Both the position numbers and the translations under genes were made by a program. A DNA stretch of 64,000 nucleotides from an uncultured Verrucomicrobiae bacterium (lineage in GTDB: Bacteria; Verrucomicrobiota; Verrucomicrobiia; Limisphaerales; CAVQOW01), in contig CAVQOW010000010.1 of the NCBI GenBank assembly GCA_963714605.1, positions 55,293-119,292 on the forward strand, read 5' to 3'. Each line of letters opens with the position of its first letter. Positions within the stretch are counted from its first letter, which is position 1. The notes beneath the pieces are model-generated. The model was not told the origin of the DNA. It worked only from the letters and a program-made list of their open reading frames with translations, and did no database searches. Below, piece by piece: positions 1 to 64,000 of the stretch.

Positions 1-25
1 CGCAATCAAACTTTCCCCAAGGCTG

Positions 26-631
26 GTGCTTTTGGCGCTGCCGCTGCTGGGTTTAATGGTCTGCCTGGCGGGTTGTGAGCAGCCGAAGCCGGCCACCAAA
101 TCAACGGAGAGCGCGGCGGGAGCGACTCCGTATGCTTCTTCGGCGCTTCAGGAGGGAGACGTCATTCGGGTCAGCTTCGAAGGCAACACCAATTTGAACA
201 CGCTCGCGAAGGTGCAGCTCGACGGCTCGATTAGCATGCCGCTCGTGGGTGATGTCAAGGCCGCCGGCAAAACTTTGCCGGAACTCAAGACCGACCTGAC
301 GACTCGTTATGAACGTCTGCTCAAGGAAAGTGAAATCTCGGTCACGCTCGTTTCCAGTGCCGCGATTGTTTATGTTTCAGGCGCGGTGCTGAAACCGGGC
401 CGCTACCCAATGGATCGCCCGCTCACCGTGTTGGATGCGATCATGGAGGCCGGCGGGTTTGACTATAATCGGGCCAAGCTGAGTGAAGTGACTGTCTACC
501 GGCTGGAGAACGGCGTGCAACAATACTACACCGTGAATTTGAAACGCACCTTGCGGGGCGTTGATTCTTCGCCGTTCTACCTCAAACCGTTCGACACCGT
601 CCGCGTGCCCGAAAAGACATTTAATTTCTAG
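26..631 (+). CDS. polysaccharide export outer-membrane lipoprotein (Wza-like, Poly_export + SLBB)
   Basis: 201-aa ORF; lipobox LAGC after signal peptide; Poly_export-like motifs (GDVIRV...LDGSISMPLVGDV...KPGRYP...AGGF). Confidence 0.7.
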   Translation: MLLALPLLGLMVCLAGCEQPKPATKSTESAAGATPYASSALQEGDVIRVSFEGNTNLNTLAKVQLDGSISMPLVGDVKAAGKTLPELKTDLTTRYERLLKESEISVTLVSSAAIVYVSGAVLKPGRYPMDRPLTVLDAIMEAGGFDYNRAKLSEVTVYRLENGVQQYYTVNLKRTLRGVDSSPFYLKPFDTVRVPEKTFNF

Positions 632-857
632 GCATTGCCGGCGCACGCGCTCAAGAACGCATACCTTTCTCACGCCGGGTTGGTTTGCCGTCTGGTCTGC
701 GAGCTCGCGAAAAACATTTGAAGAACAATGCGTGTGCCTTAAGCTGCAAGGAATGTTTCGCAGCCTGTCAGTCAAATCGTGTGCGCAACCGTGTTGCATG
801 TACATGGTGCCGGTATGCGACGTGTGTTGCGGCGTTTGAGGCACGGATGAAAAAGAA

Positions 858-2870
858 TTGAGTATGAACGACACCCAACAGACCCAAAAGCCGACGGCGC
901 TCATTATAGGGGCCGTCATTATTATTGCAGCCGTGGCGCTGGGACTCGGAATCGCGGCCTGGCGGGTTCACGTCATCAAGGCGGAAGACGAACGCAATTA
1001 TCAGACCGCCCAAGAACTGATTGCAGCCGACCGTCCGATTGAAGCCTTGGCCGTCATTGAGGAGCACAACCGGTCAATCCTGAAGCCAACCGAGGAAAAC
1101 AAAGCCCGCTGGCTCGATCTGGAAATCACGGCGCGCGATCAGACCGGTCAGATATCGTGGCTGCAGGACCTCTATGCGCGATCGCCCAAGTCGTTTGACA
1201 GCCATGAAAACGCTGTGATTCACATCGGTCGCGCGATGCTGCCCGCCGCCGAATTCGACGCGTTTGACAAGCTGCGCGAAGCGTGGCGCAATCGCGGCAC
1301 GAATGCGGTGGGTTGGTTTGAGTTGGACGCGGACGCGCTGGTGTTGAAAGGCAAAAGAGAAGAGGCGAAAAACTTTCTGAATTCCCGCTCGTTTCCCGGC
1401 GCAGCAGACTCCGGGCGGCTTTTACGTCTTGCGTTCTTGGACATGTCCAGCGATCCAACGGCCGCATGGCAGAGTTTGGAACGCGCTGTGGCGGTGGACC
1501 CGCGCAACGCTGAAATTCGGTCCCTCCGGGGACAAATCCTGGAAAATTCCGGCAGGCGGCCTGAGGCCCACGTCGAATTCATGGCGGCATTTCTCACAGA
1601 CACCAACAATCCGGTCTTGCGCGACCAACTCGCCGAGTTTTACCGGCGTGGAGGTAACTTCAATCTCGCCGTGCGGACATGGGCTGGCGGGCTGACCGAC
1701 GGTCCGTCCTCGGGTGTGATCTGGCTCAAGACGTATTTCTGGTCGCATGTCTCCCACACGGTCAACTTCGACTGGCGCTCCGCCCAGCCGCCGGCGGGCA
1801 TTTTGCACCCGTTTGTCAGTTATCTGCTGAATCTCCCGCCAGGAAAATTTTGGGATGAGGCCGCCTTTGAAAAACTCCCCGAGGCGCGCCGCTATGAACA
1901 ACAGTTGCAAGAAACATTTTGGCTCAAACTGCTGTCTGCTCTGAACGACGGCACCGAAGACCAGGCTCTCAACATGCTTCAAACCAACAGCTTCCGCCAG
2001 AATTCGTGGTACTTGGAATTGGAAAGCGTGCTGATGCGGGTGCTGGAATACCGCCGGACCGGCGAAATGAAATTCCCGCCGGGCGTGTCCATCCGGCTGA
2101 GCGATGCCCCACCCAAAACCCGACATCAATTATTCGAGCAGATTGACGAAAGCACGCGTGATCCGAAACAGCCGCTTCCCGCCGACACCGACCGGTTGTT
2201 GCGCAGCAAAGACGCTTTTGCGGCGCTGTTCCTTGCCGCCGACTGGCCCGAGGCCGCGCTGACGCTTCCCCACAGCGAGGTGGTGCCCGAAGATTATCCC
2301 GAGTGGGTTGCGTACGGTTTCACGCAGGCTCATCGGTTTAATCGCGGCGCCCGCGACGCAGTGGCTTTCGCCGCCAAACAGAAGGCATCGCCGAAATTGG
2401 AATTGTTGACCGGCGAAATTCTTTTGTCCGGCGACAACATGGGCGAGGGTCTCATCAAATTAAGTGAACTGGCCAAATCCGATTCGGACCTCGGGGCGCA
2501 GGCGGCACAGATGGTCGCCCAAACTTACGCCCACTTGAAACAATACAACGAGGCGCGGGCGGCAATCGAGGCGCAACCGCGGTTGCGGCAAAGTGTCATC
2601 GGGCAGGAAATGCTTGCCCGCCTCGCATTGTCGCAGGAAGACAAGGCATCGGCTGAAAAGATTTATCAGGCCATTGAAGCGGACTCCGACGAAGCAAAAG
2701 AATTTCTGGCCAAGATTGCCTTCGAGCGGAAGGACTGGCCACGTGCCCGCGCGCTCACAGAACAACTCCTGAAAAAACATCCTGACAGCGGCCAACTTCG
2801 AACCGATCTCGAGCAAATTGCCAGGGCCAGGCGGGTCAATGAGCGGTTGATTTTTACCGACGCCATTTGA
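858..2870 (+). CDS. TPR-repeat protein with N-terminal membrane anchor
   Basis: 670-aa ORF; hydrophobic N-terminus; helical TPR-like repeats throughout; follows the wza-like gene. Confidence 0.55.
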   Translation: MSMNDTQQTQKPTALIIGAVIIIAAVALGLGIAAWRVHVIKAEDERNYQTAQELIAADRPIEALAVIEEHNRSILKPTEENKARWLDLEITARDQTGQISWLQDLYARSPKSFDSHENAVIHIGRAMLPAAEFDAFDKLREAWRNRGTNAVGWFELDADALVLKGKREEAKNFLNSRSFPGAADSGRLLRLAFLDMSSDPTAAWQSLERAVAVDPRNAEIRSLRGQILENSGRRPEAHVEFMAAFLTDTNNPVLRDQLAEFYRRGGNFNLAVRTWAGGLTDGPSSGVIWLKTYFWSHVSHTVNFDWRSAQPPAGILHPFVSYLLNLPPGKFWDEAAFEKLPEARRYEQQLQETFWLKLLSALNDGTEDQALNMLQTNSFRQNSWYLELESVLMRVLEYRRTGEMKFPPGVSIRLSDAPPKTRHQLFEQIDESTRDPKQPLPADTDRLLRSKDAFAALFLAADWPEAALTLPHSEVVPEDYPEWVAYGFTQAHRFNRGARDAVAFAAKQKASPKLELLTGEILLSGDNMGEGLIKLSELAKSDSDLGAQAAQMVAQTYAHLKQYNEARAAIEAQPRLRQSVIGQEMLARLALSQEDKASAEKIYQAIEADSDEAKEFLAKIAFERKDWPRARALTEQLLKKHPDSGQLRTDLEQIARARRVNERLIFTDAI

Positions 2871-3015
2871 ACTTTGAAGCCGTCGAGAGTAAAGTCTCTG
2901 TGCTGATATTTCGCGCTGTGTTGTATGTGAAAAAAGTTTTGTTTCCACTCTTGACGGGGACGGAGGTGCTTTCCATATTTCACGCCCGTTCTCAAAAAGA
3001 GAATCCTAGCGTCCA

Positions 3016-4866
<1,851 letters not shown>

Positions 4867-4957
4867 CGGATTGGCACCAAGCTCAAAACCGCCGTTCCGC
4901 TCGACGGCGAATTCCTGTGCAACAACGACCACTATTCTTCAGGCCAATTATCTTGAA

Positions 4958-6151
4958 ATGAAACTTCGCACCGCCACCGCGTTGCGTTTCGCCGCACGGA
5001 CCGTTTCGCTGGCCGTTTTTTCGTTGTTGCTTGCCTTTACGCTGGCGCGCGGCGAATCCTCCAAGGCCGATTTCGCCTCGCCGCGCTTCTCCATCATCGT
5101 GCCGGGGCTGGAATACGCCCATGTGAGCGATCCTGCCAGGCCTTTGTCCATTCACATCGCCCGGCTTGACCGTGCCCGCCGCGAGTTCGATGTCATTACA
5201 ACTCTCGGCCGGGAAAAAATCCAAGGTCTCAGGACACTCTCGGAGCAGGCTGCATCCGTGTCACCGGCCATCGGGCAGCCGTTGGCCGCCGTGAACGGCA
5301 GTTTTTTCGTCCTTGACCCCGGCCCGTATCAGGGTGTTCCGGGAGGACTGCAGATCTTGAACGGCGGACTTGTCACGGCGCCGGACGGCCATTCGTTTTG
5401 GACCGAACCCGACGGACAACTTCGCATTGACACTGTTTATACCGAGTTCGAAGTCATCTGGCCCGGCGGCGAGAAGACACCAATGGGTCTGAACCAACCG
5501 CCAAAACCTGATGGCGTCACCCTGTTCACGCCCATTTTTGGCGATTCCACCCAGGCGAGCAATTCCATCGAACTCGTGCTCGAAAAAGTCGAGGGTCATA
5601 CATGGTTGCCCTTGCGCCCCAACCAGACCTATCCGGCCCGCGTGCGAGAAATCCGGCCACTGGGCAATACGCCGCTCGCACCTGACATCGCCATCCTCTC
5701 CGGGAACGGCAAAGTGACGAACCTTTTCGCAGTGATCAAACCCGGAGCGATCCTCCAACTATCCACTGGCATGAGCAAAGACCTTGACAGCGCACACAGT
5801 GCCATCGGCGGCAGTGCGCAACTCCTCCACAACGGCACACAGCCCGCTCTCCCGCCTGAGCGAGGCCTTAACGGCCTGCTGTTTCCGCGTAATCCGCGGA
5901 CAGCGTTGGGATTTAATAGCCGCTACTTTTACGTTGTCGTCGTGGATGGCAGGCAGAAAGAGTTGTCCGCCGGGATGAGTCTTGAGGAGTTGGTCGCATT
6001 CATGAAACGCCTTGGCTGCACCGACGCGTTGAATCTCGACGGCGGTGGCTCGACGACATTCTGGCTGAATGGGAAGGTGGTGAATTCGCCTTCGGAACAA
6101 CATGAGCGCCCGATTGCCAACGCAATCGTCATTGTGCGCAAGCCAGAATAG
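4958..6151 (+). CDS. secreted phosphodiester glycosidase family protein (NAGPA-like)
   Basis: ATG at 4958 followed by signal peptide; NGSFF and LDGGGS motifs typical of the family. Confidence 0.55.
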   Translation: MKLRTATALRFAARTVSLAVFSLLLAFTLARGESSKADFASPRFSIIVPGLEYAHVSDPARPLSIHIARLDRARREFDVITTLGREKIQGLRTLSEQAASVSPAIGQPLAAVNGSFFVLDPGPYQGVPGGLQILNGGLVTAPDGHSFWTEPDGQLRIDTVYTEFEVIWPGGEKTPMGLNQPPKPDGVTLFTPIFGDSTQASNSIELVLEKVEGHTWLPLRPNQTYPARVREIRPLGNTPLAPDIAILSGNGKVTNLFAVIKPGAILQLSTGMSKDLDSAHSAIGGSAQLLHNGTQPALPPERGLNGLLFPRNPRTALGFNSRYFYVVVVDGRQKELSAGMSLEELVAFMKRLGCTDALNLDGGGSTTFWLNGKVVNSPSEQHERPIANAIVIVRKPE

Positions 6152-7192
6152 CGGTTCCGGCGCATCCTTCACGAATTGACAGAAGGCCTCTCACACGTCC
6201 AAACTCGCACAGATTTTACGCGTGAAGTCCATCTCGTCCACGCCATCGTTGCATCCATCGAAAAAATGACATGAAATCCGCGGTGTCAGAGCGAATGCGG
6301 CTCAACGTTCGCGTTCGCGGCGCCGTGCAGGGAGTTGGTTTTCGTCCGTTCGTTTTCCGGCTCGCCACCGAACTCGACCTCGCGGGCTGGGTCAACAACT
6401 CGCCACAAGGCGTTTTCATCGAAGTCGAAGGATCGCGCGATGCCATTGAAAAATTCCTCCTCCGGCTTGAAGTCGAAAAACCGCCGCGTAGTTTCATTCA
6501 AAGCCTCGAAGCATCCTGGCTCGATGCTGTTGGCCACGTTCATTTTAAAATCCGCGAAAGCGAAACCGGCGGCGACAAGACCGCGCTCGTGCCGCCGGAC
6601 ATCGCGACCTGCGCCGATTGCTTCCGCGAAATCTTCGATCCAACCAACCGTCGCTATCATTACCCGTTCACGAACTGCACCCATTGCGGCCCGCGTTTCA
6701 GCATCATCGAATCGCTGCCTTATGATCGGGAGAACACCTCGATGAAGGCGTTCACAATGTGCCCGCAATGCCGGGCCGAGTACGACGACCCGGGCGACCG
6801 CCGCTTCCACGCCCAGCCCAACGCCTGTCCTGTTTGCGGCCCGCAGATCGAACTTTGGGATGGTGGTCGCGCTTGTAAAATCGCGGAAAGTGGGGATGCG
6901 ACAGGACGTCCGCGTTCTCACGAGCGCGGCTACGATGCTTTATTGGCAGCAGTGGATGCCATCCGTCGCGGCCAAATCGTCGCGGTGAAGGGCTTGGGCG
7001 GTTTCCATTTGATGGTGGACGCGCGCAACGACGAAGCCGTCCGCCGACTCCGGGAGCGAAAGCACCGCGAAGAAAAACCCTTCGCACTCATGTTTCCGTC
7101 GCTGGAGAGCGTAAAAGCTGACTGTGAAGTTTCGCCGCTGGAAGAACGACTGCTGCGCTCGCCCGAAGCACCGATCGTTCTCCTTTGGCAAG

Positions 7193-7220
7193 TCCGAAAT
7201 CCGAAACCTGAAATCCGAAA
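7193..7220. repeat. (TCCGAAA)x4 heptamer tandem array inside hypF, encoding ...VRNPKPEIRN...
   Basis: direct reading: tccgaaa tccgaaa cctgaaa tccgaaa. Confidence 0.8.
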
Positions 7221-7518
7221 TTCCTGTGCTCCCGGCAACCCATGCCTCGGTGTCATGCTCCCTTACACACCGCTTCATCACCTGCTTCTGGCTGAGCTCG
7301 GATTTCCCATTGTCGCCACCAGCGGCAATCTGAGCGATGAGCCGATTTGCATTGACGAGCGTGAAGCGATCGAACGTCTCGGCGGCTTCGCCGACGTTTT
7401 TCTCGTTCACAACCGTCCCATCGTTCGCCATGTGGACGATTCCGTCGTGCGCGTGATGCTCGGTCGCGAACTGGTTTTGCGTCGGGCGAGAGGGTTTGCC
7501 CCGTTGCCAATTACTTTT

Positions 7519-7553
7519 AAATCGAAAATCGAAAATCGAAAATCGAAAATCGT
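7519..7553. repeat. (AAATCGA)x4 + AAATCGT heptamer tandem array inside hypF, encoding ...FKSKIENRKSKI...
   Basis: direct reading of five 7-nt units. Confidence 0.85.
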
Positions 7554-8312
7554 CTTGGCCGTCGGCGCGCATTTGAAAAACGCCGTTGCCCTCTCGGTCG
7601 GCGACCAGGTTTTCATCAGCCAGCACATCGGCGATTTGGAGACAGAACAGGCATTTGCCGCCTTCCGCCGGGTCATTGCGGATTTTGAAAAACTCTACGG
7701 GGCGAAATCGCGAAATAATCGCTGCTGATTTGCACCCGGATTACCTTTCGACGAAATTGCGAGAGTGGCGCGCGAAGGCAAGAGTACGCATCTTGAGGCC
7801 GGAAACCTGCGCTACATAAGTGTCCAGCACCATATTGCACACGTTCTGTCATGCATGGCGGAAAATGAGTTATCGCCGCCAGCGCTCGGTGTGTCGTGGG
7901 ACGGCACGGGCTACGGCTTGGACGGAACGGTTTGGGGCGGAGAATTTTTTCTTGTCACCGACAAAAGCGTCGAGCGCGTTGCACATTTCCGCCCGTTTCG
8001 GTTGCCTGGCGGAGACAAGGCCGTCAAAGAACCGCGCCGCGCGGCGGCAGGATTGCTTTACGAGATGTTTGGTGCGGCAGTGTTTGAACGAAAAGAGTTA
8101 GCGCCCGTCGCGGCATTTTCGCCCGGTGAACTATCCACACTGAAAGCAATGCTCGCGCGTAATCTTAACTCGCCTTTTTGTTGCAGCGTCGGCCGGTTGT
8201 TTGACGCCGTCGCTTCGCTGACAAATTTCCGCCAGCAAATCCGCTTCGAAGGGCAGGCCGCAATGGAACTGGAGTTCGCGCTGGAGGGAATCGAAACTGA
8301 CGAAGCTTATGA

Positions 8313-8389
8313 ATTGCGGATTGCGGATTGCGGATTGCCGGAATCGTCGCTCGACGGAAATCCGAAATCCGAAATCCGAAATCCGCAAT
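8313..8389. repeat. 77-nt palindromic element: (ATTGCGG)x3 ATTGCCG, 17-nt spacer, (AAATCCG)x4, inside hypF
   Basis: inverted heptamer arrays able to fold as a hairpin; the hypF frame switches from 1 to 0 exactly here (77 mod 3 = 2). Confidence 0.8.
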
Positions 8390-8706
8390 TATCTTGGACT
8401 GGTCGCCGATGATGGAAGCGATGCTGGCCGACATGCAAAGCGGCATTTCCGTCGGCAAATTTCCGCCAAGTTTCACAACGCTTTGGTCGGAAGGCATCAT
8501 CGCCGTCGCCAAACGTGCCGGCCAAACGCGGTGGTGCTTTCAGGCGGCTGTTTTCAGAATCGTTATCTTACTGAGCGCGCGGTGCGACGACTGCAGGTGG
8601 AGGGATTCCGTCCCTATTGGCATCAGCGCGTGCCGCCCAACGACGGCGGCATTGCCTTGGGCCAAGTCATTGCCGCGCGGCGCGAGAAGGGGTAGAATGA
8701 CAAGAC

Positions 8707-8965
8707 ATGTGTCTGGCCATTCCAGGAAAAATTGAAAGCATCAGCGGCGATGAGCCGCTGTCGCGCACGGGCAAGATCAATTTCGGCGGCATCCTCAAGG
8801 AAGCCTGTCTCGCCTACGTGCCCGAAGCGAAGGTCGGCGATTATGTCATCGTCCACGTCGGCTTCGCCCTCAGCCGGGTGGACGAGGACGAGGCGCACAA
8901 GGTTTTCGAGTACTTGAAGGAGATGGAGGAACTCGGCGAGCTGGGAGATGGAATCCGGCCCATGA
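8707..8965 (+). CDS. hypC: hydrogenase maturation factor HypC; runs through into hypD in this sequence, probably a 1-nt indel near its 3' end
   Basis: MCLAIPGKI... N-terminus typical of HypC/HupF; an out-of-frame TGA at 8963-8965 forms a canonical ATGA overlap with the hypD start. Confidence 0.6.
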
Positions 8966-10065
8966 AATATCTCGACGAATATCGCGACGGGGAGCTAGCG
9001 CAACAATTCGCGCGGGAGATCCATCGCGTCACGACCCGGCCGTGGAACATCATGGAAGTCTGCGGCGGCCAGACGCACGCCATCGTCAAGTTCGGCATCG
9101 ATGAATTGCTGCCCAAAGCCATCACGCTGATTCACGGTCCGGGCTGCCCGGTCTGCGTGACGCCGTTGGAAATGATCGACAAGGCGCTGGAGATCGCGGC
9201 GCGGCCCGGCGTGATTTTTGCCTCGTTCGGCGACATGCTGCGCGTGCCCGGCAGCACGACGGATCTGCTTTCGGTCAAAGCCAAGGGCGGCGACGTGCGA
9301 ATCGTTTATTCGCCGCTGGATGCGGTGAAGATGGCGGAACAAAATCCGGCCAAGGAGGTGGTTTTCTTCGGTGTCGGTTTTGAAACCACCGCGCCGGCAA
9401 CCGCGATGGCGGTTTATCAGGCTGCGCAGAAAGGCCTGAAGAATTTTTCGATGCTCATTTCGCACGTGCTCGTGCCGCCGGCGATCGAAGCGCTGATGTC
9501 GTCGCCGAACTGCAAGGTGCAGGGATTTCTTGCCGCCGGGCACGTCTGTGCCGTGATGGGCTACGAGGAATACCCGCCCATTGCGGCGAAATATCACGTA
9601 CCGATTGTCGTCACCGGTTTCGAGCCACTCGATATTTTGCAGGGCGTGCTGATGGTGGTGCAGCAACTGGAATCCGGCCGGGCCGAGGTTGAAAATCAAT
9701 ACACCCGCGCCGTGCGCCGCGAAGGCAACCAGCCGGCGCAGGAGCTGATCCGCAAGGTTTTCAAGGTCGTGCCCCGCAAGTGGCGCGGCGTCGGCGAAAT
9801 TCCGCAGAGCGGCCTCGGTTTGAACGACGCCTATGCCGCGTTCGACGCCGAAAAAAAATTCGGCCTGGCCGACCATCACGTTGACGAACCGGCCGAATGC
9901 CTCAGCGGCCTGGTTTTGCAGGGACAAATCAAACCGCACGAATGCCCGGCCTTCGGCACGCGCTGCACGCCGGAGCATCCACTCGGCGCGACGATGGTGT
10001 CATCCGAAGGCGCGTGTGCGGCGTATTACCGCTACCGGAGGCAACCGGCTGAAGCTGGAAAATGA
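8962..10065 (+). CDS. hypD: hydrogenase maturation factor HypD
   Basis: MKYLDEYRD... start; GPGCPVCV and other conserved HypD Cys motifs. Confidence 0.85.
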
Positions 10066-10079
10066 ATTATTTATGCGGG

Positions 10080-10181
10080 AACATCGAACATTGAACATCG
10101 AACATCGAACATCCAATTTCATTTGGATGGTCGGGGACAAGACATTCGATGTTGGGCGTTGGGCGTTGGATGTTGGATGTT
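10080..10181. repeat. about 100-nt palindromic element between hypD and hypE: (AACATCG)x4 AACATCC, 32-nt spacer, CGATGTT (GGGCGTT)x2 (GGATGTT)x2
   Basis: inverted heptamer arrays read directly; located in the 130-nt hypD-hypE spacer. Confidence 0.8.
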
Positions 10182-10197
10182 TTCATTTTTGAATCTT

Positions 10198-11241
10198 ATG
10201 GAATTCAATTCCACCTGCCCCATTCCCATCTCGCAATACCCGCACGTTCTGATGGCGCACGGCGGCGGCGGCAAGCTGATGCACCAGCTCATCGGCAAAA
10301 TGTTTCTGTCGGCATTCAACAACCCGCTGCTGGAAACGCAGCATGATTCGGCTGTGGTCGAATGGACCGGCAAAAAACTGGCTTTCACGACCGATTCCTA
10401 CGTTGTGCGCCCGATTTTTTTTCCTGGCGGCGACATCGGTTCGATGGCCGTCCACGGCACGGTGAACGACCTCGCCATGAGCGGCGCGCGGCCGCTTTAC
10501 CTCAGCAGCGCGTTCATTCTGGAGGAGGGTCTGCCGATGGAAACGCTCTGGCGGGTTGTCTGCTCGATGCGCGACGCGGCCCAGCGTTGCGGTGTGCAAA
10601 TCATCACCGGCGACACCAAGGTCGTGGACAAAGGCAAGGGCGACGGCCTGTTCATCAACACCGCCGGCATCGGTGTGATTGAACACCCGCTCACCATCGG
10701 GCCAAAAAGCGTCCAGCCTGGCGATGCCGTGCTCGTAAGCGGCGATTTGGGCCGGCACGGCATGGCGATCATGGCCGTGCGGGAAGGGCTGCAATTCGAA
10801 AGCGCCATCGAAAGTGACTCCGCGCCGGTGGCGGATTTGATTTTGGAACTGCTCCGCGCCGGAATCGAAATCCACTGTCTGCGCGACCTGACCCGCGGCG
10901 GCCTGGCCAGCGCGCTGAACGAAATTGCTGAAGACGCCGGCGTCCGCATCGCCGTCGATGAAAAATTGATTCCTGTGCGCGAAGACGTTCACGCCGCGTG
11001 CGAGATGCTCGGCCTTGATCCGCTGCACGTGGCCTGCGAAGGCCGGTTTGTGATGTTTGTCGCGGTGAAAGATGCGGAACGCGCCCTGCAAATCATGCGT
11101 GGGCACGAGTTGGGCGTGGCTGCGGCGTTGATTGGCAAAGTCGGCGAACATTCCTCGCCGCTCGTCACGTTGAAAAGTGCGATAGGTGCGAGCCGGATTC
11201 TTGACATGCCAAGCGGCGAGCAGTTGCCGAGGATTTGTTAA
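10198..11241 (+). CDS. hypE: hydrogenase maturation factor HypE
   Basis: AIR-synthase-like fold motifs and C-terminal ...PRIC typical of HypE. Confidence 0.85.
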
Positions 11242-11276
11242 GGACGGGCAGCGCGCACAATGAGGGGTAATTGACA

Positions 11277-11320
11277 ACAAACCGCTCTTCCCGCATTGGC
11301 GGGACAGAGCGGCTTTGTTG
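11277..11320. terminator. long near-perfect hairpin between convergent hypE and ppdK; candidate bidirectional terminator
   Basis: caaaccgctcttcccgcattggcgggacagagcggctttgttg; second small hairpin gtcgaggctgcggctcgac follows. Confidence 0.5.
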
Positions 11321-11373
11321 TAGTGTCGAGGCTGCGGCTCGACACGCATTCGACCGCAGGCCGAATGCTAAAC

Positions 11374-14159
11374 TTACTTTTTCTTCGCGTTCTTGGCGGC
11401 CTCTTCTTCGAGGGCTGCTTGTGCCGCTGCCAAGCGGGCAACGGGGACGCGGAACGGTGAGCAACTCACGTAGGTTAACCCGAGACGATGGCAGAACTTC
11501 ACGGACTCGGGATCGCCACCGTGTTCGCCACAGATGCCCAGCTTGATGCCAGGACGGGTCTTGCTCCCTTTCTCTACCGCAATCTTCATCAACTGACCCA
11601 CGCCCGTCTGGTCAATCGTGGCAAACGGATTCTTCTTGATGATCTCGTGTTCCTGATACGGTCCAAGGAACGAGCCGGAATCGTCGCGGCTCATTCCCAG
11701 GCAGGTTTGCGTAAGATCGTTCGTGCCGAAGCTGAAGAACTCGGCGGTCTGCGCGATTTCGTCAGCGGTCAACGCCCCGCGCGGAACTTCGATCATCGTG
11801 CCGACGAGGTAATTCAGCTTTACGCCTTTTTCCTTCATCACTTCCTGCGCGACGCGATGGACGACTTCGACCTGGAGATCAAGTTCCTTCTTGAACCCGA
11901 CAAGCGGGATCATGACTTCGGGCTTCACCTTGATGCCGGCCTTCTGCACTTCGGCGGCAGCTTCAAAGACGGCGCGGGCCTGCATCTCGGAAATTTCGCT
12001 GTGAACGATGCCGAGTCGGCAGCCGCGGAAACCGAGCATCGGATTGAATTCGTGCAGTTCCTTCACGCGCTGTTTAATCTTTTCAACGGGCACACCCATC
12101 TTCTTCGCGAGGTCCTGCTGCGCTGCGTCCTCGTGTGGGAGGAACTCATGCAACGGCGGATCGAGGAAACGGATGGTGGCCGGATAACCTTTCAGCGCCT
12201 TGAAGATACCGACGAAATCTTCTTTCTGGTAGGGCAGAATCAGCGCCAGTGCCTTCTTCCGATCCGCCAGGTTGTCAGCAAGAATCATTTCGCGCATGGC
12301 ATCAATGCGGTTGCCCTCGAAGAACATGTGCTCGGTTCGGGTGAGGCCGATACCGGTCGCGCCGAACGCGACGGCGTTCTCGGTCTGCTCCGGCGTGTCG
12401 GCGTTGGTGCGCACTTGGAGCTTGGTGACTTTGGAGCACCAGTTCATCAAGGTGGCGTACATGCCGTAAGTCTCGCTCTGCTTCGGATCAAGCGTCTTGT
12501 CAACCAACACCTGGACGATCTCCGACGGTGCGGTCGGAAGCTGTCCGCCATAAACATTGCCGACGGTACCGTTGATGGACAGAAAATCTCCTTCCTTGAA
12601 AGTCTGGCCACCGGCAGTGACGGTCTTGGCGTTATAGTCAATCTGCAATGCGGCAGCGCCGCACACGCAAACCTTGCCCATCTGACGGGCGACGAGCGCC
12701 GCGTGTGAACTGACGCCACCTTTGGCGGTCAGGATGCCTTCCGAGGCGATCATGCCGCGCAGGTCTTCGGGCGACGTCTCATTTCGGACGAGCAAAACCT
12801 TTTCGCCCTTGGCCGCAGCAGCGTCCGCACGGTCAGCATTAAGATAGAGCTTGCCGCAGGCGGCGCCGGACCGGCCGGGAGGCCCGTGGCGATAACTTTC
12901 GCGGCCTTCTCAGCTTTCTGGTCAAAAATCGGAGCCAACAATTGGTCGAGCTGGTCGGCTGGGTTGCGGCGAATGGCCGTCTTCCAGTCAATGAGCTTTT
13001 CCTTGTTCATGTCCATGGAGAACTTGAGCGCGGCCATAGCCGTGCGCTTGCCGTTGCGGGTCTGGAGCATGAACACCTTGCCGTCCTGGATCGTAAATTC
13101 GAAATCCTGCACGTCCTTGAAGTGCGTCTCCAAAGTCTTGCGGATGTTGTCCAGTTCTTTGTAGGCGGCGGGCATTTGCTTCGCCAATTGCGCGACGGGT
13201 TCGGGTGTGCGGACGCCGGCGACGACGTCTTCGCCCTGGGCGTTGATGAGAAATTCGCCGTAGAACTCTTTCACGCCGTTGGCCGGGTTGCGCGTGAACG
13301 CGACACCGGAACCGGAGGTGTCACCGGTGTTGCCATAGACCATGGCCTGCACGTTGACAGCCGTTCCCCATTCAGAGGGAATGCCATACTTGCGGCGATA
13401 CACGATGGCACGATCGTTCATCCACGAACCGAACACGGCGCCGGCAGCGCCCCAAAGCTGCTTCCACGGGTCCTGCGGAAATTCCTTGCCGGTGCGCTCC
13501 TTGATCAGCGCCTTGAAACGCGTGACGAGCTCCTGCTGGTCGGCGGCGGTGAGCTTGGAGTCTTCGATGTCCGTATGATACTTCTCATGCTTGAAACTGT
13601 GGATGACAACTTCAAACGGCTCGTGATCCTCGTCTTTAGTCTTCTGGACACCCATGACGACGTCGCCATACATCTGCACGAAACGACGGTAACAATCCCA
13701 CGCGAAACGCTCGTTCTTCGTCGCGGCGACAAGCGCGAGCACAGTTTCGTCGTTGAGACCAAGATTGAGAATCGTGTCCATCATACCGGGCATTGAGTCG
13801 CGCGCGCCGGAGCGGACGGAGACGAGCAACGGCATCTCGCTCTTGTCGCCAAACTTCGTGCCCATGATGTTCTCGATGAACGCCACACCGGCTTTGACCT
13901 GCGGGTCGAGTATCTTGGGATAGGTTTTCTTGTTCTGGTAATAATAGGTGCAGACCTCGGTGGTCATGGTGAAGCCCGGAGGCACGGGCAGCCCGATGCG
14001 GCTCATTTCGGCGAGATTGGCGCCCTTGCCGCCGAGCAGCGGCTTCATACCGCCGTTGCCGTCGGCCTTTTTGTTTCCGAAAACGTAAACGTATTTGTTC
14101 GATTTCAATGCTTTAGCCATAAATGTTTGTTTTCCAAATAATCTTGGTGATGCTCTCAA
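11374..14159 (-). pseudogene. ppdK: pyruvate, phosphate dikinase; one frame break near 12800-12850
   Basis: N-terminal ATP-grasp part (12750..14159) and central phospho-His plus PEP-utilising C-terminal part (11374..12795) on the same strand; break in a G/C-rich run (…LPAGPGAASGKLY… restored by one base). Confidence 0.85.
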
Positions 14160-14412
14160 TTCGTAGCGAGAAAACCGCAGAAAAGAAGCGGCGGGAATCT
14201 AACAGAGACGGGTTAAGTGTCAACGAATCAGTCGCCCCGGCGACCCGAAAGGCAAAAAACGCGCAATCAAAACCAAAATCCGTGGAAAAATAGGTTAAAC
14301 CACGAATTCACACGAACGAATTTCACCGCAGAGACGCCAAGACGCGGAGTCAAACCGCGAAATACACGAACCACACGAAATCTTTGACGCGAATTGTGAA
14401 CAACCCAAGCTT

Positions 14413-15689
14413 GTGTCTGGTAAGATGCTTCGTTATCCTGGCGTCGTGTTGCGGGCGTCGAAAGCTAATCGTGGTGCGGCGATAACAGCGAGACAGCGCG
14501 TGATTGTGCCTGATTCTCTGGTCGCCGCCGTGTCCAACTCGGGACAAGGTTACGGGCGCACCTCACGATTTCTACCGCTATCCCGCCAGATTCTCGCCGG
14601 TCTTCGCGCGCGAGGCGATCAGAACATTTCACCAAGCCAGGTGACTTTGTTCTCGATCCATTTTGCGGCGGTGGCACAACGCTGGTGGAAGCATTGTCGC
14701 TTGGTCGTCGTGCCGCCGGAATGGATGTAAGTTCGCTCGCCGCTTTTCTGGCGCGGACAAAGACGACGCCGATTTCAGTGCGCGACAAGCGGGAAATTGC
14801 CGAATGGCTCGCCACTTTGGAAAAGGAAAATCCGAGGGCAAATCTTGATTCTTACGAAGCCGTTGACGCCGAGACTTATTATTATCTCCGCAATCTACCT
14901 GATGAAGCGCGAGCTTTTTTCTTCTGGGTCTTTGAACGTCTGACGAATTTACCAACATTGAGGCAGCAAAAATTTGTGCGGCTTGTTCTTCTTGGCGCTG
15001 GGCAATGGGGGCTGGATTGTAAGAACAAAGTGCCGACGACTGCTGAATTCAAAGCCGAGTTCTGCCAACGTCTCAACGCCGCAACCAACGATTTCTTTGA
15101 TTACGTTTCAGCCATCGCAGCCGCGAACGAACTGCCACGTTGCCAGTTGTCATCAATGCGGCGCGTCATTAATCGCTCGTCTGAAAAATGCGGTGAGGAT
15201 GGGCGGATTCCAGAGTCGTGGCTTCCGGCCAAACTCGTTTTGACTTCGCCGCCGTATCCGGGTGTTCACGTGGTTTACCATCGCTGGCAGATTCTTGGGC
15301 GCAAGGAAACGCCTGCTCCGTTCTGGTTGGCGAACCAGCGCGATGGTGCGGGCGAATCGCATTATCTTCTTGGCCCGCGTGATGAAGATGAGTTGGTGAC
15401 TTACTACGCGCGGCTCAAGTCCGTGTTTTCGTCGGTTCGGGCGTTGCTCGACGAAAATTCCATCGTTGTGCAACTTGTCGCGTTTTCAGACCCGGTGTGG
15501 CAATTAAAGACCTACCTCGAAACAATGAAAGAAGCCGGTTTCATCGAGGCGGAAGCAGATTGCGTCGCGTCAGCCAAAGTGCACGGACGAATTTGGCGGG
15601 AAGTTCCCGGTCGCAAGTGGTATGCGAATAAGCGCGGCGAGATTCCAGCGAGTAAAGAAGTGATGCTCTTGCACAAACTCGCAACGTAA
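14413..15689 (+). pseudogene. alpha-class DNA amino-methyltransferase; frame break near 14645
   Basis: motif I DPFCGGGTT (in frame only after a 1-nt correction) and motif IV TSPPYPG in the 14685..15689 ORF; N-terminal 80 aa in the adjacent frame. Confidence 0.6.
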
Positions 15690-15692
15690 GCC

Positions 15693-16823
15693 TCACGTTG
15701 CTTCGCCTGATGCCGAACCAGCAGCGACCTTTTCTTCATCAAGCGCACCCAGCGCATCAATCATCGGTAAAAGAAATGGCGCGAACGCCTTTGTTACTTC
15801 GGCCACACGCTGTTCGATGCTTTGCTTGGACGCAGCATCTTCATCCTCTTTCTGGGCGGCTTGTTCCTTGCGTTCAAGATTGTCTTGGTAAATCAACGCC
15901 AGACCGGTGAGCATCATTCCCAATTCAAAACGCGACCTGGCAACCTTGTCGTCTTCGCCGCTACGGAGTTCATACTTCAGAAACCGTTGAAGATGGATGT
16001 TGTCGGCATTGATGAAAAAATCATACACGACTTTGTCTGGCTCACCGTTCCCCGTATCCGCGCCCTTACCGCTGTCTTTCACGATAAGCGCTGTGTGTTT
16101 GTCGAACGGTGGACTTTGATTGCTCCACTGATCTTCTGTGATGCGAATACATTCCGGCAATTCAAGTCCGCCGGGCATTTCGCGCTCATCGCCTTCATCT
16201 CCTTTGGGCGGCCTTTTCCGCTCACCTTTGCCTCCGGCTGACTCGGCCGGCTTCTGAAGCAAAACGGAAAATGTGTTCTCGAATGGTTGTAGTTGCGTTG
16301 CGTCGTCCACGACTGCGACGAATTTCACCTTGTCGCCGACCTTGCAGCTTTCGGGAAACTTTATACTCAAGTTCGCAATGCCATTTTGAAGATTCACATT
16401 GCTTGCGAAGTCCAAATCCTTCACCGGACGTTGCTCCGCTCCGTCGAGGACATAAAGTGTGAACGTACCTGGGTCAATGCTGCGGCTGAAATAATCATTC
16501 ACAGCGTCCGTCTCAAACGCAATGCGGCAACGCATGTTAATGTGCGCTTCGCGGGCGAGTTCGCTGCCGTGATCTCTGCCTTTGAATTTAAAATAGGTGG
16601 GATAAGTTTTGCCTTCGTATGGTTTTTCTCCTGCGCCCGCTTTGGCTTGCTTAAAGGGATTTGATGCGTGCTTACCGAACAGGAACAGATTGGCCAGCGT
16701 CGGAGAATGTTTTAGAAGTGACTCCAGAATCTGTTCAAGAGGCTTTGAGTCTTCCATCCGTGATTCAATTTCTTCCCGCCGCCGGCGTTCGCGCAGAGCT
16801 TTTAGTCCCGGCTGATTTTTCAA
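15693..16823 (-). CDS. uncharacterised acidic protein, translationally coupled (ATGA overlap) to the upstream GHKL ATPase gene
   Basis: 376-aa ORF; no recognisable catalytic motif; overlaps the 16820 gene by 4 nt. Confidence 0.45.
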   Translation of the reverse strand: MKNQPGLKALRERRRREEIESRMEDSKPLEQILESLLKHSPTLANLFLFGKHASNPFKQAKAGAGEKPYEGKTYPTYFKFKGRDHGSELAREAHINMRCRIAFETDAVNDYFSRSIDPGTFTLYVLDGAEQRPVKDLDFASNVNLQNGIANLSIKFPESCKVGDKVKFVAVVDDATQLQPFENTFSVLLQKPAESAGGKGERKRPPKGDEGDEREMPGGLELPECIRITEDQWSNQSPPFDKHTALIVKDSGKGADTGNGEPDKVVYDFFINADNIHLQRFLKYELRSGEDDKVARSRFELGMMLTGLALIYQDNLERKEQAAQKEDEDAASKQSIEQRVAEVTKAFAPFLLPMIDALGALDEEKVAAGSASGEAT

Positions 16824-18226
16824 AAATCTTCAAGCTCCTGTTCAAGTTGTTTGCGGAGTTCGCCATCCCGCAGCCGATCACGGCTGTTCATGAAAAGCAA
16901 TTCACGCCCACGGCCAGTAATCTTTGTGCAGTCAACAATTACTAAAACCGAATCAGCGAGATATGAAAGCCCAACTCGTGTTCGCCGGAAAAAATCCAGT
17001 GTGAGATACCCATGCGTCTGTCCATTCACTGTAAAAATGATGCCCTCGGATTTGCGATACGTCTCTGCCCGACCTTTTTTGAAAGCGAAAATTGTCGCAG
17101 TCATCGGCTCACCAGCGCAGGTCATCTCGACAGAAACGGGAAAATCCGGTTCAAGATTATCACCTTTGCCTTGTTCGAGGCGGATGGCAAAGCCAGCAAG
17201 ATTGGTTTCATAACTGCGATCTTCATCACCGCGATATGCCGCTCTACATTCGTGGAGTCGAATGGGCAAAGCAGGTTCAGGAATCAAAACTTCCAAACGT
17301 GCCAGAAGGCCACTTTTGCGCAGGATGTGCGAGCGGTGTCCGGGCATCAAATACTCATAGAGTTTGATGAGCGAGCCAAATTCGGCTTCGCGGGCATAAG
17401 GATTCGCGCCATCGGGGAAGATTGGCATCGTGTCAGATGCGAAAGTGAGAACCTCGCCTTGCTGCGGTCTTTCATCCGCGCCGACTGGCGCAAGAAAGGT
17501 ATAGGAAGAACTCCGGCGATTTCCAGAAGGGTCTTCTCGGCGCACTATGGTAAATCCCCATTCGTCATCGGTAGGGTGAGCAAAATTGCCGTTAAGAATT
17601 CGCGGACTGCGACGGCTTAAAATCAGTTGTAAATTCTTATGTCCGCAAAATTCCAAAACGCCTGTGCCGCCCATGTTGAATTTACCCTGAACAAAAGGAA
17701 TGCGAAGTTTGTTAGACTTTTCCAACGAGAGAAACGTATCAGGAAATTTGCGAGGAGTCTGACCTTCGCCCCAATCAGCAATTGTGATGCAAGGATCGCC
17801 GTCTTGAACTTTCATGCCAGTTGCGGCGAGAGTGATACCGCGAGCGACGTCGCGACGCTTTTCATTATCCCACGCGCTGATTTGTCCACCGAAGATGCTG
17901 CCGCTAGCGCTTCTGTCTTCAAAAAACCGCGCTACTGCTTCGCGAATGCTCTGTGGTGCAGTTGGTGATTCTGGATTATTGCCGCGAGCCAAACACTCAT
18001 GCATCAGTCGTGCATCTACCGAATTGACCAACTTTTCAACGAGAGCGGCGTCTGGCCTGTTTTGTTGGTTGCCGATGGTGCTGAAATTATTTTCTCTGTC
18101 GCCGTAGAGCCGCCAAACACGCTTGTTATTCCAATAGCCAGCCTCAGTTAGGATGCGGACAATTTCCGCTTCGCTGTCCGCTTGCATGAGCGCAAGACAA
18201 AGTTCCTTCTTCTGATTGTTGTTCAT
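16820..18226 (-). CDS. GHKL-superfamily ATPase, MutL/MORC/Hsp90-like
   Basis: Bergerat-fold motifs: N box aLvEkLvNSvDA, G1 ITIADWGEGQT, G2 GKFNMGGTGV; 468 aa. Confidence 0.6.
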   Translation of the reverse strand: MNNNQKKELCLALMQADSEAEIVRILTEAGYWNNKRVWRLYGDRENNFSTIGNQQNRPDAALVEKLVNSVDARLMHECLARGNNPESPTAPQSIREAVARFFEDRSASGSIFGGQISAWDNEKRRDVARGITLAATGMKVQDGDPCITIADWGEGQTPRKFPDTFLSLEKSNKLRIPFVQGKFNMGGTGVLEFCGHKNLQLILSRRSPRILNGNFAHPTDDEWGFTIVRREDPSGNRRSSSYTFLAPVGADERPQQGEVLTFASDTMPIFPDGANPYAREAEFGSLIKLYEYLMPGHRSHILRKSGLLARLEVLIPEPALPIRLHECRAAYRGDEDRSYETNLAGFAIRLEQGKGDNLEPDFPVSVEMTCAGEPMTATIFAFKKGRAETYRKSEGIIFTVNGQTHGYLTLDFFRRTRVGLSYLADSVLVIVDCTKITGRGRELLFMNSRDRLRDGELRKQLEQELEDF

Positions 18227-18241
18227 CGTTTCCCTGCGTTG

Positions 18242-18646
18242 TTATTTCAGCCAGTTGATTTTGATTTCCTTTTCCAATGCCTTGAATTCCGGGTCGCCGG
18301 TGACGAGTTCGACTTTCTTTTCCTTCGCCAGTGCAGCCGCAAAGGCATCGGCCAGGCTGATTTTGTAGCAGGCTTTGAATTCGGCGGCGAGGTCGGCCAA
18401 CCGGCGGGTTGCCGGATGAAATTCGATGGGCGCGGTTTTCAGTTCATTGGCGATGATGGCCCACGCTGCGTCGCCGTCCTTGCGCCGGATGATGTATTGC
18501 ACTTCGGCGTAGTTGACCTCGGTCATGTGGACGGGCTGGTCGCGCTGGCCCGCGCGTTCGAGGATGAGGGACACGCTCTCTCCGCCCGGTTCATCCCGGA
18601 GCAAAGCCAGCAGCGCGTAACTATCGAGAACCGGTGCTGCGGGCAT
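18242..18646 (-). CDS. vapC: PIN-domain toxin VapC
   Basis: 134 aa; acidic PIN residues (LDSYALLAL..E, LADAF); overlaps the upstream small antitoxin gene. Confidence 0.75.
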   Translation of the reverse strand: MPAAPVLDSYALLALLRDEPGGESVSLILERAGQRDQPVHMTEVNYAEVQYIIRRKDGDAAWAIIANELKTAPIEFHPATRRLADLAAEFKACYKISLADAFAAALAKEKKVELVTGDPEFKALEKEIKINWLK

Positions 18647-18914
18647 ACTTGGCTTCCTCCAGTTGTTTTTCCTCGCGCTTGTGTTCGGCCATCTGCTCGG
18701 CGAAAGGCTTTTCGCCCGGCTTGCGTTTCAGGATGCCGCGCAGCCGCCGGATGCTGGTGGCGGTGACGGGCTTGATGAGAATGCCTTCCGGCGTGCCCTC
18801 AACGTAAGCCCGCGTGCCTTCTTCGATTTCAAATTCTTTTCGCAAACGTCGGGGAATGACCACCTGGCCTTTGACCGAAAAACAAACCGTTTCTACCTTT
18901 AGTGCTACGCTCAT
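18621..18914 (-). CDS. vapB: AbrB/SpoVT-type antitoxin VapB
   Basis: 97 aa; swapped-hairpin-like N-terminus (VKGQVVIPRRLRKEF); 26-nt overlap with vapC. Confidence 0.65.
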   Translation of the reverse strand: MSVALKVETVCFSVKGQVVIPRRLRKEFEIEEGTRAYVEGTPEGILIKPVTATSIRRLRGILKRKPGEKPFAEQMAEHKREEKQLEEAKYARSTGSR

Positions 18915-19081
18915 GTCTAAATCCTACATAAAATAAAAAGTAAGGCAAGAACTATTTTGTTGGAAGTTATTCACAGTGTTGCCGTGACTTCTATTGTCAA
19001 AACCCTCGAATATCAACTACATATCATCGTATCAAGATGCGTTGATTTTTTATTTGCCTTCCAGAAAGCTTTCCGTTAGTT

Positions 19082-22000
19082 TTGCGCCGGTTAATTTGCA
19101 TTCAACCGATGCCGGACAGAATCGAACATCTGCAACACCTGTTGCGCGAACGCATCGTCATCCTTGACGGCGCGATGGGCACGATGATCCAGCAACGCAA
19201 GCTGGATGAGGCGGCGTTTCGCGGCGCGCGGTTCGCGGACTGGCGCGGCAAAGACCTAAAAGGGTGCAATGACCTCCTCAATCTCACCCAGCCGCAAATC
19301 ATCGAGGACATCCATCGCCAATATCTCGAAGCCGGCGCGGATATCATCGAGACCAACACGTTCAACTCGCAGTCCATCTCGCTTGCGGATTACGGGCTGG
19401 AATCGCTCGCCTACGAGCTGTCGAAAGCCGGCGCGGAATGCGCGCGTCGCGCTGCCGACAAAGTCATGGCCGCGCAACCGATGCGCGTCTGTTTCGTCGC
19501 CGGCGCGATTGGACCTACAACAAAAACCTCTTCCATCTCGACCGATGTCAACAATCCCGCCGCTCGCGGGACGACTTACGACAAACTGGTCACTGTGTAC
19601 GGCGAACAGATCCGCGGTCTGCTTGACGGCGGCGCGGACTTGCTGTTCGTCGAAACCATTTTCGACACACTGAATGCGAAGGCGGCGTTCTTTGCGATCC
19701 TAAAGTTTTCGAGGATCGCGGCGTCGAGCCGTTCTCTTTTTCCGCCGGAGTTGCTCAATCTCAAATCTCAAATCGCATATCGCAAATTCCAGTGCTCGCA
19801 TCTGTCACATTCATCCAAGCCGGAAGCAATCGCGGTGTTACCGGGCAAACCGTCGAAGCGTTTTGGAATTCCATCTCACACGTGCCGCTATTGAGCGTCG
19901 GCATGAATTGCGCACTTGGGCCGAAAGAATTGCGTCCGCTGATCGAGGAGCTTTCCGGCATTGCGCCGATTTACGTCAGCGCATATCCAAACGCCGGACT
20001 GCCGAATCCGCTCTTGCCGACGGGTTTTCCCGAAACACCGGAAACGCTCGCGCCCCAGTTGCGCGAGTGGGCGCAGAACGGCTGGTTGAACATCGTCGGT
20101 GGTTGTTGCGGCACAACGCCGTCGCATATCAAAGCAATCGCCGGCGCCGTAAAAAATTTGTCGCCGCGCAAAGTTCCGGCGGTTGAGCCTTACCTGCGAT
20201 TGAGCGGGCTGGATGCACTAACCGTGCGTCCGGATTCCAATTTCCTCAACATCGGCGAGCGCACGAACGTCGCCGGATCACCGAAGTTCGCCCAGCTCAT
20301 CAAGGCCGGCGATTACGAAGCCGCGCTGACGGTTGCACGGCAGCAGGTCGAGAACGGCGCGCAGGTCATTGATGTCTGCATGGACGAAGGGATGATAGAC
20401 GGTGTCGCGGCGATGACGCGCTTTCTCAACCTCATCGCCTCCGAACCGGACATCTGCAAAGTGCCGGTCATGGTGGATTCCTCGAAATGGGAAGTCATTG
20501 AGGCCGGATTGAAATGTCTTCAAGGCAAAGGCATCGTCAACTCGATAAGCCTGAAGGAAGGCGAGGAAAAGTTTTTGCATTATGCGAAACTCGTCCGTCG
20601 CTACGGTGCTGCGGTCGTCGTGATGGCGTTTGACGAACGCGGCCAGGCCGATTCGTTCCAGCGTCGCACGGAAGTCTGCAAACGCGCTTACGATTTGCTC
20701 GTCGGTAAAGTTGGTATCCCGCCGCAGGACATCATTTTTGATCCGAACGTGCTGACCGTCGGCACGGGCATGGAGGAACACGCGAATTACGCCGTGGATT
20801 TCATCCGCGCGACAAAGTGGATCAAGGAGAATCTACCTCATGCGAAAGTCAGCGGCGGCATCAGTAATGTTTCTTTCTCATTTCGCGGCAACAACGCCGT
20901 GCGCGAGGCGATGCACAGCGCGTTTCTTTTTCACGCCATCAAGGCCGGACTCGACATGGGCATCGTCAACGCCGGGATGCTGGCGGTCTATGAGGAAGTT
21001 CCGAAAGAGTTTTTGGAATTGGTCGAAGACGTTTTGCTGAATCGCAAACCCGACGCCACCGAGCGGCTCATCAAATTTGCCGAATCGGTGAAGCAAAAAG
21101 GTAAAACCAAAGTCGTCGAGGACGAATGGCGCAAGGGCACGGTTGAGGAACGGCTCAGCCACGCGCTCGTAAAAGGAATCGTGGATTTCATTGATGCCGA
21201 TGTGGAAGAGGCGCGTCAGAAATACGCGAAGCCGCTACTCGTCATCGAAGGCCCGCTCATGGCGGGCATGAATGTCGTCGGCGATTTGTTCGGAGCTGGC
21301 AAAATGTTTCTACCGCAGGTCGTCAAAAGCGCCCGCGTGATGAAGAAAGCCGTCGCTTATCTCCAGCCGTTCATGGAAGCAGAAAAGAAAGCCGCAGGCG
21401 GCACGCACAAAAATGCCGGCAAAATCCTTATGGCTACTGTCAAAGGCGACGTGCATGACATCGGCAAGAACATTGTCGGCGTTGTGCTGGCGTGCAACAA
21501 CTACGAGGTGATTGACCTCGGCGTGATGGTGCCGTGCGAAAAAATCCTCGCCGCCGCCCGCGAACACAAGGTCAACATCATCGGCCTCAGCGGACTCATC
21601 ACGCCGTCGCTCGACGAAATGGCGCATGTCGCCCACGAGATGGAACGCCAAGGTCTGAAGCTGCCGTTGCTCATCGGCGGCGCGACGACGAGCAAAGCGC
21701 ACACTGCGGTGAAGATTGCACCCGGTTACAATCAACCGGTGGTCCATGTCATTGATGCGAGCCGAGCCGTGCCGGTGGTTAGCAATTTGATTAGCACCGA
21801 GCAAAAACCGAAGTTCGCCGCGCGAATCCGCGACGAATACGACCGCGTTCGCGCCCAACACGGTGGTCAAACGGCAAAATTGGTTTCGATTGAGGAAGCT
21901 CGCGCCAACGCGCCGAAACTGAAGTTCGACGATTTGCCAAAGCCGGAGTTCACCGGCGCGCGAAAACTTTGTTCCGATATAGGCACAATTTCGCTGGCCG

Positions 22001-22945
22001 ACCTTGTTCCTTTCATTGACTGGTCGCCGTTCTTCCACACTTGGGAACTGCGCGGTGTTTATCCGAAAATTCTCCAGCACGAAAAGCACGGCGAAGAAGC
22101 GCGCAAACTTTTCGCCGACGCCCAGAAGCTGCTCGACAAGATTGTGACCGGGAAACTCCTCAGCGCCTGTGGCGTGTACGGCTTCTTCCCTGCCAATCGC
22201 GTCGGTGACGACGTGGAACTTTACGCGGATGAATTGCGTTCGATAGTTTTGACGACGTTTCACTTCCTCCGGCAGCAAATCGAGAAGGGCGACGGTTCGC
22301 CGAACTGGTGTCTGGCCGATTTTATTGCGCCCCAAAATGCGCGGCATCACGTGCCACGTGTCATGTGTCACGATTATATTGGCGCGTTCGCCGTCACGAG
22401 CGGGCATGGGCTCGCCGAACTTGTCAAAAAGTTCAAGGCCGACCACGACGATTACAACGCCATCATGGCCGAAGCGCTGGCCGACCGGTTGGCGGAGGCA
22501 TTCGCCGAATTCCTGCACAAGCGCGTCCGGGAAGAATGGGGCTTCGGCAAATCCGAAAAGCTGGCGACTGAAGACCTCATTGAAGAAAAGTATCGCGGCA
22601 TCCGCCCGGCGGCGGGTTACCCAGCGTGCCCCGACCACACCGAGAAAGGAACTTTGTGGAAGTTGCTCGACGTGGAGAAAAACACAGGCATCAAGCTTAC
22701 GGAAAGTTTTGCGATGTGGCCTGGCAGTTCATGTGAGCGGACTTTATTTCGCACACCCGAATTCAAAATACTTCGCCGTTGGCAAGCTGGGTCAAGACCA
22801 ACTGCTCGATTACCACCTCCGCAAAGCAATGAACTTGCAGGAAGTCGAGAAATGGCTTGGGCCATACTTGAATTACGATCCGACCAAAGTCGACAGCCCC
22901 GGAAACGCCACGTCCAAGTGCTCGTGTGGCGTGGCTCATCGTTGA
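19082..22945 (+). pseudogene. metH: cobalamin-dependent methionine synthase MetH; frame breaks near 19700 and 22735; carries a 60-nt in-frame heptamer-repeat insertion
   Basis: Hcy S-methyltransferase, pterin-binding, B12-binding (DxHxxG ... GGATTSKAH) and AdoMet-activation domains all recognisable; C-terminus continues in ORF 22325..22945. Confidence 0.9.
19757..19790. repeat. heptamer array AATCTCA AATCTCA AATCGCA TATCGCA AATTCC inside metH
   Basis: direct reading; part of a 60-nt segment encoding [20 protein letters not shown] between the conserved GVE and PVLASV segments. Confidence 0.8.
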
Positions 22946-23057
22946 CGGAGTAGTCTTCTATATTCCAGACGGAATTCATTACAGGCTGTAGGCGATAAAG
23001 CGCTCGACAGGGAATGAGTTTTTGCTTAAAAGAGACATCGTCGCAGAAGGGAGAACT

Positions 23058-23306
23058 ATGACGACGCAAGTTCAAGCAGTCAAAATGGTGCCGGTGGACG
23101 CGAAATTCATCGAGGCCGTGGGTTACGTGGAGTCCACCCGTCAGTTGTACATCAAATTTCTGAACTCGCACACGCTCTGCATGAACAACGTGCCGGGCTT
23201 TCGTTATCAGGGACTGATGGCCGCGCCACGCATTGACGCCTATTACAACGCCTACATCAAAGAGCGATTTCTGACGAAGCAAGTGGAACTGCCGTCGCTG
23301 ATTTGA
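23058..23306 (+). CDS. KTSC-domain protein
   Basis: about 80 aa, MTTQVQAVKMVPVDAKFIEAVGY... resembles the small KTSC domain family. Confidence 0.4.
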   Translation: MTTQVQAVKMVPVDAKFIEAVGYVESTRQLYIKFLNSHTLCMNNVPGFRYQGLMAAPRIDAYYNAYIKERFLTKQVELPSLI

Positions 23307-23419
23307 AAAGTTTCGGTCGAGGGAAGAAGCTGCCATTCAATTGGCCGAAAACTGCGTGATGTCGTTCGCTGGTGGGATGTTCCGGCTTCATCGGTATGAA
23401 CGCCGAATTGCAGTGTTGT

Positions 23420-24249
23420 TTACCCTCGTGGCCAAAAGCGCAGCCAGAAACGTTGCGGCGATTGAATGAGGATTTCCCGCAGCAAATCCTCCATGCTCAC
23501 AGCTTCAGGTTCGTCGAGCCGTCGCGCAAGAACCAAGGCGACCAGATATGCCACTGCCGCCGCTCCAAAGAAAACCGTGTAGTGATTCCATTCCAAACCC
23601 AGCCACGTCGTTTGCCAGGAGCCGATGGCGTCGATGAGCATCCCCAAAATGATGGGAGCGACGCCGAGTGTCACGTTGCCCACGACCGAGTAGATCGCGA
23701 ATCACCGGCAAGGCACGCCGCTGCAATCAGAAACGTGACAAAGCTGCCAAGATTCATTACGGCGGCCTCGCGCGAAAGGTATTTACCGCGCAAGGTTGGC
23801 GGGACGAGTGTCGCGATCCACGGCAACCAAGCACAGCTCGAAATGCCGCGGGAAAGATTGAAGCAAAACAGCAGAAGCAACATCAAAGAGAGCCGGGCCA
23901 TCGGATTGAGCAGAGGCGAAAATAGCGGCACGACGGCCATCCCGAAAATAAACATGACGCGCGTGCTCCAGCCGGCAAGGACAAATCTTTTGTAGCCGTG
24001 GCGCCGCACGTACGAGGCGGCTGGGATTTGGAAGATGACCAGCAGCGGCATCATGCCGGCGATGATTCCGAGGACGGTGGCGCTGGCATCGAGCGTTTTG
24101 GCGTAAAGCACCATCGGACTGCCCAGCACGATTTGAAACGACAGCGCGTTGAAGACCACAAACAGAAAGGCGTTGTGCATGCCGTGAGGGAACTTCACCG
24201 TTCCCACAGGCTCTTCGGCAACACCGGTTGTAATTGTTCGGTCCATCAA
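23420..24249 (-). pseudogene. MFS transporter; frame break near 23690
   Basis: two adjacent minus-strand ORFs with multiple TM helices and MFS-like loops. Confidence 0.5.
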
Positions 24250-24435
24250 GCTGACAACGCATCAGGTGCACTGCGAGCGGGGAGCACTATCCTGTCCTAG
24301 TTTGGAGATTGTCCAGCAGATTTGCGGAAACGCGATGCCGAAATCTCCCGGTGTTGGTCTTCCGGGATTCGCCCGACGGGGTTCGGGATTTTTTTTGAAT
24401 GGAATTTCCTGATTTTTGTCTTATACTAACGATGA

Positions 24436-24720
24436 GTGAAGCGGGCAATGCCAGACCGAAGCAAGGCAACAAGCCAATGCGGGTGGGGCAAGATCAAGGT
24501 AAGGCCACAGGTGTTGACCGCGCTAAACAAACTCCTAACTGTAAATAAATCCATGACCAAGACGTTAGATTCCATCACCGAGGCCATTCGAGACACAAAA
24601 CATCCGTTCCGGAAGGTGGATCATCAGCCCAAGAAGGCGCTGAAACACCGTTACGAGCGGAGGAAAATCAAGGAATTCCTTCACTTGACCGATTGGCAGA
24701 CACAAGAAATAACCGTTTGA
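24436..24720 (+). CDS. small basic hypothetical protein (true start may be the internal MTKTL...), low-GC
   Basis: ORF is followed 20 nt downstream by a strong hairpin terminator; K/R-rich C-terminus. Confidence 0.3.
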   Translation: MKRAMPDRSKATSQCGWGKIKVRPQVLTALNKLLTVNKSMTKTLDSITEAIRDTKHPFRKVDHQPKKALKHRYERRKIKEFLHLTDWQTQEITV

Positions 24721-24742
24721 CCCGTTTTCAAAACAGAGAAAG

Positions 24743-24775
24743 AAAGGCCACGCATCCGCGTGGCCTTTCCTTTTG
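24743..24775. terminator. perfect 11-bp-stem hairpin with flanking T-runs; bidirectional terminator for the small plus-strand gene and rpsR
   Basis: aaaggccacgc atcc gcgtggccttt cctttt. Confidence 0.6.
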
Positions 24776-24828
24776 GAAATTCGATTGCTGACAAATTAGG
24801 CAACCCAGCGTGGTGGCGGAGCAGAGGA

Positions 24829-25087
24829 TTACTTCATCAACAACGCCTGGCGGGCGCGTTTGATCGCGCGGTTCAGCCGGCGCTGGTAGTGCGCGGGCAA
24901 GGCCGTGTATTTGCGCGGCAGGATGCGCCCCTGGTCGGTGACGAATTGCCTGAGCAGGTTGATGTTCTTGAAATCGAGCGCGTCCACGGTGAAGTCGATC
25001 TTGGGTTTGGTCGGGGCGTGCGCGTTTCGCCATAACCACGGCGCGTGCCGCGCCGGTCCGGTTTGTCAGTATGGGTCTTGCGAGGCA
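24829..25087 (-). pseudogene. rpsR: 30S ribosomal protein S18; 1-nt frame break in an A-run
   Basis: MPRKTHTDKPDRRGTRRGYG in one frame, ...KPKIDFTVDALDFKNINLLRQFVTDQGRILPRKYTALPAHYQRRLNRAIKRARQALLMK in the next. Confidence 0.7.
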
Positions 25088-25090
25088 TAA

Positions 25091-25258
25091 CTTATTTGAT
25101 TTCGCGATGCAACGTGTGGCGGCGCAGGGACGGATTAAACTTCATGATTTCCAGCTTTTCCGTCTTGGTCTTTTTGTTGCGGGTTGTCGTGTAGCGTGAC
25201 GGAGACTTGCCCTGCTTGCGCGCCTCCGTGCATTCGATGGTGATGATTTCGCGAGGCA
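25091..25258 (-). CDS. rpmG: 50S ribosomal protein L33 (55 aa; below the ORF-track length cutoff)
   Basis: manual translation: [55 protein letters not shown]. Confidence 0.85.
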
Positions 25259-25262
25259 TAAA

Positions 25263-25841
25263 TTATTCTTTCTCCTTGGCCTTTTCTTCCGGTTCCTCTT
25301 CCTCCTCGACCTCGGCCACGCCCGTGCTGTCCACGGTGCCAAGTTGTCCCAAGCGGCGCGAGCGCAAAGCGCCTTCGCGCTCCAGTTGCGCCTGGGCATT
25401 CACGGTGAATCGCGTCCACGGGATCGCCTCCAAACGCGCCTTGGGAATCGTTTTGCCGGTCAATTCACAAACGCCGTAGGTGTTCCGCTCAATGCGTTTG
25501 AGCGCTTCCTCAATTTCATAAATTGCGTCCTGATCGGAAGAAAGAAGGCTCAGCGCGAAATCGCGGTCGAAATTATCCGTGCCTGAGTCGGCCATGTGAA
25601 GGCTGTAGCCGGGAATCTCCTGCGCCGATTCCTTGGCCAGACCGGTTACTTGGCATTGCAACTGCTCGCGCAGTTCCAACAAACGAAAGTAATACTTTTG
25701 CCACTCCGGCTTGATTCGCTTTGGTTTGCTGTCGTCGCGGTTCTTGGCCACGGGCCGGCCAAGAATTGCCGCGGCCGTCGTCAGGCCTTGCTGCGTATTC
25801 CGAAATGATGTTTTTTTTGCCACAGTTTTCTTCGTAATCAC
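25263..25841 (-). CDS. DksA/TraR-family regulator (single Cys, no canonical C4 finger) with acidic C-terminal tail
   Basis: ...NTYGVCELTGKTIPKARLEAIPWTRF... resembles the DksA C-terminal region; immediately upstream of rpmG-rpsR. Confidence 0.5.
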   Translation of the reverse strand: MITKKTVAKKTSFRNTQQGLTTAAAILGRPVAKNRDDSKPKRIKPEWQKYYFRLLELREQLQCQVTGLAKESAQEIPGYSLHMADSGTDNFDRDFALSLLSSDQDAIYEIEEALKRIERNTYGVCELTGKTIPKARLEAIPWTRFTVNAQAQLEREGALRSRRLGQLGTVDSTGVAEVEEEEEPEEKAKEKE

Positions 25842-26013
25842 TACTCAAAAATCCGACTTTTTAACTTCAAATTCCGCCCACTCAACGTCGCGCATGTGCA
25901 CGGTTCCCAAAAGGGTGCGGGAATGTAGCAAACGAAACTGGATAATCCACTAAAATCTTTGAGAATTTTCGCTTTTGCCACGCAACAGCCCATAAAACCG
26001 CACCCGGCAGCGT

Positions 26014-26851
26014 TTATCCCTTCTCAATGCAGGCGTAGGCGTTGTGGTTGTGGATGCTTTCCTGGTTTTCCGCCTCGACCTTGTACCAAACCACATCCGG
26101 ATGAGCATTGAGCTTCAGCGCGATGTTGCGGACCAAATCCTCGACGAACACTGGATTGTCATACGCGCGCTCGGTGACGGCCTTTTCGTCCTCCCGCTTG
26201 AGCAAGGCGAACAACTCGGAACTGGCCGAACTCTCGATGATCTCAATCAAATCCTCGATCCAGATGGGCTTGCGAAAACGCACTTGCACCGGTCACTTCG
26301 CCGCGCTGGTTGTGCGCGCCGCGGGCGCTGATGGCTTTCGAGCACGGACAAAGCGTCGTTACGTTCGCCTTGACCGTCAGCAGAAATGCGATTTCCTTCT
26401 CGCACGCTGCCGCGTCGAAGCGCGCCGTGTAATCCATCACACTTTCTTTGCCCGACACTGGCGATCTCTTCACCATGAAATACGGGAACTCCATTTCCAG
26501 ATGCGACGTGGCCGCATGAAACTTCTCCTGCATTGCGTAAAGGATGTCCGGTATGTTTTCCACGTGCATGACGCTGCCATGCGCGTTGAGCACCTCGATG
26601 AACCGGCTCATGTGCGTCCCTTTGAACTCCTTGGGCAAATCCACGAACATCCCGATGGTCGCCACCGTGTTCTGCACGCTGTGCGCCTTGTCTCGGACCT
26701 GAATTGGAAACCGCAATCCGCGCACGCCAACCTTGTCAATGCGCAGTTCGCGATGGTCGCGCTCGCTTTGCTTGTCGTGGAGTTTGGGACGGCGTTTGCC
26801 GCCAGGATCACGAACAGCCGCTGACGCTTTGCTGTGGGTCAGTTTTGCCAT
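26014..26851 (-). pseudogene. folE2: GTP cyclohydrolase FolE2/MptA; frame break near 26285
   Basis: CPCSKAIS...GAHNQR motif in the 26243..26851 ORF; conserved C-terminus in the 26014..26289 ORF. Confidence 0.75.
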
Positions 26852-26981
26852 GGCTAGAAGTTAGCAAGAGGGTTCTGTTTTGCAAAAAATATCGCCTCGC
26901 CCTGTCGTCCTGCTTTTCCAGGACAATCCACGTGGTCAGTTGGATTTTGACTTGTGGACGCATGATGTTTATTACGCATCC

Positions 26982-27920
26982 ATGAATTTGAAATCGCTGT
27001 CGGTCGGTCTTGTCATCCGTTTCACGACCGCGCTTTTTTGTTCAAGCCTGGCCGCAGCCGAAACTTTCCGCGTCGCCACATACAACGTCGAAAATTATCT
27101 CGACCAAACCACCGAAACGCGACACGAGGTCAAATCCCCAGAAGCCAAAGCCAAAATCCGCCAAACCCTCCACGCCGCAAATCCCGATGTGATCGCCTTC
27201 GAGGAAATGGGCCAGCCCAGCGCGCTCATGGAACTGCGCAGTTCGCTCAAAACCGAGGGACTTGACTATCCTTATTGGGAATACGTCACTGGGTATGATA
27301 CGAACATCCATGTCGCCGTGCTCAGCAAATTCCCCATCATTGCGCGCCGACCCCATACGAACGACAATTTTCTTCTCAGCGGACGCCGCTTCCAGGTCAG
27401 CCGCGGATTTGCCGAGGTGGACATCAAGGTCAATCCGGCATATCAATTCACGCTCATCGCAGCCCATCTGAAATCGCGCCGCCCGATTCCGGAAGCCGAC
27501 GAAGACGAGTTGCGGCGGGAAGAAGCCAAGCTCCTGCGCGAAATCGTCAATGCGCGCCTTGAAGCAAATCCCAACGCCAACATCGTCGTGCTCGGCGATT
27601 TCAACGACGTGAAGGACTCGCGTTCGACGAAAGAAATCATCGGGAAAGGCAAATTCAAACTCGTGGACACACGCCCCGCCGAGCGCAATGGCGACAACCA
27701 ACCCAACCCGACAAACCCGAAATGGGAACCGCGCAACGTCACATGGACTTACTACTACGGCGTCGAAGACACCTACAGCCGGATTGATTACATCCTGCTC
27801 AGCCCCGGCATGGCGCGCGAGTGGGAGCCGAACGAAACCTACATTCCCACAATTTCAAACTGGGGCATCGGGTCGGACCACCGGCCCATCGTGGCGACAT
27901 TCACTGCCACCGACAAATAG
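26982..27920 (+). CDS. secreted endonuclease/exonuclease/phosphatase (EEP) family protein
   Basis: signal peptide; TYNVEN, VLGDFND and GSDHRPI motifs. Confidence 0.65.
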   Translation: MNLKSLSVGLVIRFTTALFCSSLAAAETFRVATYNVENYLDQTTETRHEVKSPEAKAKIRQTLHAANPDVIAFEEMGQPSALMELRSSLKTEGLDYPYWEYVTGYDTNIHVAVLSKFPIIARRPHTNDNFLLSGRRFQVSRGFAEVDIKVNPAYQFTLIAAHLKSRRPIPEADEDELRREEAKLLREIVNARLEANPNANIVVLGDFNDVKDSRSTKEIIGKGKFKLVDTRPAERNGDNQPNPTNPKWEPRNVTWTYYYGVEDTYSRIDYILLSPGMAREWEPNETYIPTISNWGIGSDHRPIVATFTATDK

Positions 27921-27950
27921 CCGCCACGCAACCGAAGCATCGTAGCACGA

Positions 27951-28871
27951 TTACTTTTTGCCTCTCGTAAAACCCGGCCGTGGACGGATCGGTGGCGGAA
28001 TGGGAATGCGCTTGGGCGGCAACGTTGGTGTGGACGGAGACGCCGTCGGCGGCGTGACCGAAGACTGTGGCCAGTTTTTCTGGGCAAGTTCCACGACTTG
28101 ACTGGCAACATTGGCGGCAGGTGATTCCGAAACCTTTGTCCCGATTGTTTCAATTCCTTTTGCCAGCCAATCCTCGGCCTTCGTCACCGTCTCGCCGATT
28201 TTCGTTTCGGGAAATTTCATCTCGCCGATCTGAAAATCGGTAAGCGACTTGAGTTTGTCCACGGTTTCACCCGCGGTTCTGACGACTTCAGTCCAACGGT
28301 CGCCCACTGTCGCCAACGTATCGTACCCGTTCACAATCCAATCGAGTTTGCCCGTCTGGATATCCACGACCAAACCGTGCACCGGCACTTTCGGACCGAT
28401 GAGCGGACTGTGCCGGACAATGTCGCACGCCTTGATGACGTTCTGCCGCTCGCTGCCGAACATGCCGAAGTAATCATTGATGTTCTCCGGCAACACGCGC
28501 CGTTCCACGCCCAGCGCCTTCAGCTTGTCGAGCAACTGCGTCGTCGTCGTCTTGCACACCTGACAATCCGTGTGGCCGATGATGGCGATTTCCTTGCCGC
28601 CCTTGACCGCGCACGCCAGCGCCAGCGACCGCATCGTGCTGCTGAGCGGCGCGGTGATGATGTTGCCCGCATTGCGCAACCAGATGAAACTCTCTTCCGG
28701 AACTCCGAGCACGCCCGGCATGAGCCGATTCAGTCGCGGGTCAACGCACGTCAGCGCCACGACCGGCAATTCGCTCTCGAACTCCGCCACATGGACTCCG
28801 GCGTTTTGATCGCCCGCAACCGCGCGACTGTTCGCTTCGATAATGGCTTCAAAAAGGCGCATGGCTGGCAT
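27951..28871 (-). CDS. beta-class carbonic anhydrase with Pro-rich C-terminal extension
   Basis: CVDPR and GHTDCQ zinc-ligand motifs. Confidence 0.8.
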   Translation of the reverse strand: MPAMRLFEAIIEANSRAVAGDQNAGVHVAEFESELPVVALTCVDPRLNRLMPGVLGVPEESFIWLRNAGNIITAPLSSTMRSLALACAVKGGKEIAIIGHTDCQVCKTTTTQLLDKLKALGVERRVLPENINDYFGMFGSERQNVIKACDIVRHSPLIGPKVPVHGLVVDIQTGKLDWIVNGYDTLATVGDRWTEVVRTAGETVDKLKSLTDFQIGEMKFPETKIGETVTKAEDWLAKGIETIGTKVSESPAANVASQVVELAQKNWPQSSVTPPTASPSTPTLPPKRIPIPPPIRPRPGFTRGKK

Positions 28872-28915
28872 GGAATTATCCCTCTTGCCTCAATTGGTCA
28901 AACAATGAATCAAAA
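28798..28915. repeat. native copy of about 118-nt repeat (first 25 codons of the carbonic anhydrase gene plus about 45 nt upstream)
   Basis: matches 30082..30199 at about 92% identity and 29523..29578 partially. Confidence 0.8.
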
Positions 28916-28990
28916 GGCCGCCTCTGCCGGTCAGTTTCGAGGTCGCCCTTTTTGTTTGCAGTTGCGGCCCAGGCAAGTTCAACTCTGGTC

Positions 28991-29272
28991 ATGCTGACTT
29001 TTGAATGGAACGCGAACAAGGCCGGATCAATTCTGGCCAAGCACGGTGTCAGCTTTGAAGAAGCGGCGACGGTTTTTGGCGATCCCGCTTCAATAACAAT
29101 TCCAGACCCGGCGCACTCGCAAATGGAAACGCGATTCGTCATCTTGGGCCGTTCGCATCAAGGAAGATTGTTGGTTGTCATCCACACCGAACGCGGCGAT
29201 AATATCCGCATCATCAGCGCGCGGCACGCGAGCCGGCGCGAAAGAAAAAGCTATGAAGAAACCATCGGCTAA
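28991..29272 (+). CDS. brnT: BrnT-like toxin (DUF497)
   Basis: MLTFEWNANKAGSILAKHGVSFEEAATVF... typical of the BrnT family. Confidence 0.65.
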   Translation: MLTFEWNANKAGSILAKHGVSFEEAATVFGDPASITIPDPAHSQMETRFVILGRSHQGRLLVVIHTERGDNIRIISARHASRRERKSYEETIG

Positions 29273-29474
29273 ACCGGCGGTTAAAGATATGCGGGCGGAA
29301 TATGATTTTTCGCGCGGCGTGCGCGGCAAACATTTCCGACGCTACCATCGCGGCGCGAACGTGGTGGTCTTGGGGCCGGACGTGGCCAAGGTTTTTTCCA
29401 ATGCCGAAACCGTGAACGATTCTCTCCGCGCGCTGGCGGGCATCATCCGCCGACAAAAAGCGGTAGCGAGATAA
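29253..29474 (+). CDS. brnA: BrnA-like antitoxin
   Basis: small ORF overlapping the brnT 3' end; ...EYDFSRGVRGKHF... C-terminus. Confidence 0.5.
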   Translation: MKKPSAKPAVKDMRAEYDFSRGVRGKHFRRYHRGANVVVLGPDVAKVFSNAETVNDSLRALAGIIRRQKAVAR

Positions 29475-29522
29475 TTTCCTTCTCCGCGCTGGGGAGAAGG
29501 TGGCCGGAGGCGGGATGAGGTG

Positions 29523-29578
29523 GATCGCCGGCAACCGCGCGACTGTTCGCTTCAATAATGGCTTCAAAAAGGCGCATG
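29523..29578. repeat. partial (56-nt) copy of the carbonic-anhydrase 5' repeat
   Basis: encodes ...MRLFEAIIEANSRAVAGD... out of context. Confidence 0.8.
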
Positions 29579-29584
29579 CCGGCT

Positions 29585-29803
29585 TTACTTCATTTCCCGT
29601 AGGAAATCCTCAATCTCTACTCCGCCATCACGCAATGCACCTTTCAGCGTGAAGCGGTCAACTTCGTCGTGAAAAGGAAACACGATCAACCTTCCATCGG
29701 GATGCTTCATCTTCACGTGACTGCCTTTGCGATGAATCTCCTGAAAACCCAGGCGCTGCAAAGCGGTCAACACCTGTCTGCCGGACAGGAGCGGCAATTT
29801 CAT
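29585..29803 (-). CDS. hicA: HicA mRNA-interferase toxin
   Basis: 72 aa; ...GFQEIHRKGSHVKMKHPDGRLIVFPFH... Confidence 0.75.
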   Translation of the reverse strand: MKLPLLSGRQVLTALQRLGFQEIHRKGSHVKMKHPDGRLIVFPFHDEVDRFTLKGALRDGGVEIEDFLREMK

Positions 29804-29997
29804 ACCGTCAATTCGACCACTTCGCGTTTGCCTGCCAGTTCTTCGGGCGATGGTTCAAGATAGAGATCAATCGCTTCCCGGATATTTATCAAAGCCTCCT
29901 CGCGTGTCTTGCCCTGTGACCAGCAACTCTTCAGCGACGGACAATGCGCCACGAAGTAGCCGTCCTCACCGGGTTCAATTATCACTTTCAAGTTCAT
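29800..29997 (-). CDS. hicB: HicB antitoxin (UPF0150)
   Basis: MNLKVIIEPGEDGYFVAHCPSLKSCWSQGKTREEALINIREAI...; ATGA overlap with hicA. Confidence 0.7.
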   Translation of the reverse strand: MNLKVIIEPGEDGYFVAHCPSLKSCWSQGKTREEALINIREAIDLYLEPSPEELAGKREVVELTV

Positions 29998-30081
29998 GCC
30001 ATTTGCCTTTCGTTCACGGGTGCAATGTAAACCGGCCAAAATCGAAAAGCCAGTTCATCGGCAAACTCCGTCGGATGCAAA

Positions 30082-30199
30082 CCGGCGTTTTGATCGCCGG
30101 CAACCGCGCGACTGTTCGCTTCAATGATGGCTTCAAAGAGGCGCATGGCTGACATGGAATTATCCCTCTTGCCTCAATTGGTCAAACACTGAATCAAAA
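30082..30199. repeat. third copy of the carbonic-anhydrase 5' repeat, pseudo-start MSAMRLFEAIIEANSRAVAGDQNAG...
   Basis: about 92% identical to 28798..28915. Confidence 0.8.
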
Positions 30200-30311
30200 T
30201 GCCGCTTGCGCGCAGTTCAACTCCGCAAATGCGAAGTTCGTGACCGACTACAAGAATGCCCGCATTATTGTGGATTCAACCGGCCGTAGCGCGAGAACTT
30301 ACTTTGCTCTT

Positions 30312-30683
30312 TTAATTGTGAGTTGAATTGATCGAATTTGTGCAACTGTTTGAATTCGTAGCTGCCAGATTCAAGTGGGTAATGCTTATTATTGCTTCAC
30401 GGCGAATTTCGTAAACAGTTGGTTTGTTCGTACTGCCCCTCCATTCTGCCGGCCCACCGGCTTCATTGGTCGAAGCGAGAAGAACAATACTACTATTCGC
30501 ATCAAGCAAAATCATACGGTTTGCTAAAAGTCCATTTACCACGTTTGTTGGTATTGAATTTAAAAATCTAGCGTCAAAATCTAATCGAACGGGATGAGAC
30601 ATTGTATAATCCCCACCACCTTTCGCCAGCCCGCCGCAGACTCCAGCGACCTGTCGGTCATCGCGTGAACGGCTGAGGTTCAT
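30312..30683 (-). CDS. hypothetical protein with PspC-like N-terminal motif, no TM segment
   Basis: RSRDDRQVAGVCGGLA resembles the PspC domain core; remainder unassignable. Confidence 0.25.
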   Translation of the reverse strand: MNLSRSRDDRQVAGVCGGLAKGGGDYTMSHPVRLDFDARFLNSIPTNVVNGLLANRMILLDANSSIVLLASTNEAGGPAEWRGSTNKPTVYEIRREAIISITHLNLAATNSNSCTNSINSTHN

Positions 30684-30688
30684 GTTGA

Positions 30689-30742
30689 ATTTACGATTTA
30701 CGATTTGCGATTTGCAATTGCGATTGCGATTTTCGATTCACG
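30689..30742. repeat. array of about 8 ATTTACG/ATTTGCG/ATTGCG units, abutting the stop of the four-helix-bundle gene
   Basis: direct reading. Confidence 0.8.
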
Positions 30743-31097
30743 CGCGGTTGGAAGTGCGGGCGGTTTTTGCCGATGAGACGACGATGGCCAGGATTTCATC
30801 GGATTCTTTCATCAAATCTCGAAGCAGCGATTCCTTGATATAATTGTTTTCCACCAGCAGTTCCATCCAGAACAATGATTCATCGCATTCTTCTTCAACA
30901 ATGCGAAGCTTGTTGATGAAGTCCGCGCCGGATTTCGCCCGACAGACAGCGCGGTAATTCGCACCCACAGAAGTCCCGCTACGAAGAAGCTGTTTTCCGA
31001 GTGTTTGCGCAACCCAATCACCCGGCAACGCAGAGCAGAGCTTCACGACACGATTGGCGTAAGTCTTCGTCCGATCTTTCATTTCCTCGCGCGTCAT
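30738..31097 (-). CDS. four-helix-bundle protein (23S rRNA intervening-sequence protein / Avd-like family)
   Basis: ...LGKQLLRSGTSVGANYRAVCRAKSGADFINKLRIVEEECDESLFWMELL... matches the family core. Confidence 0.8.
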   Translation of the reverse strand: MTREEMKDRTKTYANRVVKLCSALPGDWVAQTLGKQLLRSGTSVGANYRAVCRAKSGADFINKLRIVEEECDESLFWMELLVENNYIKESLLRDLMKESDEILAIVVSSAKTARTSNRA

Positions 31098-31100
31098 AGG

Positions 31101-31238
31101 ATTTACGATTTACGCGCGCCTTTTGATCTCGTCATCTGTGACATGAGCGTTGCGCATCTGTTTTCGTTTGAGTTCACAACAACCCAGCAGGCATGGATTT
31201 TCGACAGACTCGTAAATCGTATATCGTAAATCGTCAAT
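31101..31238. repeat. inverted heptamer arrays (ATTTACG x2 ... CGTAAAT CGTATAT CGTAAAT CGTCAAT) flanking a 96-nt core; between the four-helix-bundle gene start and the flotillin stop
   Basis: direct reading. Confidence 0.8.
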
Positions 31239-32762
31239 TTATTCGTCTTTTTTGCCCATCGCCTTTTTAAGTGCGGGGACTTGTTCCAGCAATTTCTCAA
31301 ACTTTACGCCGGTCAAACTTTCCAACACCGGCGGCAACTGGCTGATGATGGTCGTCACGTCGCCGGTGAGCTTGCTCGCGCCGCCGCCCGGCCCGTTGCC
31401 GGAATTGATGATGACCATCTTCTCAGTCTTGCTGAGCGGCTCGCTGATCTTGCCAGCGACTTCCGGCAGCACGCGCACAATCATTTCGATGACGGCGGCC
31501 TCGTTGTATTGCTTGAAGCTTTCGGCTTTGTTCTTCATCGCCTCGGCAGTCGCCTTGCCTTGCGCTTCGATGACGGCGGCTTCGGCCAGACCACGCGCTT
31601 TGTTCGCTTCGGCTTCGGCGATACCGGTGGCCTTGGCGACATCCGCGTTGGCAAAACCTTTGGCCTTGGCGGCGGATGCAGCGCCAGCGGCTTCGGTTTC
31701 GAGTTGGAACTTCGTGGCGTTGGCGAGCGTCTCGACTTTGTAGCGTTCGGCGTCGGCGGGTTTCTGGACGTTGGCTTCCAGTTCGCGCTGCTTTCGTTGA
31801 ATTTCCTGCTGTTGCAGCTCGATTTGCTTCTGCTTCTCGATGATTTGCACCTGCACTTCTTCCGCTTTCACCAACTGGCCGGTCTTGAATTTCTGCAAAT
31901 CATACGCGAGGTCGGCCTCGGCTTTCTTCTGATTCACCGCGGCCTGATATTGCGCGACGTTGGATTGATAATCGCGTTGCGCCTCGGCGACCTTGGTGTC
32001 GGCGGCAAACTTCGCTTCCTGTCCAGCCTGCGTGGCTTGTGACGACTTGATCATCGCGTCGCGGTCGGCTTCGGCCTGCGCGATCTGCGCGTCGCGTTTG
32101 ACCTGCGCGATACGCGGTTTGCCGAGCGCTTCGAGGTAACCCTGGCTGTCGCGAATGTCCTTGATCGTGAAGCTGACGATGCCGAGACCCATGTTGGCCA
32201 TGTCGCCCGCGGCGACTTCCTGAACCTTGGAAGCGAAGGCATCGCGGTTCTGATAAATGTCCTCGACGGTCATCGTGCCGAGGATGGCGCGAAGATGGCC
32301 TTCAAGCGTTTGCATCGCGACCCCTTTGATTTCATCGGTCGTTTTGCTGAGGAATTGCTCGGCGGCGGTGGCGATTGAAACGTCATCTCCTTTGACCTTG
32401 ATTTGCGCCACGCCATCCACGCGCACCGGCACGCCCTTGCTGGTATAGACATCCTGCTCCTGCTGCACGTCAATGGTGAGCAGTTCGAGCGACAGAATGT
32501 CCACCTTTTCAAAGACCGGCCACACGAAGACGCCGCCGCCTTTGACAATGCGGAAGCCGACGTCGCGCGCCGCGCCGTCCGGATCCACGATGCGGTGTTT
32601 GCGCCCGGAAATGACGAGCACCTGGTTCGGGCCGACCTTGGTGTAGCGGCTCGCCCAAATACCGGCGAAGATGAAGAAGACCAGCATGAGCGCGCCCACG
32701 CCCATGATGACGGTCAGCCATGGAATTTCGCCTGCAACGGCAAGAATAGGAGTCAGGTTCAT
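31239..32762 (-). CDS. flotillin-like SPFH/band-7 protein
   Basis: N-terminal TM, SPFH domain, long EA-rich coiled-coil (FloT/YuaG-like). Confidence 0.85.
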   Translation of the reverse strand: MNLTPILAVAGEIPWLTVIMGVGALMLVFFIFAGIWASRYTKVGPNQVLVISGRKHRIVDPDGAARDVGFRIVKGGGVFVWPVFEKVDILSLELLTIDVQQEQDVYTSKGVPVRVDGVAQIKVKGDDVSIATAAEQFLSKTTDEIKGVAMQTLEGHLRAILGTMTVEDIYQNRDAFASKVQEVAAGDMANMGLGIVSFTIKDIRDSQGYLEALGKPRIAQVKRDAQIAQAEADRDAMIKSSQATQAGQEAKFAADTKVAEAQRDYQSNVAQYQAAVNQKKAEADLAYDLQKFKTGQLVKAEEVQVQIIEKQKQIELQQQEIQRKQRELEANVQKPADAERYKVETLANATKFQLETEAAGAASAAKAKGFANADVAKATGIAEAEANKARGLAEAAVIEAQGKATAEAMKNKAESFKQYNEAAVIEMIVRVLPEVAGKISEPLSKTEKMVIINSGNGPGGGASKLTGDVTTIISQLPPVLESLTGVKFEKLLEQVPALKKAMGKKDE

Positions 32763-32793
32763 AGGATGATTTATTGGTTTGGGTTTGGATGAT

Positions 32794-33351
32794 TTACTTC
32801 ACAAGTTCCACGAAAAATTGAGTGCCGACGACACGCGTGATTTTGACCGTCGCCCCGGCGGGAACGGCGACGCCTTTCTCGGAACGCGCGGGCGCGGTAT
32901 AACGGGTGCTGGATTGCACGTAGGCGATTTCGCCAACGCCGTTCTCAGGAATCGGCGTAACGATGGAGGCGGCCTGGCCAACCAAGGTCGCCACTCGGGA
33001 TTCGCTGGAGCTTTGCGTCTTGCTGAACATCGTGTTGAACAGCCAGAACGCAGCCCGAGCGATGCAAAGGCCGCCGACGATCGAAAGCGGCGCGCTGACC
33101 CAGCCGCTCGAAGTCGGCTCAATCCGGCTGAAAATGATGCCCAACGCGCCAAATGCGGTGACGAATGTGGCGAGCACCGTGGGGCTGAAAAAAGAAATCC
33201 CCGGCATGCCGCTGTGATCAAAGCCCGCTTCGGCGTGTCCGCCCGTTCCAACGTCAACGTGGCCGTCATGGCCGCCGAAGAAGTGGCCGGCGACGGCGCT
33301 AATGAGAGTGAAAAGAAGACCGACGACCAGACAGATTGCGTAAATTATCAT
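32794..33351 (-). CDS. NfeD-family membrane protein (YuaF-like), operon partner of flotillin
   Basis: 2-3 TM helices and C-terminal OB-fold-like region; conserved nfeD-floT gene order. Confidence 0.7.
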   Translation of the reverse strand: MIIYAICLVVGLLFTLISAVAGHFFGGHDGHVDVGTGGHAEAGFDHSGMPGISFFSPTVLATFVTAFGALGIIFSRIEPTSSGWVSAPLSIVGGLCIARAAFWLFNTMFSKTQSSSESRVATLVGQAASIVTPIPENGVGEIAYVQSSTRYTAPARSEKGVAVPAGATVKITRVVGTQFFVELVK

Positions 33352-33484
33352 AAGCCCTCGCTGAGTTCGTTTTGTTGGCCAAAGTTAAAGGCCAACGCGC
33401 ACTGTAGGCAAGCAGGAATGCGTCTTTCCCCAACAGAAGGAAAAACCAGTTTGACAATTTTGCGCGGCCTGACTGAATGAAGCC

Positions 33485-33871
33485 ATGACGAATGTTCCTG
33501 CGGATTTAAAATACACCAAGTCGCACGAGTGGGTGCGGGTCAGCGGCGCCACTGCGGTCGTCGGCATCACCGACCACGCGCAGCATGAATTGACCGACGT
33601 GGTGTTTGTGGAGCTGCCTGAAGTGGGGCGCAAAGTGAAGGCGGGCGACGCCTGCGCGGTCGTCGAATCCGTGAAAACGGCCTCTGATATTTATTCGCCC
33701 GTCAGCGGCGAAATTTTGGAAGCGAACAAGTTGGTTGTGGAAGACCCGGCTTTGGCGAACAGCGAGCCGTACGCGAGCGGCTGGTTCTTCAAAATCAAAC
33801 TTTCCAATCTTGCCGAGTTGGACGGACTCCTGACGCCTGTCAAGTATTCGGCACAAATAAATCCGGCGTAA
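33485..33871 (+). CDS. gcvH: glycine cleavage system H protein
   Basis: lipoyl-Lys motif region ...[20 protein letters not shown]... Confidence 0.9.
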
Positions 33872-33920
33872 AGTGCTGCTGACCTCTTGCAATTTTCCCG
33901 CCCTCCACGAGAGTCTAATC

Positions 33921-34193
33921 GTGAAATCGAAACAGGTCCGATTGTTTGTGAAGCTTTACTGTCCGTGGTGTCATCGCGCAATGCAGTGGCTCGACAACCA
34001 CGGCATCGAATACGAGAGAATTGACGTGATGGCGAACGAAGCAGCGTATGCGGAGATGATCCAGCTTTCCGGCCAGGAACTTGCGCCGGTGATTGAAGTG
34101 GATGGAAAAGTGCTTGCCGATTTCGGCCCGGAACAATTGGCCGTGTTTTGGAAGCAATGGGAAGAAAAGCATGTCCCCGCCGACTCTCGCTGA
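33921..34193 (+). CDS. glutaredoxin-like protein (CPWC active site), GTG start
   Basis: VKLYCPWCHRA..., about 90 aa. Confidence 0.5.
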   Translation: MKSKQVRLFVKLYCPWCHRAMQWLDNHGIEYERIDVMANEAAYAEMIQLSGQELAPVIEVDGKVLADFGPEQLAVFWKQWEEKHVPADSR

Positions 34194-35067
34194 ACCGCCC
34201 GCGCGTCCCCGTTTGCCGGAATGGCTGCGCATCAAGCTGCCCACCTCCGATTCCTTCGGTCGAACGTGCAGCCTGCTTGACGAACTGAAGCTCCACACGG
34301 TCTGCGAAAGCGCGAAATGCCCGAATCACTGGGAATGCTGGAGCAAAGGCACGGCCACGTTCATGATTGGCGGCGACCGCTGCACGCGCGCCTGCGGCTT
34401 TTGCGCCGTGACAACGGCCAAACCGTTCGCGCTCGACCCGGACGAGCCGAAGCGTGTTGCGGAAGCCACACGGCGGATGCGGTTGCGGCACGTCGTCATC
34501 ACCGGTGTCGCGCGTGATGATTTGGCGGACGGCGGCGCAAATCATTTTCGCGAGACGATTGAAGCCGTTCGCGGGTTGAATCCTCGCACTGTCATCGAGG
34601 TGCTCGTGCCGGATTTCAACGACCGCGATGCTTCGATTGACACCGTGCTTTCGGCAAATCCGCACATCTTCAATCACAACCTCGAAACCGTGCGTCGGCT
34701 CACGCCTGCCGTGCGTTCGCGGGCGACCTACGACCGTTCGCTGAGCGTGCTCGGCAAAGTGAAGACAAAACGCGGCGATTCGGTTTACACGAAATCCGGC
34801 ATGATGTTCGGTTTGGGTGAAACCGAAGAGGAGGTGCTGACGGCGATGCAGGACTTGCGCGCCGTCGGTTGTGAGATTCTCACGTTGGGCCAGTATTTGC
34901 AGCCCACATTACGACACTTGCCCGTGAGGGAATTTATTACGCCGGCGAAATTCGCGGAATATGGCGGCTTGGCGCGGGCGATGGGTTTCATGCACGTGGC
35001 AAGCGGGCCGGTGGTCCGCAGTTCCTATCATGCCGATGAATTTATGCTGCCGTCAGTGCGGGGGTAG
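34171..35067 (+). CDS. lipA: lipoyl synthase
   Basis: CESAKCPNHWEC and CTRACGFC radical-SAM cysteine clusters. Confidence 0.9.
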   Translation: MSPPTLAEPPARPRLPEWLRIKLPTSDSFGRTCSLLDELKLHTVCESAKCPNHWECWSKGTATFMIGGDRCTRACGFCAVTTAKPFALDPDEPKRVAEATRRMRLRHVVITGVARDDLADGGANHFRETIEAVRGLNPRTVIEVLVPDFNDRDASIDTVLSANPHIFNHNLETVRRLTPAVRSRATYDRSLSVLGKVKTKRGDSVYTKSGMMFGLGETEEEVLTAMQDLRAVGCEILTLGQYLQPTLRHLPVREFITPAKFAEYGGLARAMGFMHVASGPVVRSSYHADEFMLPSVRG

Positions 35068-35679
35068 GCCGGGCGGTTTGTGTGTCAGCATCAGGTAAAA
35101 CGCCGCTCCAGCGATCAAAAGAGCGATCAGCACACTGGCGCACGATCAAAATCATTCTCAACTTGCGGGCTTGTTCGATCGTTTGCTGGGCTGACATCTT
35201 TTCAGTTTCCGCAAACAACGCGAACTCCTTGTCGAGTGAGGCAACGGCTTCGTCGCTTTTCAGTTGTAACGTCAGCCATCCCGATGCGGCCTTGTCCCAC
35301 ATCGTCGGCAATCGCTGCAACGTGTCGGCGTTTGCGGGCTGAAGGCCGATGCGATTCCAGAATGGGGCGTTTTCGCGCGTCCAAAGCCGGGCCGTCCCGT
35401 GATTCTGGGTGAGGGATTGAATCGGTTCCAAAGCAGAACGCGCAGTTGGTCGGCCTCGGCGAAGTCTGCAAAGGCCTCGCTGTGAATGCAGGCGTGCCGT
35501 CCAACAATCTGCAATCCCACTCCGCCAAGGACTTTGCCCTCGGCGTTTTCGACCACTTGAAATTCGGTGAGGCGCTTTTCCAAATCCTGCGTTGGAAGAC
35601 GCAAGGACTCCCATATTGTTTTCAACGTGCCAAGGTCTTCGACGGTGGCGCGGCGCGCATGATAGTTCTGTGAACTCAT
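35042..35679 (-). pseudogene. GNAT-family N-acetyltransferase; frame break near 35400
   Basis: N-terminal 93 aa in ORF 35272..35679; C-terminal part (...RLWTRENAPFWNRIG...) in the adjacent minus frame. Confidence 0.35.
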
Positions 35680-35798
35680 CCGGCTCGTATCTTAAGTACA
35701 GACCGGCAAAATTCAAATTAGAAAAATTGGGTGCATTCCGGGAAAGCATTCCCAGCAAAAGCTTGCGGCAACGGCACGGCTGCTTGTATGAATGGCGT

Positions 35799-36431
35799 AT
35801 GAATGGCGGGCGCAAATTCCGGTTGGGCGTGCTCGGTTCCGGCAAGGGATCGAACTTCGTCGCCATTGCCGATGCCTGTGCCGCCGGGAAGATTCCCGCC
35901 GAGGTCGCGCTGGTCGTCAGCGACGTGGACGGCGCGGGAATTTTGGAACACACCCGCCAGCGCAAACTGCCGGCGCAGTTCATTCCACCCGGCAAGTTTC
36001 GCACGAAGCTCGACGAGGACGCGGAGCGCGTTTACGTCGCCACATTGCGGAAAGCGCAGGTGGACTTGATCGTGCTCGCCGGTTACATGCGGGTTTTGAA
36101 AGGGGAATTTCTCCGCGCGTTTGAAGACCGGATTGTGAACATCCATCCGTCGCTGTTGCCGTCGTTCCCCGGTTTGGAAGCGTGGAAGCAGGCGTTGGAT
36201 CATGGCGTGAAGGTGACGGGCTGCACGGTGCATTTCGTGGACGCGGGCGTGGATGCCGGGCCGATCATCGGGCAGCAGACCGTGCCGTTACTGGACAACG
36301 ACACGCCGGAGACGCTACATCAGCGGATTCAGGTGGCAGAGCACGAGCTTTATCCGAAATGCGTGGCGGCGATTGCGCGAGGCGAGATTTTGGTTCAAGG
36401 GCGGCGGGTAATTTGGAAAAAGCAGGCGTGA
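35799..36431 (+). CDS. purN: phosphoribosylglycinamide formyltransferase
   Basis: GVLGSGKGSN... N-terminus and formyl-transferase motifs (HPSLLP, D..VD.G). Confidence 0.85.
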   Translation: MNGGRKFRLGVLGSGKGSNFVAIADACAAGKIPAEVALVVSDVDGAGILEHTRQRKLPAQFIPPGKFRTKLDEDAERVYVATLRKAQVDLIVLAGYMRVLKGEFLRAFEDRIVNIHPSLLPSFPGLEAWKQALDHGVKVTGCTVHFVDAGVDAGPIIGQQTVPLLDNDTPETLHQRIQVAEHELYPKCVAAIARGEILVQGRRVIWKKQA

Positions 36432-36901
36432 AACCGGAACGTTTAATTGCTTTTGCAGCATTGTTCGGTTTGCTGGCCGGTTGCATTAGCGGGCAATACG
36501 CTGAAAAGCCCAGCGGCCAGAAACTGGAAGATACCGACGAATTCAAAATTGACGCCGTTGTCTATGCCTATCTCCTGCAGCGGCACGACTGGAATGCAGG
36601 CGGCTACACCGCGATTTTTCTCAAAGGCAGCGACGCAGAAGTCGCACGGATGATGCGGATTTTTTCTGATCACGTTCCGCCCATCAAATCCAGCGAACGG
36701 GCTGAGCTTCATCCGACTTGGGCTCCGATTGACAGAGACACGGGCAAGTCAGCGGTGATTTTGAGTGTGGACGCCATGGATTCCACGAATGGAATGGTCG
36801 AAGCCATCGGCCGGTGGTATGCGGGCGTTTTAATGTCTGGCTTTCACGTTTTTGAACTGGGAAAAATTGACGGCGAGTGGAAGGTCCAAAGCGTGAAGTG
36901 A
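36429..36901 (+). CDS. hypothetical lipoprotein
   Basis: GTG start overlapping the purN stop; lipobox LLAGC. Confidence 0.4.
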
Positions 36902-37019
36902 AGAAAAAGTTCGCTTTACCGCGCCGAACTTGGCAAATCAATCCAGTGACGCGCGTGAAGGGATCGGCGAGGGCATATTCGCGACCGTGCAGCAAAAGCG
37001 ATCTGCGGAAAGATTTTGA

Positions 37020-37895
37020 ATGAGCAGAAAATTAAGATTTGGTTTGCCGAAAGGCAGTTTGCAGGAAGCCACCATCCAGAAAATGGCCAAGGCCGGATTC
37101 AACATCCAGGTCAGCAGCCGCTCCTACGTTCCGTACGTGGACGATGACGAGCTGGAAATCCGGCTGATCCGCGCGCAGGAAATCAGCCGCTACGTCGAGC
37201 ACGGCTATCTCGATTGCGGCATCACGGGGCACGACTGGATCGTGGAAAACGGGTCGAACGTGCACGAGGTCGGCGAGTTTTTGTTCAGCAAAGCGACACG
37301 CCAGCCGGCGCGGTGGGTGTTGTGTGTGCCGGAAAATTCCCCGATTAGATCGGTCAAGGATTTGAAGGGCAAACGCATCGCGACCGAAGTCGTCAATCTG
37401 ACGAAAAAATATCTCAAAAAACATGGCGTGAAGGCGGCTGTGGAATTTTCGTGGGGCGCGACGGAAGTCAAGGCGCACGAACTGGTGGACGCCATCGTGG
37501 AATTGACCGAGACCGGTTCGTCGCTGCGCGCGAATAAACTGCGTATCGTGGACACGCTGCTGGCTTCGACGCCGCGGCTCATCGCCAATCACACGGCTTG
37601 GAAGGACAAATGGAAACGGCGCAAGATCGAGACGCTCGCGTTGCTGCTTAAGGGTGCGCTGGAAGCGGAGGCCAAAGTAGGCGTGAAGATGAACATCGCC
37701 GAAAAGGATTTGGCGAAGTTGCTTCAAAGTTTGCCAGCGCTGCGGAATCCGACGATTTCCGCCTTGAGCCAGAAAGGCTGGGTCGCAGTCGAGACGATCA
37801 TTGACGAGCATGTCGTACGGGAGTTGATTCCGAAGCTCAAGATGGCGGGCGCGGAAGGAATTATTGAATATCCGTTGAACAAAGTGGTATACTGA
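37020..37895 (+). CDS. hisG: ATP phosphoribosyltransferase, long form
   Basis: 291 aa with C-terminal regulatory domain. Confidence 0.9.
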
Positions 37896-37906
37896 ACGCG
37901 AAACCT

Positions 37907-38008
37907 ATGGGTTCACTCAAAAAACGTCGTAAAGCAAAAATCAACAAGCACAAGCGGCGCAAGAAGCTGCGTCTGCATCGTCACAAGAAGCGCACTTGGC
38001 AGAAATAA
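37907..38008 (+). CDS. 33-aa highly basic protein resembling ribosomal protein bS22
   Basis: [33 protein letters not shown]; followed by a long hairpin. Confidence 0.4.
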
Positions 38009-38036
38009 GCCTCGCTGCCGGGCTTCCTTGATTCAC

Positions 38037-38078
38037 ACCCACGCCAGCGGCGCAGTTTCCTCGCCGCCGAGCGTGGGT
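38037..38078 (+). terminator. 17-bp-stem hairpin after the small basic ORF
   Basis: acccacgccagcggcg ... cgccgccgagcgtgggt followed by a weak T-rich tail. Confidence 0.4.
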
Positions 38079-38080
38079 TA

Positions 38081-39796
38081 TTGTTCTGCATGAAGCATCG
38101 TTATTGCATCTTGATGGCGGGATTTGCCGTGAGCGTTCTGCTCGTGGTCGGGTGTCGGATTGCGCCTTCGGATCACCCGGTGCGGAGTTCCAGCAATTCA
38201 GAGAATGCCGGGAATTCCAGACAGACAGAACGAACGTCCGAAGCCGCGCTAGAGATACGTGCCGCAGCCCATGCCCATTACGCTGCGGGCGTCATCCATG
38301 ACCTGAACAACGAGACGGCCTTGGCATTGGAGGAATACTGCAAGGCAGCCCGCAACGATCCGGAGGACGAATCACTCATCATGGAAGTCTCAGGCCGATT
38401 GCTGGAAAACAATCAACCTCAAAAGGCGCTGGAGGTGTTGCTTCCCGCCGCGTCAGGGCCGAATGCCTCCGGGAGGATTTTTGCGCGGCTGGGCGTTGCT
38501 TATCTGCAGCTTGGCCAGGACAAACAGGCGATTGAGGCGAACCGCATGGCCATCAAACGGTCGCCGCGCTCACTCGCGGGGTATCAAAACCTTTTCCTCG
38601 CTTTTCTCCAAAACAAGCAACCGAAGGATGCGCTGCGAATTCTTGACGAAGCGGCAAAACAACCGAACGCCGACGCGGAATTTCTCATCGGCATCGGCGA
38701 GCTGTACACGAACTACATGCTTCAATATCCGAGCCAGCGTGAAACTGTCCGAAACAGCGCCCTGACAGCGCTGGCCCACGCCGAAAAATTGGAGGTCACC
38801 AGCCCTCAACTCCGCCTCAAACTGGCCGACGGTTTTTTCTTGCTCGAGGACTACCAGAAGGCTTCCGCGCTTTATCTGAAGTTGGTGGACCAGTTAAACG
38901 ATTTTCCCTTCCTGCGCGAGGCCGTTCGCGCCCGGCTCGCGGACCTCTACCTGCGCGCACAAGACCGCAAGCATGCCATGGAACAACTTGAAGCCATCGT
39001 GCGCAGCGATCCGTCGAACGCGCAAGCCTACTACTACCTCGGCAGCATCGCTTTTGACGACAAACGGTGGGCGGACGCCGCGGAATTTCTGAAGCAGGCG
39101 TTGCTGTTCAGCCCGGATTTGGAACCGGCATATTATGACTTGGCCAGCGCACAAATTGCGGAGGATCGGGCTGCTGACGCGATGGCAACACTGGCTGCGG
39201 CGCGCGGCAAATTTCCACAAAACTTCCTGAACGAATTTCTGACCGGCATCGCCTGTTCACAGCAAAAGGATTACACCAACGCCATCAACCATTACACCGC
39301 CGCCGAGGTCATCGCACAGACCACGGAGCCGGAGCGGCTGACCGCGGCATTTTACTGTCAGGTGGGTGCCGCCTTCGAACGCGAAGGCGACCGTGGCAGC
39401 GCGGAAAAATACTTTCAGAAAAGTCTGGAGCTTGATCCTGATGATGCCGAGGCGCTGAACTACCTCGGTTACATGTGGGCCGAGCACGGCGTGAATCTGG
39501 ACAAGGCGCGCGTGCTGATCGAAAGGGCGCTGAAAATCGAACCGAAAAACGGGGCCTACCTCGACAGCATGGGCTGGGTGTTGTTCAAGCTCAACCAACC
39601 CGCCGAAGCGCTCGACTACGTCCTCAAGGCGGTTGAATTGATCAAAAAACCGGAAGCGATACTTTACGATCATCTTGGCGACATTTACGCTGCGCTTCAC
39701 CAAATGGACAAAGCCCGCGAAGCCTGGCAAAAGTCGCTGGCCCTTGAACCAAACGGCCAAATCCGGCAGAAGCTGGAATCAAACAAACCGAAATGA
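38081..39796 (+). CDS. TPR-repeat lipoprotein
   Basis: lipobox LLVVGC; TPR repeats throughout. Confidence 0.6.
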   Translation: MFCMKHRYCILMAGFAVSVLLVVGCRIAPSDHPVRSSSNSENAGNSRQTERTSEAALEIRAAAHAHYAAGVIHDLNNETALALEEYCKAARNDPEDESLIMEVSGRLLENNQPQKALEVLLPAASGPNASGRIFARLGVAYLQLGQDKQAIEANRMAIKRSPRSLAGYQNLFLAFLQNKQPKDALRILDEAAKQPNADAEFLIGIGELYTNYMLQYPSQRETVRNSALTALAHAEKLEVTSPQLRLKLADGFFLLEDYQKASALYLKLVDQLNDFPFLREAVRARLADLYLRAQDRKHAMEQLEAIVRSDPSNAQAYYYLGSIAFDDKRWADAAEFLKQALLFSPDLEPAYYDLASAQIAEDRAADAMATLAAARGKFPQNFLNEFLTGIACSQQKDYTNAINHYTAAEVIAQTTEPERLTAAFYCQVGAAFEREGDRGSAEKYFQKSLELDPDDAEALNYLGYMWAEHGVNLDKARVLIERALKIEPKNGAYLDSMGWVLFKLNQPAEALDYVLKAVELIKKPEAILYDHLGDIYAALHQMDKAREAWQKSLALEPNGQIRQKLESNKPK

Positions 39797-40218
39797 GCCT
39801 CCCCGCCTGCGATGTCGCAGACGTTCTTGACGACATGGAATACCAATTTGAAAAGCACTACACGCGCGATGAGGCGCGGGCGTTGTTGCCCCAGCTCCGT
39901 CAATGGCTGCAGCAGCTTGACCATCTTCATCGGCGGCTTGATCATTACGACAAGCGTCTCAATTCGCTGATGAGCGCCGGTCATGATGCTGGGGGAAATC
40001 TTGTCAACGACTGGATCCGGAACTTGGCCGACATGCAGGAGATCTTGTCGGAATTTCAGAAACGTGAAATTCTCATCAAAGATTTGGAACGGGGACTGGT
40101 GGATTTTCCGGCCATCATCGGCGGCAAGGAAGTGTTTCTTTGCTGGGAAAAAGACGAGCCGGATGTCGAATTCTGGCATGACCTCGACACGGGTTTCACC
40201 GGACGCGAACGCCTGTAG
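39793..40218 (+). CDS. hypothetical protein (DUF2203-like)
   Basis: 141-aa ORF with 4-nt overlap to the upstream gene. Confidence 0.35.
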   Translation: MSLPACDVADVLDDMEYQFEKHYTRDEARALLPQLRQWLQQLDHLHRRLDHYDKRLNSLMSAGHDAGGNLVNDWIRNLADMQEILSEFQKREILIKDLERGLVDFPAIIGGKEVFLCWEKDEPDVEFWHDLDTGFTGRERL

Positions 40219-40248
40219 CACCAGTTCCACGCATGGGCATAATCCGCC

Positions 40249-40650
40249 TCAACTCGTCGCCGGGCTTGCCGAAGCCAGACGTGTTCCACACGAAAAACAG
40301 AAATTGGAATGCGGCGGGCACGACTGTCCGCAGCCCGGGCAGTCCATGTGCGCCATCGCGTGGCGATGGTGGATGATGAGGTTGCGGATGTACGGAATCC
40401 ACGTGAACACGTAGGCAAAAATGATCACGTAATGTTTGTCGTAAAAAACGGCGAACAGCAGCAACAGCAGCGAGCCGATGAGGCTCAACCACCAAAATGC
40501 CATCGGCACCACCACGCGTTTGAGTTTCTCAGTCGCATACCATTGCACAAAGAAGCGCGAGAAAAAGACGGCGTTGCCCGACCAGCCAACCACATTCCAG
40601 AAAACATCCCAGGAGTTCCAGTCGTGCCCAAAAAGATTTTTCAACGAATC
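40249..40650 (-). CDS. lipid-A-disaccharide synthase N-terminal-domain (LAB_N) membrane protein with C-terminal zinc-ribbon
   Basis: 3 TM helices; C-terminal CPGCG...CFSCG. Confidence 0.45.
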   Translation of the reverse strand, partial: DSLKNLFGHDWNSWDVFWNVVGWSGNAVFFSRFFVQWYATEKLKRVVVPMAFWWLSLIGSLLLLLFAVFYDKHYVIIFAYVFTWIPYIRNLIIHHRHAMAHMDCPGCGQSCPPHSNFCFSCGTRLASASPATS

Positions 40651-40777
40651 CATGGGCAAAATTAAGCCCCAGTTGCGCCCGGCTGACAAATCAAATCACG
40701 ACTTCTCCTGGTTGAGATGAATTGTTCGCGCCGGGTTTTCGCTTTCGTTCCCCTGACTGAATTGCTACAAACGCGTC

Positions 40778-41602
40778 ATGCCTTCCAAGCTTACAATCGG
40801 TTTTCTCGGCGCGGGCAAAATGGCGACCGCGCTGGCGGCGGGCTTCATCCGCGCTGGACTGGTCAACGCCAGGCAAATCATCGCCAGCGACCCGTTCGAC
40901 GGGGCGCGGAAAAATTTTGCGAAACAAGTCGGTGTTCCGCAGGGTGGTATCACGACAACCAACGTGGCGGTGGCGAAGTTCGCGAGCGTACTGGTGCTCG
41001 CGGTGAAGCCGGACCAAACGGGCGCCGTTCTATCAGAAATTCGCGGGCATTTCACACAGGCGCATTTGCTCATTTCCATCGCGGCGGGTGTGCCCATCGC
41101 CAAATTGGAGAGTGCCTTGCCCGCCGGCGCACGGGTGATCCGCGTCATGCCCAACACGCCCGCGCTCGTCGGCGCCTCGGCCACGGGATTTGCCCTCGGC
41201 AAATCCGCCACCATTGCGGACGGCGAACTGGTAAAGAAACTTTTCTCCGCCGTCGGCGTGGCGTTTCCGCTCAAGGAATCGCTGCTCGACGCGGTGACGG
41301 GTTTGAGCGGCAGCGGCCCGGCGTATGTTTATCAATTCATCGAAGCGTTGAGCGATGGCGGCGTGGCGGCGGGATTGCCGCGCGACGTGGCCACGAAACT
41401 GGCCGCGCAAACCGTGCTCGGCGCGGCGAAGATGGTTCTGGAAACCGGCCAGCATCCCGGAGCGTTGAAGGATCAAGTCACCAGCCCCGGCGGCACGACG
41501 ATTGAAGGCTTGCACGAATTGGAAAAAGGCAAACTGCGCGGCACCGTGATGAGCGCCGTCCGCGCCGCGACGGAAAAATCGAAGAAGCTGGGGCAAAGTT
41601 GA
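40778..41602 (+). CDS. proC: pyrroline-5-carboxylate reductase
   Basis: GFLGAGKMA Rossmann motif and ProC C-terminal dimerisation domain. Confidence 0.9.
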   Translation: MPSKLTIGFLGAGKMATALAAGFIRAGLVNARQIIASDPFDGARKNFAKQVGVPQGGITTTNVAVAKFASVLVLAVKPDQTGAVLSEIRGHFTQAHLLISIAAGVPIAKLESALPAGARVIRVMPNTPALVGASATGFALGKSATIADGELVKKLFSAVGVAFPLKESLLDAVTGLSGSGPAYVYQFIEALSDGGVAAGLPRDVATKLAAQTVLGAAKMVLETGQHPGALKDQVTSPGGTTIEGLHELEKGKLRGTVMSAVRAATEKSKKLGQS

Positions 41603-41644
41603 GAACACTTTTGCGCCCTGTGTTGTTCAATTCAAATTAATTCT

Positions 41645-42673
41645 ATGGAAGACGAATCTAAAAATAATTTGAACGACCCCGAGCGATTAACGGCAATTCA
41701 TGACAACCAAACAACCAACCAAAATTTCCAACCCAAGCCATGCCATTTAGCTATTGCCCTCGCTGGTTTAACTGTTTTTTTGTCTTTTTTTGGATCCTCA
41801 TTTTTTGGGCGCCATACAGAATCAGTTGCCATGTATTTCTTCTGGCCCTTGTATTGGTTCGCACAACATTTTTATCCTCGAGGTGGAGGTGCTTGGTGGA
41901 TTCTGTTCGTCATTACTGTTTTTTTTATCTACGCGTATTTAGTTTGGTGGCTGCTAATTTTTGGCCTCATCAAATCGTCAAAGCATTTTCGATGGACTTT
42001 GGTTATGTGCGCTCTTTGTGCCGTAGGTTTGTTCTTGTCGCTAAAATCCTACCGATCGCAAGTGGACTGGACTTCGCGAGGATTGAACCCCAACCGACTT
42101 GGTTACAAACCTTCCGTCGTGCTACTGGCTGGAACAGTGGATTATCGTTTTACTGATTCGGAAACGCACTGGGTTCGTGCTGGAACAGCACGATTTGAAA
42201 TTCGGATGTGTGGATACGACCGTTACTATGAAATGCTCTGGACAGGTAACAGCCGAACCTACAACACATTTGCGTTTACGCGCATTGCGCTGACTAATTT
42301 TTACGGAACCTGGAATCGAAGTTTTGCAGGTTCAGGTCATCATGGGCGTGGTGGCAGTAGTGAAGGTGCTTACACGGGACTATTGCCGGGGCGCAGGCTA
42401 TGGAATGGCAACGAATTTGTTGGCGTCACTGACGAATTGACCGTCACCAATAAAAACCAGTCCGAAATATTCGCTAAATTTCAACAATTTGGCTCATACA
42501 AAATCCCTGGCGAGATTGAATTTATAGAAGGCGACCACCATGAGCTTTTTGTAGTGCGAAGGGTGGAATTTTTGCCGCAGCCAAACGAGGAATGGTTTGA
42601 TTTGGTTCGCGAAAAATATTTTGGAAACGACCAAAAGTTGAGAGGAATGGACTTGGGCGAGCCGGTTTGGTGA
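41645..42673 (+). CDS. hypothetical polytopic membrane protein in a low-GC (about 40%) segment
   Basis: 4 TM helices; composition deviates strongly from neighbours. Confidence 0.4.
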   Translation: MEDESKNNLNDPERLTAIHDNQTTNQNFQPKPCHLAIALAGLTVFLSFFGSSFFGRHTESVAMYFFWPLYWFAQHFYPRGGGAWWILFVITVFFIYAYLVWWLLIFGLIKSSKHFRWTLVMCALCAVGLFLSLKSYRSQVDWTSRGLNPNRLGYKPSVVLLAGTVDYRFTDSETHWVRAGTARFEIRMCGYDRYYEMLWTGNSRTYNTFAFTRIALTNFYGTWNRSFAGSGHHGRGGSSEGAYTGLLPGRRLWNGNEFVGVTDELTVTNKNQSEIFAKFQQFGSYKIPGEIEFIEGDHHELFVVRRVEFLPQPNEEWFDLVREKYFGNDQKLRGMDLGEPVW

Positions 42674-42855
42674 AATTTCAACTCCGCATCGTCCACACAT
42701 CCACCGCTTCCATGCCAGCGGCGTGAATGGCTTGCATTCCCAAATCCGCGTCTTCGTAAGCGCGGCAGAATTGCGGCAGAACTGCTGTTTCGCAGGTTGT
42801 CAGACGCCGCATCTCCAGATAAATTCAAAGGCGTTGTTTTGTCCGATTTTGAATT

Positions 42856-44246
42856 ATGACCGTTTGGAACATCATTTACATCGTTGTCGCTGTTATTGTC
42901 CTTTTCGGGGCGGCGGTTTTCGTCCACGAATTCGGCCATTACTGGATGGCGTTGCGACGCGGGCTGAAGGTGGAGAAATTCGCCATCGGCTTCGGCCCGA
43001 AAATTTTTGGCTGGACGAAGAACGGCATCGAGTATGCCTGGCGGTTGATTCCCGCCGGCGGGTTCGTGGCGCTGCCGCAGATGGTCACGGCGGAGGCGCT
43101 CGAAGGGAAATCCGATTCCGCCGAACCGCTGCCGCCGATTTCACCGCTCTCGAAGATTCTCGTGTCGTTCGCCGGACCGTTCATGAACGTGGTGTTCGCG
43201 TATGTCATCGCGACGCTGCTGTATTTCATCGGCCTGCCGGTGCCGGTCAGCCCGCCGATCGTCGGGCATGTGGACCCGGCGTCGCCCGAAGGCCAGATGG
43301 GCATCCGCGAGGGAGACCGGGTGGTAATGCTGGACCACAAGCCCATCAAGTCGTGGGAGGAGATCATGGAATACACCATGATGGCCCGCACGAATGTGAT
43401 CCCGGTGGTGATGGTGCGGGGGAACGTCACTAACACTTACAACCTGACGACCAAGGTGAGCGAGGTCATCGGCTTGAAGATGTTGAACCTCGATCCGCGC
43501 GAACATCCGGTGGTCGGCGAGGTGGAGAACGGCATGCCGGCGGCGGCGGCGGGCATCCAGCCCGGCGACAAAATCCTGTCGGTGGGCGGGATTCCGGTCC
43601 CAGCAAGGACCGGATGATCGAGCTGATCTCCAAGGCGGCAGGCAAGCCGTGCGAGATTGTGTTTGTCCGCCAGAATGAGCAGAAGCGCGTGACGGTCACG
43701 CCGCGCTACGATCCCGTCAACAAACGCGCCCGCATTGGGGTGATTTTCGGCACGGGCGTTTACGAGGTGCAGCATCCGACGCCGTGGGCGCAGGTCAACG
43801 ATGTCGTTAACAAGATGGTCAGCACATTCGCGGCACTGCTGCATTCCAAACAAACCGGCGTGGGGGCGAAGGATTTGTCCGGGCCGGTGGGCATCTTCGC
43901 CATGCTGGCCGCGGAGGTGAACAGCGACTACCGGCTCGCGTTGAGCTTCCTAGTGCTGCTCAACATCAACCTGGCGTTCATCAACCTGCTGCCGGTGCCG
44001 GTGCTGGACGGCGGCCACATCACCATGGCCGTCCTGGAGCGCATTCGCGGCAGGGCGTTGAGCGCAAAGTTCGTGGAATACCTCACCACCGTTTTCGCCA
44101 CATTGCTCATCTCGTTCATCCTTTACGTGACGTTCTTCGACATCAAGCGCATCTCCCTGTTCCGCTATATGTTCAATTCGAAGCCGCAAATCCAGCAGCA
44201 GGAAACCGGCAACCCCGCCGTCGCGCCCGCTCCCAGCAAGCCATGA
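42856..44246 (+). pseudogene. rseP: RIP zinc metalloprotease RseP; frame break near 43610
   Basis: HEFGH motif, PDZ domain, second motif LPVPVLDGGH in the downstream ORF. Confidence 0.8.
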
Positions 44247-46018
44247 GATACTGCGAATCGCCCTACTTTTACAAACGCCGAAAAACGCGCGAGATCGTCG
44301 TTGGCGATCCCAACAACGGCGGCTTTGTCATGGGCGGCAACCATCCTGTCGTCATGCAATCCATGCTCACGTGCGACACGATGGACACGGCGGAGTGCGT
44401 GAAGCAAACGCTCGACCTTGTGGCCGTCGGCTGCCAGCTCGTACGCATCACCGCCCCGACGGTAAAGGACGCGGCGAATTTGCAGAATATCGTCGCCGAA
44501 TTGCGGAAGCGTGGATGTAATGTGCCGATTGTCGCCGACATCCATTTCAAGCCTGACGCCGCGATGGAAGCCGTGAAATGGGTTGAGGTCGTGCGCGTGA
44601 ATCCCGGCAATTATGCCGATTCGAAAAAATTCGCAACCAAGGAATACACCGACGAGCAATACGCCGCCGAGTTGAAGCGCATTGAGGAAAAATTTGCGCC
44701 GCTCGTGCTGGAAGCGAAACGGTTGAAGCGTTGCCTTCGCATCGGCACGAACCACGGCTCGCTTAGCGACCGCATCATGAACCGGTATGGCGACACGCCG
44801 CTGGGCATGGTCGAGAGCGCGCTGGAGTTTGCCCGCATCTGCCGCAAGCACGACTTTCACAACTTCAAATTCTCGATGAAGGCGAGCAACCCGAAGGTGA
44901 TGATCGAGTGCTATCGGTTGCTCGTCGCGCGGCTGGAACAGGAAGGGCCGGACTGGAATTATCCGATTCACCTCGGCGTCACCGAGGCGGGCGAAGGCGA
45001 GGATGGCCGAATCAAATCCGCCATCGGCATCGGTTCGCTACTTTGCGACGGTTTGGGCGATACGATTCGCGTTTCGCTTACGGAAGATTCGCCCCGTGAG
45101 ATTGAAGTGTGCCGCGACTTGCTGACGCAAATTCCGAGCCTTGCCAATCTGCAGCCTTCGACCTTCAATCTTCAACCTTCGTTTGACCCTTTTCACTTCG
45201 AGCGACGTGAGACGCCGGAAATCGAACTCGCTCTCGGCGTGAAATGCGGCGGCGAGCAACTCATCCGCGTCGTCGTCACGCACGCGACGTGGGACAAAGT
45301 CGCACCGAAGATTCGTCCCAAGGACGACGTGAAGCCGGAGGCGGTCTATGAAGACCTGAACGTCGCGGAAATTGATCCGATGCAGAACTTCGACATCAAC
45401 TGTGACACGCAACTCGTTACCGTGAAAGACGGCGTCCCGCATTGCGGGATTACCGCATTTCGCTTGCTCGCGGCAAAGTTGAAACACCTGGGACGGAAAA
45501 ACCCGATTCTGCTGAAAGATTGTCTAAGCTTCGATCCGACACCGCTCGAACCGAAAATCGCCTTGCTCCGCGCGTCGGTGGTCATTGGCTCGCTACTGGC
45601 GGATGGAATCGGCGACGCGATTTTGATTCGCGGAGAAAGCGGGGCGGGCCAATCGCTGCGGCTGGCTTACAACATTTTGCAGGCGGCGGGTTGCCGTTCG
45701 TTCAAGACCGATTACGTCGCGTGCCCGTCGTGCGGGCGAACGCTGTTCAACTTGCAGACTGTCACGGCGCGCATCAAGACGCGAACGGAGCATCTCAAAG
45801 GCGTGAAGATCGCGATCATGGGCTGCATCGTGAACGGCCCCGGCGAAATGGCCGATGCGGACTTCGGTTACGTGGGCGGCGCGCCCGGCAAGATCAATCT
45901 CTACGTCGGCAAGACGCCCATCAAATTCAATATTCCCGAAGCCGAAGCCGTGGAACGCCTCGTGGATTTGATTCGCGAACACGGAAAATGGGTTGAGCCG
46001 GAAATGGTGAATGCCTAA
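44243..46018 (+). CDS. ispG: 4-hydroxy-3-methylbut-2-enyl diphosphate synthase IspG, long form with internal insert
   Basis: 591 aa; TIM-barrel N-terminal part and CPSCGRT...GC...NG 4Fe-4S C-terminal part. Confidence 0.9.
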   Translation: MRYCESPYFYKRRKTREIVVGDPNNGGFVMGGNHPVVMQSMLTCDTMDTAECVKQTLDLVAVGCQLVRITAPTVKDAANLQNIVAELRKRGCNVPIVADIHFKPDAAMEAVKWVEVVRVNPGNYADSKKFATKEYTDEQYAAELKRIEEKFAPLVLEAKRLKRCLRIGTNHGSLSDRIMNRYGDTPLGMVESALEFARICRKHDFHNFKFSMKASNPKVMIECYRLLVARLEQEGPDWNYPIHLGVTEAGEGEDGRIKSAIGIGSLLCDGLGDTIRVSLTEDSPREIEVCRDLLTQIPSLANLQPSTFNLQPSFDPFHFERRETPEIELALGVKCGGEQLIRVVVTHATWDKVAPKIRPKDDVKPEAVYEDLNVAEIDPMQNFDINCDTQLVTVKDGVPHCGITAFRLLAAKLKHLGRKNPILLKDCLSFDPTPLEPKIALLRASVVIGSLLADGIGDAILIRGESGAGQSLRLAYNILQAAGCRSFKTDYVACPSCGRTLFNLQTVTARIKTRTEHLKGVKIAIMGCIVNGPGEMADADFGYVGGAPGKINLYVGKTPIKFNIPEAEAVERLVDLIREHGKWVEPEMVNA

Positions 46019-46572
46019 ACCAATGTGTTAAGCCCCCATTCCTTGCTTGACATATAACGAGTAGAAATGCGCAAAAAATCCACTTTTGACATTTGAAGCA
46101 ATATTTCGCCACCGATTTTGAGCGCTTCGGTTAATTTTTCCCTCGGCTCATCTTTCATCAACTCTGGATTGTGAATAAAAATCCATGTTTTGAGCGTCGT
46201 AAATAAAGGCACCGCTTCACGAGTTAAGGCTTCGTAAGTTATAACTGCATCAAGTAAAAATCCTTGCGGAGCTTCGGGGTTAAAATCCAATAAACCTTCA
46301 GGGTCTTTGTCCGCATGCTTAAAGAAATTCTCGTATCGGTTTATGGTCTCTCTCACCCTTTTTTCGTATCCTGGTCGAATACCTTCAATATCGCGAAGCA
46401 TAGATGGAGCACCCCGCGTTTTCCCAATATCGTGAAGTATTTGGTGGGCAGCGGCTGCTAGCGTATGTATGGAAACAGGGTCTTGAGAAAAAAACCACAA
46501 GCGAATGGCTGTTTCCAGTCGCCTTTTCGCAGCGTCTGTTTTGCTAACCTTTATCGTTGGGCGTTTATCCAT
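46015..46572 (-). CDS. hypothetical protein in a low-GC islet; possible HEPN-like Rx6H motif
   Basis: about 42% GC; RYENFFKH motif; no confident family assignment. Confidence 0.3.
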   Translation of the reverse strand: MDKRPTIKVSKTDAAKRRLETAIRLWFFSQDPVSIHTLAAAAHQILHDIGKTRGAPSMLRDIEGIRPGYEKRVRETINRYENFFKHADKDPEGLLDFNPEAPQGFLLDAVITYEALTREAVPLFTTLKTWIFIHNPELMKDEPREKLTEALKIGGEILLQMSKVDFLRISTRYMSSKEWGLNTLV

Positions 46573-46619
46573 GTTTGATTGATTAGATTGAACACTATTT
46601 GCGATATTCTGGCCCGTCT

Positions 46620-46875
46620 AGAGGAATAATTGGCCAATGAATCTCAACGGGATTTAATCCTTCAGCCCAGGGTTGCGTCGCAGACGCTACCCTGGGTCAA
46701 CCATCCAAAACAAATCCAACCCCAACGGGGTTGAATCATCATTCATCCGCCATGGATTCAACCCTTTCAGGGTTGATGAATTGTTTCCCTTTTCCCCGGT
46801 GTAGCCGATTTCATCGGCAACACCGGGCTGAATGATGCAATCCCTTCGGGATTGGGAAACCATTTGATTTCCCGT
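46620..46875. repeat. cluster of five short stem-loops (GGGTTG/CAACCC-type stems, several TTC loops)
   Basis: cccagggttg..ccctggg; caaccccaacggggttg; tcaaccctttcagggttga; ccccggtgtagccgatttcatcggcaacaccggg; caatcccttcgggattg. Confidence 0.6.
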
Positions 46876-46876
46876 T

Positions 46877-47089
46877 CTAGAAAGGTTTCGCGCCTACGGT
46901 GCTTCGTTGACGGAGTTTGATTTTCCGGCCAATTTTTATCATTCGGCCGTGTGGCCAATCGGGGTGTTTTTGTTTGACTAATTCGCCCAAAATGTCCAGC
47001 CGCTGTTCCGGGGTGAGGGACAAATAATATTCCCGATCTGCCTTGTCGGCTTCAGCAAAGGAGCTAAAGATGCGAGCCACTTTTTCCAC
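46877..47089 (-). CDS. small hypothetical protein (GTG start)
   Basis: 70-aa ORF ...FAEADKADREYYLSLTPEQRLDILGEL... Confidence 0.25.
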   Translation of the reverse strand: MEKVARIFSSFAEADKADREYYLSLTPEQRLDILGELVKQKHPDWPHGRMIKIGRKIKLRQRSTVGAKPF

Positions 47090-47198
47090 GCCAGAAGTTT
47101 ATCACTTGGTCGGGATTACGGACGGGAAATTTTGAGCGTATTGGACAGCCCGATTTGAAAGTCAGCACCACCGGCTGTTGAGCGGTTTCAGGACTTGA

Positions 47199-48371
47199 TC
47201 AAAAGCCGGTTTGCACGCAGCCCGTGTGTTGCGGGTTTGCCCGAAACATCGGCCAGGAACTTCGGGCGAGCGGTTCAGTTCCTTTGACGGCATACAACCC
47301 TTTGGCGGGATCCCAGCTTAACACGTACACGGTTCCGTCCGGCCCAATGACCGGCGACGAAGCCGACGCGTAAACCAAAAACACATTCCAGAGAAATTTC
47401 CCATCCGGCCCAAGCGCGAAGAGATGGCGGTCGTCTGAGGAAAAGAAGCTGGTCCCGTCCGCTGCAATTGCACCCGACGAGTCAATCTCGTCGCTGGGGG
47501 AGGCTTGCCAGATGGTGTATCGCCACGTCATCCGCCCGTCGCGGGTGATCGCGCAATAATTGCTGTTGATGCCGACATAAATGGTGCCGTCCGGGCCGAG
47601 CACAGGAGAGGATTCCGTGATGCCGCCGGTGTGGAGTTGCCATCGTTTCGTACCGTCAGGATTCAACGCGTAAAATTTGCCGTCCACCGAGGTGAAGTAG
47701 ATCGTGCCTTCGGGGCCGATGGCGGGCGAAGAGATGATTTGTCCGCCGGTTGCAAACTCCCAACGCTTGGTGCCGTCCGGATTCAGCGCGTAAAGTTTTT
47801 TGTCGTGAGAACCGAAATAAATCGCACCGTCCGTTCCGATGGCAGGCGACGAAACGATCGGGCCGCCAGTGGTAAAATCCCATTTTTTGAATCCGTCCGG
47901 CGAAAGCGCGTAAAATTTTCCGTCCCACGAACCGAAATAGATTGTGCCGTCAACACCAAGGGCTGGCGAGGAATCCACCCAGCCGCCGGTTTTGTATTCC
48001 CATTTCTGTTTCCCGTCGGGACGGACCGCATGAAGTTTGTGGTCGCGACACCCGACATAGACCGTTCCGTCGGCGCCGATGGCTGGAGACGATTTCATTT
48101 CAAAGCCAGTGGAAAACGTCCACCGTACCGTCGAGTCCGGATTGATCGCCCAAAGTTTCCCACGGTAGGTCGAAAAGTAAATCACCCCGTTGGTGCCCAC
48201 TGCGGGCGAAGCATCGCTGTAAGGTCCAATTTGAAGCGACCAAAGAATCGTGCCTTCGGGGTGGGCGACGAGGTTGCTGAAAGGCACAAGCAGCAGCCAG
48301 GCGGTCAGGAGAGGAAAGACAGCGTTCAAGTTGAGATGGATGTCATTCCGGCGGCGCGCCGACTTGTTCAT
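47199..48371 (-). CDS. PQQ-like beta-propeller repeat protein (BamB-like), secreted
   Basis: signal peptide; about 8 repeats of ...SSPAIG.DGTIYFGS.DGKLYAL.PDG..KW... Confidence 0.65.
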   Translation of the reverse strand: MNKSARRRNDIHLNLNAVFPLLTAWLLLVPFSNLVAHPEGTILWSLQIGPYSDASPAVGTNGVIYFSTYRGKLWAINPDSTVRWTFSTGFEMKSSPAIGADGTVYVGCRDHKLHAVRPDGKQKWEYKTGGWVDSSPALGVDGTIYFGSWDGKFYALSPDGFKKWDFTTGGPIVSSPAIGTDGAIYFGSHDKKLYALNPDGTKRWEFATGGQIISSPAIGPEGTIYFTSVDGKFYALNPDGTKRWQLHTGGITESSPVLGPDGTIYVGINSNYCAITRDGRMTWRYTIWQASPSDEIDSSGAIAADGTSFFSSDDRHLFALGPDGKFLWNVFLVYASASSPVIGPDGTVYVLSWDPAKGLYAVKGTEPLARSSWPMFRANPQHTGCVQTGF

Positions 48372-48494
48372 GCCCCGAAAGTAAAGTCGTGACGCGCTCA
48401 TTCCGCAATGACAAATCGCAACAGACGGAAATCGCCGCGATTCAAAACGCGGCGCTTGTCAAGGGCCGCCGCCGTCACTAACTTTCGCCCGTCT

Positions 48495-49424
48495 ATGGAA
48501 AGAGTTGTCATCATCGGATCGGGCTGTTCGGGTTGGACAGCGGCGCTGTATGCCGCGCGGTCGAATTTGCAGCCGCTGGTTCTGACTGGCGCGCAGCCGG
48601 GCGGCCTGCTCACAACCACGACCATCGTGGAAAATTTCCCCGGCTTCCCCGACGGCATTGATGGTTACGAACTGATGACCCGGATGCAAAAACAGGCCGA
48701 GCGATTCGGCGCGCGCGCCAAATTCGGCACCGTCGAGGCCGCGGATTTTTCCAAGCGACCGTTTGTCCTGACGGTGGACGGCGAACCGGTGGAAGCCCGG
48801 ACCGTCATCATTGCCACGGGCGCGAGCCATCGCCACCTTGGACTTGAAAGCGAAGCAAAGCTTGAAACCAAAGGCGTGACTTACTGCGCCACATGCGACG
48901 GCGCTTTGCCGGTTTTCCGCAATCAGCCGCTGGTCGTCGTGGGCGGCGGCGATTCCGCGTGCGAAGAAGCGCTTTATCTCACGCGCTTCGGATCGGTGGT
49001 TTATCTCATTCACCGCCGCGATAGTTTGCGCGCCTCCAAGATCATGGCCGGGCGGACGCTCTCAAATTCCAAGATCAAACCGATCTGGGATTCGGTGATG
49101 ACGGAGATCCTCGACGTAAAGCAGGACAAAGTCACGGGCGTGCGTCTGAAAAACTTGAAGACGAATGCTGAAAGCATGTTGGATTGCGCGGGGGTTTTCA
49201 TCGCCGTCGGGCACACGCCGAACACGCAGATTTTCAGAGGGGTGATCGAAATGGACGAAAACGGTTACATCATCCCCAAAAAAGGCACGATGACCAACGT
49301 GTCGGGCGTGTTCGTGGCGGGCGACTGCGCGGACCACGTTTATCGCCAGGCGATCACGGCTGCAGGCGCGGGATGTGCCGCGGCAATCGATGTGGAGCGC
49401 TACTTGGCCGCGCAAAACCAGTAA
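48495..49424 (+). CDS. trxB: thioredoxin-disulfide reductase
   Basis: GSGCSG FAD motif, redox CATC, GGGDSA NADPH motif. Confidence 0.85.
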   Translation: MERVVIIGSGCSGWTAALYAARSNLQPLVLTGAQPGGLLTTTTIVENFPGFPDGIDGYELMTRMQKQAERFGARAKFGTVEAADFSKRPFVLTVDGEPVEARTVIIATGASHRHLGLESEAKLETKGVTYCATCDGALPVFRNQPLVVVGGGDSACEEALYLTRFGSVVYLIHRRDSLRASKIMAGRTLSNSKIKPIWDSVMTEILDVKQDKVTGVRLKNLKTNAESMLDCAGVFIAVGHTPNTQIFRGVIEMDENGYIIPKKGTMTNVSGVFVAGDCADHVYRQAITAAGAGCAAAIDVERYLAAQNQ

Positions 49425-49542
49425 TAAGAACCGCCTGGTACCAGAAGCGGTTTACGTGTCATTGACTTGTCCAGATGGTCCCTTTCGCGGATTTCGTGAA
49501 GACCAAAAGCGGCAGAGCCCGTGTTACTTGATGAGAAGTTGG

Positions 49543-51318
49543 TTAGCTTGGCGTTGGTTTATCCGGTTTGGAATTCAGCATTTTATCCTTCTGCGGCTCA
49601 ACGTCCAATGGATGTTCCTCTTCATGCCAATGCTTCGAGACGCGGCCATCCCAGCAAGCCATATTCAGGGGATACACATCGGGATCAAAAATAACGTGGT
49701 AGAAGTGCCACACAACAATCGCCAGGCACGCCAGAACGGCTTCGTAATAATGAATCGTCAGTGCCACGTCCACCGCCCAGCGCGGCAGCCATTGCGTCAC
49801 GTCCATCTTGAACCAGATCATCAGTCCCGTAATGCCCATGATGATCGTGCCCCACACGACCGCCCAGTATTCCATTTTTTCCGCGTAACCAAATCTGCCG
49901 AGCTTTGGCTTTTCCTTGCTTAACCCGACGAGATAACGAATCGCGGTCCATACATCGGCCAAATCCTTTTTTACGGGGAACAAATCCATCACCAGCTTGC
50001 GCCCGTCCTTTGATGCGAGAATATAAATCACGTGATAAGCGCCGACCGCAAGCAATACAATGCCGGCAATACGATGACTCCAGCGCCGGAACGGTTCGCT
50101 CGAACCGAGCAGCCTCGCCACCCCTGAATCGGGAAACTTCAATGCAAATCCCGTGATCGCCAGCGTGACAAAACTCAAAGCAAGCACCGCATGTTGCCAA
50201 CGCTGCGCAAGGCTCATGCGCAAGACCGGTCTCCCGCTGGAACGCATGTGTGCGCTGACTTTCTTGAGAAACAACAGGAGGTTGTGCACAAACATCGCGC
50301 CAACCACACCGACGATCAGCATCAGATAAATCCGGCGCACCCACCAGTTGATCTGGTCGCCAATATCGGGCCCGCTTTTTGTGGCAGTGATGTCTGTGTG
50401 AATTTTGCCGAAAGCGAATTTCTCGTTGGCGCCGGGATGACATTTCCCGCATGTCTCGACAATATGGGCTTTGTTGATCGTTGAGTCCGGATCGGAGGAA
50501 GGCAGAATTTTGTGATAGCCGTGGCAGCTTGCGCAGTTGGCCGCAACCGTCGAACCGTAAGCAACCGCAAGACCGTGGTAGCTTTCAAAGAAGGTCTGCA
50601 CGCGGTCGGCAGGCAGATTGTACTTGGTATTGATTCGTTCCGACGCATGGCAGCGGCTGCATACGTCCTCGGAAATTTTCAATGAGGAATTCCCGCTCAA
50701 AGCCTGAATCTTGTGCTCCGAATGGCAGTCTGTGCAGGTCGGTGCCTCGCGTATGCCGGCTGCGGTCGCCTGGCCATGCACACTTTTCTCGACGTCGCGC
50801 GCTTCCTTCTCGTGGCACCGGCCGCAAGTTTCCGCAAGTCTGGAGAAGTAGAGTGGCGATTCAGGCGATGTCGGCGGCAGAAGTTCGTGCGAATCGTGGC
50901 AATCCACACACGTGGCCGAATCCAATTTCCCGGCGAGTATCGCCTGACCATGAATGCTTGCACCATAGGTTTCCGACTGCTTTGGGTGGCATTTGGCGCA
51001 AACAACTTTCTGCGCGGGCAGATTGTCGTCGGGATGCGTTGATTTGAGATCCGTGTGGCAGCTCGCGCAGGTATTCGTCCTGTGAACGGAAACTGCAAAT
51101 TTCGCTCCATCCACGAACAAGGAAACCTCTTTTCCCGCCGCGTTGGTCTTCGTGAGCGTTTTGTCGGAGTGACACTCCAGACAGTCGCTGTTCCTCATTG
51201 CATCAGCTGAAGTAACGTTCAGTGCAGCAACGGCTAAAAGGCCAAAAATGCCCTTCGCATTCAGACAGCATTTCGACAATTTCTGCATGACAATTTTCTT
51301 TCGCCTACGGGCCGGCAA
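49543..51318 (-). CDS. CbcL-like fusion: periplasmic 9-haem c-type cytochrome domain plus 5-TM dihaem b-type cytochrome (FdnI/HydC-like) domain
   Basis: nine CxxCH motifs; C-terminal TM helices with conserved His. Confidence 0.65.
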   Translation of the reverse strand: MPARRRKKIVMQKLSKCCLNAKGIFGLLAVAALNVTSADAMRNSDCLECHSDKTLTKTNAAGKEVSLFVDGAKFAVSVHRTNTCASCHTDLKSTHPDDNLPAQKVVCAKCHPKQSETYGASIHGQAILAGKLDSATCVDCHDSHELLPPTSPESPLYFSRLAETCGRCHEKEARDVEKSVHGQATAAGIREAPTCTDCHSEHKIQALSGNSSLKISEDVCSRCHASERINTKYNLPADRVQTFFESYHGLAVAYGSTVAANCASCHGYHKILPSSDPDSTINKAHIVETCGKCHPGANEKFAFGKIHTDITATKSGPDIGDQINWWVRRIYLMLIVGVVGAMFVHNLLLFLKKVSAHMRSSGRPVLRMSLAQRWQHAVLALSFVTLAITGFALKFPDSGVARLLGSSEPFRRWSHRIAGIVLLAVGAYHVIYILASKDGRKLVMDLFPVKKDLADVWTAIRYLVGLSKEKPKLGRFGYAEKMEYWAVVWGTIIMGITGLMIWFKMDVTQWLPRWAVDVALTIHYYEAVLACLAIVVWHFYHVIFDPDVYPLNMACWDGRVSKHWHEEEHPLDVEPQKDKMLNSKPDKPTPS

Positions 51319-51325
51319 TACCAGA

Positions 51326-53475
51326 TCAATGCGCCAAACGCGAAACCATTGCGTAAATGATCAGGATGAGCAGGATGACCCCAAGGCCGAAGAAGAAATA
51401 GCCAAAGGAGCGGGCGATGTTTTTCCAGCTCTCCCATTCGTCTTTGACGCGATGTTTGTCCAATCGGCCATCGGTCACGAGCCGGTCGTACCAACGTTTG
51501 CGGTCGTGAAGCATCTCGGTCTTCGAGATGCGACCGGAGAAGATGACCGTGTCCATCGGGAATTTTTCGATGCGGAAATGCGTGTTGAAGAAATGAATCG
51601 AGAAGATGAAGCCCGCCGCCAGCAATGCCTCGTCCGAGTGGATGATAAGCGCGATGTTGATGACCCAGCCCGGCAGAAATTTCGTGAAGAATACCGGAAA
51701 CCACATGATTAAACCCGACGTGCCTATGATGGCGACGCCCCAAAAGACGGCAAAGTAATCGAATTTTTCCCAATACGTCCAGCGGTCGAACATCGGTTTC
51801 CCGCCCTTGCCGAAAAACCATTTGTTGTGCGCAACGAAATCGCGCCAGTCCTGCCACGTCGGCATCATCGAATCCGGGCCAAACAAAACGCTCCACAAAC
51901 GTTTCAATTGCAACCTGCCGCTTGCAGGGTCGCGCAACCTGCTCTTGCCCTTCCATGCCTTGCCGATGAGCGACGCGACATGCAGACCGAAGTAAAGGAA
52001 CGTGATAATCGCGCCGAAGCGATGCAGCGTGCGCGCCGTTTCTGCGCCACCGATGACGTTGAAAAGCGCTTTGGCCCAGTCGGTGTAATAAAATTTGAGC
52101 GGCATGCCCGTGATGACCAGCAGCAGAAAGCTGGTCACAACCAGAAAATGCAGGAAACGCTCGAACGGCACGAAGCGCGTGAACCATTCGTCGTCTTCCT
52201 CAGTGCGCACCTTCGCCTCGCGGAATGTCTTCGTGTCGTGCAGATATAAATAAAACGCGCGGAACAGCCAGACGAGGGTGTGCAGTCCGAAAAACGTGAA
52301 CACACCAATCAGCAAGCCGGTCATGCCCAGAAAAACCGCGTGGAGGACCGGATAATTTTTCCCATCGAGCGGATTAGCGTGCGGCCGGTATTGCGTGAAA
52401 CCAATCGTCGCGCCCGGATGACATTGCTGGCATGTGGCCAGAATATTGGTTTTGGAAAGACGCGAACCCGGGTCTGATTGCGGCAGCACGTCGTGATAAC
52501 CGTGGCAGTCGTAACACGCGGCTACCGCCGGGGCTGCGTTCGGTTTGCCCAGCGCCATCGCCTTGCCGTGATACGTTTCGCGGTAGTGTGCCAGGCGGTC
52601 TTCGTGACATTTGCCGCACCGCTGATCGCTGATGGCCTTGAAGTTGTTGCCTTCGGGGTTCTCGATTTGGTGCGCCGTGTGACAGTCCGTGCAAACGGGC
52701 CCGCGCTTGTCGCCTTTGGCCAGAAGCTGCCCGTGGACGCTTTGATTGTAGGTTTCCTCGATGCCGACGTGGCACTTGCCGCAGGTCTTGGCGACGTTGG
52801 CGTGATTGATGGGTGAATCGCGATCCACGCCTCGTTTGATATCGTGGACACCATGGCAATCGTTGCACGACGGCGCGACAATGAGGCCCATCTTCAATAG
52901 CGCCTGCCCGTGGATGCTGTCCATGTATTGTGCCGCGGCCTCGGGATACTTCATTTCGTATTCCTTCGTTAGCCCCGGGTTGCTGTGACATTTCGCACAG
53001 GTCTGCGGCAGGTTGAGCTTGAACACCGGCGAGTTGGGATTTTTCACCGGCAAAATGTCATGCGAACCGTGGCAGTCGCAGCAATTGGCTGCGCCGGAGG
53101 CGTCCCAATGTATGACTCACACCGTGAATACTACCGGCGTAGTCCTCGGCCTCTTTCTCGTGGCAACCGACGCAATTCGGCGGCGGCAGTTTGCTTTCAT
53201 GAACGAGGTCTTTGATGCCCGTGTGACAATCCTGACACGACAGTTTGGCGTGAACCGACTTCGCAAATTGGTTCGTCGGAAAAACAGCCATTGGCACACT
53301 CTGCCCGTTGACCTTTCGCGAATTGCCCGGATCGGTATGGCAGTCGAGGCAGTCGGCGTTGGCGAATTTTTCCCCCGCGGGCTTTGGAAAATTGGCTGAA
53401 GCCAATGCACAGCAGCAAAGAGAAAATGACTTTGCACAATTTCCCCGGTGAAACGCGTGTTGTGGCCGGATTCAT
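51326..53475 (-). pseudogene. second CbcL-like multihaem c / cytochrome b fusion; frame breaks near 53060 and 53385
   Basis: signal peptide in one frame (KVIFSLLLCIGFSQFSKA), about 10 CxxCH across frames, b-type membrane domain in ORF 51326..53053. Confidence 0.6.
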
Positions 53476-53486
53476 AATCAATCCGT

Positions 53487-54968
53487 TCAGAACCCGCCCG
53501 TGTGACAATCGTTGCATGCCCCATCGACTTCATCCCCGGGATGTTTGAATTTCTGCCCGGCCGGGCTTAACAAATTGAGTTCTTCACCGCTGCCCTGCGC
53601 AAGAATGGTGTGGCAGGTGTTGCAATCGCTGGCCTTGATGCTGTGTTTGCCATCGGCGGTCATGTGCTTGCCGTCGTGACAGCGGAAACAGCCGGGCCAG
53701 TCCTTGTGCCCGATGTCGTTGGGATACTTGTCCCACGAAGCGTTCATTTCCGGGAAGAAGTTGTTTGTATAGATTTGTTGGACGGCATCAATGGCGGGTT
53801 TGATGCGCGGCTCGTCGGGATATTGTCGGGCGAGATGCGTGGCGATGCTTTGCAGCGCCTGAATTTCATTCGTGTACTTGCAGGTAAGCGTGTAAACCGC
53901 ATTCGTTTTGATCCACTTCAGATTCCGGTCAATCTTGCCCAGCGAAATCGCGAGGTCCACGGCATCGTTCGGTGATTGGTAGGTGTGCGACGGGCGATTG
54001 TGGCAGTCCATGCAATCCACCGTGCGAATCTGGCTTTCGGCGACGGTGTTGGTGAAAGTCTTCGTCCGGTATTCCGTGACGACGCCTTGTGCGTCCACAA
54101 CGCGCACCCATGGAATGGTCTGCCGCGCCTCGTCCGTGGCCACATACTGCACCTTGTTGCCGACGTTCATGTGCCAGTGAATGCCGCCCACCGGGCCGTG
54201 CGTCGGGTCGCCACCGCCGACTTTCATTGTCAGGCGGACGGAAAAAGGCGTGTTGGTTTCATCGCCGAGGAAATAGTTGTACGTCTTGTCGAGATTGCCG
54301 ACGAATTTCTTTGGCCAGTGACATTGCTCGCAAGTTTCCTGGGCGGGCCGCAGATTCTTGATCGGTGTCGGTATGGGCCGCGGATACTTGTTGAACGCCA
54401 CCGCATAAACCTGATACAAGCCGGAAATTTTGGCTTTGACGAACCATTCCGCGCCCGGGCCGATGTGACATTCCACACAAGCCACCCGCGCGTGCGGGCC
54501 GTGTTGATACGTCACAAGTTCCGGCTTCATCACTGTGTGACAGGCCTGGCCGCAAAACTGCACGGACTCGCTGTAATGATACGTGTGGTAGCTCAACACC
54601 GCTGTCACCAGCAGAAACAGCGCGCTCGCAACGAGAAAATAACCGAGCAATTTGCGGTCGCGCGGGCGGGCAAGATCAATTTGAAAAGCGGGAAGCGTCT
54701 CGGCGGCCAAGCCGGCCTTGTGCGCCTTGCGTCGGACCAGAAGGATGCCGAGCAATGTCAGCCCGCAACCGAGAAACAGGAACATCGGCGCGACGAGATA
54801 CGTGAGAATGCCGATGTACGGGTTCGAGAAATGCGCAAGCGAATCAACCAGCGAGAGAAGAATAAAGGCAAAGAGACTGCTCGCAACGAGCAGAATTCCC
54901 GACAGGCTCAGCCAGTTTCGGAAAATGCCCAGACGCGGCCCTCGTTGAGGCGCGGATTCTGTGCTCAT
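53487..54968 (-). CDS. ImcH-like membrane-anchored 7-haem c-type cytochrome (3 N-terminal TM helices)
   Basis: seven CxxCH motifs; 493 aa. Confidence 0.55.
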   Translation of the reverse strand: MSTESAPQRGPRLGIFRNWLSLSGILLVASSLFAFILLSLVDSLAHFSNPYIGILTYLVAPMFLFLGCGLTLLGILLVRRKAHKAGLAAETLPAFQIDLARPRDRKLLGYFLVASALFLLVTAVLSYHTYHYSESVQFCGQACHTVMKPELVTYQHGPHARVACVECHIGPGAEWFVKAKISGLYQVYAVAFNKYPRPIPTPIKNLRPAQETCEQCHWPKKFVGNLDKTYNYFLGDETNTPFSVRLTMKVGGGDPTHGPVGGIHWHMNVGNKVQYVATDEARQTIPWVRVVDAQGVVTEYRTKTFTNTVAESQIRTVDCMDCHNRPSHTYQSPNDAVDLAISLGKIDRNLKWIKTNAVYTLTCKYTNEIQALQSIATHLARQYPDEPRIKPAIDAVQQIYTNNFFPEMNASWDKYPNDIGHKDWPGCFRCHDGKHMTADGKHSIKASDCNTCHTILAQGSGEELNLLSPAGQKFKHPGDEVDGACNDCHTGGF

Positions 54969-55104
54969 ATCAAATTGTTTGATTCACTGTGTCCGCCTGC
55001 AATGCGACCCGCGGAAATAAAACACCCCGCTCCCGGCAGGTGAATGCGGGCACCAAACGCCTACCGCGTCAAATGACTGCAACCGCAATGGGAAACTCTT
55101 GGAC

Positions 55105-55434
55105 TTACTTCTTGAACGTCCGCATGTAAGCCACGAGACCCTTGATGTCGTCGTCGGAAAGGCCATCGGACGGCTTCATCAACGTTTTGCCGTCCTTGTC
55201 CTTCAGACCTTCCTTGATGGCTTTGAACGCGGCATCGTCTTTCAACTCAGCCTGGACTTTGGCGTCGGTGTAATCCTTGATACCGAGCTTGCTGCCCATC
55301 TTCGTGTCGCCTTTGCCGTCGGCACCGTGGCATTTGGCACAGTCCTTGGTGTAGTTTTCCTTCGCGTCTGCCGCGCTCGCGGACAAGGCCGAAGTTATGA
55401 TCATTGCGCAACCGAGTATTAACAGCTTTTTCAT
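55105..55434 (-). CDS. secreted class I monohaem cytochrome c
   Basis: signal peptide, single CAKCH, downstream Met ligand. Confidence 0.7.
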   Translation of the reverse strand: MKKLLILGCAMIITSALSASAADAKENYTKDCAKCHGADGKGDTKMGSKLGIKDYTDAKVQAELKDDAAFKAIKEGLKDKDGKTLMKPSDGLSDDDIKGLVAYMRTFKK

Positions 55435-55725
55435 ACGTGTTTCAGATTTTACTAGATACGATTTCATCTACATTTATTCGACAGATCGTTGGCTGGCATG
55501 CAGTCCGCCCTCACACTTAAAGTGTCAAACGAATCACTGCGCCTTGGCCACAATCTTATTCTCGTGACGCTGATGATGGCTGACAGTTCCAATCTTGGCA
55601 AAGGATAAACATTTATTGGCGGGCTTCGAGGCGCAACTTGACACTATCACCAGCCACATAGTGGCTCGACATGAATGGCGGTGGCGCGAAATTGCGCCCC
55701 GGCTTCCGCCGCCGGTTCATCGGGC

Positions 55726-56172
55726 TTATTTTTTCAACCGATAGAACCAGTTGCCCGTGGGTGGAGTGATGGTGACGCTCTTGGTCGTGCCGTCATCGTT
55801 GATTGTGCCGCCGTAAGCTGACCAGCCGTTGGTGTTGGACAAATCGGTGTTTTGTTGCAGCACAAAATCGGCGGAAGGTGACGGCCATGAGACGATGACG
55901 TCCTCGCCGCTGTGCGTGACGGTGAGCAACGGTGCGCCGGGCGTTTGCACGGCGGCGATGAGACTCCAGAAACCGCCGTCCAAAGAATAACTGCCACCGC
56001 TCATGGTTGCACCCGCGTCCGGCTGGCCGATAGTGCCGCTGACGGAATACACGCCACCAGTGCTTGTACAGCCACCACCGTCAATCGTGGACCAGTCAAT
56101 CGAATAGTTCTGCGCTGTGGCGCGAAGGCAGAAGGCAGAAGTAAGAATGAAGAAACAAAACCTCGCCAAGGG
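55726..56172 (-). CDS. small secreted protein ending in a conserved about 70-aa C-terminal domain shared with the giant beta-helix protein
   Basis: probable TTG start with signal peptide; C-terminus ...VSWPSPSADFVLQQNTDLSNTNGWS...TITPPTGNWFYRLKK. Confidence 0.4.
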   Translation of the reverse strand, partial: PLARFCFFILTSAFCLRATAQNYSIDWSTIDGGGCTSTGGVYSVSGTIGQPDAGATMSGGSYSLDGGFWSLIAAVQTPGAPLLTVTHSGEDVIVSWPSPSADFVLQQNTDLSNTNGWSAYGGTINDDGTTKSVTITPPTGNWFYRLKK

Positions 56173-56235
56173 CGAAAAATTCGTGCGGCAACATTTCCGG
56201 TTGTCAGCCCGCCCGTCAGCGGGCAGCTTGCGGAC

Positions 56236-56418
56236 ATGAGAAACCGCTACACGGCCGTGGTCCAGCGGGGTGGCAAATGGTTCATCGCCTTCCGCCCGGA
56301 AGTGCCGGAAGCCAACGGACAGGGCAAGACCCGAGAGGAATGTCTCGAAAGCCTGTCCACCGCAATTGAACTGGTTCTGGACTACCGGCGCGAGCATCGC
56401 CGCGCCGCTTTCCTTTGA
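56236..56418 (+). CDS. HicB-like antitoxin (60 aa), preceded by a degenerate 30-aa HicA-like ORF (56147..56239)
   Basis: MRNRYTAVVQRGGKWFIAFRPEVPEANGQGKTREECLESLSTAIELVL; upstream MKKQNLAKGEKFVRQHFRLS... Confidence 0.4.
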   Translation: MRNRYTAVVQRGGKWFIAFRPEVPEANGQGKTREECLESLSTAIELVLDYRREHRRAAFL

Positions 56419-56449
56419 CTTGCCGCTGCTTCTTCCGTATTCTACTTCC

Positions 56450-56653
56450 ATGATCGCCGTTGAAGAACGCCGCTTAAAAGGTCTGCTCAAAAGCGCTGTT
56501 GCGGAAGTCTTGGAGGAGCACCGCGACGTGCTGCGCGACGCCGTCCGCGAAAGTCTCGAGGATGTGGCCCTGATCCGCGCCATCCAACTCGGCGAAAAAA
56601 CTCCCCTCATCAGTCGCCGGAAAATCTTCCAAAGGCTCGAACGCGCGGCGTGA
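56450..56653 (+). CDS. putative antitoxin partner of the downstream RelE/ParE toxin
   Basis: 67 aa; 4-nt overlap with the toxin gene. Confidence 0.45.
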   Translation: MIAVEERRLKGLLKSAVAEVLEEHRDVLRDAVRESLEDVALIRAIQLGEKTPLISRRKIFQRLERAA

Positions 56654-56916
56654 ACACGCGCTTTCGGGAATCGTTTGACCGGGATCTGTCCGCCCTGACC
56701 GATGCCAGATTGCTGCGGCGAATCAAGCAGGTGCTTGAACAGGTGGAGGCCGCCCGCACTTTCCAGCAGATTCCCAACCTCAAGCGTCTTGACGCCAGGG
56801 GTAAATACTACCGCATCCGCGTGGGCGATTATCGAGTGGGCTTTGTCTTCGAGCATGGCGCGGTCACGTTCGTCCGCTGCCTCGACCGCAAGGAAATTTA
56901 CCGCTACTTTCCCTGA
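56650..56916 (+). CDS. RelE/ParE-family toxin
   Basis: ...GKYYRIRVGDYRVGFVFEHGAVTFVRCLDRKEIY. Confidence 0.7.
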   Translation: MNTRFRESFDRDLSALTDARLLRRIKQVLEQVEAARTFQQIPNLKRLDARGKYYRIRVGDYRVGFVFEHGAVTFVRCLDRKEIYRYFP

Positions 56917-57204
56917 ACTCCGGCGCGGTTGAAGCGGTGCCCCGCCATGCGGAGATTGGAAAACACCTTTCCCGCAAAATCTGTCGCCAACTTTCGGTGC
57001 CCGTACCTGCGGGAGCTTGACGGCGCTTTCAGAAAGCGACAAGTCTCCGCATTCCAAGACGCTGTGCACCTTCCGTCCGCCGTCTGCCAGCTTTGAGGTT
57101 CGCATTTTCATTTTGCAACTCCGCTGTTTTCTCTCACGACTGCCACAAGGCAGCCGCAAAATTGTAAAATTCATTTTTGCTTTTCATTGTGGTCAGTGCT
57201 GAAG

Positions 57205-58302
57205 CTAAAAAGCAAAGTTGGCCCACGGATTGGTGATGCTGAATGCAGGCCCGGGCGTACTAATTATCTGACCGTATGCTGTGTCACCGGCACCTGTAAC
57301 ATCAAAATCAAATCCACCGTTGCCCTTCGCGGTGTTGCGCACGATGAAGTTTCGGTGAGCGGTATTATCCACCAGAATTCCACGAAATAAATTGGTCACA
57401 ACATGGTTGCCGTCAATGCGGTTATTGTCACCTCGGGCATGGATGCCGGCGAAGGTGGCGTTGTTGGTTACGCCGTTGCCAGTGCAGGTGTTCCCAAGAA
57501 CCTGGCAGTTATTAAACACGACAATGCCATCGCCGCCGTTGTTGTTCGCCGTGCAGTCTTTTACGGTGCAGGCGTCATCTGTGAAAATGCCTGCGTAGCC
57601 ATTCCAACCATTGGCATCAACCAAACAGTCTGTGACGACGGACCTTTTTCCCACCATTATTCCGTTCTGATAGTTGGTCTGCGCTACGCAATTCTTAATC
57701 ATCACGCCGTTCCCGTTCGCCGCCAGAATGCCGTTGCCATTGTTGGTCCTCACAACGCATTCAACGACAAGACAGCCATCCTGCACTGCAATTCCGTTAT
57801 GATTTCTCTCAGCCACGCAATTTTTCACCGCGCTACCGGGGCCGATGTTTAATTCAGAGACGGCGTTGTCGGAAGCTCGCAACTGCTCGAATTGGCCGTT
57901 GCTCCAATAGACTGATTGAATGCCGTTTCGCCAGGAGCGTAAGGTGCCGTTGCGAACGCAGAGATTTCTCCCGCCGTTGGCATCCGCAGAAATGCCATCC
58001 AGCGCACCGGAGATGCCGGTCATGACGAAACCATTCAGATCCAGCGTCACATCGCTCGCGAAGATCGTAATTCCGTTTGTGCCGGCGACACCGATGAGAT
58101 TGGCGGTCAAATAATACGAGCCGGAGTTGGTGATATTGATCGGCAATGATGAAATGGGTGTGCGCGGTTGAATTTGGTCAAGCGTCTTCATAGTCGGCCC
58201 GGGCGGTCCCACTGGCGTGAGACTGCCTTGAGCCATTACCTGCATGCTGTTGCTGGCCAGCGCAATTACGCAGACCATTTGGATAAGGTGCTTCCTGTTC
58301 AT
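57205..58302 (-). CDS. secreted parallel beta-helix repeat protein (paralog A)
   Basis: signal peptide; N/G/T-rich beta-helix repeats. Confidence 0.6.
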   Translation of the reverse strand: MNRKHLIQMVCVIALASNSMQVMAQGSLTPVGPPGPTMKTLDQIQPRTPISSLPINITNSGSYYLTANLIGVAGTNGITIFASDVTLDLNGFVMTGISGALDGISADANGGRNLCVRNGTLRSWRNGIQSVYWSNGQFEQLRASDNAVSELNIGPGSAVKNCVAERNHNGIAVQDGCLVVECVVRTNNGNGILAANGNGVMIKNCVAQTNYQNGIMVGKRSVVTDCLVDANGWNGYAGIFTDDACTVKDCTANNNGGDGIVVFNNCQVLGNTCTGNGVTNNATFAGIHARGDNNRIDGNHVVTNLFRGILVDNTAHRNFIVRNTAKGNGGFDFDVTGAGDTAYGQIISTPGPAFSITNPWANFAF

Positions 58303-58337
58303 AAGGTGTCTTTCTTAAAATTAGACGTCTTAACTTT

Positions 58338-59417
58338 TCAAGGCATGTTGTATTTGTTGGCAACATTCAGGGCCGGACTCCCGGTTCCAACACAAGTATT
58401 GGCGATGGTGGCAGAAAGCCCTGTGCCACTGGAACTCTGCCCATAGCAGGAGTTGGCGACGTTGGCGGCGAGCCCGGTTCCGGTAGATGAAGCCCCGGTG
58501 CAGCCGGTTGCAATGCAGAAGGCGTTCAGTCCGATACCGCTGGAACTTTGCCCATAAGAACCAGTAGCGCTGGTCGCGAATAAACCGGTGTTTGTGGAAC
58601 TGATTCCATAGCAATTGTTGGCAACACCCGAAGATATACCCACCCCATTGACACTATAGCCACGGCAGTTGTTTGCCGTGGTGGCGTAAAGTCCATAGCT
58701 GTTGGAACTATATGCGTAGCAATTATCGGCGTTGGCAGTGTTTATACCGACATTTCTAGCACTGAAATTGGCGCAGTTTAATGCGGTGGATGAGTTGATG
58801 CCGGTATCTCCACAATTTATCACCGTTGAACCGCTTACCGATTGAGCAATAATTCCTGTGCCTCCAACCGTGTTGACGTTGCAGGACTCGACAATCGTCG
58901 AGGAAACGGTGAAAAGGTGGATTCCATTACTCAGGCATCCGGAAACAGAAACATGTGATACCCGCACGTTCGTGGGATTGCCGCCGGAATAGTAGATGCC
59001 ATAGCCGAAGCCGCTACCGCTATAGACGCCGGAATTATTGGTAACCCCGCCTGTGATAAAACCGTTAAAAATCGTGATATTTGCACGGCCACCGGCCAGC
59101 AAAATGCCCGTACCAGCGGCAGCAGGCGTGGTGGATAATATCGTGAAACCATTTAAATCCAGGCTGACATTGTTGGTGACGATGGTGATGCCATCGCCCG
59201 AACTGACGTTGATGTTGGTGATTAAATAATATGACCCGGAGTTTGTGATATTGATTGGCGCAGATGAAATGGGTGTGCGCGGTTGAATTTGGTCAAGCGT
59301 CTTCATAGTCGGCCCGGGCGGTCCCACTGGCGTGAGACTGCCTTGAGCCATTAACTGCGCGCTACTGCCGACCAGCGTAATTACGCAGACCGTTAAGCCG
59401 AGTTGTTGCTTGTTCAT
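58338..59417 (-). CDS. secreted beta-helix repeat protein (paralog B), N-terminal 55 aa nearly identical to paralog A
   Basis: 5' 135 nt about 92% identical to 58168..58302; divergent C-terminus. Confidence 0.6.
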   Translation of the reverse strand: MNKQQLGLTVCVITLVGSSAQLMAQGSLTPVGPPGPTMKTLDQIQPRTPISSAPINITNSGSYYLITNINVSSGDGITIVTNNVSLDLNGFTILSTTPAAAGTGILLAGGRANITIFNGFITGGVTNNSGVYSGSGFGYGIYYSGGNPTNVRVSHVSVSGCLSNGIHLFTVSSTIVESCNVNTVGGTGIIAQSVSGSTVINCGDTGINSSTALNCANFSARNVGINTANADNCYAYSSNSYGLYATTANNCRGYSVNGVGISSGVANNCYGISSTNTGLFATSATGSYGQSSSGIGLNAFCIATGCTGASSTGTGLAANVANSCYGQSSSGTGLSATIANTCVGTGSPALNVANKYNMP

Positions 59418-59429
59418 AAACGTCTCTTT

Positions 59430-62400
59430 CTATTTCATCAACCTAAAAAATAAATTCCCCGTGGGCGGACTGATGAGAATGCTCTTGATCGTGCCATTGT
59501 CGCCGGGCGTGTCGCCGCAAGGCGACCAGCCGTTCGGGTTGGCGAGGTTGCTGTTTTGCTGCAACACAAAACCCGTGGACTGTGACGGCCAGGAGAGAAT
59601 GACGTTCGCGCCAGATAAGACCACGCTCAACGTCGGCGGTGGCAGCGGCGCTTCATACGCGCCGATGTCCACGTGCGCGCCAATTTGCCGGGACTGACCG
59701 CGTTGGTCGAAAATTACAAAAGGAGAGGAGGTCAGCACCACATCATCGCCTGCATCAATGGCCGGACTGCCGGTTAGCAACGCCATCGTCGGCGTCGGGC
59801 CGCCGTTGTCCTGCAACGGGCCAAGCAGCGGGTTGAGCGGCGCATTGGTGCTGCCCATCAAATTGCTCGCCAGCCAGCCGCTGCTGCCGTTGGTCGCGCC
59901 GATGAGGTTGTAGCCGGCGATCAAGATCGTGCCGCTGACATCCGGGCTGCCGCCACCGCTGTTGGCGGCGATGATGGTGTTGATGAAGCCTGCCACGTTC
60001 GTGAAAGTATAAACCCCGCCGCCCAGCGTCTGACCCAGCGCACCGTCGTTGCCGTAAATGAAACCGCCATCACCATCAGCGACCACGGCACCGGCCCCGC
60101 CAAAGCCGCCCACCGCCGTGTTGCTGCTCACGGTGCAATCATACAGCGTCAGAATGCCGAGATTCTCAATCGCGCCGCCCGTGCCATCGCCGCCGTTGCC
60201 GCCGTTGGCGGGCGGATACACCGCCGCACCATCGCCGCCGAACCCGCCGTTGACGGTGTTGCCCCAGAAGGTGCAGTTCACCGTATCCACCCGGCCCGCG
60301 TTGTAAACCGCGCCGCCCGCCGCAAATCCACCGTTGCCGCCATCAAATGGATTGGAAGAAAAAATGCCATCCGCGCCCTGCGCGCCAATGGCGGCATTGG
60401 TCTGGAACGTGCAGCCGTAAAGCCACAGGTGCCCGCCGTTGTAAATCGCGCCGCCCGCCGCACCCCAGCCCGGACAAGCCGGGCAGGAAGCCGCGCCGCC
60501 GCCGGCCACATTGCCGCGCAGGATGCAATTGGTGAGATTCAAGTTTCCCAGAGTGAAAATGCCGCCGCCCTGACCGTCGCTGCCCGGTGCGCCCGCGTTC
60601 CGGCCATTGGCGATGGTCAAACCGGAAATGCCCGCCGTGACGCCGCTGGCGATGTTGAAGACCCGGTTGGAGTTGTTGCCGCTGACCATCAGGTTCGTTG
60701 CGCCGAGGCCGATGATGGTTATGTTATTGCCAATCGCTACCTCGCCGTTCGTTAAAACGATGTCTCCGTTGACAGCAAAGCTGAGCGTGTCGCCGGATTG
60801 AGATGCTGATACAAGGTCGCGCAAAGTGCCAGGCCCATGGTCGTGGAGGTCGGAAACCATGAGAAAAAGCGGCCCATATTCATAAGCCCCGATGTCCACG
60901 TGCGCGCCTTTATCACGGGGCTGTCCTCGCTGATCGGTTGTCAAACTGGTCGGGGCGTTCATCACACTGTCATCCCCGGCGTCAATTGCCACGCTGCCGG
61001 GAAGCAGGGCAAGAGTCGGCGTGGGGCCACTGTTATTTTGCAGAGGTCCCAACGATGGATTCAACGGAGTTCCAATTACCCCGTGCTGATCAGTTCCCGT
61101 CCAGCCGCTGCTTCCGTTTGTCGCGCCGATGAGATTGTGTCCCTGACTCGTAAATGTTCCGCCGACATCTGGACTCGATCCAGTATTTCCAGCGACGAGA
61201 GTATTCCAAATGGTGACGGTTCCGCCCGGAGACATGTGAATCCCTCCGCCCAGCGCCGTTCCGTTTGTTCCATTGAGAGCTTGAGTTGGCGGCCCAACTT
61301 GGGAACCACCCGTCCCTCCATTGCCGAGAGTCGTGGTGTTGTTTGCAATGGTGCAGTTGATCAAAGTGCAACTACCGGATGTCTCGATTGCTCCGCCGAG
61401 ACCGCTACCGCCATTGCCCCCTTTTCCTCCCGGACCATAACTTCCACCGGACCCGCCATTCCCACCGGCTCCGCCTTGGGCGTTATTACCGGAAAACGTG
61501 CATTTCAGGGCAGTCATCGCTCCACTGTTGTAAATTGCGCCGCCCGCCGCCGTCGAGCCGGGAGTTCCATCACCCGCCGGCGAGTAAGTTCCTGTAGCAT
61601 TGACTCCAGAAGACCCAATGCTTCCTGTCAGCGAATTCCCGCTGAAGGCGCAGCCGATCAGTCGCAGGGTGCCTGTATTCAATATCGCTCCGCCGCGTGG
61701 TCCCCAACCTTGTTCCGAGTTTCCAGTAAAGATACAGTTGGAGACGGTTAAATTGCCGCCGTTTGCGATGCCCGCGCCGCCTGTAGGAAAGCCGCTCTCA
61801 AAGCCGCTGGAGATCGTAAGACCGGAAAGGCTGCTGGTCGCTCCGAGTGATGTGACAAAAATCTGGCAGGCATTGTTGCCGCTGATTGTTAGATTGGTTG
61901 TTCCTGATCCGATGATTGCGATGTTTCGGACAATCGCCAACGGGCCGCTCACAGTGAGAGTTCCCGTCAAACCGGGAGTGAAGTTGATTGTGTCGTCAGA
62001 AGCAGCTATCGAGAGCAGATACCGTAGTGTGCCAGGTCCGTTATCGGCCAGCGATGTGACGATGAAGGTTGCTGGCGATGTGCCGAACGCAACGTCGGGA
62101 CCGTAGTTCGTCTCCGAGCCAGTGTGCCGCACAACTCTAAAGTGATACCAAAACCCTTGTGAAAGTCCCGACAGGACGGCACTGACCGGGACAGACGAGG
62201 TTCCGCTTCCTATATCTACAACGGTTGTCGTGTTGCCGCAACTCGTGGTCTGTCCCCACTCAAACCACGCTGTGCTGGATACACCGCCGGGGAGGACGCT
62301 GCCATTCAGGGTTGCGCTGGTGGCGGAGATGGCCGTCGCAGGCAGGGTGAAAACATTCGCGACGTAAAAGTTGAGAGTGAACCCTTGAACCTCGTAACCC

Positions 62401-62945
62401 GGCGTTGGGCCGAAAATGGTGGGAACGGGATATACGCTACCACCGACCAGAACATCTTGTGCAACGCTTGAAATGGTGAAATAGCCGCTCGGACCAGAAT
62501 TTGGGTTGCCGTTATTCCACCAAGCTTTGGCATCAGCGTAGGTGGTGCCAATATTGGTAGACCAACCGACAACGGCGAAGCTCGCAGCCTCCCCCGGCCC
62601 CCACCCGATAATATCAATACCTGGGTCTGTGGTGTAATTCCCGTTCATCAACCCAGGCGTCGCCGTGTTTGTCCCAGTATCATCCTCAAAAACCCAACCG
62701 CCAGCGTCGAGAGCAGTGCCGTTATCCAGAGTGGCGTCAATTGTGGCCGTGGTTGGCTCCGCCGCCAATATAGCAAAACGATATGTTCCCCCCGGGCCGT
62801 ACATCAATCCCGTTGCCGGTCCACCATGCACTGAATTCGTGTAAATCAGGGAGTTTTTAAAATTTTCGAAATCAACGATGCCTTGGCTAAAGGACAGAGA
62901 TGTTGCACCGAGGAGCGCGGCAGCAATTGTTAGCAGTTTGTTCAT
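59430..62945 (-). CDS. giant secreted beta-helix adhesin-like protein with two choice-of-anchor-Q-like modules (…HVDIGAYE) and the conserved C-terminal domain
   Basis: signal peptide MNKLLTIAAALLGATSLSFS; duplicated about 330-aa module; C-terminus ...ILSWPSQSTGFVLQQNSNLANPNGWS...ISPPTGNLFFRLMK. Confidence 0.6.
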   Translation of the reverse strand: MNKLLTIAAALLGATSLSFSQGIVDFENFKNSLIYTNSVHGGPATGLMYGPGGTYRFAILAAEPTTATIDATLDNGTALDAGGWVFEDDTGTNTATPGLMNGNYTTDPGIDIIGWGPGEAASFAVVGWSTNIGTTYADAKAWWNNGNPNSGPSGYFTISSVAQDVLVGGSVYPVPTIFGPTPGYEVQGFTLNFYVANVFTLPATAISATSATLNGSVLPGGVSSTAWFEWGQTTSCGNTTTVVDIGSGTSSVPVSAVLSGLSQGFWYHFRVVRHTGSETNYGPDVAFGTSPATFIVTSLADNGPGTLRYLLSIAASDDTINFTPGLTGTLTVSGPLAIVRNIAIIGSGTTNLTISGNNACQIFVTSLGATSSLSGLTISSGFESGFPTGGAGIANGGNLTVSNCIFTGNSEQGWGPRGGAILNTGTLRLIGCAFSGNSLTGSIGSSGVNATGTYSPAGDGTPGSTAAGGAIYNSGAMTALKCTFSGNNAQGGAGGNGGSGGSYGPGGKGGNGGSGLGGAIETSGSCTLINCTIANNTTTLGNGGTGGSQVGPPTQALNGTNGTALGGGIHMSPGGTVTIWNTLVAGNTGSSPDVGGTFTSQGHNLIGATNGSSGWTGTDQHGVIGTPLNPSLGPLQNNSGPTPTLALLPGSVAIDAGDDSVMNAPTSLTTDQRGQPRDKGAHVDIGAYEYGPLFLMVSDLHDHGPGTLRDLVSASQSGDTLSFAVNGDIVLTNGEVAIGNNITIIGLGATNLMVSGNNSNRVFNIASGVTAGISGLTIANGRNAGAPGSDGQGGGIFTLGNLNLTNCILRGNVAGGGAASCPACPGWGAAGGAIYNGGHLWLYGCTFQTNAAIGAQGADGIFSSNPFDGGNGGFAAGGAVYNAGRVDTVNCTFWGNTVNGGFGGDGAAVYPPANGGNGGDGTGGAIENLGILTLYDCTVSSNTAVGGFGGAGAVVADGDGGFIYGNDGALGQTLGGGVYTFTNVAGFINTIIAANSGGGSPDVSGTILIAGYNLIGATNGSSGWLASNLMGSTNAPLNPLLGPLQDNGGPTPTMALLTGSPAIDAGDDVVLTSSPFVIFDQRGQSRQIGAHVDIGAYEAPLPPPTLSVVLSGANVILSWPSQSTGFVLQQNSNLANPNGWSPCGDTPGDNGTIKSILISPPTGNLFFRLMK

Positions 62946-62967
62946 GGGCTGAATCTTTTGTTTCGAA

Positions 62968-64000
62968 TCACCAAGAGCGCAAATTGGCCTTTGCAGTTTC
63001 GACTGGTCTGGGTTTGAGTCGCACCGCATCGGCAAAGTGGGCGTTGGCTTCTGGAATCCTTCCGAGAGAGCGCAAGGCAATGCCCATGTTCAAATGCGCC
63101 TGGGCCAAATCCGGTCGGAGGCGCAACGCTTCGGCATATTGTTCCAGCGCTTCATCCCGCCGGCCGCGCATCCAGAGCAGCGCGCCCAGACTGGTGCGGG
63201 CTTGCGCGTGCCACGGCTGCAACCGGATCGCCGCTTGATATTGTTCTAGCGCTTCATCCTTCTTTCCGAGTGCGTATAAGGTGAATCCCATGTTGCAATA
63301 CGCGTCGGCATAATTCGGGTCGCACGCCAACGCCGCCCGGAAATGCGTCAAAGCCAGTTCGTATTTGCCTTGCTCTTCCAGTTCCGCGCCGACGTGATAG
63401 TGGGCCACGGCGTTGTCGCTGGTGACCGCCAGCGCATGATCGAAGAGCGTGAAATTATTTCGCCAGTATTCCACCTGCCGGTGAGTGGCAATGGCGCAAG
63501 CCACAATCACCAGCACACCCGCCGTGGCGAGCACCGGTTTTGCAAAGCGAGCGCCGGCAAGAAAATCAGAAGCGGCCCAAACAACGCAGATGAAGATACC
63601 GATCAAGGGAATGTAGGTGTAGCGGTCGGCCAGCGCTTGCCCGCCCACTTGCACGATTCCAATCACGGGCACGAGCGCGCCCAAATACCAGAACCAGCCG
63701 GTCGCGAACCAAGGCTGTCGTTTGCTGCGGAGCAAGGCAAAAGCGGAAACACCGGCCAGCAGCAGAGCGGCAGCGCAAATCTCCCAGCCCGGCCACTGGT
63801 TTGAAATTGGATAACGAATATCGGGGTGCGGATAGAAAACCGCCAAGTCCGCCGGCCAGATTGTTTTGCCGAGGTATTTCAAATAGGAAGCGATGGCATT
63901 GGCGACCCGCGAGACGAGCGGTAGTCCCACGGATACGTTGTGCCCTTTGGCCTGCGCTATGAAGGTGAAGACGCTCGAAATTGCGGCCAGGCAGAGGAAG
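62968..64000 (-). CDS. TMTC/DUF1736-like membrane protein with C-terminal TPR repeats; 5' end beyond the window
   Basis: reading frame stays open to position 64000; TPR repeats at the C-terminus. Confidence 0.5.
   Translation of the reverse strand, partial: FLCLAAISSVFTFIAQAKGHNVSVGLPLVSRVANAIASYLKYLGKTIWPADLAVFYPHPDIRYPISNQWPGWEICAAALLLAGVSAFALLRSKRQPWFATGWFWYLGALVPVIGIVQVGGQALADRYTYIPLIGIFICVVWAASDFLAGARFAKPVLATAGVLVIVACAIATHRQVEYWRNNFTLFDHALAVTSDNAVAHYHVGAELEEQGKYELALTHFRAALACDPNYADAYCNMGFTLYALGKKDEALEQYQAAIRLQPWHAQARTSLGALLWMRGRRDEALEQYAEALRLRPDLAQAHLNMGIALRSLGRIPEANAHFADAVRLKPRPVETAKANLRSW

Follow-up and report, generated by a model that had tools for sequence, protein, structure and literature searches.

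The four-helix-bundle gene and its heptamer arrays

In the window, by which we mean the whole 64,000-nucleotide stretch of DNA that was analysed, we identified a gene for a four-helix-bundle protein that is set between a flotillin gene and a PspC-like ORF and accompanied on both sides by tandem arrays of 7-nt units. The features, in the order in which the gene strand is read, are:

31239..32762, minus strand: flotillin (Band_7/Flot) gene, the upstream neighbour and one edge of the insertion (Pfam)
31210..31238, minus strand: outer 5' arm, TCGTAAA repeated 4.1 times with period 7 (tandem repeat; inverted repeats I1-I3)
31115..31209, minus strand: hairpin loop of about 96 nt between the outer 5' arm and the inner array (inverted repeat I4 and fold)
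31101..31114, minus strand: inner array of the ATTTACG type, ATTTACGATTTACG, or (CGTAAAT)x2 on the gene strand (tandem repeat)
30738..31097, minus strand: four-helix-bundle gene (PF05635 / TIGR02436, "23S rRNA intervening sequence protein"), a 119-aa ORF
30689..30742, minus strand: 3' arm, 7.4 heptamers with period 7 and consensus ATTTGCG (tandem-repeat search)
30312..30683, minus strand: PspC-like ORF, the downstream neighbour and the other edge of the insertion (Pfam PF04024)

The module fills the entire gap from the flotillin stop codon (31239) to the ATG of the PspC-like ORF (30683). Its outer 5' arm follows directly on the flotillin stop codon and reads ATTGAC GATTTAC GATATAC GATTTAC on the gene strand, while its 3' arm, with units CGAAAAT, CGCAAT, CGCAAAT and CGTAAAT on the same strand, ends 5 nt from the downstream ATG. 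An earlier note on this DNA had described the gene as bracketed by heptamer arrays, and the coordinates agree: the stop codon (30738-30740) lies inside the 30689-30742 array, the start codon (31095-31097) is 3 nt from the inner array, and the inverted partner of that array is found 96 nt further on. The inner and 3' arrays are in direct orientation, and a 19-nt direct repeat (D3, GATTTWCGATTYACGCGCG) recurs at 30728-30746 and 31100-31118, either side of the gene. The inverted relationships are equally clear, with arms at 31097-31114 and 31211-31228 that are 89% complementary, outermost arms of 26 nt each at 30688-30713 and 31214-31239 that are 88% complementary and 500 nt apart, and pairing of the outer 5' arm with 30688-30719 (inverted repeats I1-I3). 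The upstream hairpin loop terminates in a GCGCG clamp and resembles the spacer of a related locus (L013) at its 3' end only. We considered this spacer as a decayed second copy of the gene and rejected the idea, as the sole shared stretch, CGCGCGTAA, is part of the stem clamp.

With up to two mismatches allowed, the window has 10 copies of ATTTACGATTTACG where 0.34 would be expected (maximum 2 in 100 shuffles), and 7 is the only enriched tandem period, with nine arrays compared to none or one for each other period from 4 to 12. Chance is thus excluded for the heptamer arrangement round the gene. A scan of the gene strand of the module for promoter and terminator consensus sequences found none, and an Rfam scan of 30200-31700 returned no match.

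The assignment of the protein to the S23p family, also made in the earlier note, is well supported by both sequence and fold. The 119-aa product matches PF05635 (E=1.8e-16, 60.7 bits against a cut-off of 33.8) and TIGR02436 (E=3e-24, 85.3 bits against a cut-off of 24), as well as the sequence of the BT_0352 structure in PDB 2RLD (E=1.8e-20). The AF2 model consists of four helices (pLDDT 97.4) and is placed by Foldseek at TM 0.86 to 2RLD and 0.82 to 2GSC, the structure of Xcc0516. The PspC-like ORF is a poorer match to its own family, the PspC similarity being confined to the first 21 residues (PF04024, residues 2-21, under the curated cut-off); in relatives an intact 78-aa PspC stands in its place. 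Beyond it lie HicA/HicB and BrnT toxin-antitoxin genes and a carbonic anhydrase gene.

Presence, absence and decay of the module

Using the flotillin of the window as a synteny anchor, we compared 80 loci with flotillins 82-89% identical to it, 71 of which had enough downstream DNA. The junction is free of the element in 66 of the 71, the next gene beginning 5-60 nt past the stop codon. An intact module was present at one locus (L137), where the upstream array is read directly. One further locus (L117) has arrays surrounding a gene with a large internal deletion, another (L157) a decayed remnant comprising the last 29 codons only, and two (L109 and L140) gene-less hairpins of the same heptamers. 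In L109 the layout is TAA-(ATTTACG)4-25 nt-(CGTAAAT)5-ATG of the carbonic anhydrase gene. The module therefore behaves as a single block that some close relatives have and others lack, and it decays to gene-less hairpins. In a rough neighbour-joining tree of the flotillins, built without support values, carriers appear in at least five places amid empty relatives, and the flotillins nearest to that of the window (88% identity) belong to empty junctions.

Where the gene is found at this site, the arrays are found with it. Homologues in the same setting (NfeD-flotillin-X-PspC...carbonic anhydrase), 84-87% identical and from many soil and peat metagenomes, always have arrays, and relatives with the gene beside flotillin include L003-L022, L027 and L137 (the upstream array in the last). 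In L003-L022, L109 and L137 the outer 5' array is found at the corresponding position. In yet other relatives, the same flotillin gap holds other palindromic elements.

The module also occupies several different junctions. A gene 87% identical to that of the window lies between cdsA and dxr in a second verrucomicrobial genome (L001), with (GATTTAC)4 upstream and (CGTAAAT)4 downstream, and the module is found at a pgsA-like junction as well. Two layouts recur. In type A, a stop codon is followed by (ATTTACG)4, a 43-46-nt spacer, and the ATG and gene, whose stop codon lies inside (CGTAAAT)2-4. Type B differs only in its longer spacer, of 96-112 nt, and in a further (CGTAAAT)2-4 array directly before the ATG, which gives the gene direct arrays on both sides and a hairpin upstream; it is carried by the window and by L013-L022. 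Both types are found at cdsA|dxr too. Heptamer number differs between loci with identical four-helix-bundle genes (four downstream units in L003 versus two in L007), which points to slippage.

The earlier note had proposed that the gene was a cassette delimited by the repeat family and inserted beside the flotillin operon. The insertion is borne out by the 66 informative close flotillin relatives that lack any trace of the module and by the existence of decay intermediates. The delimitation by repeats holds as well, with the refinement that the usual delimiters are inverted arrays able to pair as a stem and that the direct bracket seen in the window is the type B variant. Of the two findings that the earlier note named as refuting its proposal, family members without arrays and relatives with the gene but no repeats at this site, neither emerged as a refutation from our comparisons.

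By inspection of the junctions of the window, L001, L003 and L013, we found no target-site duplication, the mark of a classical transposon or MITE. Comparison of gene copies, whether they share a site or not, gives a dN/dS of 0.02-0.14 with dS about 1 or saturated, values that indicate old copies and strong purifying selection on the protein; at such distances no recent movement is documented. The ATTTACG heptamer is unchanged in all compared copies despite this divergence. On these sequence comparisons we read the gene as old and kept by selection, not as a recent arrival. A tree of the four-helix-bundle genes, made from short sequences and carrying no support measure, clusters partially by insertion site with the sites mixed, which may hint at movement.

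Heptamer arrays across the gene family

The association of gene and arrays, proposed from the window, extends to other members of the family. A homologue search scored 7993 matches, the best 120 of which were all 81-96% identical. With a 12-sequence profile we fetched 80 loci from at least nine phyla (Verrucomicrobiota, Acidobacteriota, Chloroflexota, Planctomycetota, Nitrospirota, Bacteroidota, Cyanobacteria, delta-proteobacteria and Patescibacteria), a sample of that portion of PF05635 which shares 49-87% identity with the query. In these loci the density of period-7 arrays is 2.45 per kb beside the gene, compared to 0.117 per kb away from it, with arrays of any other period at or below 0.054 per kb in both places. 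Compared to the other intergenic regions of the same 80 loci, which served as the control, gene-adjacent regions are strongly enriched in arrays (98 of 142, or 69%, versus 11 of 104, or 11%; odds ratio 18.8, p=4e-21). At least one flanking array is present in 71 of the 80 loci, and 39 have arrays on both sides of the gene. A second paralogue in L001, one gene on from the first and 31% identical, has its own inverted arrays, built of another heptamer, AATGACG / CATTCGT. The arrays go with the gene family and not with the site.

The two arms also go with one another. In 35 of the 39 two-sided loci the upstream and downstream consensus heptamers are reverse complements of each other, allowing one mismatch; when partners are shuffled (2000 trials), the mean number of such loci is 9.8 and the highest 19. 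The match is exact in 23 loci, compared to 2.8 on average after shuffling. The heptamers themselves vary from locus to locus (e.g. ACGATTT/AAATCGT, ATTGCGG/AATCCGC, ATTTTGG/AAAATCC, ACCATTT/AAATGGT, and AGTGCGG/ACTCCGC), so that the arms stay complementary while the heptamer changes between lineages. The resulting stems, at 41 loci, are 15-40 bp long and 92% Watson-Crick. When the heptamers are set in one register, they share a common core, M-A-A-T-C-S-K, with A at position 2 in 101 of 110, T at position 4 in all 110 and C at position 5 in 102 of 110, figures that are somewhat inflated by a register chosen on the core.

Arrays comprise 2-5 units in 119 of 122 cases. The heptamer type is related to the protein at least as closely as to the host, the mean protein distance being smaller for pairs with the same heptamer in different phyla (0.372) than for pairs with different heptamers in the same phylum (0.403). 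Moreover, of 48 arrays situated farther out in the fetched flanks, 19 are of the heptamer type that accompanies the local gene (shuffled mean 6.2, maximum 16). The family sequences are strongly conserved and include invariant polar residues. The gene is co-oriented with its neighbours in 79-80% of cases, a share that probably exceeds the usual level for adjacent bacterial genes by only a modest margin; being judged too near to that level, co-orientation was dropped as evidence.

Relation to known systems and candidate mechanisms

Our best reading of the module is as an IVS-type cassette outside rRNA. Like the 23S rRNA intervening sequences (IVSs) of Coxiella and Leptospira, it has a loop with an ORF of the PF05635 family, a terminal inverted-repeat stem (of about 28 bp in the IVSs) and a patchy distribution among relatives, and, like the Coxiella IVS, it has tandem heptamers of variable copy number. 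Specifically, IVSs are marked by a stem of at least 20 bp that encloses the ORF, and in the module the 26-nt arms pair in the minimum free energy (MFE) fold. The Coxiella burnetii IVS carries an S23p-family ORF, a 28-bp terminal stem and three copies of GACAGAT before the S23p ATG; RNase III makes its 5' cut at the first of these repeats, and their number differs among strains (PMC4990558). The differences concern site, sequence and state of the gene. IVSs are found in helix 9, 25 or 45 of 23S rRNA, whereas the module lies in a gap between protein genes, its flanks being flotillin and the PspC-like ORF and not a 23S rRNA gene. The Coxiella heptamer is unlike that of the module, and the Coxiella ORF is reported to be decaying and unexpressed, in contrast to the strong purifying selection on the module ORF.

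The arrays also resemble the heptamers described by Rehm et al. in 2015, GGGAATC in Xanthomonas and GGGGAYT in Anabaena, which are over-represented with their role unexplained (PMC4692102). Both are tandem 7-nt repeats with an AATC core in intergenic DNA. The outer array of the module, directly after the flotillin stop codon, is placed as expected for this class of heptameric intergenic repeats (Rehm 2015; Mrazek 2007). The repeats of Rehm et al. are mostly intergenic between co-oriented genes, often inverted pairs in Xanthomonas, at an average of 28 nt to the 5' neighbouring ORF versus 160 nt to the downstream ORF, and of different length between relatives; they were described as G-quadruplex-forming, with no protein partner (PMC4692102). 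Repeat 15 in that work, GGGAATCGGGAGTGGAGAATCGGGAATC, is separated from bccP (XCC0517) by 6 nt and overlaps the start annotated for XCC0516 (PMC4692102 supplement), and XCC0516 is the crystallised member of the family (2GSC). That work draws no connection between the repeats and PF05635 genes: the term "S23" occurs nowhere in the main text or supplements of PMC4692102 and "four helix" nowhere in the supplements, XCC0516 being described only as "conserved".

Two further systems bear a partial likeness to the module. REP/REPIN elements and their RAYT genes likewise combine a single gene flanked by inverted short repeats with the dispersal of the repeat as gene-less intergenic hairpins after stop codons. 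RAYT is an HUH tyrosine transposase, and REP repeats are palindromes of 20-40 nt; the repeats of the module, in contrast, are tandem heptamers, and its protein, a four-helix bundle with no known catalytic motif, matches only PF05635 and TIGR02436 and not an HUH Y1 transposase. The other system is the diversity-generating retroelement (DGR), whose Avd protein is a small, basic-surfaced pentamer. The 119-aa protein shares its four-helix-bundle fold (Foldseek TM 0.71-0.76 to 4DWL and 8UB7), with identity of just 10-13%.

The 555-nt interval 30684-31238 is a discrete unit, and we consider it probable that it is a selfish cassette of the IVS type whose arms form a stem of about 26 bp. It consists of a 5' arm (GATTTAC)n, a promoterless PF05635 gene, a 3' arm (CGTAAAT)n and short inner CGCG clamps. 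It would be transcribed by read-through from the flotillin operon, whereupon the arms of the transcript would zip into the stem of about 26 bp, with the cassette looped out from the stop codon of the gene upstream to the start codon of the gene downstream. RNase III, which cuts long perfect double-stranded RNA, would then cleave this stem as it does its 28-bp homologue in the Coxiella IVS, a step that may release the cassette RNA and lessen the damage to the host operon. The pentameric, Avd-like protein would probably recognise the M-A-A-T-C-S-K heptamer as RNA or DNA. We infer the steps of transcription, pairing and cleavage from homology to the IVSs and from the cutting of long double-stranded RNA by RNase III; excision by RNase III has been demonstrated for the Coxiella, Leptospira and Salmonella IVSs only (PMC4990558). 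The MFE fold of the whole module does pair the 3' arm with the outer 5' arm, at an unexceptional fold energy (z=-1.26), as is that of the upstream hairpin (z=-0.96). Among mismatches on the sense strand of 41 stems, G.U pairs are not in excess (18 versus 24 A.C, p=0.44). The stems thus lack a direct signature of selection for pairing at the RNA level, DNA-level pairing or homogenisation of the arms fits equally well, and the RNA-stem step is put forward by homology. No recombinase was seen with the module, and its patchy distribution could be what many clean losses have left of a single old insertion.

An explanation that overlaps with this one, and to which we give a real though lesser chance, places the interaction of protein and repeat at the centre rather than RNA looping. 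In such a RAYT/REPIN-like partnership, the four-helix-bundle pentamer would be the dedicated binder or propagator of the heptamer arrays, the array-flanked gene would be the "master", and gene-less arrays and hairpins would be its dependants or regulatory sites. Conservation of the M-A-A-T-C-S-K core across phyla, which exceeds what pairing alone requires, speaks for it, as do a heptamer type that follows protein clade at least as well as host phylum, the matching of other arrays to the type of the local gene, and a strongly conserved protein with invariant polar residues. The fold relative Avd works within an RNA-protein complex (8UB7), arrays seldom exceed five units, and the solved relatives are five-chain assemblies (five chains in 2RLD; a homopentamer in PMC4990558). 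The genome of X. campestris holds 186 GGGAATC arrays, one of them borne by the Xcc0516 gene. Taken together, the conserved core, the covariation of type and clade, the five-unit ceiling, the pentameric relatives and the presence of Avd in an RNA-protein complex suggest that the protein may bind the heptamer. To our knowledge the PF05635 family has no nuclease or recombinase motif, which counts against the partnership. Moreover, the other arrays in the window are all of types other than the ATTTACG of its only four-helix-bundle gene, among them gene-less AAATCCG, AATCCGC, AAATCGA and AACATCG arrays at 7193-10181 and 19757, and the match of heptamer types within genomes could reflect shared ancestry of the arrays.

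The gene might instead be a passenger in a passive DNA cassette, in which slippage-prone arrays act as homology patches and the gene hops or is lost by homologous or illegitimate recombination, with the stem and the protein playing no part in its spread. Deletion between direct arrays such as those of D3 would leave hairpins like those of L109 and L140, and variable copy number among near-identical loci, the lack of G.U bias and of target-site duplications, and the mixing of insertion sites in the four-helix-bundle tree all fit. We regard this account as unlikely, given that it leaves unexplained why arm complementarity is kept through heptamer changes, why the AATC core is conserved across phyla, why a single protein family is the passenger in 69% of the adjacent gaps, and why the protein evolves at the low dN/dS recorded above. 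That the heptamers are simply common in the intergenic DNA of this genome, with the gene lying between three arrays by coincidence, is suggested by the dozen or so heptamer arrays in the window, most of them far from the gene; against the enrichment beside PF05635 genes measured with a same-locus control, and the recurrence of this combination of gene and arrays elsewhere, both at different junctions and in different species, we give coincidence almost no weight. No more credible is a role as the Avd component of a DGR. The fold similarity is real, and no family turns up near DGR reverse transcriptases more often than PF05635 (PMC10053308); the neighbours here are flotillin, NfeD, the PspC-like ORF, toxin-antitoxin genes and carbonic anhydrase, a search of ORFs and Pfam matches found neither a reverse transcriptase nor a template-variable repeat pair within about 4 kb on each side, and the identity to Avd is very low. 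We know of no description of Avd genes flanked by heptamer arrays.

More generally, we tentatively hypothesize that PF05635 proteins and heptamer arrays may together form one widespread, unrecognised class of element, in which the protein is the partner of the heptamer, the 23S IVSs are copies that landed in rRNA, and the heptamer excess of some genomes consists of gene-less progeny or binding sites; on balance we would sooner doubt than assert this wider scheme. If it were true, the GGGAATC repeats of Xanthomonas and the heptamers of cyanobacteria would find their explanation as such progeny or sites. PF05635, with 9793 clusters at 50% identity, is among the most abundant uncharacterised bacterial families, and we know of no origin established for 23S rRNA intervening sequences since about 1990; the scheme would tie these two loose facts, along with the heptamer excess, into one architecture. 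Among openly searchable full texts we found no statement of a general link between the gene family and the heptamers, which appears to be new to the searchable literature.

The cassettes also matter for how genomes are read. They sit inside operons, cas operons included, where PF05635-family genes are wedged between cas genes (e.g. cmr3 and cmr2; PMC3936711). Contigs bearing close homologues are mostly very short among the matches listed, so the cassettes may break short-read assemblies. In many family members, the translated arrays form C-terminal tails (e.g. IRNPKS and IRNPQSA), and the cassettes thereby add repeat-encoded tails to predicted proteins.

The segment around the cassette and its insertion sites

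Immediately downstream of the cassette, which consists of the 119-aa four-helix-bundle gene and its ATTTACG-type heptamer arrays, lies an ORF (30312-30683, minus strand) whose match to PspC is confined to residues 2-21; relatives carry an intact PspC of 78 aa at this position. The stretch 29450-31250 looks like an accessory, rearranged segment, since its GC content is 45-53% as against 55-62% in the flanks. We also found the 5' end of the carbonic anhydrase gene (its first 56-142 nt, encoding the N-terminus MRLFEAIIEANSRAVAGD) in three direct copies at 91-96% identity.

Copies of the carbonic anhydrase 5' end in the window
28780-28921, direct orientation
29523-29578, direct orientation
30064-30205, direct orientation

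Between these repeats lie two cassettes, one of the BrnT type and one HicA/HicB, and it looks as if the toxin-antitoxin cassettes had been inserted successively at the carbonic anhydrase 5' end, with the target duplicated each time.

On the flotillin side of the four-helix-bundle cassette, the gap that follows the flotillin gene is a hot spot for insertions. Other relatives hold different palindromic elements there. Such elements directly follow the flotillin stop codon in eight of the loci fetched by the flotillin anchor (L111, L118, L151, L154, L158, L160, L174, and L182), and include the REP-like palindromes GTAGGAGCCTGCTTGCAGGCGAT and GTAGGGCG... as well as, in L174, inverted arrays whose unit, GGATTAxT, is 8 nt long.

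Heptamer arrays without a gene

Heptamer arrays with the AATC core that is common to the repeats flanking four-helix-bundle genes were also found in the window away from the cassette, in these instances without a gene.

Gene-less AATC-core heptamer arrays in the window
7193-7221
7519-7552
8313-8389
10079-10181
19757-19787
45155-45180

None of these gene-less arrays is of the ATTTACG type that accompanies the local four-helix-bundle gene. An inverted pair of arrays fills the gap between hypD and hypE and another lies in the 3' part of hypF. Two arrays within the hypF reading frame are translated as RNPKPEIRN and KSKIENRKSKI. One array is situated in metH, inside what we take, by eye against the E. 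coli MetH sequence, to be an in-frame insert of ~19 aa. Several frame changes occur in hypF and metH (~7700-7800, ~8390-8450, and ~19700), of which one in hypF coincides with the 8313-8389 hairpin and one in metH falls at the run AAAGTTTT, ~55 nt ahead of the array; these represent either indel errors of long-read assembly or pseudogenes.

Outside the AATC core, a GAAGGCA array is present at 56124-56141, and an acidobacterial locus (L082, ~2996-3036) has the same unit in a longer array. The GAAGGCA arrays may constitute a second heptamer family.

A distant paralogue and translated arrays

In the verrucomicrobial locus L001, where a four-helix-bundle gene lies between cdsA and dxr, we identified a second, distant paralogue (4518-5043; 151 aa, 31% identical) between dxr and rseP, flanked by inverted arrays of its own that are AATGACG-type upstream and CATTCGT downstream. 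Several family members in alignment A2 (P0126-P0128 and P0143) end in the C-terminal tails IRNPKSS, IRNPQSAME, and IGNRQS. These tails are the translated downstream heptamer array, and gene callers therefore run into the repeats.

What the first reader, a model, noticed from the sequence alone, without database searches (positions are those of the whole stretch)
49543..55434. Geobacter-type inner-membrane quinol-oxidising cytochrome set: two tandem CbcL-like fusions, an ImcH-like 7-haem protein and a monohaem cytochrome c
Four adjacent minus-strand genes: a 3-TM, 7-CxxCH membrane cytochrome (ImcH-like); two paralogous proteins each combining about 9 CxxCH haem sites with a C-terminal 5-TM dihaem cytochrome-b domain (CbcL-like); and a small class-I cytochrome c. 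In Geobacter these architectures feed electrons from the quinone pool to periplasmic and extracellular acceptors at different redox potentials. Their co-localisation here suggests a capacity for extracellular or periplasmic electron transfer (metal/mineral respiration?) not usually associated with this kind of genome.
Basis: partly seen in the sequence, partly recalled or inferred. Interest (0 to 1): 0.6.

Follow-up and report, generated by a model that had tools for sequence, protein, structure and literature searches.

The report
Verrucomicrobial ImcH and CbcL-type cytochrome operon
This is a four-gene operon for inner-membrane cytochromes that pass electrons from the membrane quinone pool to the periplasm; the families are known from Geobacter and the operon is common in this bacterial group (Limisphaerales), so it is real but ordinary.

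Summary
Four adjacent minus-strand genes encode a monohaem cytochrome c, an ImcH-family protein, and two paralogous proteins that fuse a multihaem c domain to an FdnI-like dihaem cytochrome b.

Corrections:
- The upstream fusion has 11 haem motifs and 6 TM helices, not about 9 and 5.
- In this assembly it is split over three frames by two 1-nt insertions. These are probably assembly errors, because rpoD and rseP in the same window are also frameshifted.

ImcH membership was tested directly. The protein is 42% identical (E 2e-132) to a Geobacter sulfurreducens-clade ImcH recovered with published GSU3259 primers. All seven haem motifs and the five named quinol-site residues align. CbcL-family membership rests on architecture, the four b-haem histidines, and haem spacing matching verrucomicrobial homologues already catalogued in 2018.

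The claim that this is unusual for such a genome fails. The window is from a Limisphaerales (Verrucomicrobiota) MAG, at least 593 species representatives carry an ImcH relative, and the gene order is conserved. PVC-group ImcH homologues were noted in 2014. Cultured Limisphaera carrying the orthologous pair respire Fe(III) (2026). No outer-membrane conduit or terminal reductase lies in the window.

Verdict: new member of a known kind; low to moderate interest.

The parts
55105..55434 (-). Monohaem class-I cytochrome c (109 aa from M12; the ORF is open to 55467). It has a Sec signal peptide, and His (CAKCH, residue 43 of the 120-aa ORF) and Met97 as the likely axial ligands.
   Evidence: PF00034 at 48.9 bits and PF13442 at 42.1 bits. 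Orthologues are 109 aa. CxxCH and Met97 are each conserved at 90% or more across 89 copies in related loci. A copy lies within 600 nt upstream of imcH in 42 of 75 readable loci.
53487..54968 (-). ImcH-family inner-membrane hepta-haem cytochrome (493 aa). It has 3 TM helices, CX3CH at 139 and CX2CH at 164, 213, 319, 427, 449 and 485.
   Evidence: PF03264 (NapC/NirT region) at 38.6 bits against a cut-off of 24.1. 42% identity, E 2e-132, over residues 14-492 to the Geobacter-clade ImcH in L089. E134, H144, K180, Q186 and Y195 align with E127, H137, K173, Q179 and Y188.
51326..53475 (-). CbcL/MtrH/MtoC-family fusion. It comprises a signal peptide, 11 c-haem motifs, a 5-helix FdnI-like dihaem cytochrome b and an extra C-terminal TM helix (715 aa once repaired). 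In this assembly it is broken by two 1-nt insertions.
   Evidence: tblastn of the intact 715-aa orthologue matches two frames, at 83% over 591 aa and 61% over 102 aa. DNA alignment with L004 and L001. Reconstruction gives haems at 42, 80, 101, 131, 159, 203, 231, 261, 286, 320 and 348. Six TM helices. The haem spacing differs by one residue in the first interval from Opitutus terrae Oter_2603 in Zhong & Shi Table S2.
53372..53391 (-). Frameshift site 1. One extra base in a T4 run (53388-53391) or a G5 run (53372-53376), between the signal peptide and the first haem motif.
   Evidence: Frames read directly. Comparison with L004, 'LSQPAGAAEKFKNSEC'. The repair restores 'FSQFPKPAGEKFANADC'.
53100..53106 (-). 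Frameshift site 2. One extra base: the window reads 'GGGACGCC' where the orthologues read 'GGG-GGC' or 'GGG-CGC'.
   Evidence: DNA alignment. The repair restores 'HTLGASGAANCCDCH', matching 'HKMGASGAANCWDCH' of L001.
49543..51288 (-). CbcL/MtrH/MtoC-family fusion (581 aa from M11; the ORF is open to 51318). It comprises a signal peptide, 9 c-haem motifs and a 5-helix FdnI-like dihaem cytochrome b, with no C-terminal TM helix.
   Evidence: 9 CxxCH. PF01292 at 64.6 bits against a cut-off of 30.1. Aligns to E. coli FdnI 1kqf_C at E 2e-08, with all four haem-ligand His positions matched. H366, H405, H513 and H528 are invariant in 41 homologues. Foldseek's top hit is 1kqf_C, from a weak model.
55573..55601 (-). 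Sigma-70-like promoter match upstream of the cytochrome c gene. Weak.
   Evidence: 9 of 12 matches. The number of such sites in the region is not above chance.
49429..49452 (-). Hairpin about 90 nt downstream of the last gene; a possible terminator. Weak.
   Evidence: the number of terminator-like sites is not clearly above the shuffles.

Best explanation
The locus is a four-gene operon, with gaps of 136, 11 and 37 nt. It gives a Limisphaerales bacterium three parallel menaquinol oxidases and a small periplasmic carrier.

Shown:
- One protein is a true ImcH-family member.
- The other two are paralogous members of the CbcL/MtrH/MtoC architecture. Each has a periplasmic multihaem c domain fused to an FdnI-type four-helix dihaem cytochrome b behind an extra N-terminal helix.

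Inferred by homology:
- ImcH oxidises menaquinol at a site on the periplasmic face beside haem 1. That haem has the CX3CH motif, His144 and Gln186, with E134, K180 and Y195 nearby. ImcH releases the protons to the periplasm (electroneutral) and wires the electrons through seven haems.
- The two Cbc fusions oxidise menaquinol at the cytoplasmic-side site of the FdnI fold. They pass electrons outward across the membrane through two b haems to the 9- or 11-haem periplasmic wire. The membrane potential assists this step, which suits lower-potential acceptors.
- The co-transcribed His/Met monohaem cytochrome c is the likely first soluble acceptor.

Most likely role (inference): anaerobic respiration of periplasmic or extracellular acceptors of differing redox potential, such as Fe(III) and humic quinones, as in Geobacter and as now seen in cultured Limisphaera.

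The two frameshifts in the 11-haem gene are most likely assembly errors.
For: - Operon layout and ORFs.
- ImcH membership: 3 TM helices, CX3CH plus 6 CX2CH. Haem spacing is 25, 49, 106, 108, 22, 36, against 25, 49, 106, 117, 20, 38 in the Geobacter-clade protein. Identity is 42%, E 2e-132, with E127, H137, K173, Q179 and Y188 all aligned. E134, H144, K180 and Q186 are invariant in 41 homologues.
- The reference L089 matches three published GSU3259 primers at 20/20, 16/17 and 18/20 bases, at the expected places.
- Cbc fusions: Pfam and NCBIfam FdnI/HydC hits, four b-haem His aligned to 1kqf_C, and paralogy at E 1e-80. The 11-haem/6-TM pattern is nearly the same (one residue apart in the first interval) as four verrucomicrobial proteins listed as CbcL/MtrH/MtoC homologues.
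- Mechanism of ImcH (electroneutral, P-side site, donates to periplasmic cytochromes) and the proposed N-side site of CbcL: bioRxiv 10.1101/2023.05.03.539133.
- Potential windows in Geobacter (CbcL at or below -0.10 V, ImcH above): PMC5322298 abstract.
- Conserved linkage of cytochrome c, imcH and the fusions across Verrucomicrobiia, and in another order in Acidobacteria.
- Limisphaera sp. 4302-co carries ImcH (62%) and the 11-haem orthologue (73%) side by side. That strain and strain VF2 respire ferric citrate and ferrihydrite, and MK-7 is their only quinone.
- Assembly-error reading of the frameshifts: rpoD is broken about 3 times and rseP once in the same window.
Against: - No function was tested for any verrucomicrobial homologue. 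The Limisphaera paper has no genetics linking these genes to Fe(III) reduction.
- The window holds no porin-cytochrome conduit, no other multihaem cytochrome and no terminal reductase, and the rest of the genome could not be read.
- A His/Met class-I monohaem cytochrome is typically high-potential and points as readily to oxidases or periplasmic reductases. Geobacter ImcH did not interact with the monohaem PccH.
- Direct comparison with Geobacter CbcL (GSU0274) was not possible. The haem spacing of its first four haems differs (23, 25, 23, 24 against 38, 23, 30, 28).
- The 9-haem fusion has 5 TM helices, not 6.
- If the frameshifts are real, one of the three oxidases is dead.
- Both AlphaFold models were poor (pLDDT 57.5 and 56.2).
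Confidence: 0.6

Rival explanations
1. The same proteins act as a general menaquinol:cytochrome c oxidoreductase hub. They feed periplasmic or aerobic terminal enzymes (cbb3/caa3 oxidases, NrfA, nitrite or NO reductases, peroxidases) through the monohaem cytochrome c. No electrons leave the cell.
For: - The co-transcribed carrier is a class-I His/Met monohaem cytochrome, with generic similarity to cbb3-associated and c6/c551-type cytochromes.
- Paralogous copies precede other quinol-oxidase modules (4-haem cytochrome + FeS protein + NrfD) in relatives.
- Limisphaera species lack a bc1 complex, use MK-7 only, and have caa3, cbb3 and NrfAH.
- No outer-membrane conduit lies in the window.
- The related NapC/NirT protein CymA serves many periplasmic reductases.
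Against: - Limisphaera already has alternative complex III for the aerobic chain.
- ImcH and CbcL are regarded as among the best markers of extracellular electron transfer.
- Relatives carry large multihaem cytochromes and beta-barrel genes next to the cluster.
- Geobacter ImcH haems are low-potential, -150 to -358 mV.
Confidence: 0.25
2. The module runs in reverse. It takes electrons from an extracellular or periplasmic donor (Fe(II), reduced humics) through the cytochrome c and the Cbc fusions into the menaquinone pool, as proposed for MtoC in iron oxidisers.
For: - CbcL/MtrH/MtoC homologues occur in both Fe(III) reducers and Fe(II) oxidisers, with no sequence feature that tells them apart.
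- A high-potential monohaem cytochrome is typical of iron-oxidation chains (own knowledge).
Against: - ImcH homologues have so far been found only in Fe(III) reducers.
- The only cultured relatives tested are organoheterotrophs that reduce Fe(III) and do not grow lithoautotrophically.
- No Cyc2 or MtoAB lies in the window.
Confidence: 0.07
3. The database labels are right: the proteins are a NrfH/NapC subunit of a nitrite or TMAO reductase and gamma subunits of formate dehydrogenase.
For: JGI and NCBI name the homologues 'nitrate/TMAO reductase-like tetraheme cytochrome c subunit', 'formate dehydrogenase gamma subunit' and 'NapC/NirT family cytochrome c'. There are partial NCBIfam hits to NrfH and FdnI.
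Against: - All these hits fall far below the curated cut-offs: NrfH 58.5 against 134.2 bits; Fdh-gamma 62.7 against 115.85; FdnI 43.3 against 339.
- The hits cover only one sub-domain of each protein.
- No NrfA, FdnGH, TorA or NapAB gene is adjacent in the window.
Confidence: 0.03
4. The 11-haem gene is a genuine pseudogene, so the cluster is decaying in this organism.
For: There are two independent 1-nt insertions relative to every orthologue examined. One of them is not in a long homopolymer.
Against: - The essential primary sigma factor rpoD carries about three frameshifts and rseP carries one in the same 64 kb, so indel errors are general in this assembly.
- Outside the two sites the gene is 83% identical to its orthologue over 591 residues, with no stop codons or missing motifs.
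Confidence: 0.07

Closest known systems
ImcH (GSU3259) of Geobacter sulfurreducens, an inner-membrane hepta-haem menaquinol oxidase required for acceptors above about -0.1 V
   Same: - Three N-terminal TM helices.
- First motif CX3CH, followed by six CX2CH with nearly the same spacing.
- A NapC/NirT-like region.
- E127, H137, K173, Q179 and Y188 all conserved.
- 42% identity over the whole length to a G. sulfurreducens-clade orthologue.
   Different: - 493 aa against 507 aa, with a 9-residue shorter stretch between haems 4 and 5.
- imcH is monocistronic in Geobacter. Here it sits in an operon between a monohaem cytochrome c gene and two Cbc fusions.
- Function is untested in any verrucomicrobium.
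CbcL (GSU0274) of G. sulfurreducens and the CbcL/MtrH/MtoC family (Zhong & Shi 2018)
   Same: - An N-terminal periplasmic multihaem c domain fused to a HydC/FdnI-like dihaem cytochrome b.
- The b-haem histidines are conserved.
- The 9-haem count of the downstream gene equals that of CbcL.
- The 6-TM topology of the upstream gene equals that of CbcL.
- The spacing of the last five haems (30, 25, 42, 28 here) resembles CbcL (29, 28, 43, 28).
   Different: - The spacing of the first four haems differs.
- One paralogue has 11 haems; the other has only 5 TM helices.
- There are two tandem copies, linked to imcH.
- Direct sequence comparison with GSU0274 could not be made.
Verrucomicrobial homologues already catalogued: Opitutus terrae Oter_2603 and Oter_2584, Lacunisphaera limnophila, Opitutae bacterium Tous-C1TDCM and Verrucomicrobia bacterium ADurb.Bin118 (PMC6295460, Tables S2 and S3)
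   Same: - The 11-haem/6-TM fusion has nearly the same haem spacing: 38, 21, 30, 28, 44, 28, 30, 25, 34, 28 here, against 37, 21, 30, 28, 44, 28, 30, 25, 34, 28 in Oter_2603.
- The ImcH spacing matches Oter_2584.
   Different: - In O. terrae the two genes have non-adjacent locus tags (Oter_2584 and Oter_2603).
- The 9-haem/5-TM paralogue type was not among the verrucomicrobial entries in that table.
The 'two inner membrane MHCs' cluster of Limisphaera vallis 4302-co (PMC13608581, 2026)
   Same: - Orthologous ImcH (62% identity) directly followed by the 11-haem fusion (73%).
- Same order, Limisphaerales.
- The organism respires ferric citrate and ferrihydrite.
   Different: - That locus lacks the upstream monohaem cytochrome c and the 9-haem paralogue within 10 kb.
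- It has an OEP efflux-protein gene downstream.
- The link between these genes and iron reduction is only proposed there.
E. coli formate dehydrogenase-N gamma subunit FdnI (PDB 1KQF chain C)
   Same: The four-helix dihaem b core. All four haem-ligand histidines align. It is the top structural match.
   Different: - FdnI is a stand-alone subunit that receives electrons from FdnGH and reduces menaquinone.
- Here the domain is fused to a periplasmic multihaem wire behind an extra helix, and presumably runs in the opposite direction.
- The scores are far below the NCBIfam cut-offs.

Membership tests
ImcH family | Three N-terminal transmembrane helices | tested here: met
   Hydropathy peaks at 23-41, 58-76 and 107-125. 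GSU3259 has TM helices at 13-35, 45-67 and 100-122.
ImcH family | An atypical CX3CH first haem motif next to TM3, followed by six CX2CH | tested here: met
   CGQACH at 139, then CX2CH at 164, 213, 319, 427, 449 and 485. The feature is described.
ImcH family | A NapC/NirT-homologous region covering TM3 and the first haems | tested here: met
   PF03264 at 38.6 bits (cut-off 24.1), residues 105-195.
ImcH family | Full-length sequence homology to Geobacter ImcH (published range to non-Geobacter homologues 31.5-49%) | tested here: met
   42% identity over residues 14-492 of 493, E 2e-132, against the 507-aa protein of L089. L089 carries the GSU3259 haem fingerprint and matches three GSU3259 primers. 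L089 is a close relative of strain PCA, not PCA itself.
ImcH family | Conserved haem-1 ligands and quinol-site residues (H137, Q179, E127, K173, Y188 in G. sulfurreducens numbering) | tested here: met
   H144, Q186, E134, K180 and Y195 align without gaps. The first four are invariant in 41 homologues. The residues are named.
ImcH family | Menaquinol oxidation, and requirement for high-potential extracellular acceptors | not testable with these tools
   Needs genetics or biochemistry.
CbcL/MtrH/MtoC family | An N-terminal periplasmic multihaem c domain (9 CX2CH in CbcL; 3-23 across the family) | tested here: met
   9 motifs in 49543-51288 and 11 in the repaired 51326-53475. Both have signal peptides.
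CbcL/MtrH/MtoC family | A C-terminal HydC/FdnI-like dihaem cytochrome b domain with conserved haem-ligand histidines | tested here: met
   PF01292 at 64.6 bits for the 9-haem gene. For the 11-haem gene it scores 29.7 bits against a cut-off of 30.1, on the 575-aa fragment ORF (51326-53053) that was scanned. Four His align to FdnI and are invariant. The same four are aligned in the paralogue.
CbcL/MtrH/MtoC family | Six predicted TM helices (most members) | tested here: inconclusive
   The 11-haem paralogue has six and the 9-haem paralogue has five. The published family tolerates 4-6.
CbcL/MtrH/MtoC family | Sequence homology to GSU0274, MtrH or MtoC (28.6% or more within the family) | not testable with these tools
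The link is indirect: haem spacing nearly identical to four verrucomicrobial proteins that the family's authors list as homologues.
NrfH (nitrite reductase quinol dehydrogenase) | Score above the TIGR03153 cut-off; four haems; one TM helix; adjacent nrfA | tested here: not met
   58.5 bits against a cut-off of 134.2. The protein has seven haems and three TM helices. No NrfA-like gene is in the window.
Formate dehydrogenase gamma subunit (FdnI/FdoI) | Score above the equivalog cut-off; a stand-alone ~210-aa subunit next to fdnGH | tested here: not met
   TIGR01583 at 62.7 against 115.85 bits; NF007558 at 43.3 against 339 bits. The domain is fused to a multihaem domain, and no molybdopterin subunit is nearby.

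The most novel reading that the evidence does not exclude
The conserved operon (monohaem cytochrome c, imcH, 11-haem cbc, 9-haem cbc) may be a single co-regulated quinol-oxidase hub, possibly physically associated. Its gene linkage recurs in many Verrucomicrobiia and, in a different order, in Acidobacteria. In relatives, paralogous monohaem cytochromes also head the neighbouring cytochrome + FeS + NrfD modules.

In these menaquinone-only bacteria that lack bc1, such a hub would act as a potential-spanning substitute for complex III. The monohaem cytochromes would be dedicated carriers that route electrons either to oxidases or to outer-membrane conduits. That would differ from Geobacter, where imcH and cbcL are unlinked (imcH monocistronic) and both constitutively expressed, and where triheme Ppc cytochromes are the carriers.
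Probability: 0.15. Interest if true: 0.55.

Novelty: new member of a known kind. Interest (0 to 1): 0.27.

Why it matters
ImcH and CbcL-type genes are among the most dependable genomic markers of extracellular electron transfer. Their presence marks this uncultured Limisphaerales bacterium as a candidate Fe(III) or humic-substance respirer. That fits the first demonstration, in 2026, of dissimilatory iron reduction in the phylum.

Practical value:
- Public pipelines label these proteins 'NapC/NirT', 'nitrate/TMAO reductase subunit' or 'formate dehydrogenase gamma', so the annotation can be corrected.
- The contig is flagged as indel-prone.
- The locus points to a cultured relative, Limisphaera vallis 4302-co, in which the role of the gene pair can be tested genetically.

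It does not reveal a new kind of system.

Tried and rejected
- **AlphaFold2 models.** The ImcH-like protein (pLDDT 57.5) and the 9-haem fusion (pLDDT 56.2) were too poor for fold inference. The only usable result was FdnI as the top PDB match.
- **AlphaFold-database Foldseek library.** It was not available, so named Geobacter structural neighbours could not be obtained that way.
- **Fetching Geobacter ImcH by sequence search.** I screened the 150 best 50%-cluster representatives for the GSU3259 haem fingerprint. I looked up ten clusters and spent the third homology search on P0301, which turned out to be a Vicinamibacteria protein. All of these failed.
- **What worked instead.** I scanned metagenome contigs for a published GSU3259 primer.
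- **PDB sequence search.** It gave no ImcH relative. For the fusion it gave only FdnI and an unidentified 278-aa 'cytochrome c', 28pb_A.
- **Promoter and terminator scan.** Not above chance.
- **Rfam.** Nothing in 48000-57500.
- **NrfH, TorC and formate-dehydrogenase-gamma readings.** Considered and rejected on curated cut-offs and the lack of partner genes.
- **My own provisional guess corrected.** I first guessed that the 1082-aa ORF after the Limisphaera pair was the RND pump. It is a Laminin_G/Ig-domain protein, and only an OEP gene is within the locus.

Full report
**What is in the sequence**

Between 49543 and 55467 the minus strand carries four cytochrome genes in a row.

- The first is a small class-I cytochrome c with one CAKCH motif and PF00034 at 48.9 bits. 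Its likely start is M12 at 55434, which gives 109 aa as in its orthologues.
- The second is a 493-aa protein (53487-54968). It has three N-terminal hydrophobic helices, one CxxxCH motif (CGQACH, residue 139) and six CxxCH motifs.
- The fourth is a 581-aa protein (49543-51288; the ORF is open to 51318). It has a signal peptide, nine CxxCH motifs, five hydrophobic helices and a clear PF01292/FdnI-type cytochrome b domain.
- A six-frame scan of the other 58 kb (ORFs with two or more motifs, or 80-200-aa ORFs with one) flagged only one other ORF, so the cluster is not a chance pattern.

**The third gene is broken in this assembly**

The upstream one is not a single ORF here.

- Its signal peptide (from ATG 53475), a three-haem piece (53058-53405) and an eight-haem + cytochrome b piece (51326-53116) lie in three frames.
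- An intact 715-aa orthologue from a related contig aligns to the window in two frames, at 83% identity over 591 residues and 61% over 102.
- DNA alignment with two orthologues places one extra base near 53103 and another within 53372-53391.
- Removing one base at each site gives a 715-aa protein with eleven CxxCH motifs and six hydrophobic helices. The length equals that of the orthologues.

The same window also has about three frameshifts in the essential primary sigma factor rpoD and one in rseP. Indel errors are therefore general in this contig. I read the two insertions as assembly artefacts, with a small residual chance (about 0.07) that the gene is a real pseudogene.

The two fusions are full-length paralogues (30% identity, E 1e-80). 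Judged by haem spacing, the 11-haem protein is the 9-haem pattern with one extra two-haem insert.

**Whose genome**

- The exact proteins come from one unannotated 127.5-kb NCBI/ENA contig.
- In a scan of one genome per species, the closest loci are Limisphaerales and other Verrucomicrobiia MAGs, with up to 81% identity for the ImcH-like protein.
- Both main proteins have thousands of homologues at about 70% identity or more in metagenomes.
- The ImcH family has 768 clusters at 50% identity with E of 1e-30 or better.

**Is it ImcH?**

The published definition is three TM helices, a NapC/NirT-like region, a first motif CXXXCH and six CXXCH (PMC4251993; PMC6295460). All of these are met.

To test homology directly I needed a Geobacter sequence.

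- I took primer 3259KHis1 from Levar et al. and scanned the metagenome contigs for it.
- Locus L089 encodes a 507-aa protein with CX3CH at 132 and CX2CH at 157, 206, 312, 429, 449 and 487. This is the GSU3259 pattern of Zhong & Shi Table S3, whose CX2CH positions are zero-based.
- It has E127, H137, K173, Q179 and Y188, as described for G. sulfurreducens ImcH.
- It also matches two other GSU3259 primers at 16/17 and 18/20 bases, at the stop and just upstream of the start. It is therefore a G. sulfurreducens-clade orthologue.

The window protein aligns to it over residues 14-492 at 42% identity, E 2e-132. The alignment is ungapped through the quinol-site region, so E134, H144, K180, Q186 and Y195 match the five named residues. 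All seven haem motifs align. Four of the five residues are invariant in 41 verrucomicrobial homologues. Membership is established.

**Are the fusions CbcL-type?**

- They have the defining architecture: a periplasmic multihaem c domain fused to a HydC/FdnI-like dihaem cytochrome b.
- All four FdnI haem-ligand histidines align and are invariant.
- FdnI is the only meaningful structural match, although the model is weak.
- I could not obtain GSU0274 itself.
- The 11-haem/6-TM protein has nearly the same haem spacing as Opitutus terrae Oter_2603, with one residue of difference in the first interval. It has the same 11-haem/6-TM design as three other verrucomicrobial proteins that Zhong & Shi list as CbcL/MtrH/MtoC homologues.
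- Against Geobacter CbcL, the last five haems are similarly spaced but the first four are not. The 9-haem paralogue lacks the sixth helix.

I file both as members of the broad family, with the direct comparison to CbcL untested.

**What it is not**

- The NrfH, TorC and formate-dehydrogenase-gamma hits behind the public annotations fall far below the curated cut-offs.
- The flanking genes are trxB, a BamB-like propeller, a ParDE toxin-antitoxin pair and beta-helix proteins.
- No Nrf, Hao, Otr, Fdh, Nap or Tor catalytic gene is nearby.

**Conserved context**

- The order cytochrome c, imcH, 11-haem cbc, 9-haem cbc recurs exactly in a JGI contig and in many species representatives.
- Among the 80 best loci, a cytochrome c copy lies within 600 nt upstream of imcH in 42 of 75 readable cases.
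- The 11-haem gene follows imcH directly in 22 of 63.
- The 9-haem gene lies within 3 kb after it in 10 of 15.
- Acidobacterial loci have cytochrome c, then a cbc-like gene, then imcH.
- Relatives often add two modules of a 4-haem cytochrome, an FeS protein and NrfD, plus further large multihaem cytochromes and beta-barrel genes. None of these is in this window.

**How it most likely works**

The following is inferred by homology.

- ImcH oxidises menaquinol at a periplasm-facing site beside haem 1 and releases the protons to the periplasm. It passes electrons down seven haems to a soluble acceptor.
- The Cbc fusions use the FdnI fold. In E. coli Fdn-N the quinone site lies at the cytoplasmic face next to the inner b haem (own knowledge of the 1KQF/1KQG work). 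The loop before the third core helix is strongly conserved here, with E470, K471, E473, Y474 and W475 invariant.
- Menaquinol oxidation at that site would send electrons outward through two b haems, helped by the membrane potential. This has been proposed for CbcL and would favour lower-potential acceptors.
- In Geobacter the CbcL route works at or below -0.10 V and the ImcH route above it.
- The co-transcribed monohaem cytochrome, with conserved CxxCH and Met, is the obvious first acceptor.

**Physiological destination**

This is the weakest step. In favour of metal or humic respiration:

- ImcH and CbcL are considered among the best markers of extracellular electron transfer.
- Porin-cytochrome clusters have been described in bog Verrucomicrobia.
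- Limisphaera sp. 4302-co carries the orthologous ImcH + 11-haem pair. That strain and strain VF2 respire ferric citrate and ferrihydrite with MK-7 as their sole quinone.

That paper only proposes the link, without genetics. A His/Met monohaem carrier fits equally well with delivery to oxidases or periplasmic reductases. I give this rival 0.25.

**Novelty**

- ImcH homologues in the Planctomycetes-Verrucomicrobia-Chlorobi group were noted in 2014.
- One ImcH and four CbcL homologues in Verrucomicrobia were tabulated in 2018.
- cbcBA homologues in uncultivated Verrucomicrobia were mentioned in 2021.
- Iron reduction in the phylum was shown in 2026.

The locus is therefore a new member of a known kind. 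What may not have been spelled out before is the conserved operon linking a monohaem cytochrome c, imcH and two cbc paralogues. This contrasts with the monocistronic imcH of Geobacter.

Noticed in passing
window 3016-4866 (+): The primary sigma factor gene rpoD is split. Regions 1.1 and 1.2 and regions 2-4 are in the same frame, but the stretch between them reads through two other frames, implying about three frameshifts. Because the gene is essential, this points to indel errors in the assembly.
   Followed up: partly
window 42856-44246 (+): The site-2 protease gene rseP (Peptidase_M50 + PDZ) is split by a frameshift inside the PDZ domain at about 43614.
   Followed up: partly
window 56270-56916 (+): A RelB-like antitoxin and a ParE toxin pair sit between the cytochrome operon and the beta-helix protein genes. 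An overlapping 168-aa ORF (55912-56418) has no Pfam match.
   Followed up: partly
window 55726-63080 (-): Two beta-helix proteins (57205-58302 and 58338-59417) share a near-identical ~60-aa N-terminus. A small ORF ending at 55726 and the 1216-aa protein (59430-63080) share a ~65-aa C-terminal domain ('SWPS.S..FVLQQN...NGWS...GT.KS..I.PPTGN.F.RL.K'). This may be a lineage-specific sorting or anchoring domain.
   Followed up: no
L001 1336-8111; L004 365-7010; JGI 1.85-Mb contig: In relatives, upstream of the cytochrome c + imcH genes lie two modules of a 4-haem cytochrome, a 4Fe-4S protein and NrfD. The first module is preceded by a paralogous monohaem cytochrome c. One NrfD is fused to a cyclic-nucleotide-binding domain. 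The window lacks these modules.
   Followed up: partly
JGI 1.85-Mb contig; L002 16660-18153: Beta-barrel genes flank the cluster in two relatives: BBP2 directly after the 11-haem gene, and Alginate_exp after an NrfD module. They might be outer-membrane partners.
   Followed up: no
L009, L010, L034, L043, L047, L048, L049: The record titles of several MAG contigs that carry Verrucomicrobia-type imcH loci read 'uncultured Bifidobacterium sp.', 'Bifidobacteriaceae' or 'Akkermansia muciniphila'. The taxonomy labels look wrong.
   Followed up: no
window 47199-48401 (-); L002 7783-9012: A BamB-like PQQ beta-propeller gene lies near the cytochrome cluster both in the window and in a distant relative. 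This could be coincidence or a conserved neighbour.
   Followed up: no
PDB 28pb_A: An unidentified 278-aa 'Cytochrome c' chain matches haems 1-6 of the 9-haem domain at E 1.4e-15. It may be the nearest solved structure for this type of haem domain.
   Followed up: no
L077 9940 onward (+): In a deltaproteobacterial MAG, one stop-free reading frame of 1176 codons spans the imcH homologue and the following cbc-like gene. This is either a possible ImcH-Cbc fusion or a missed stop.
   Followed up: no
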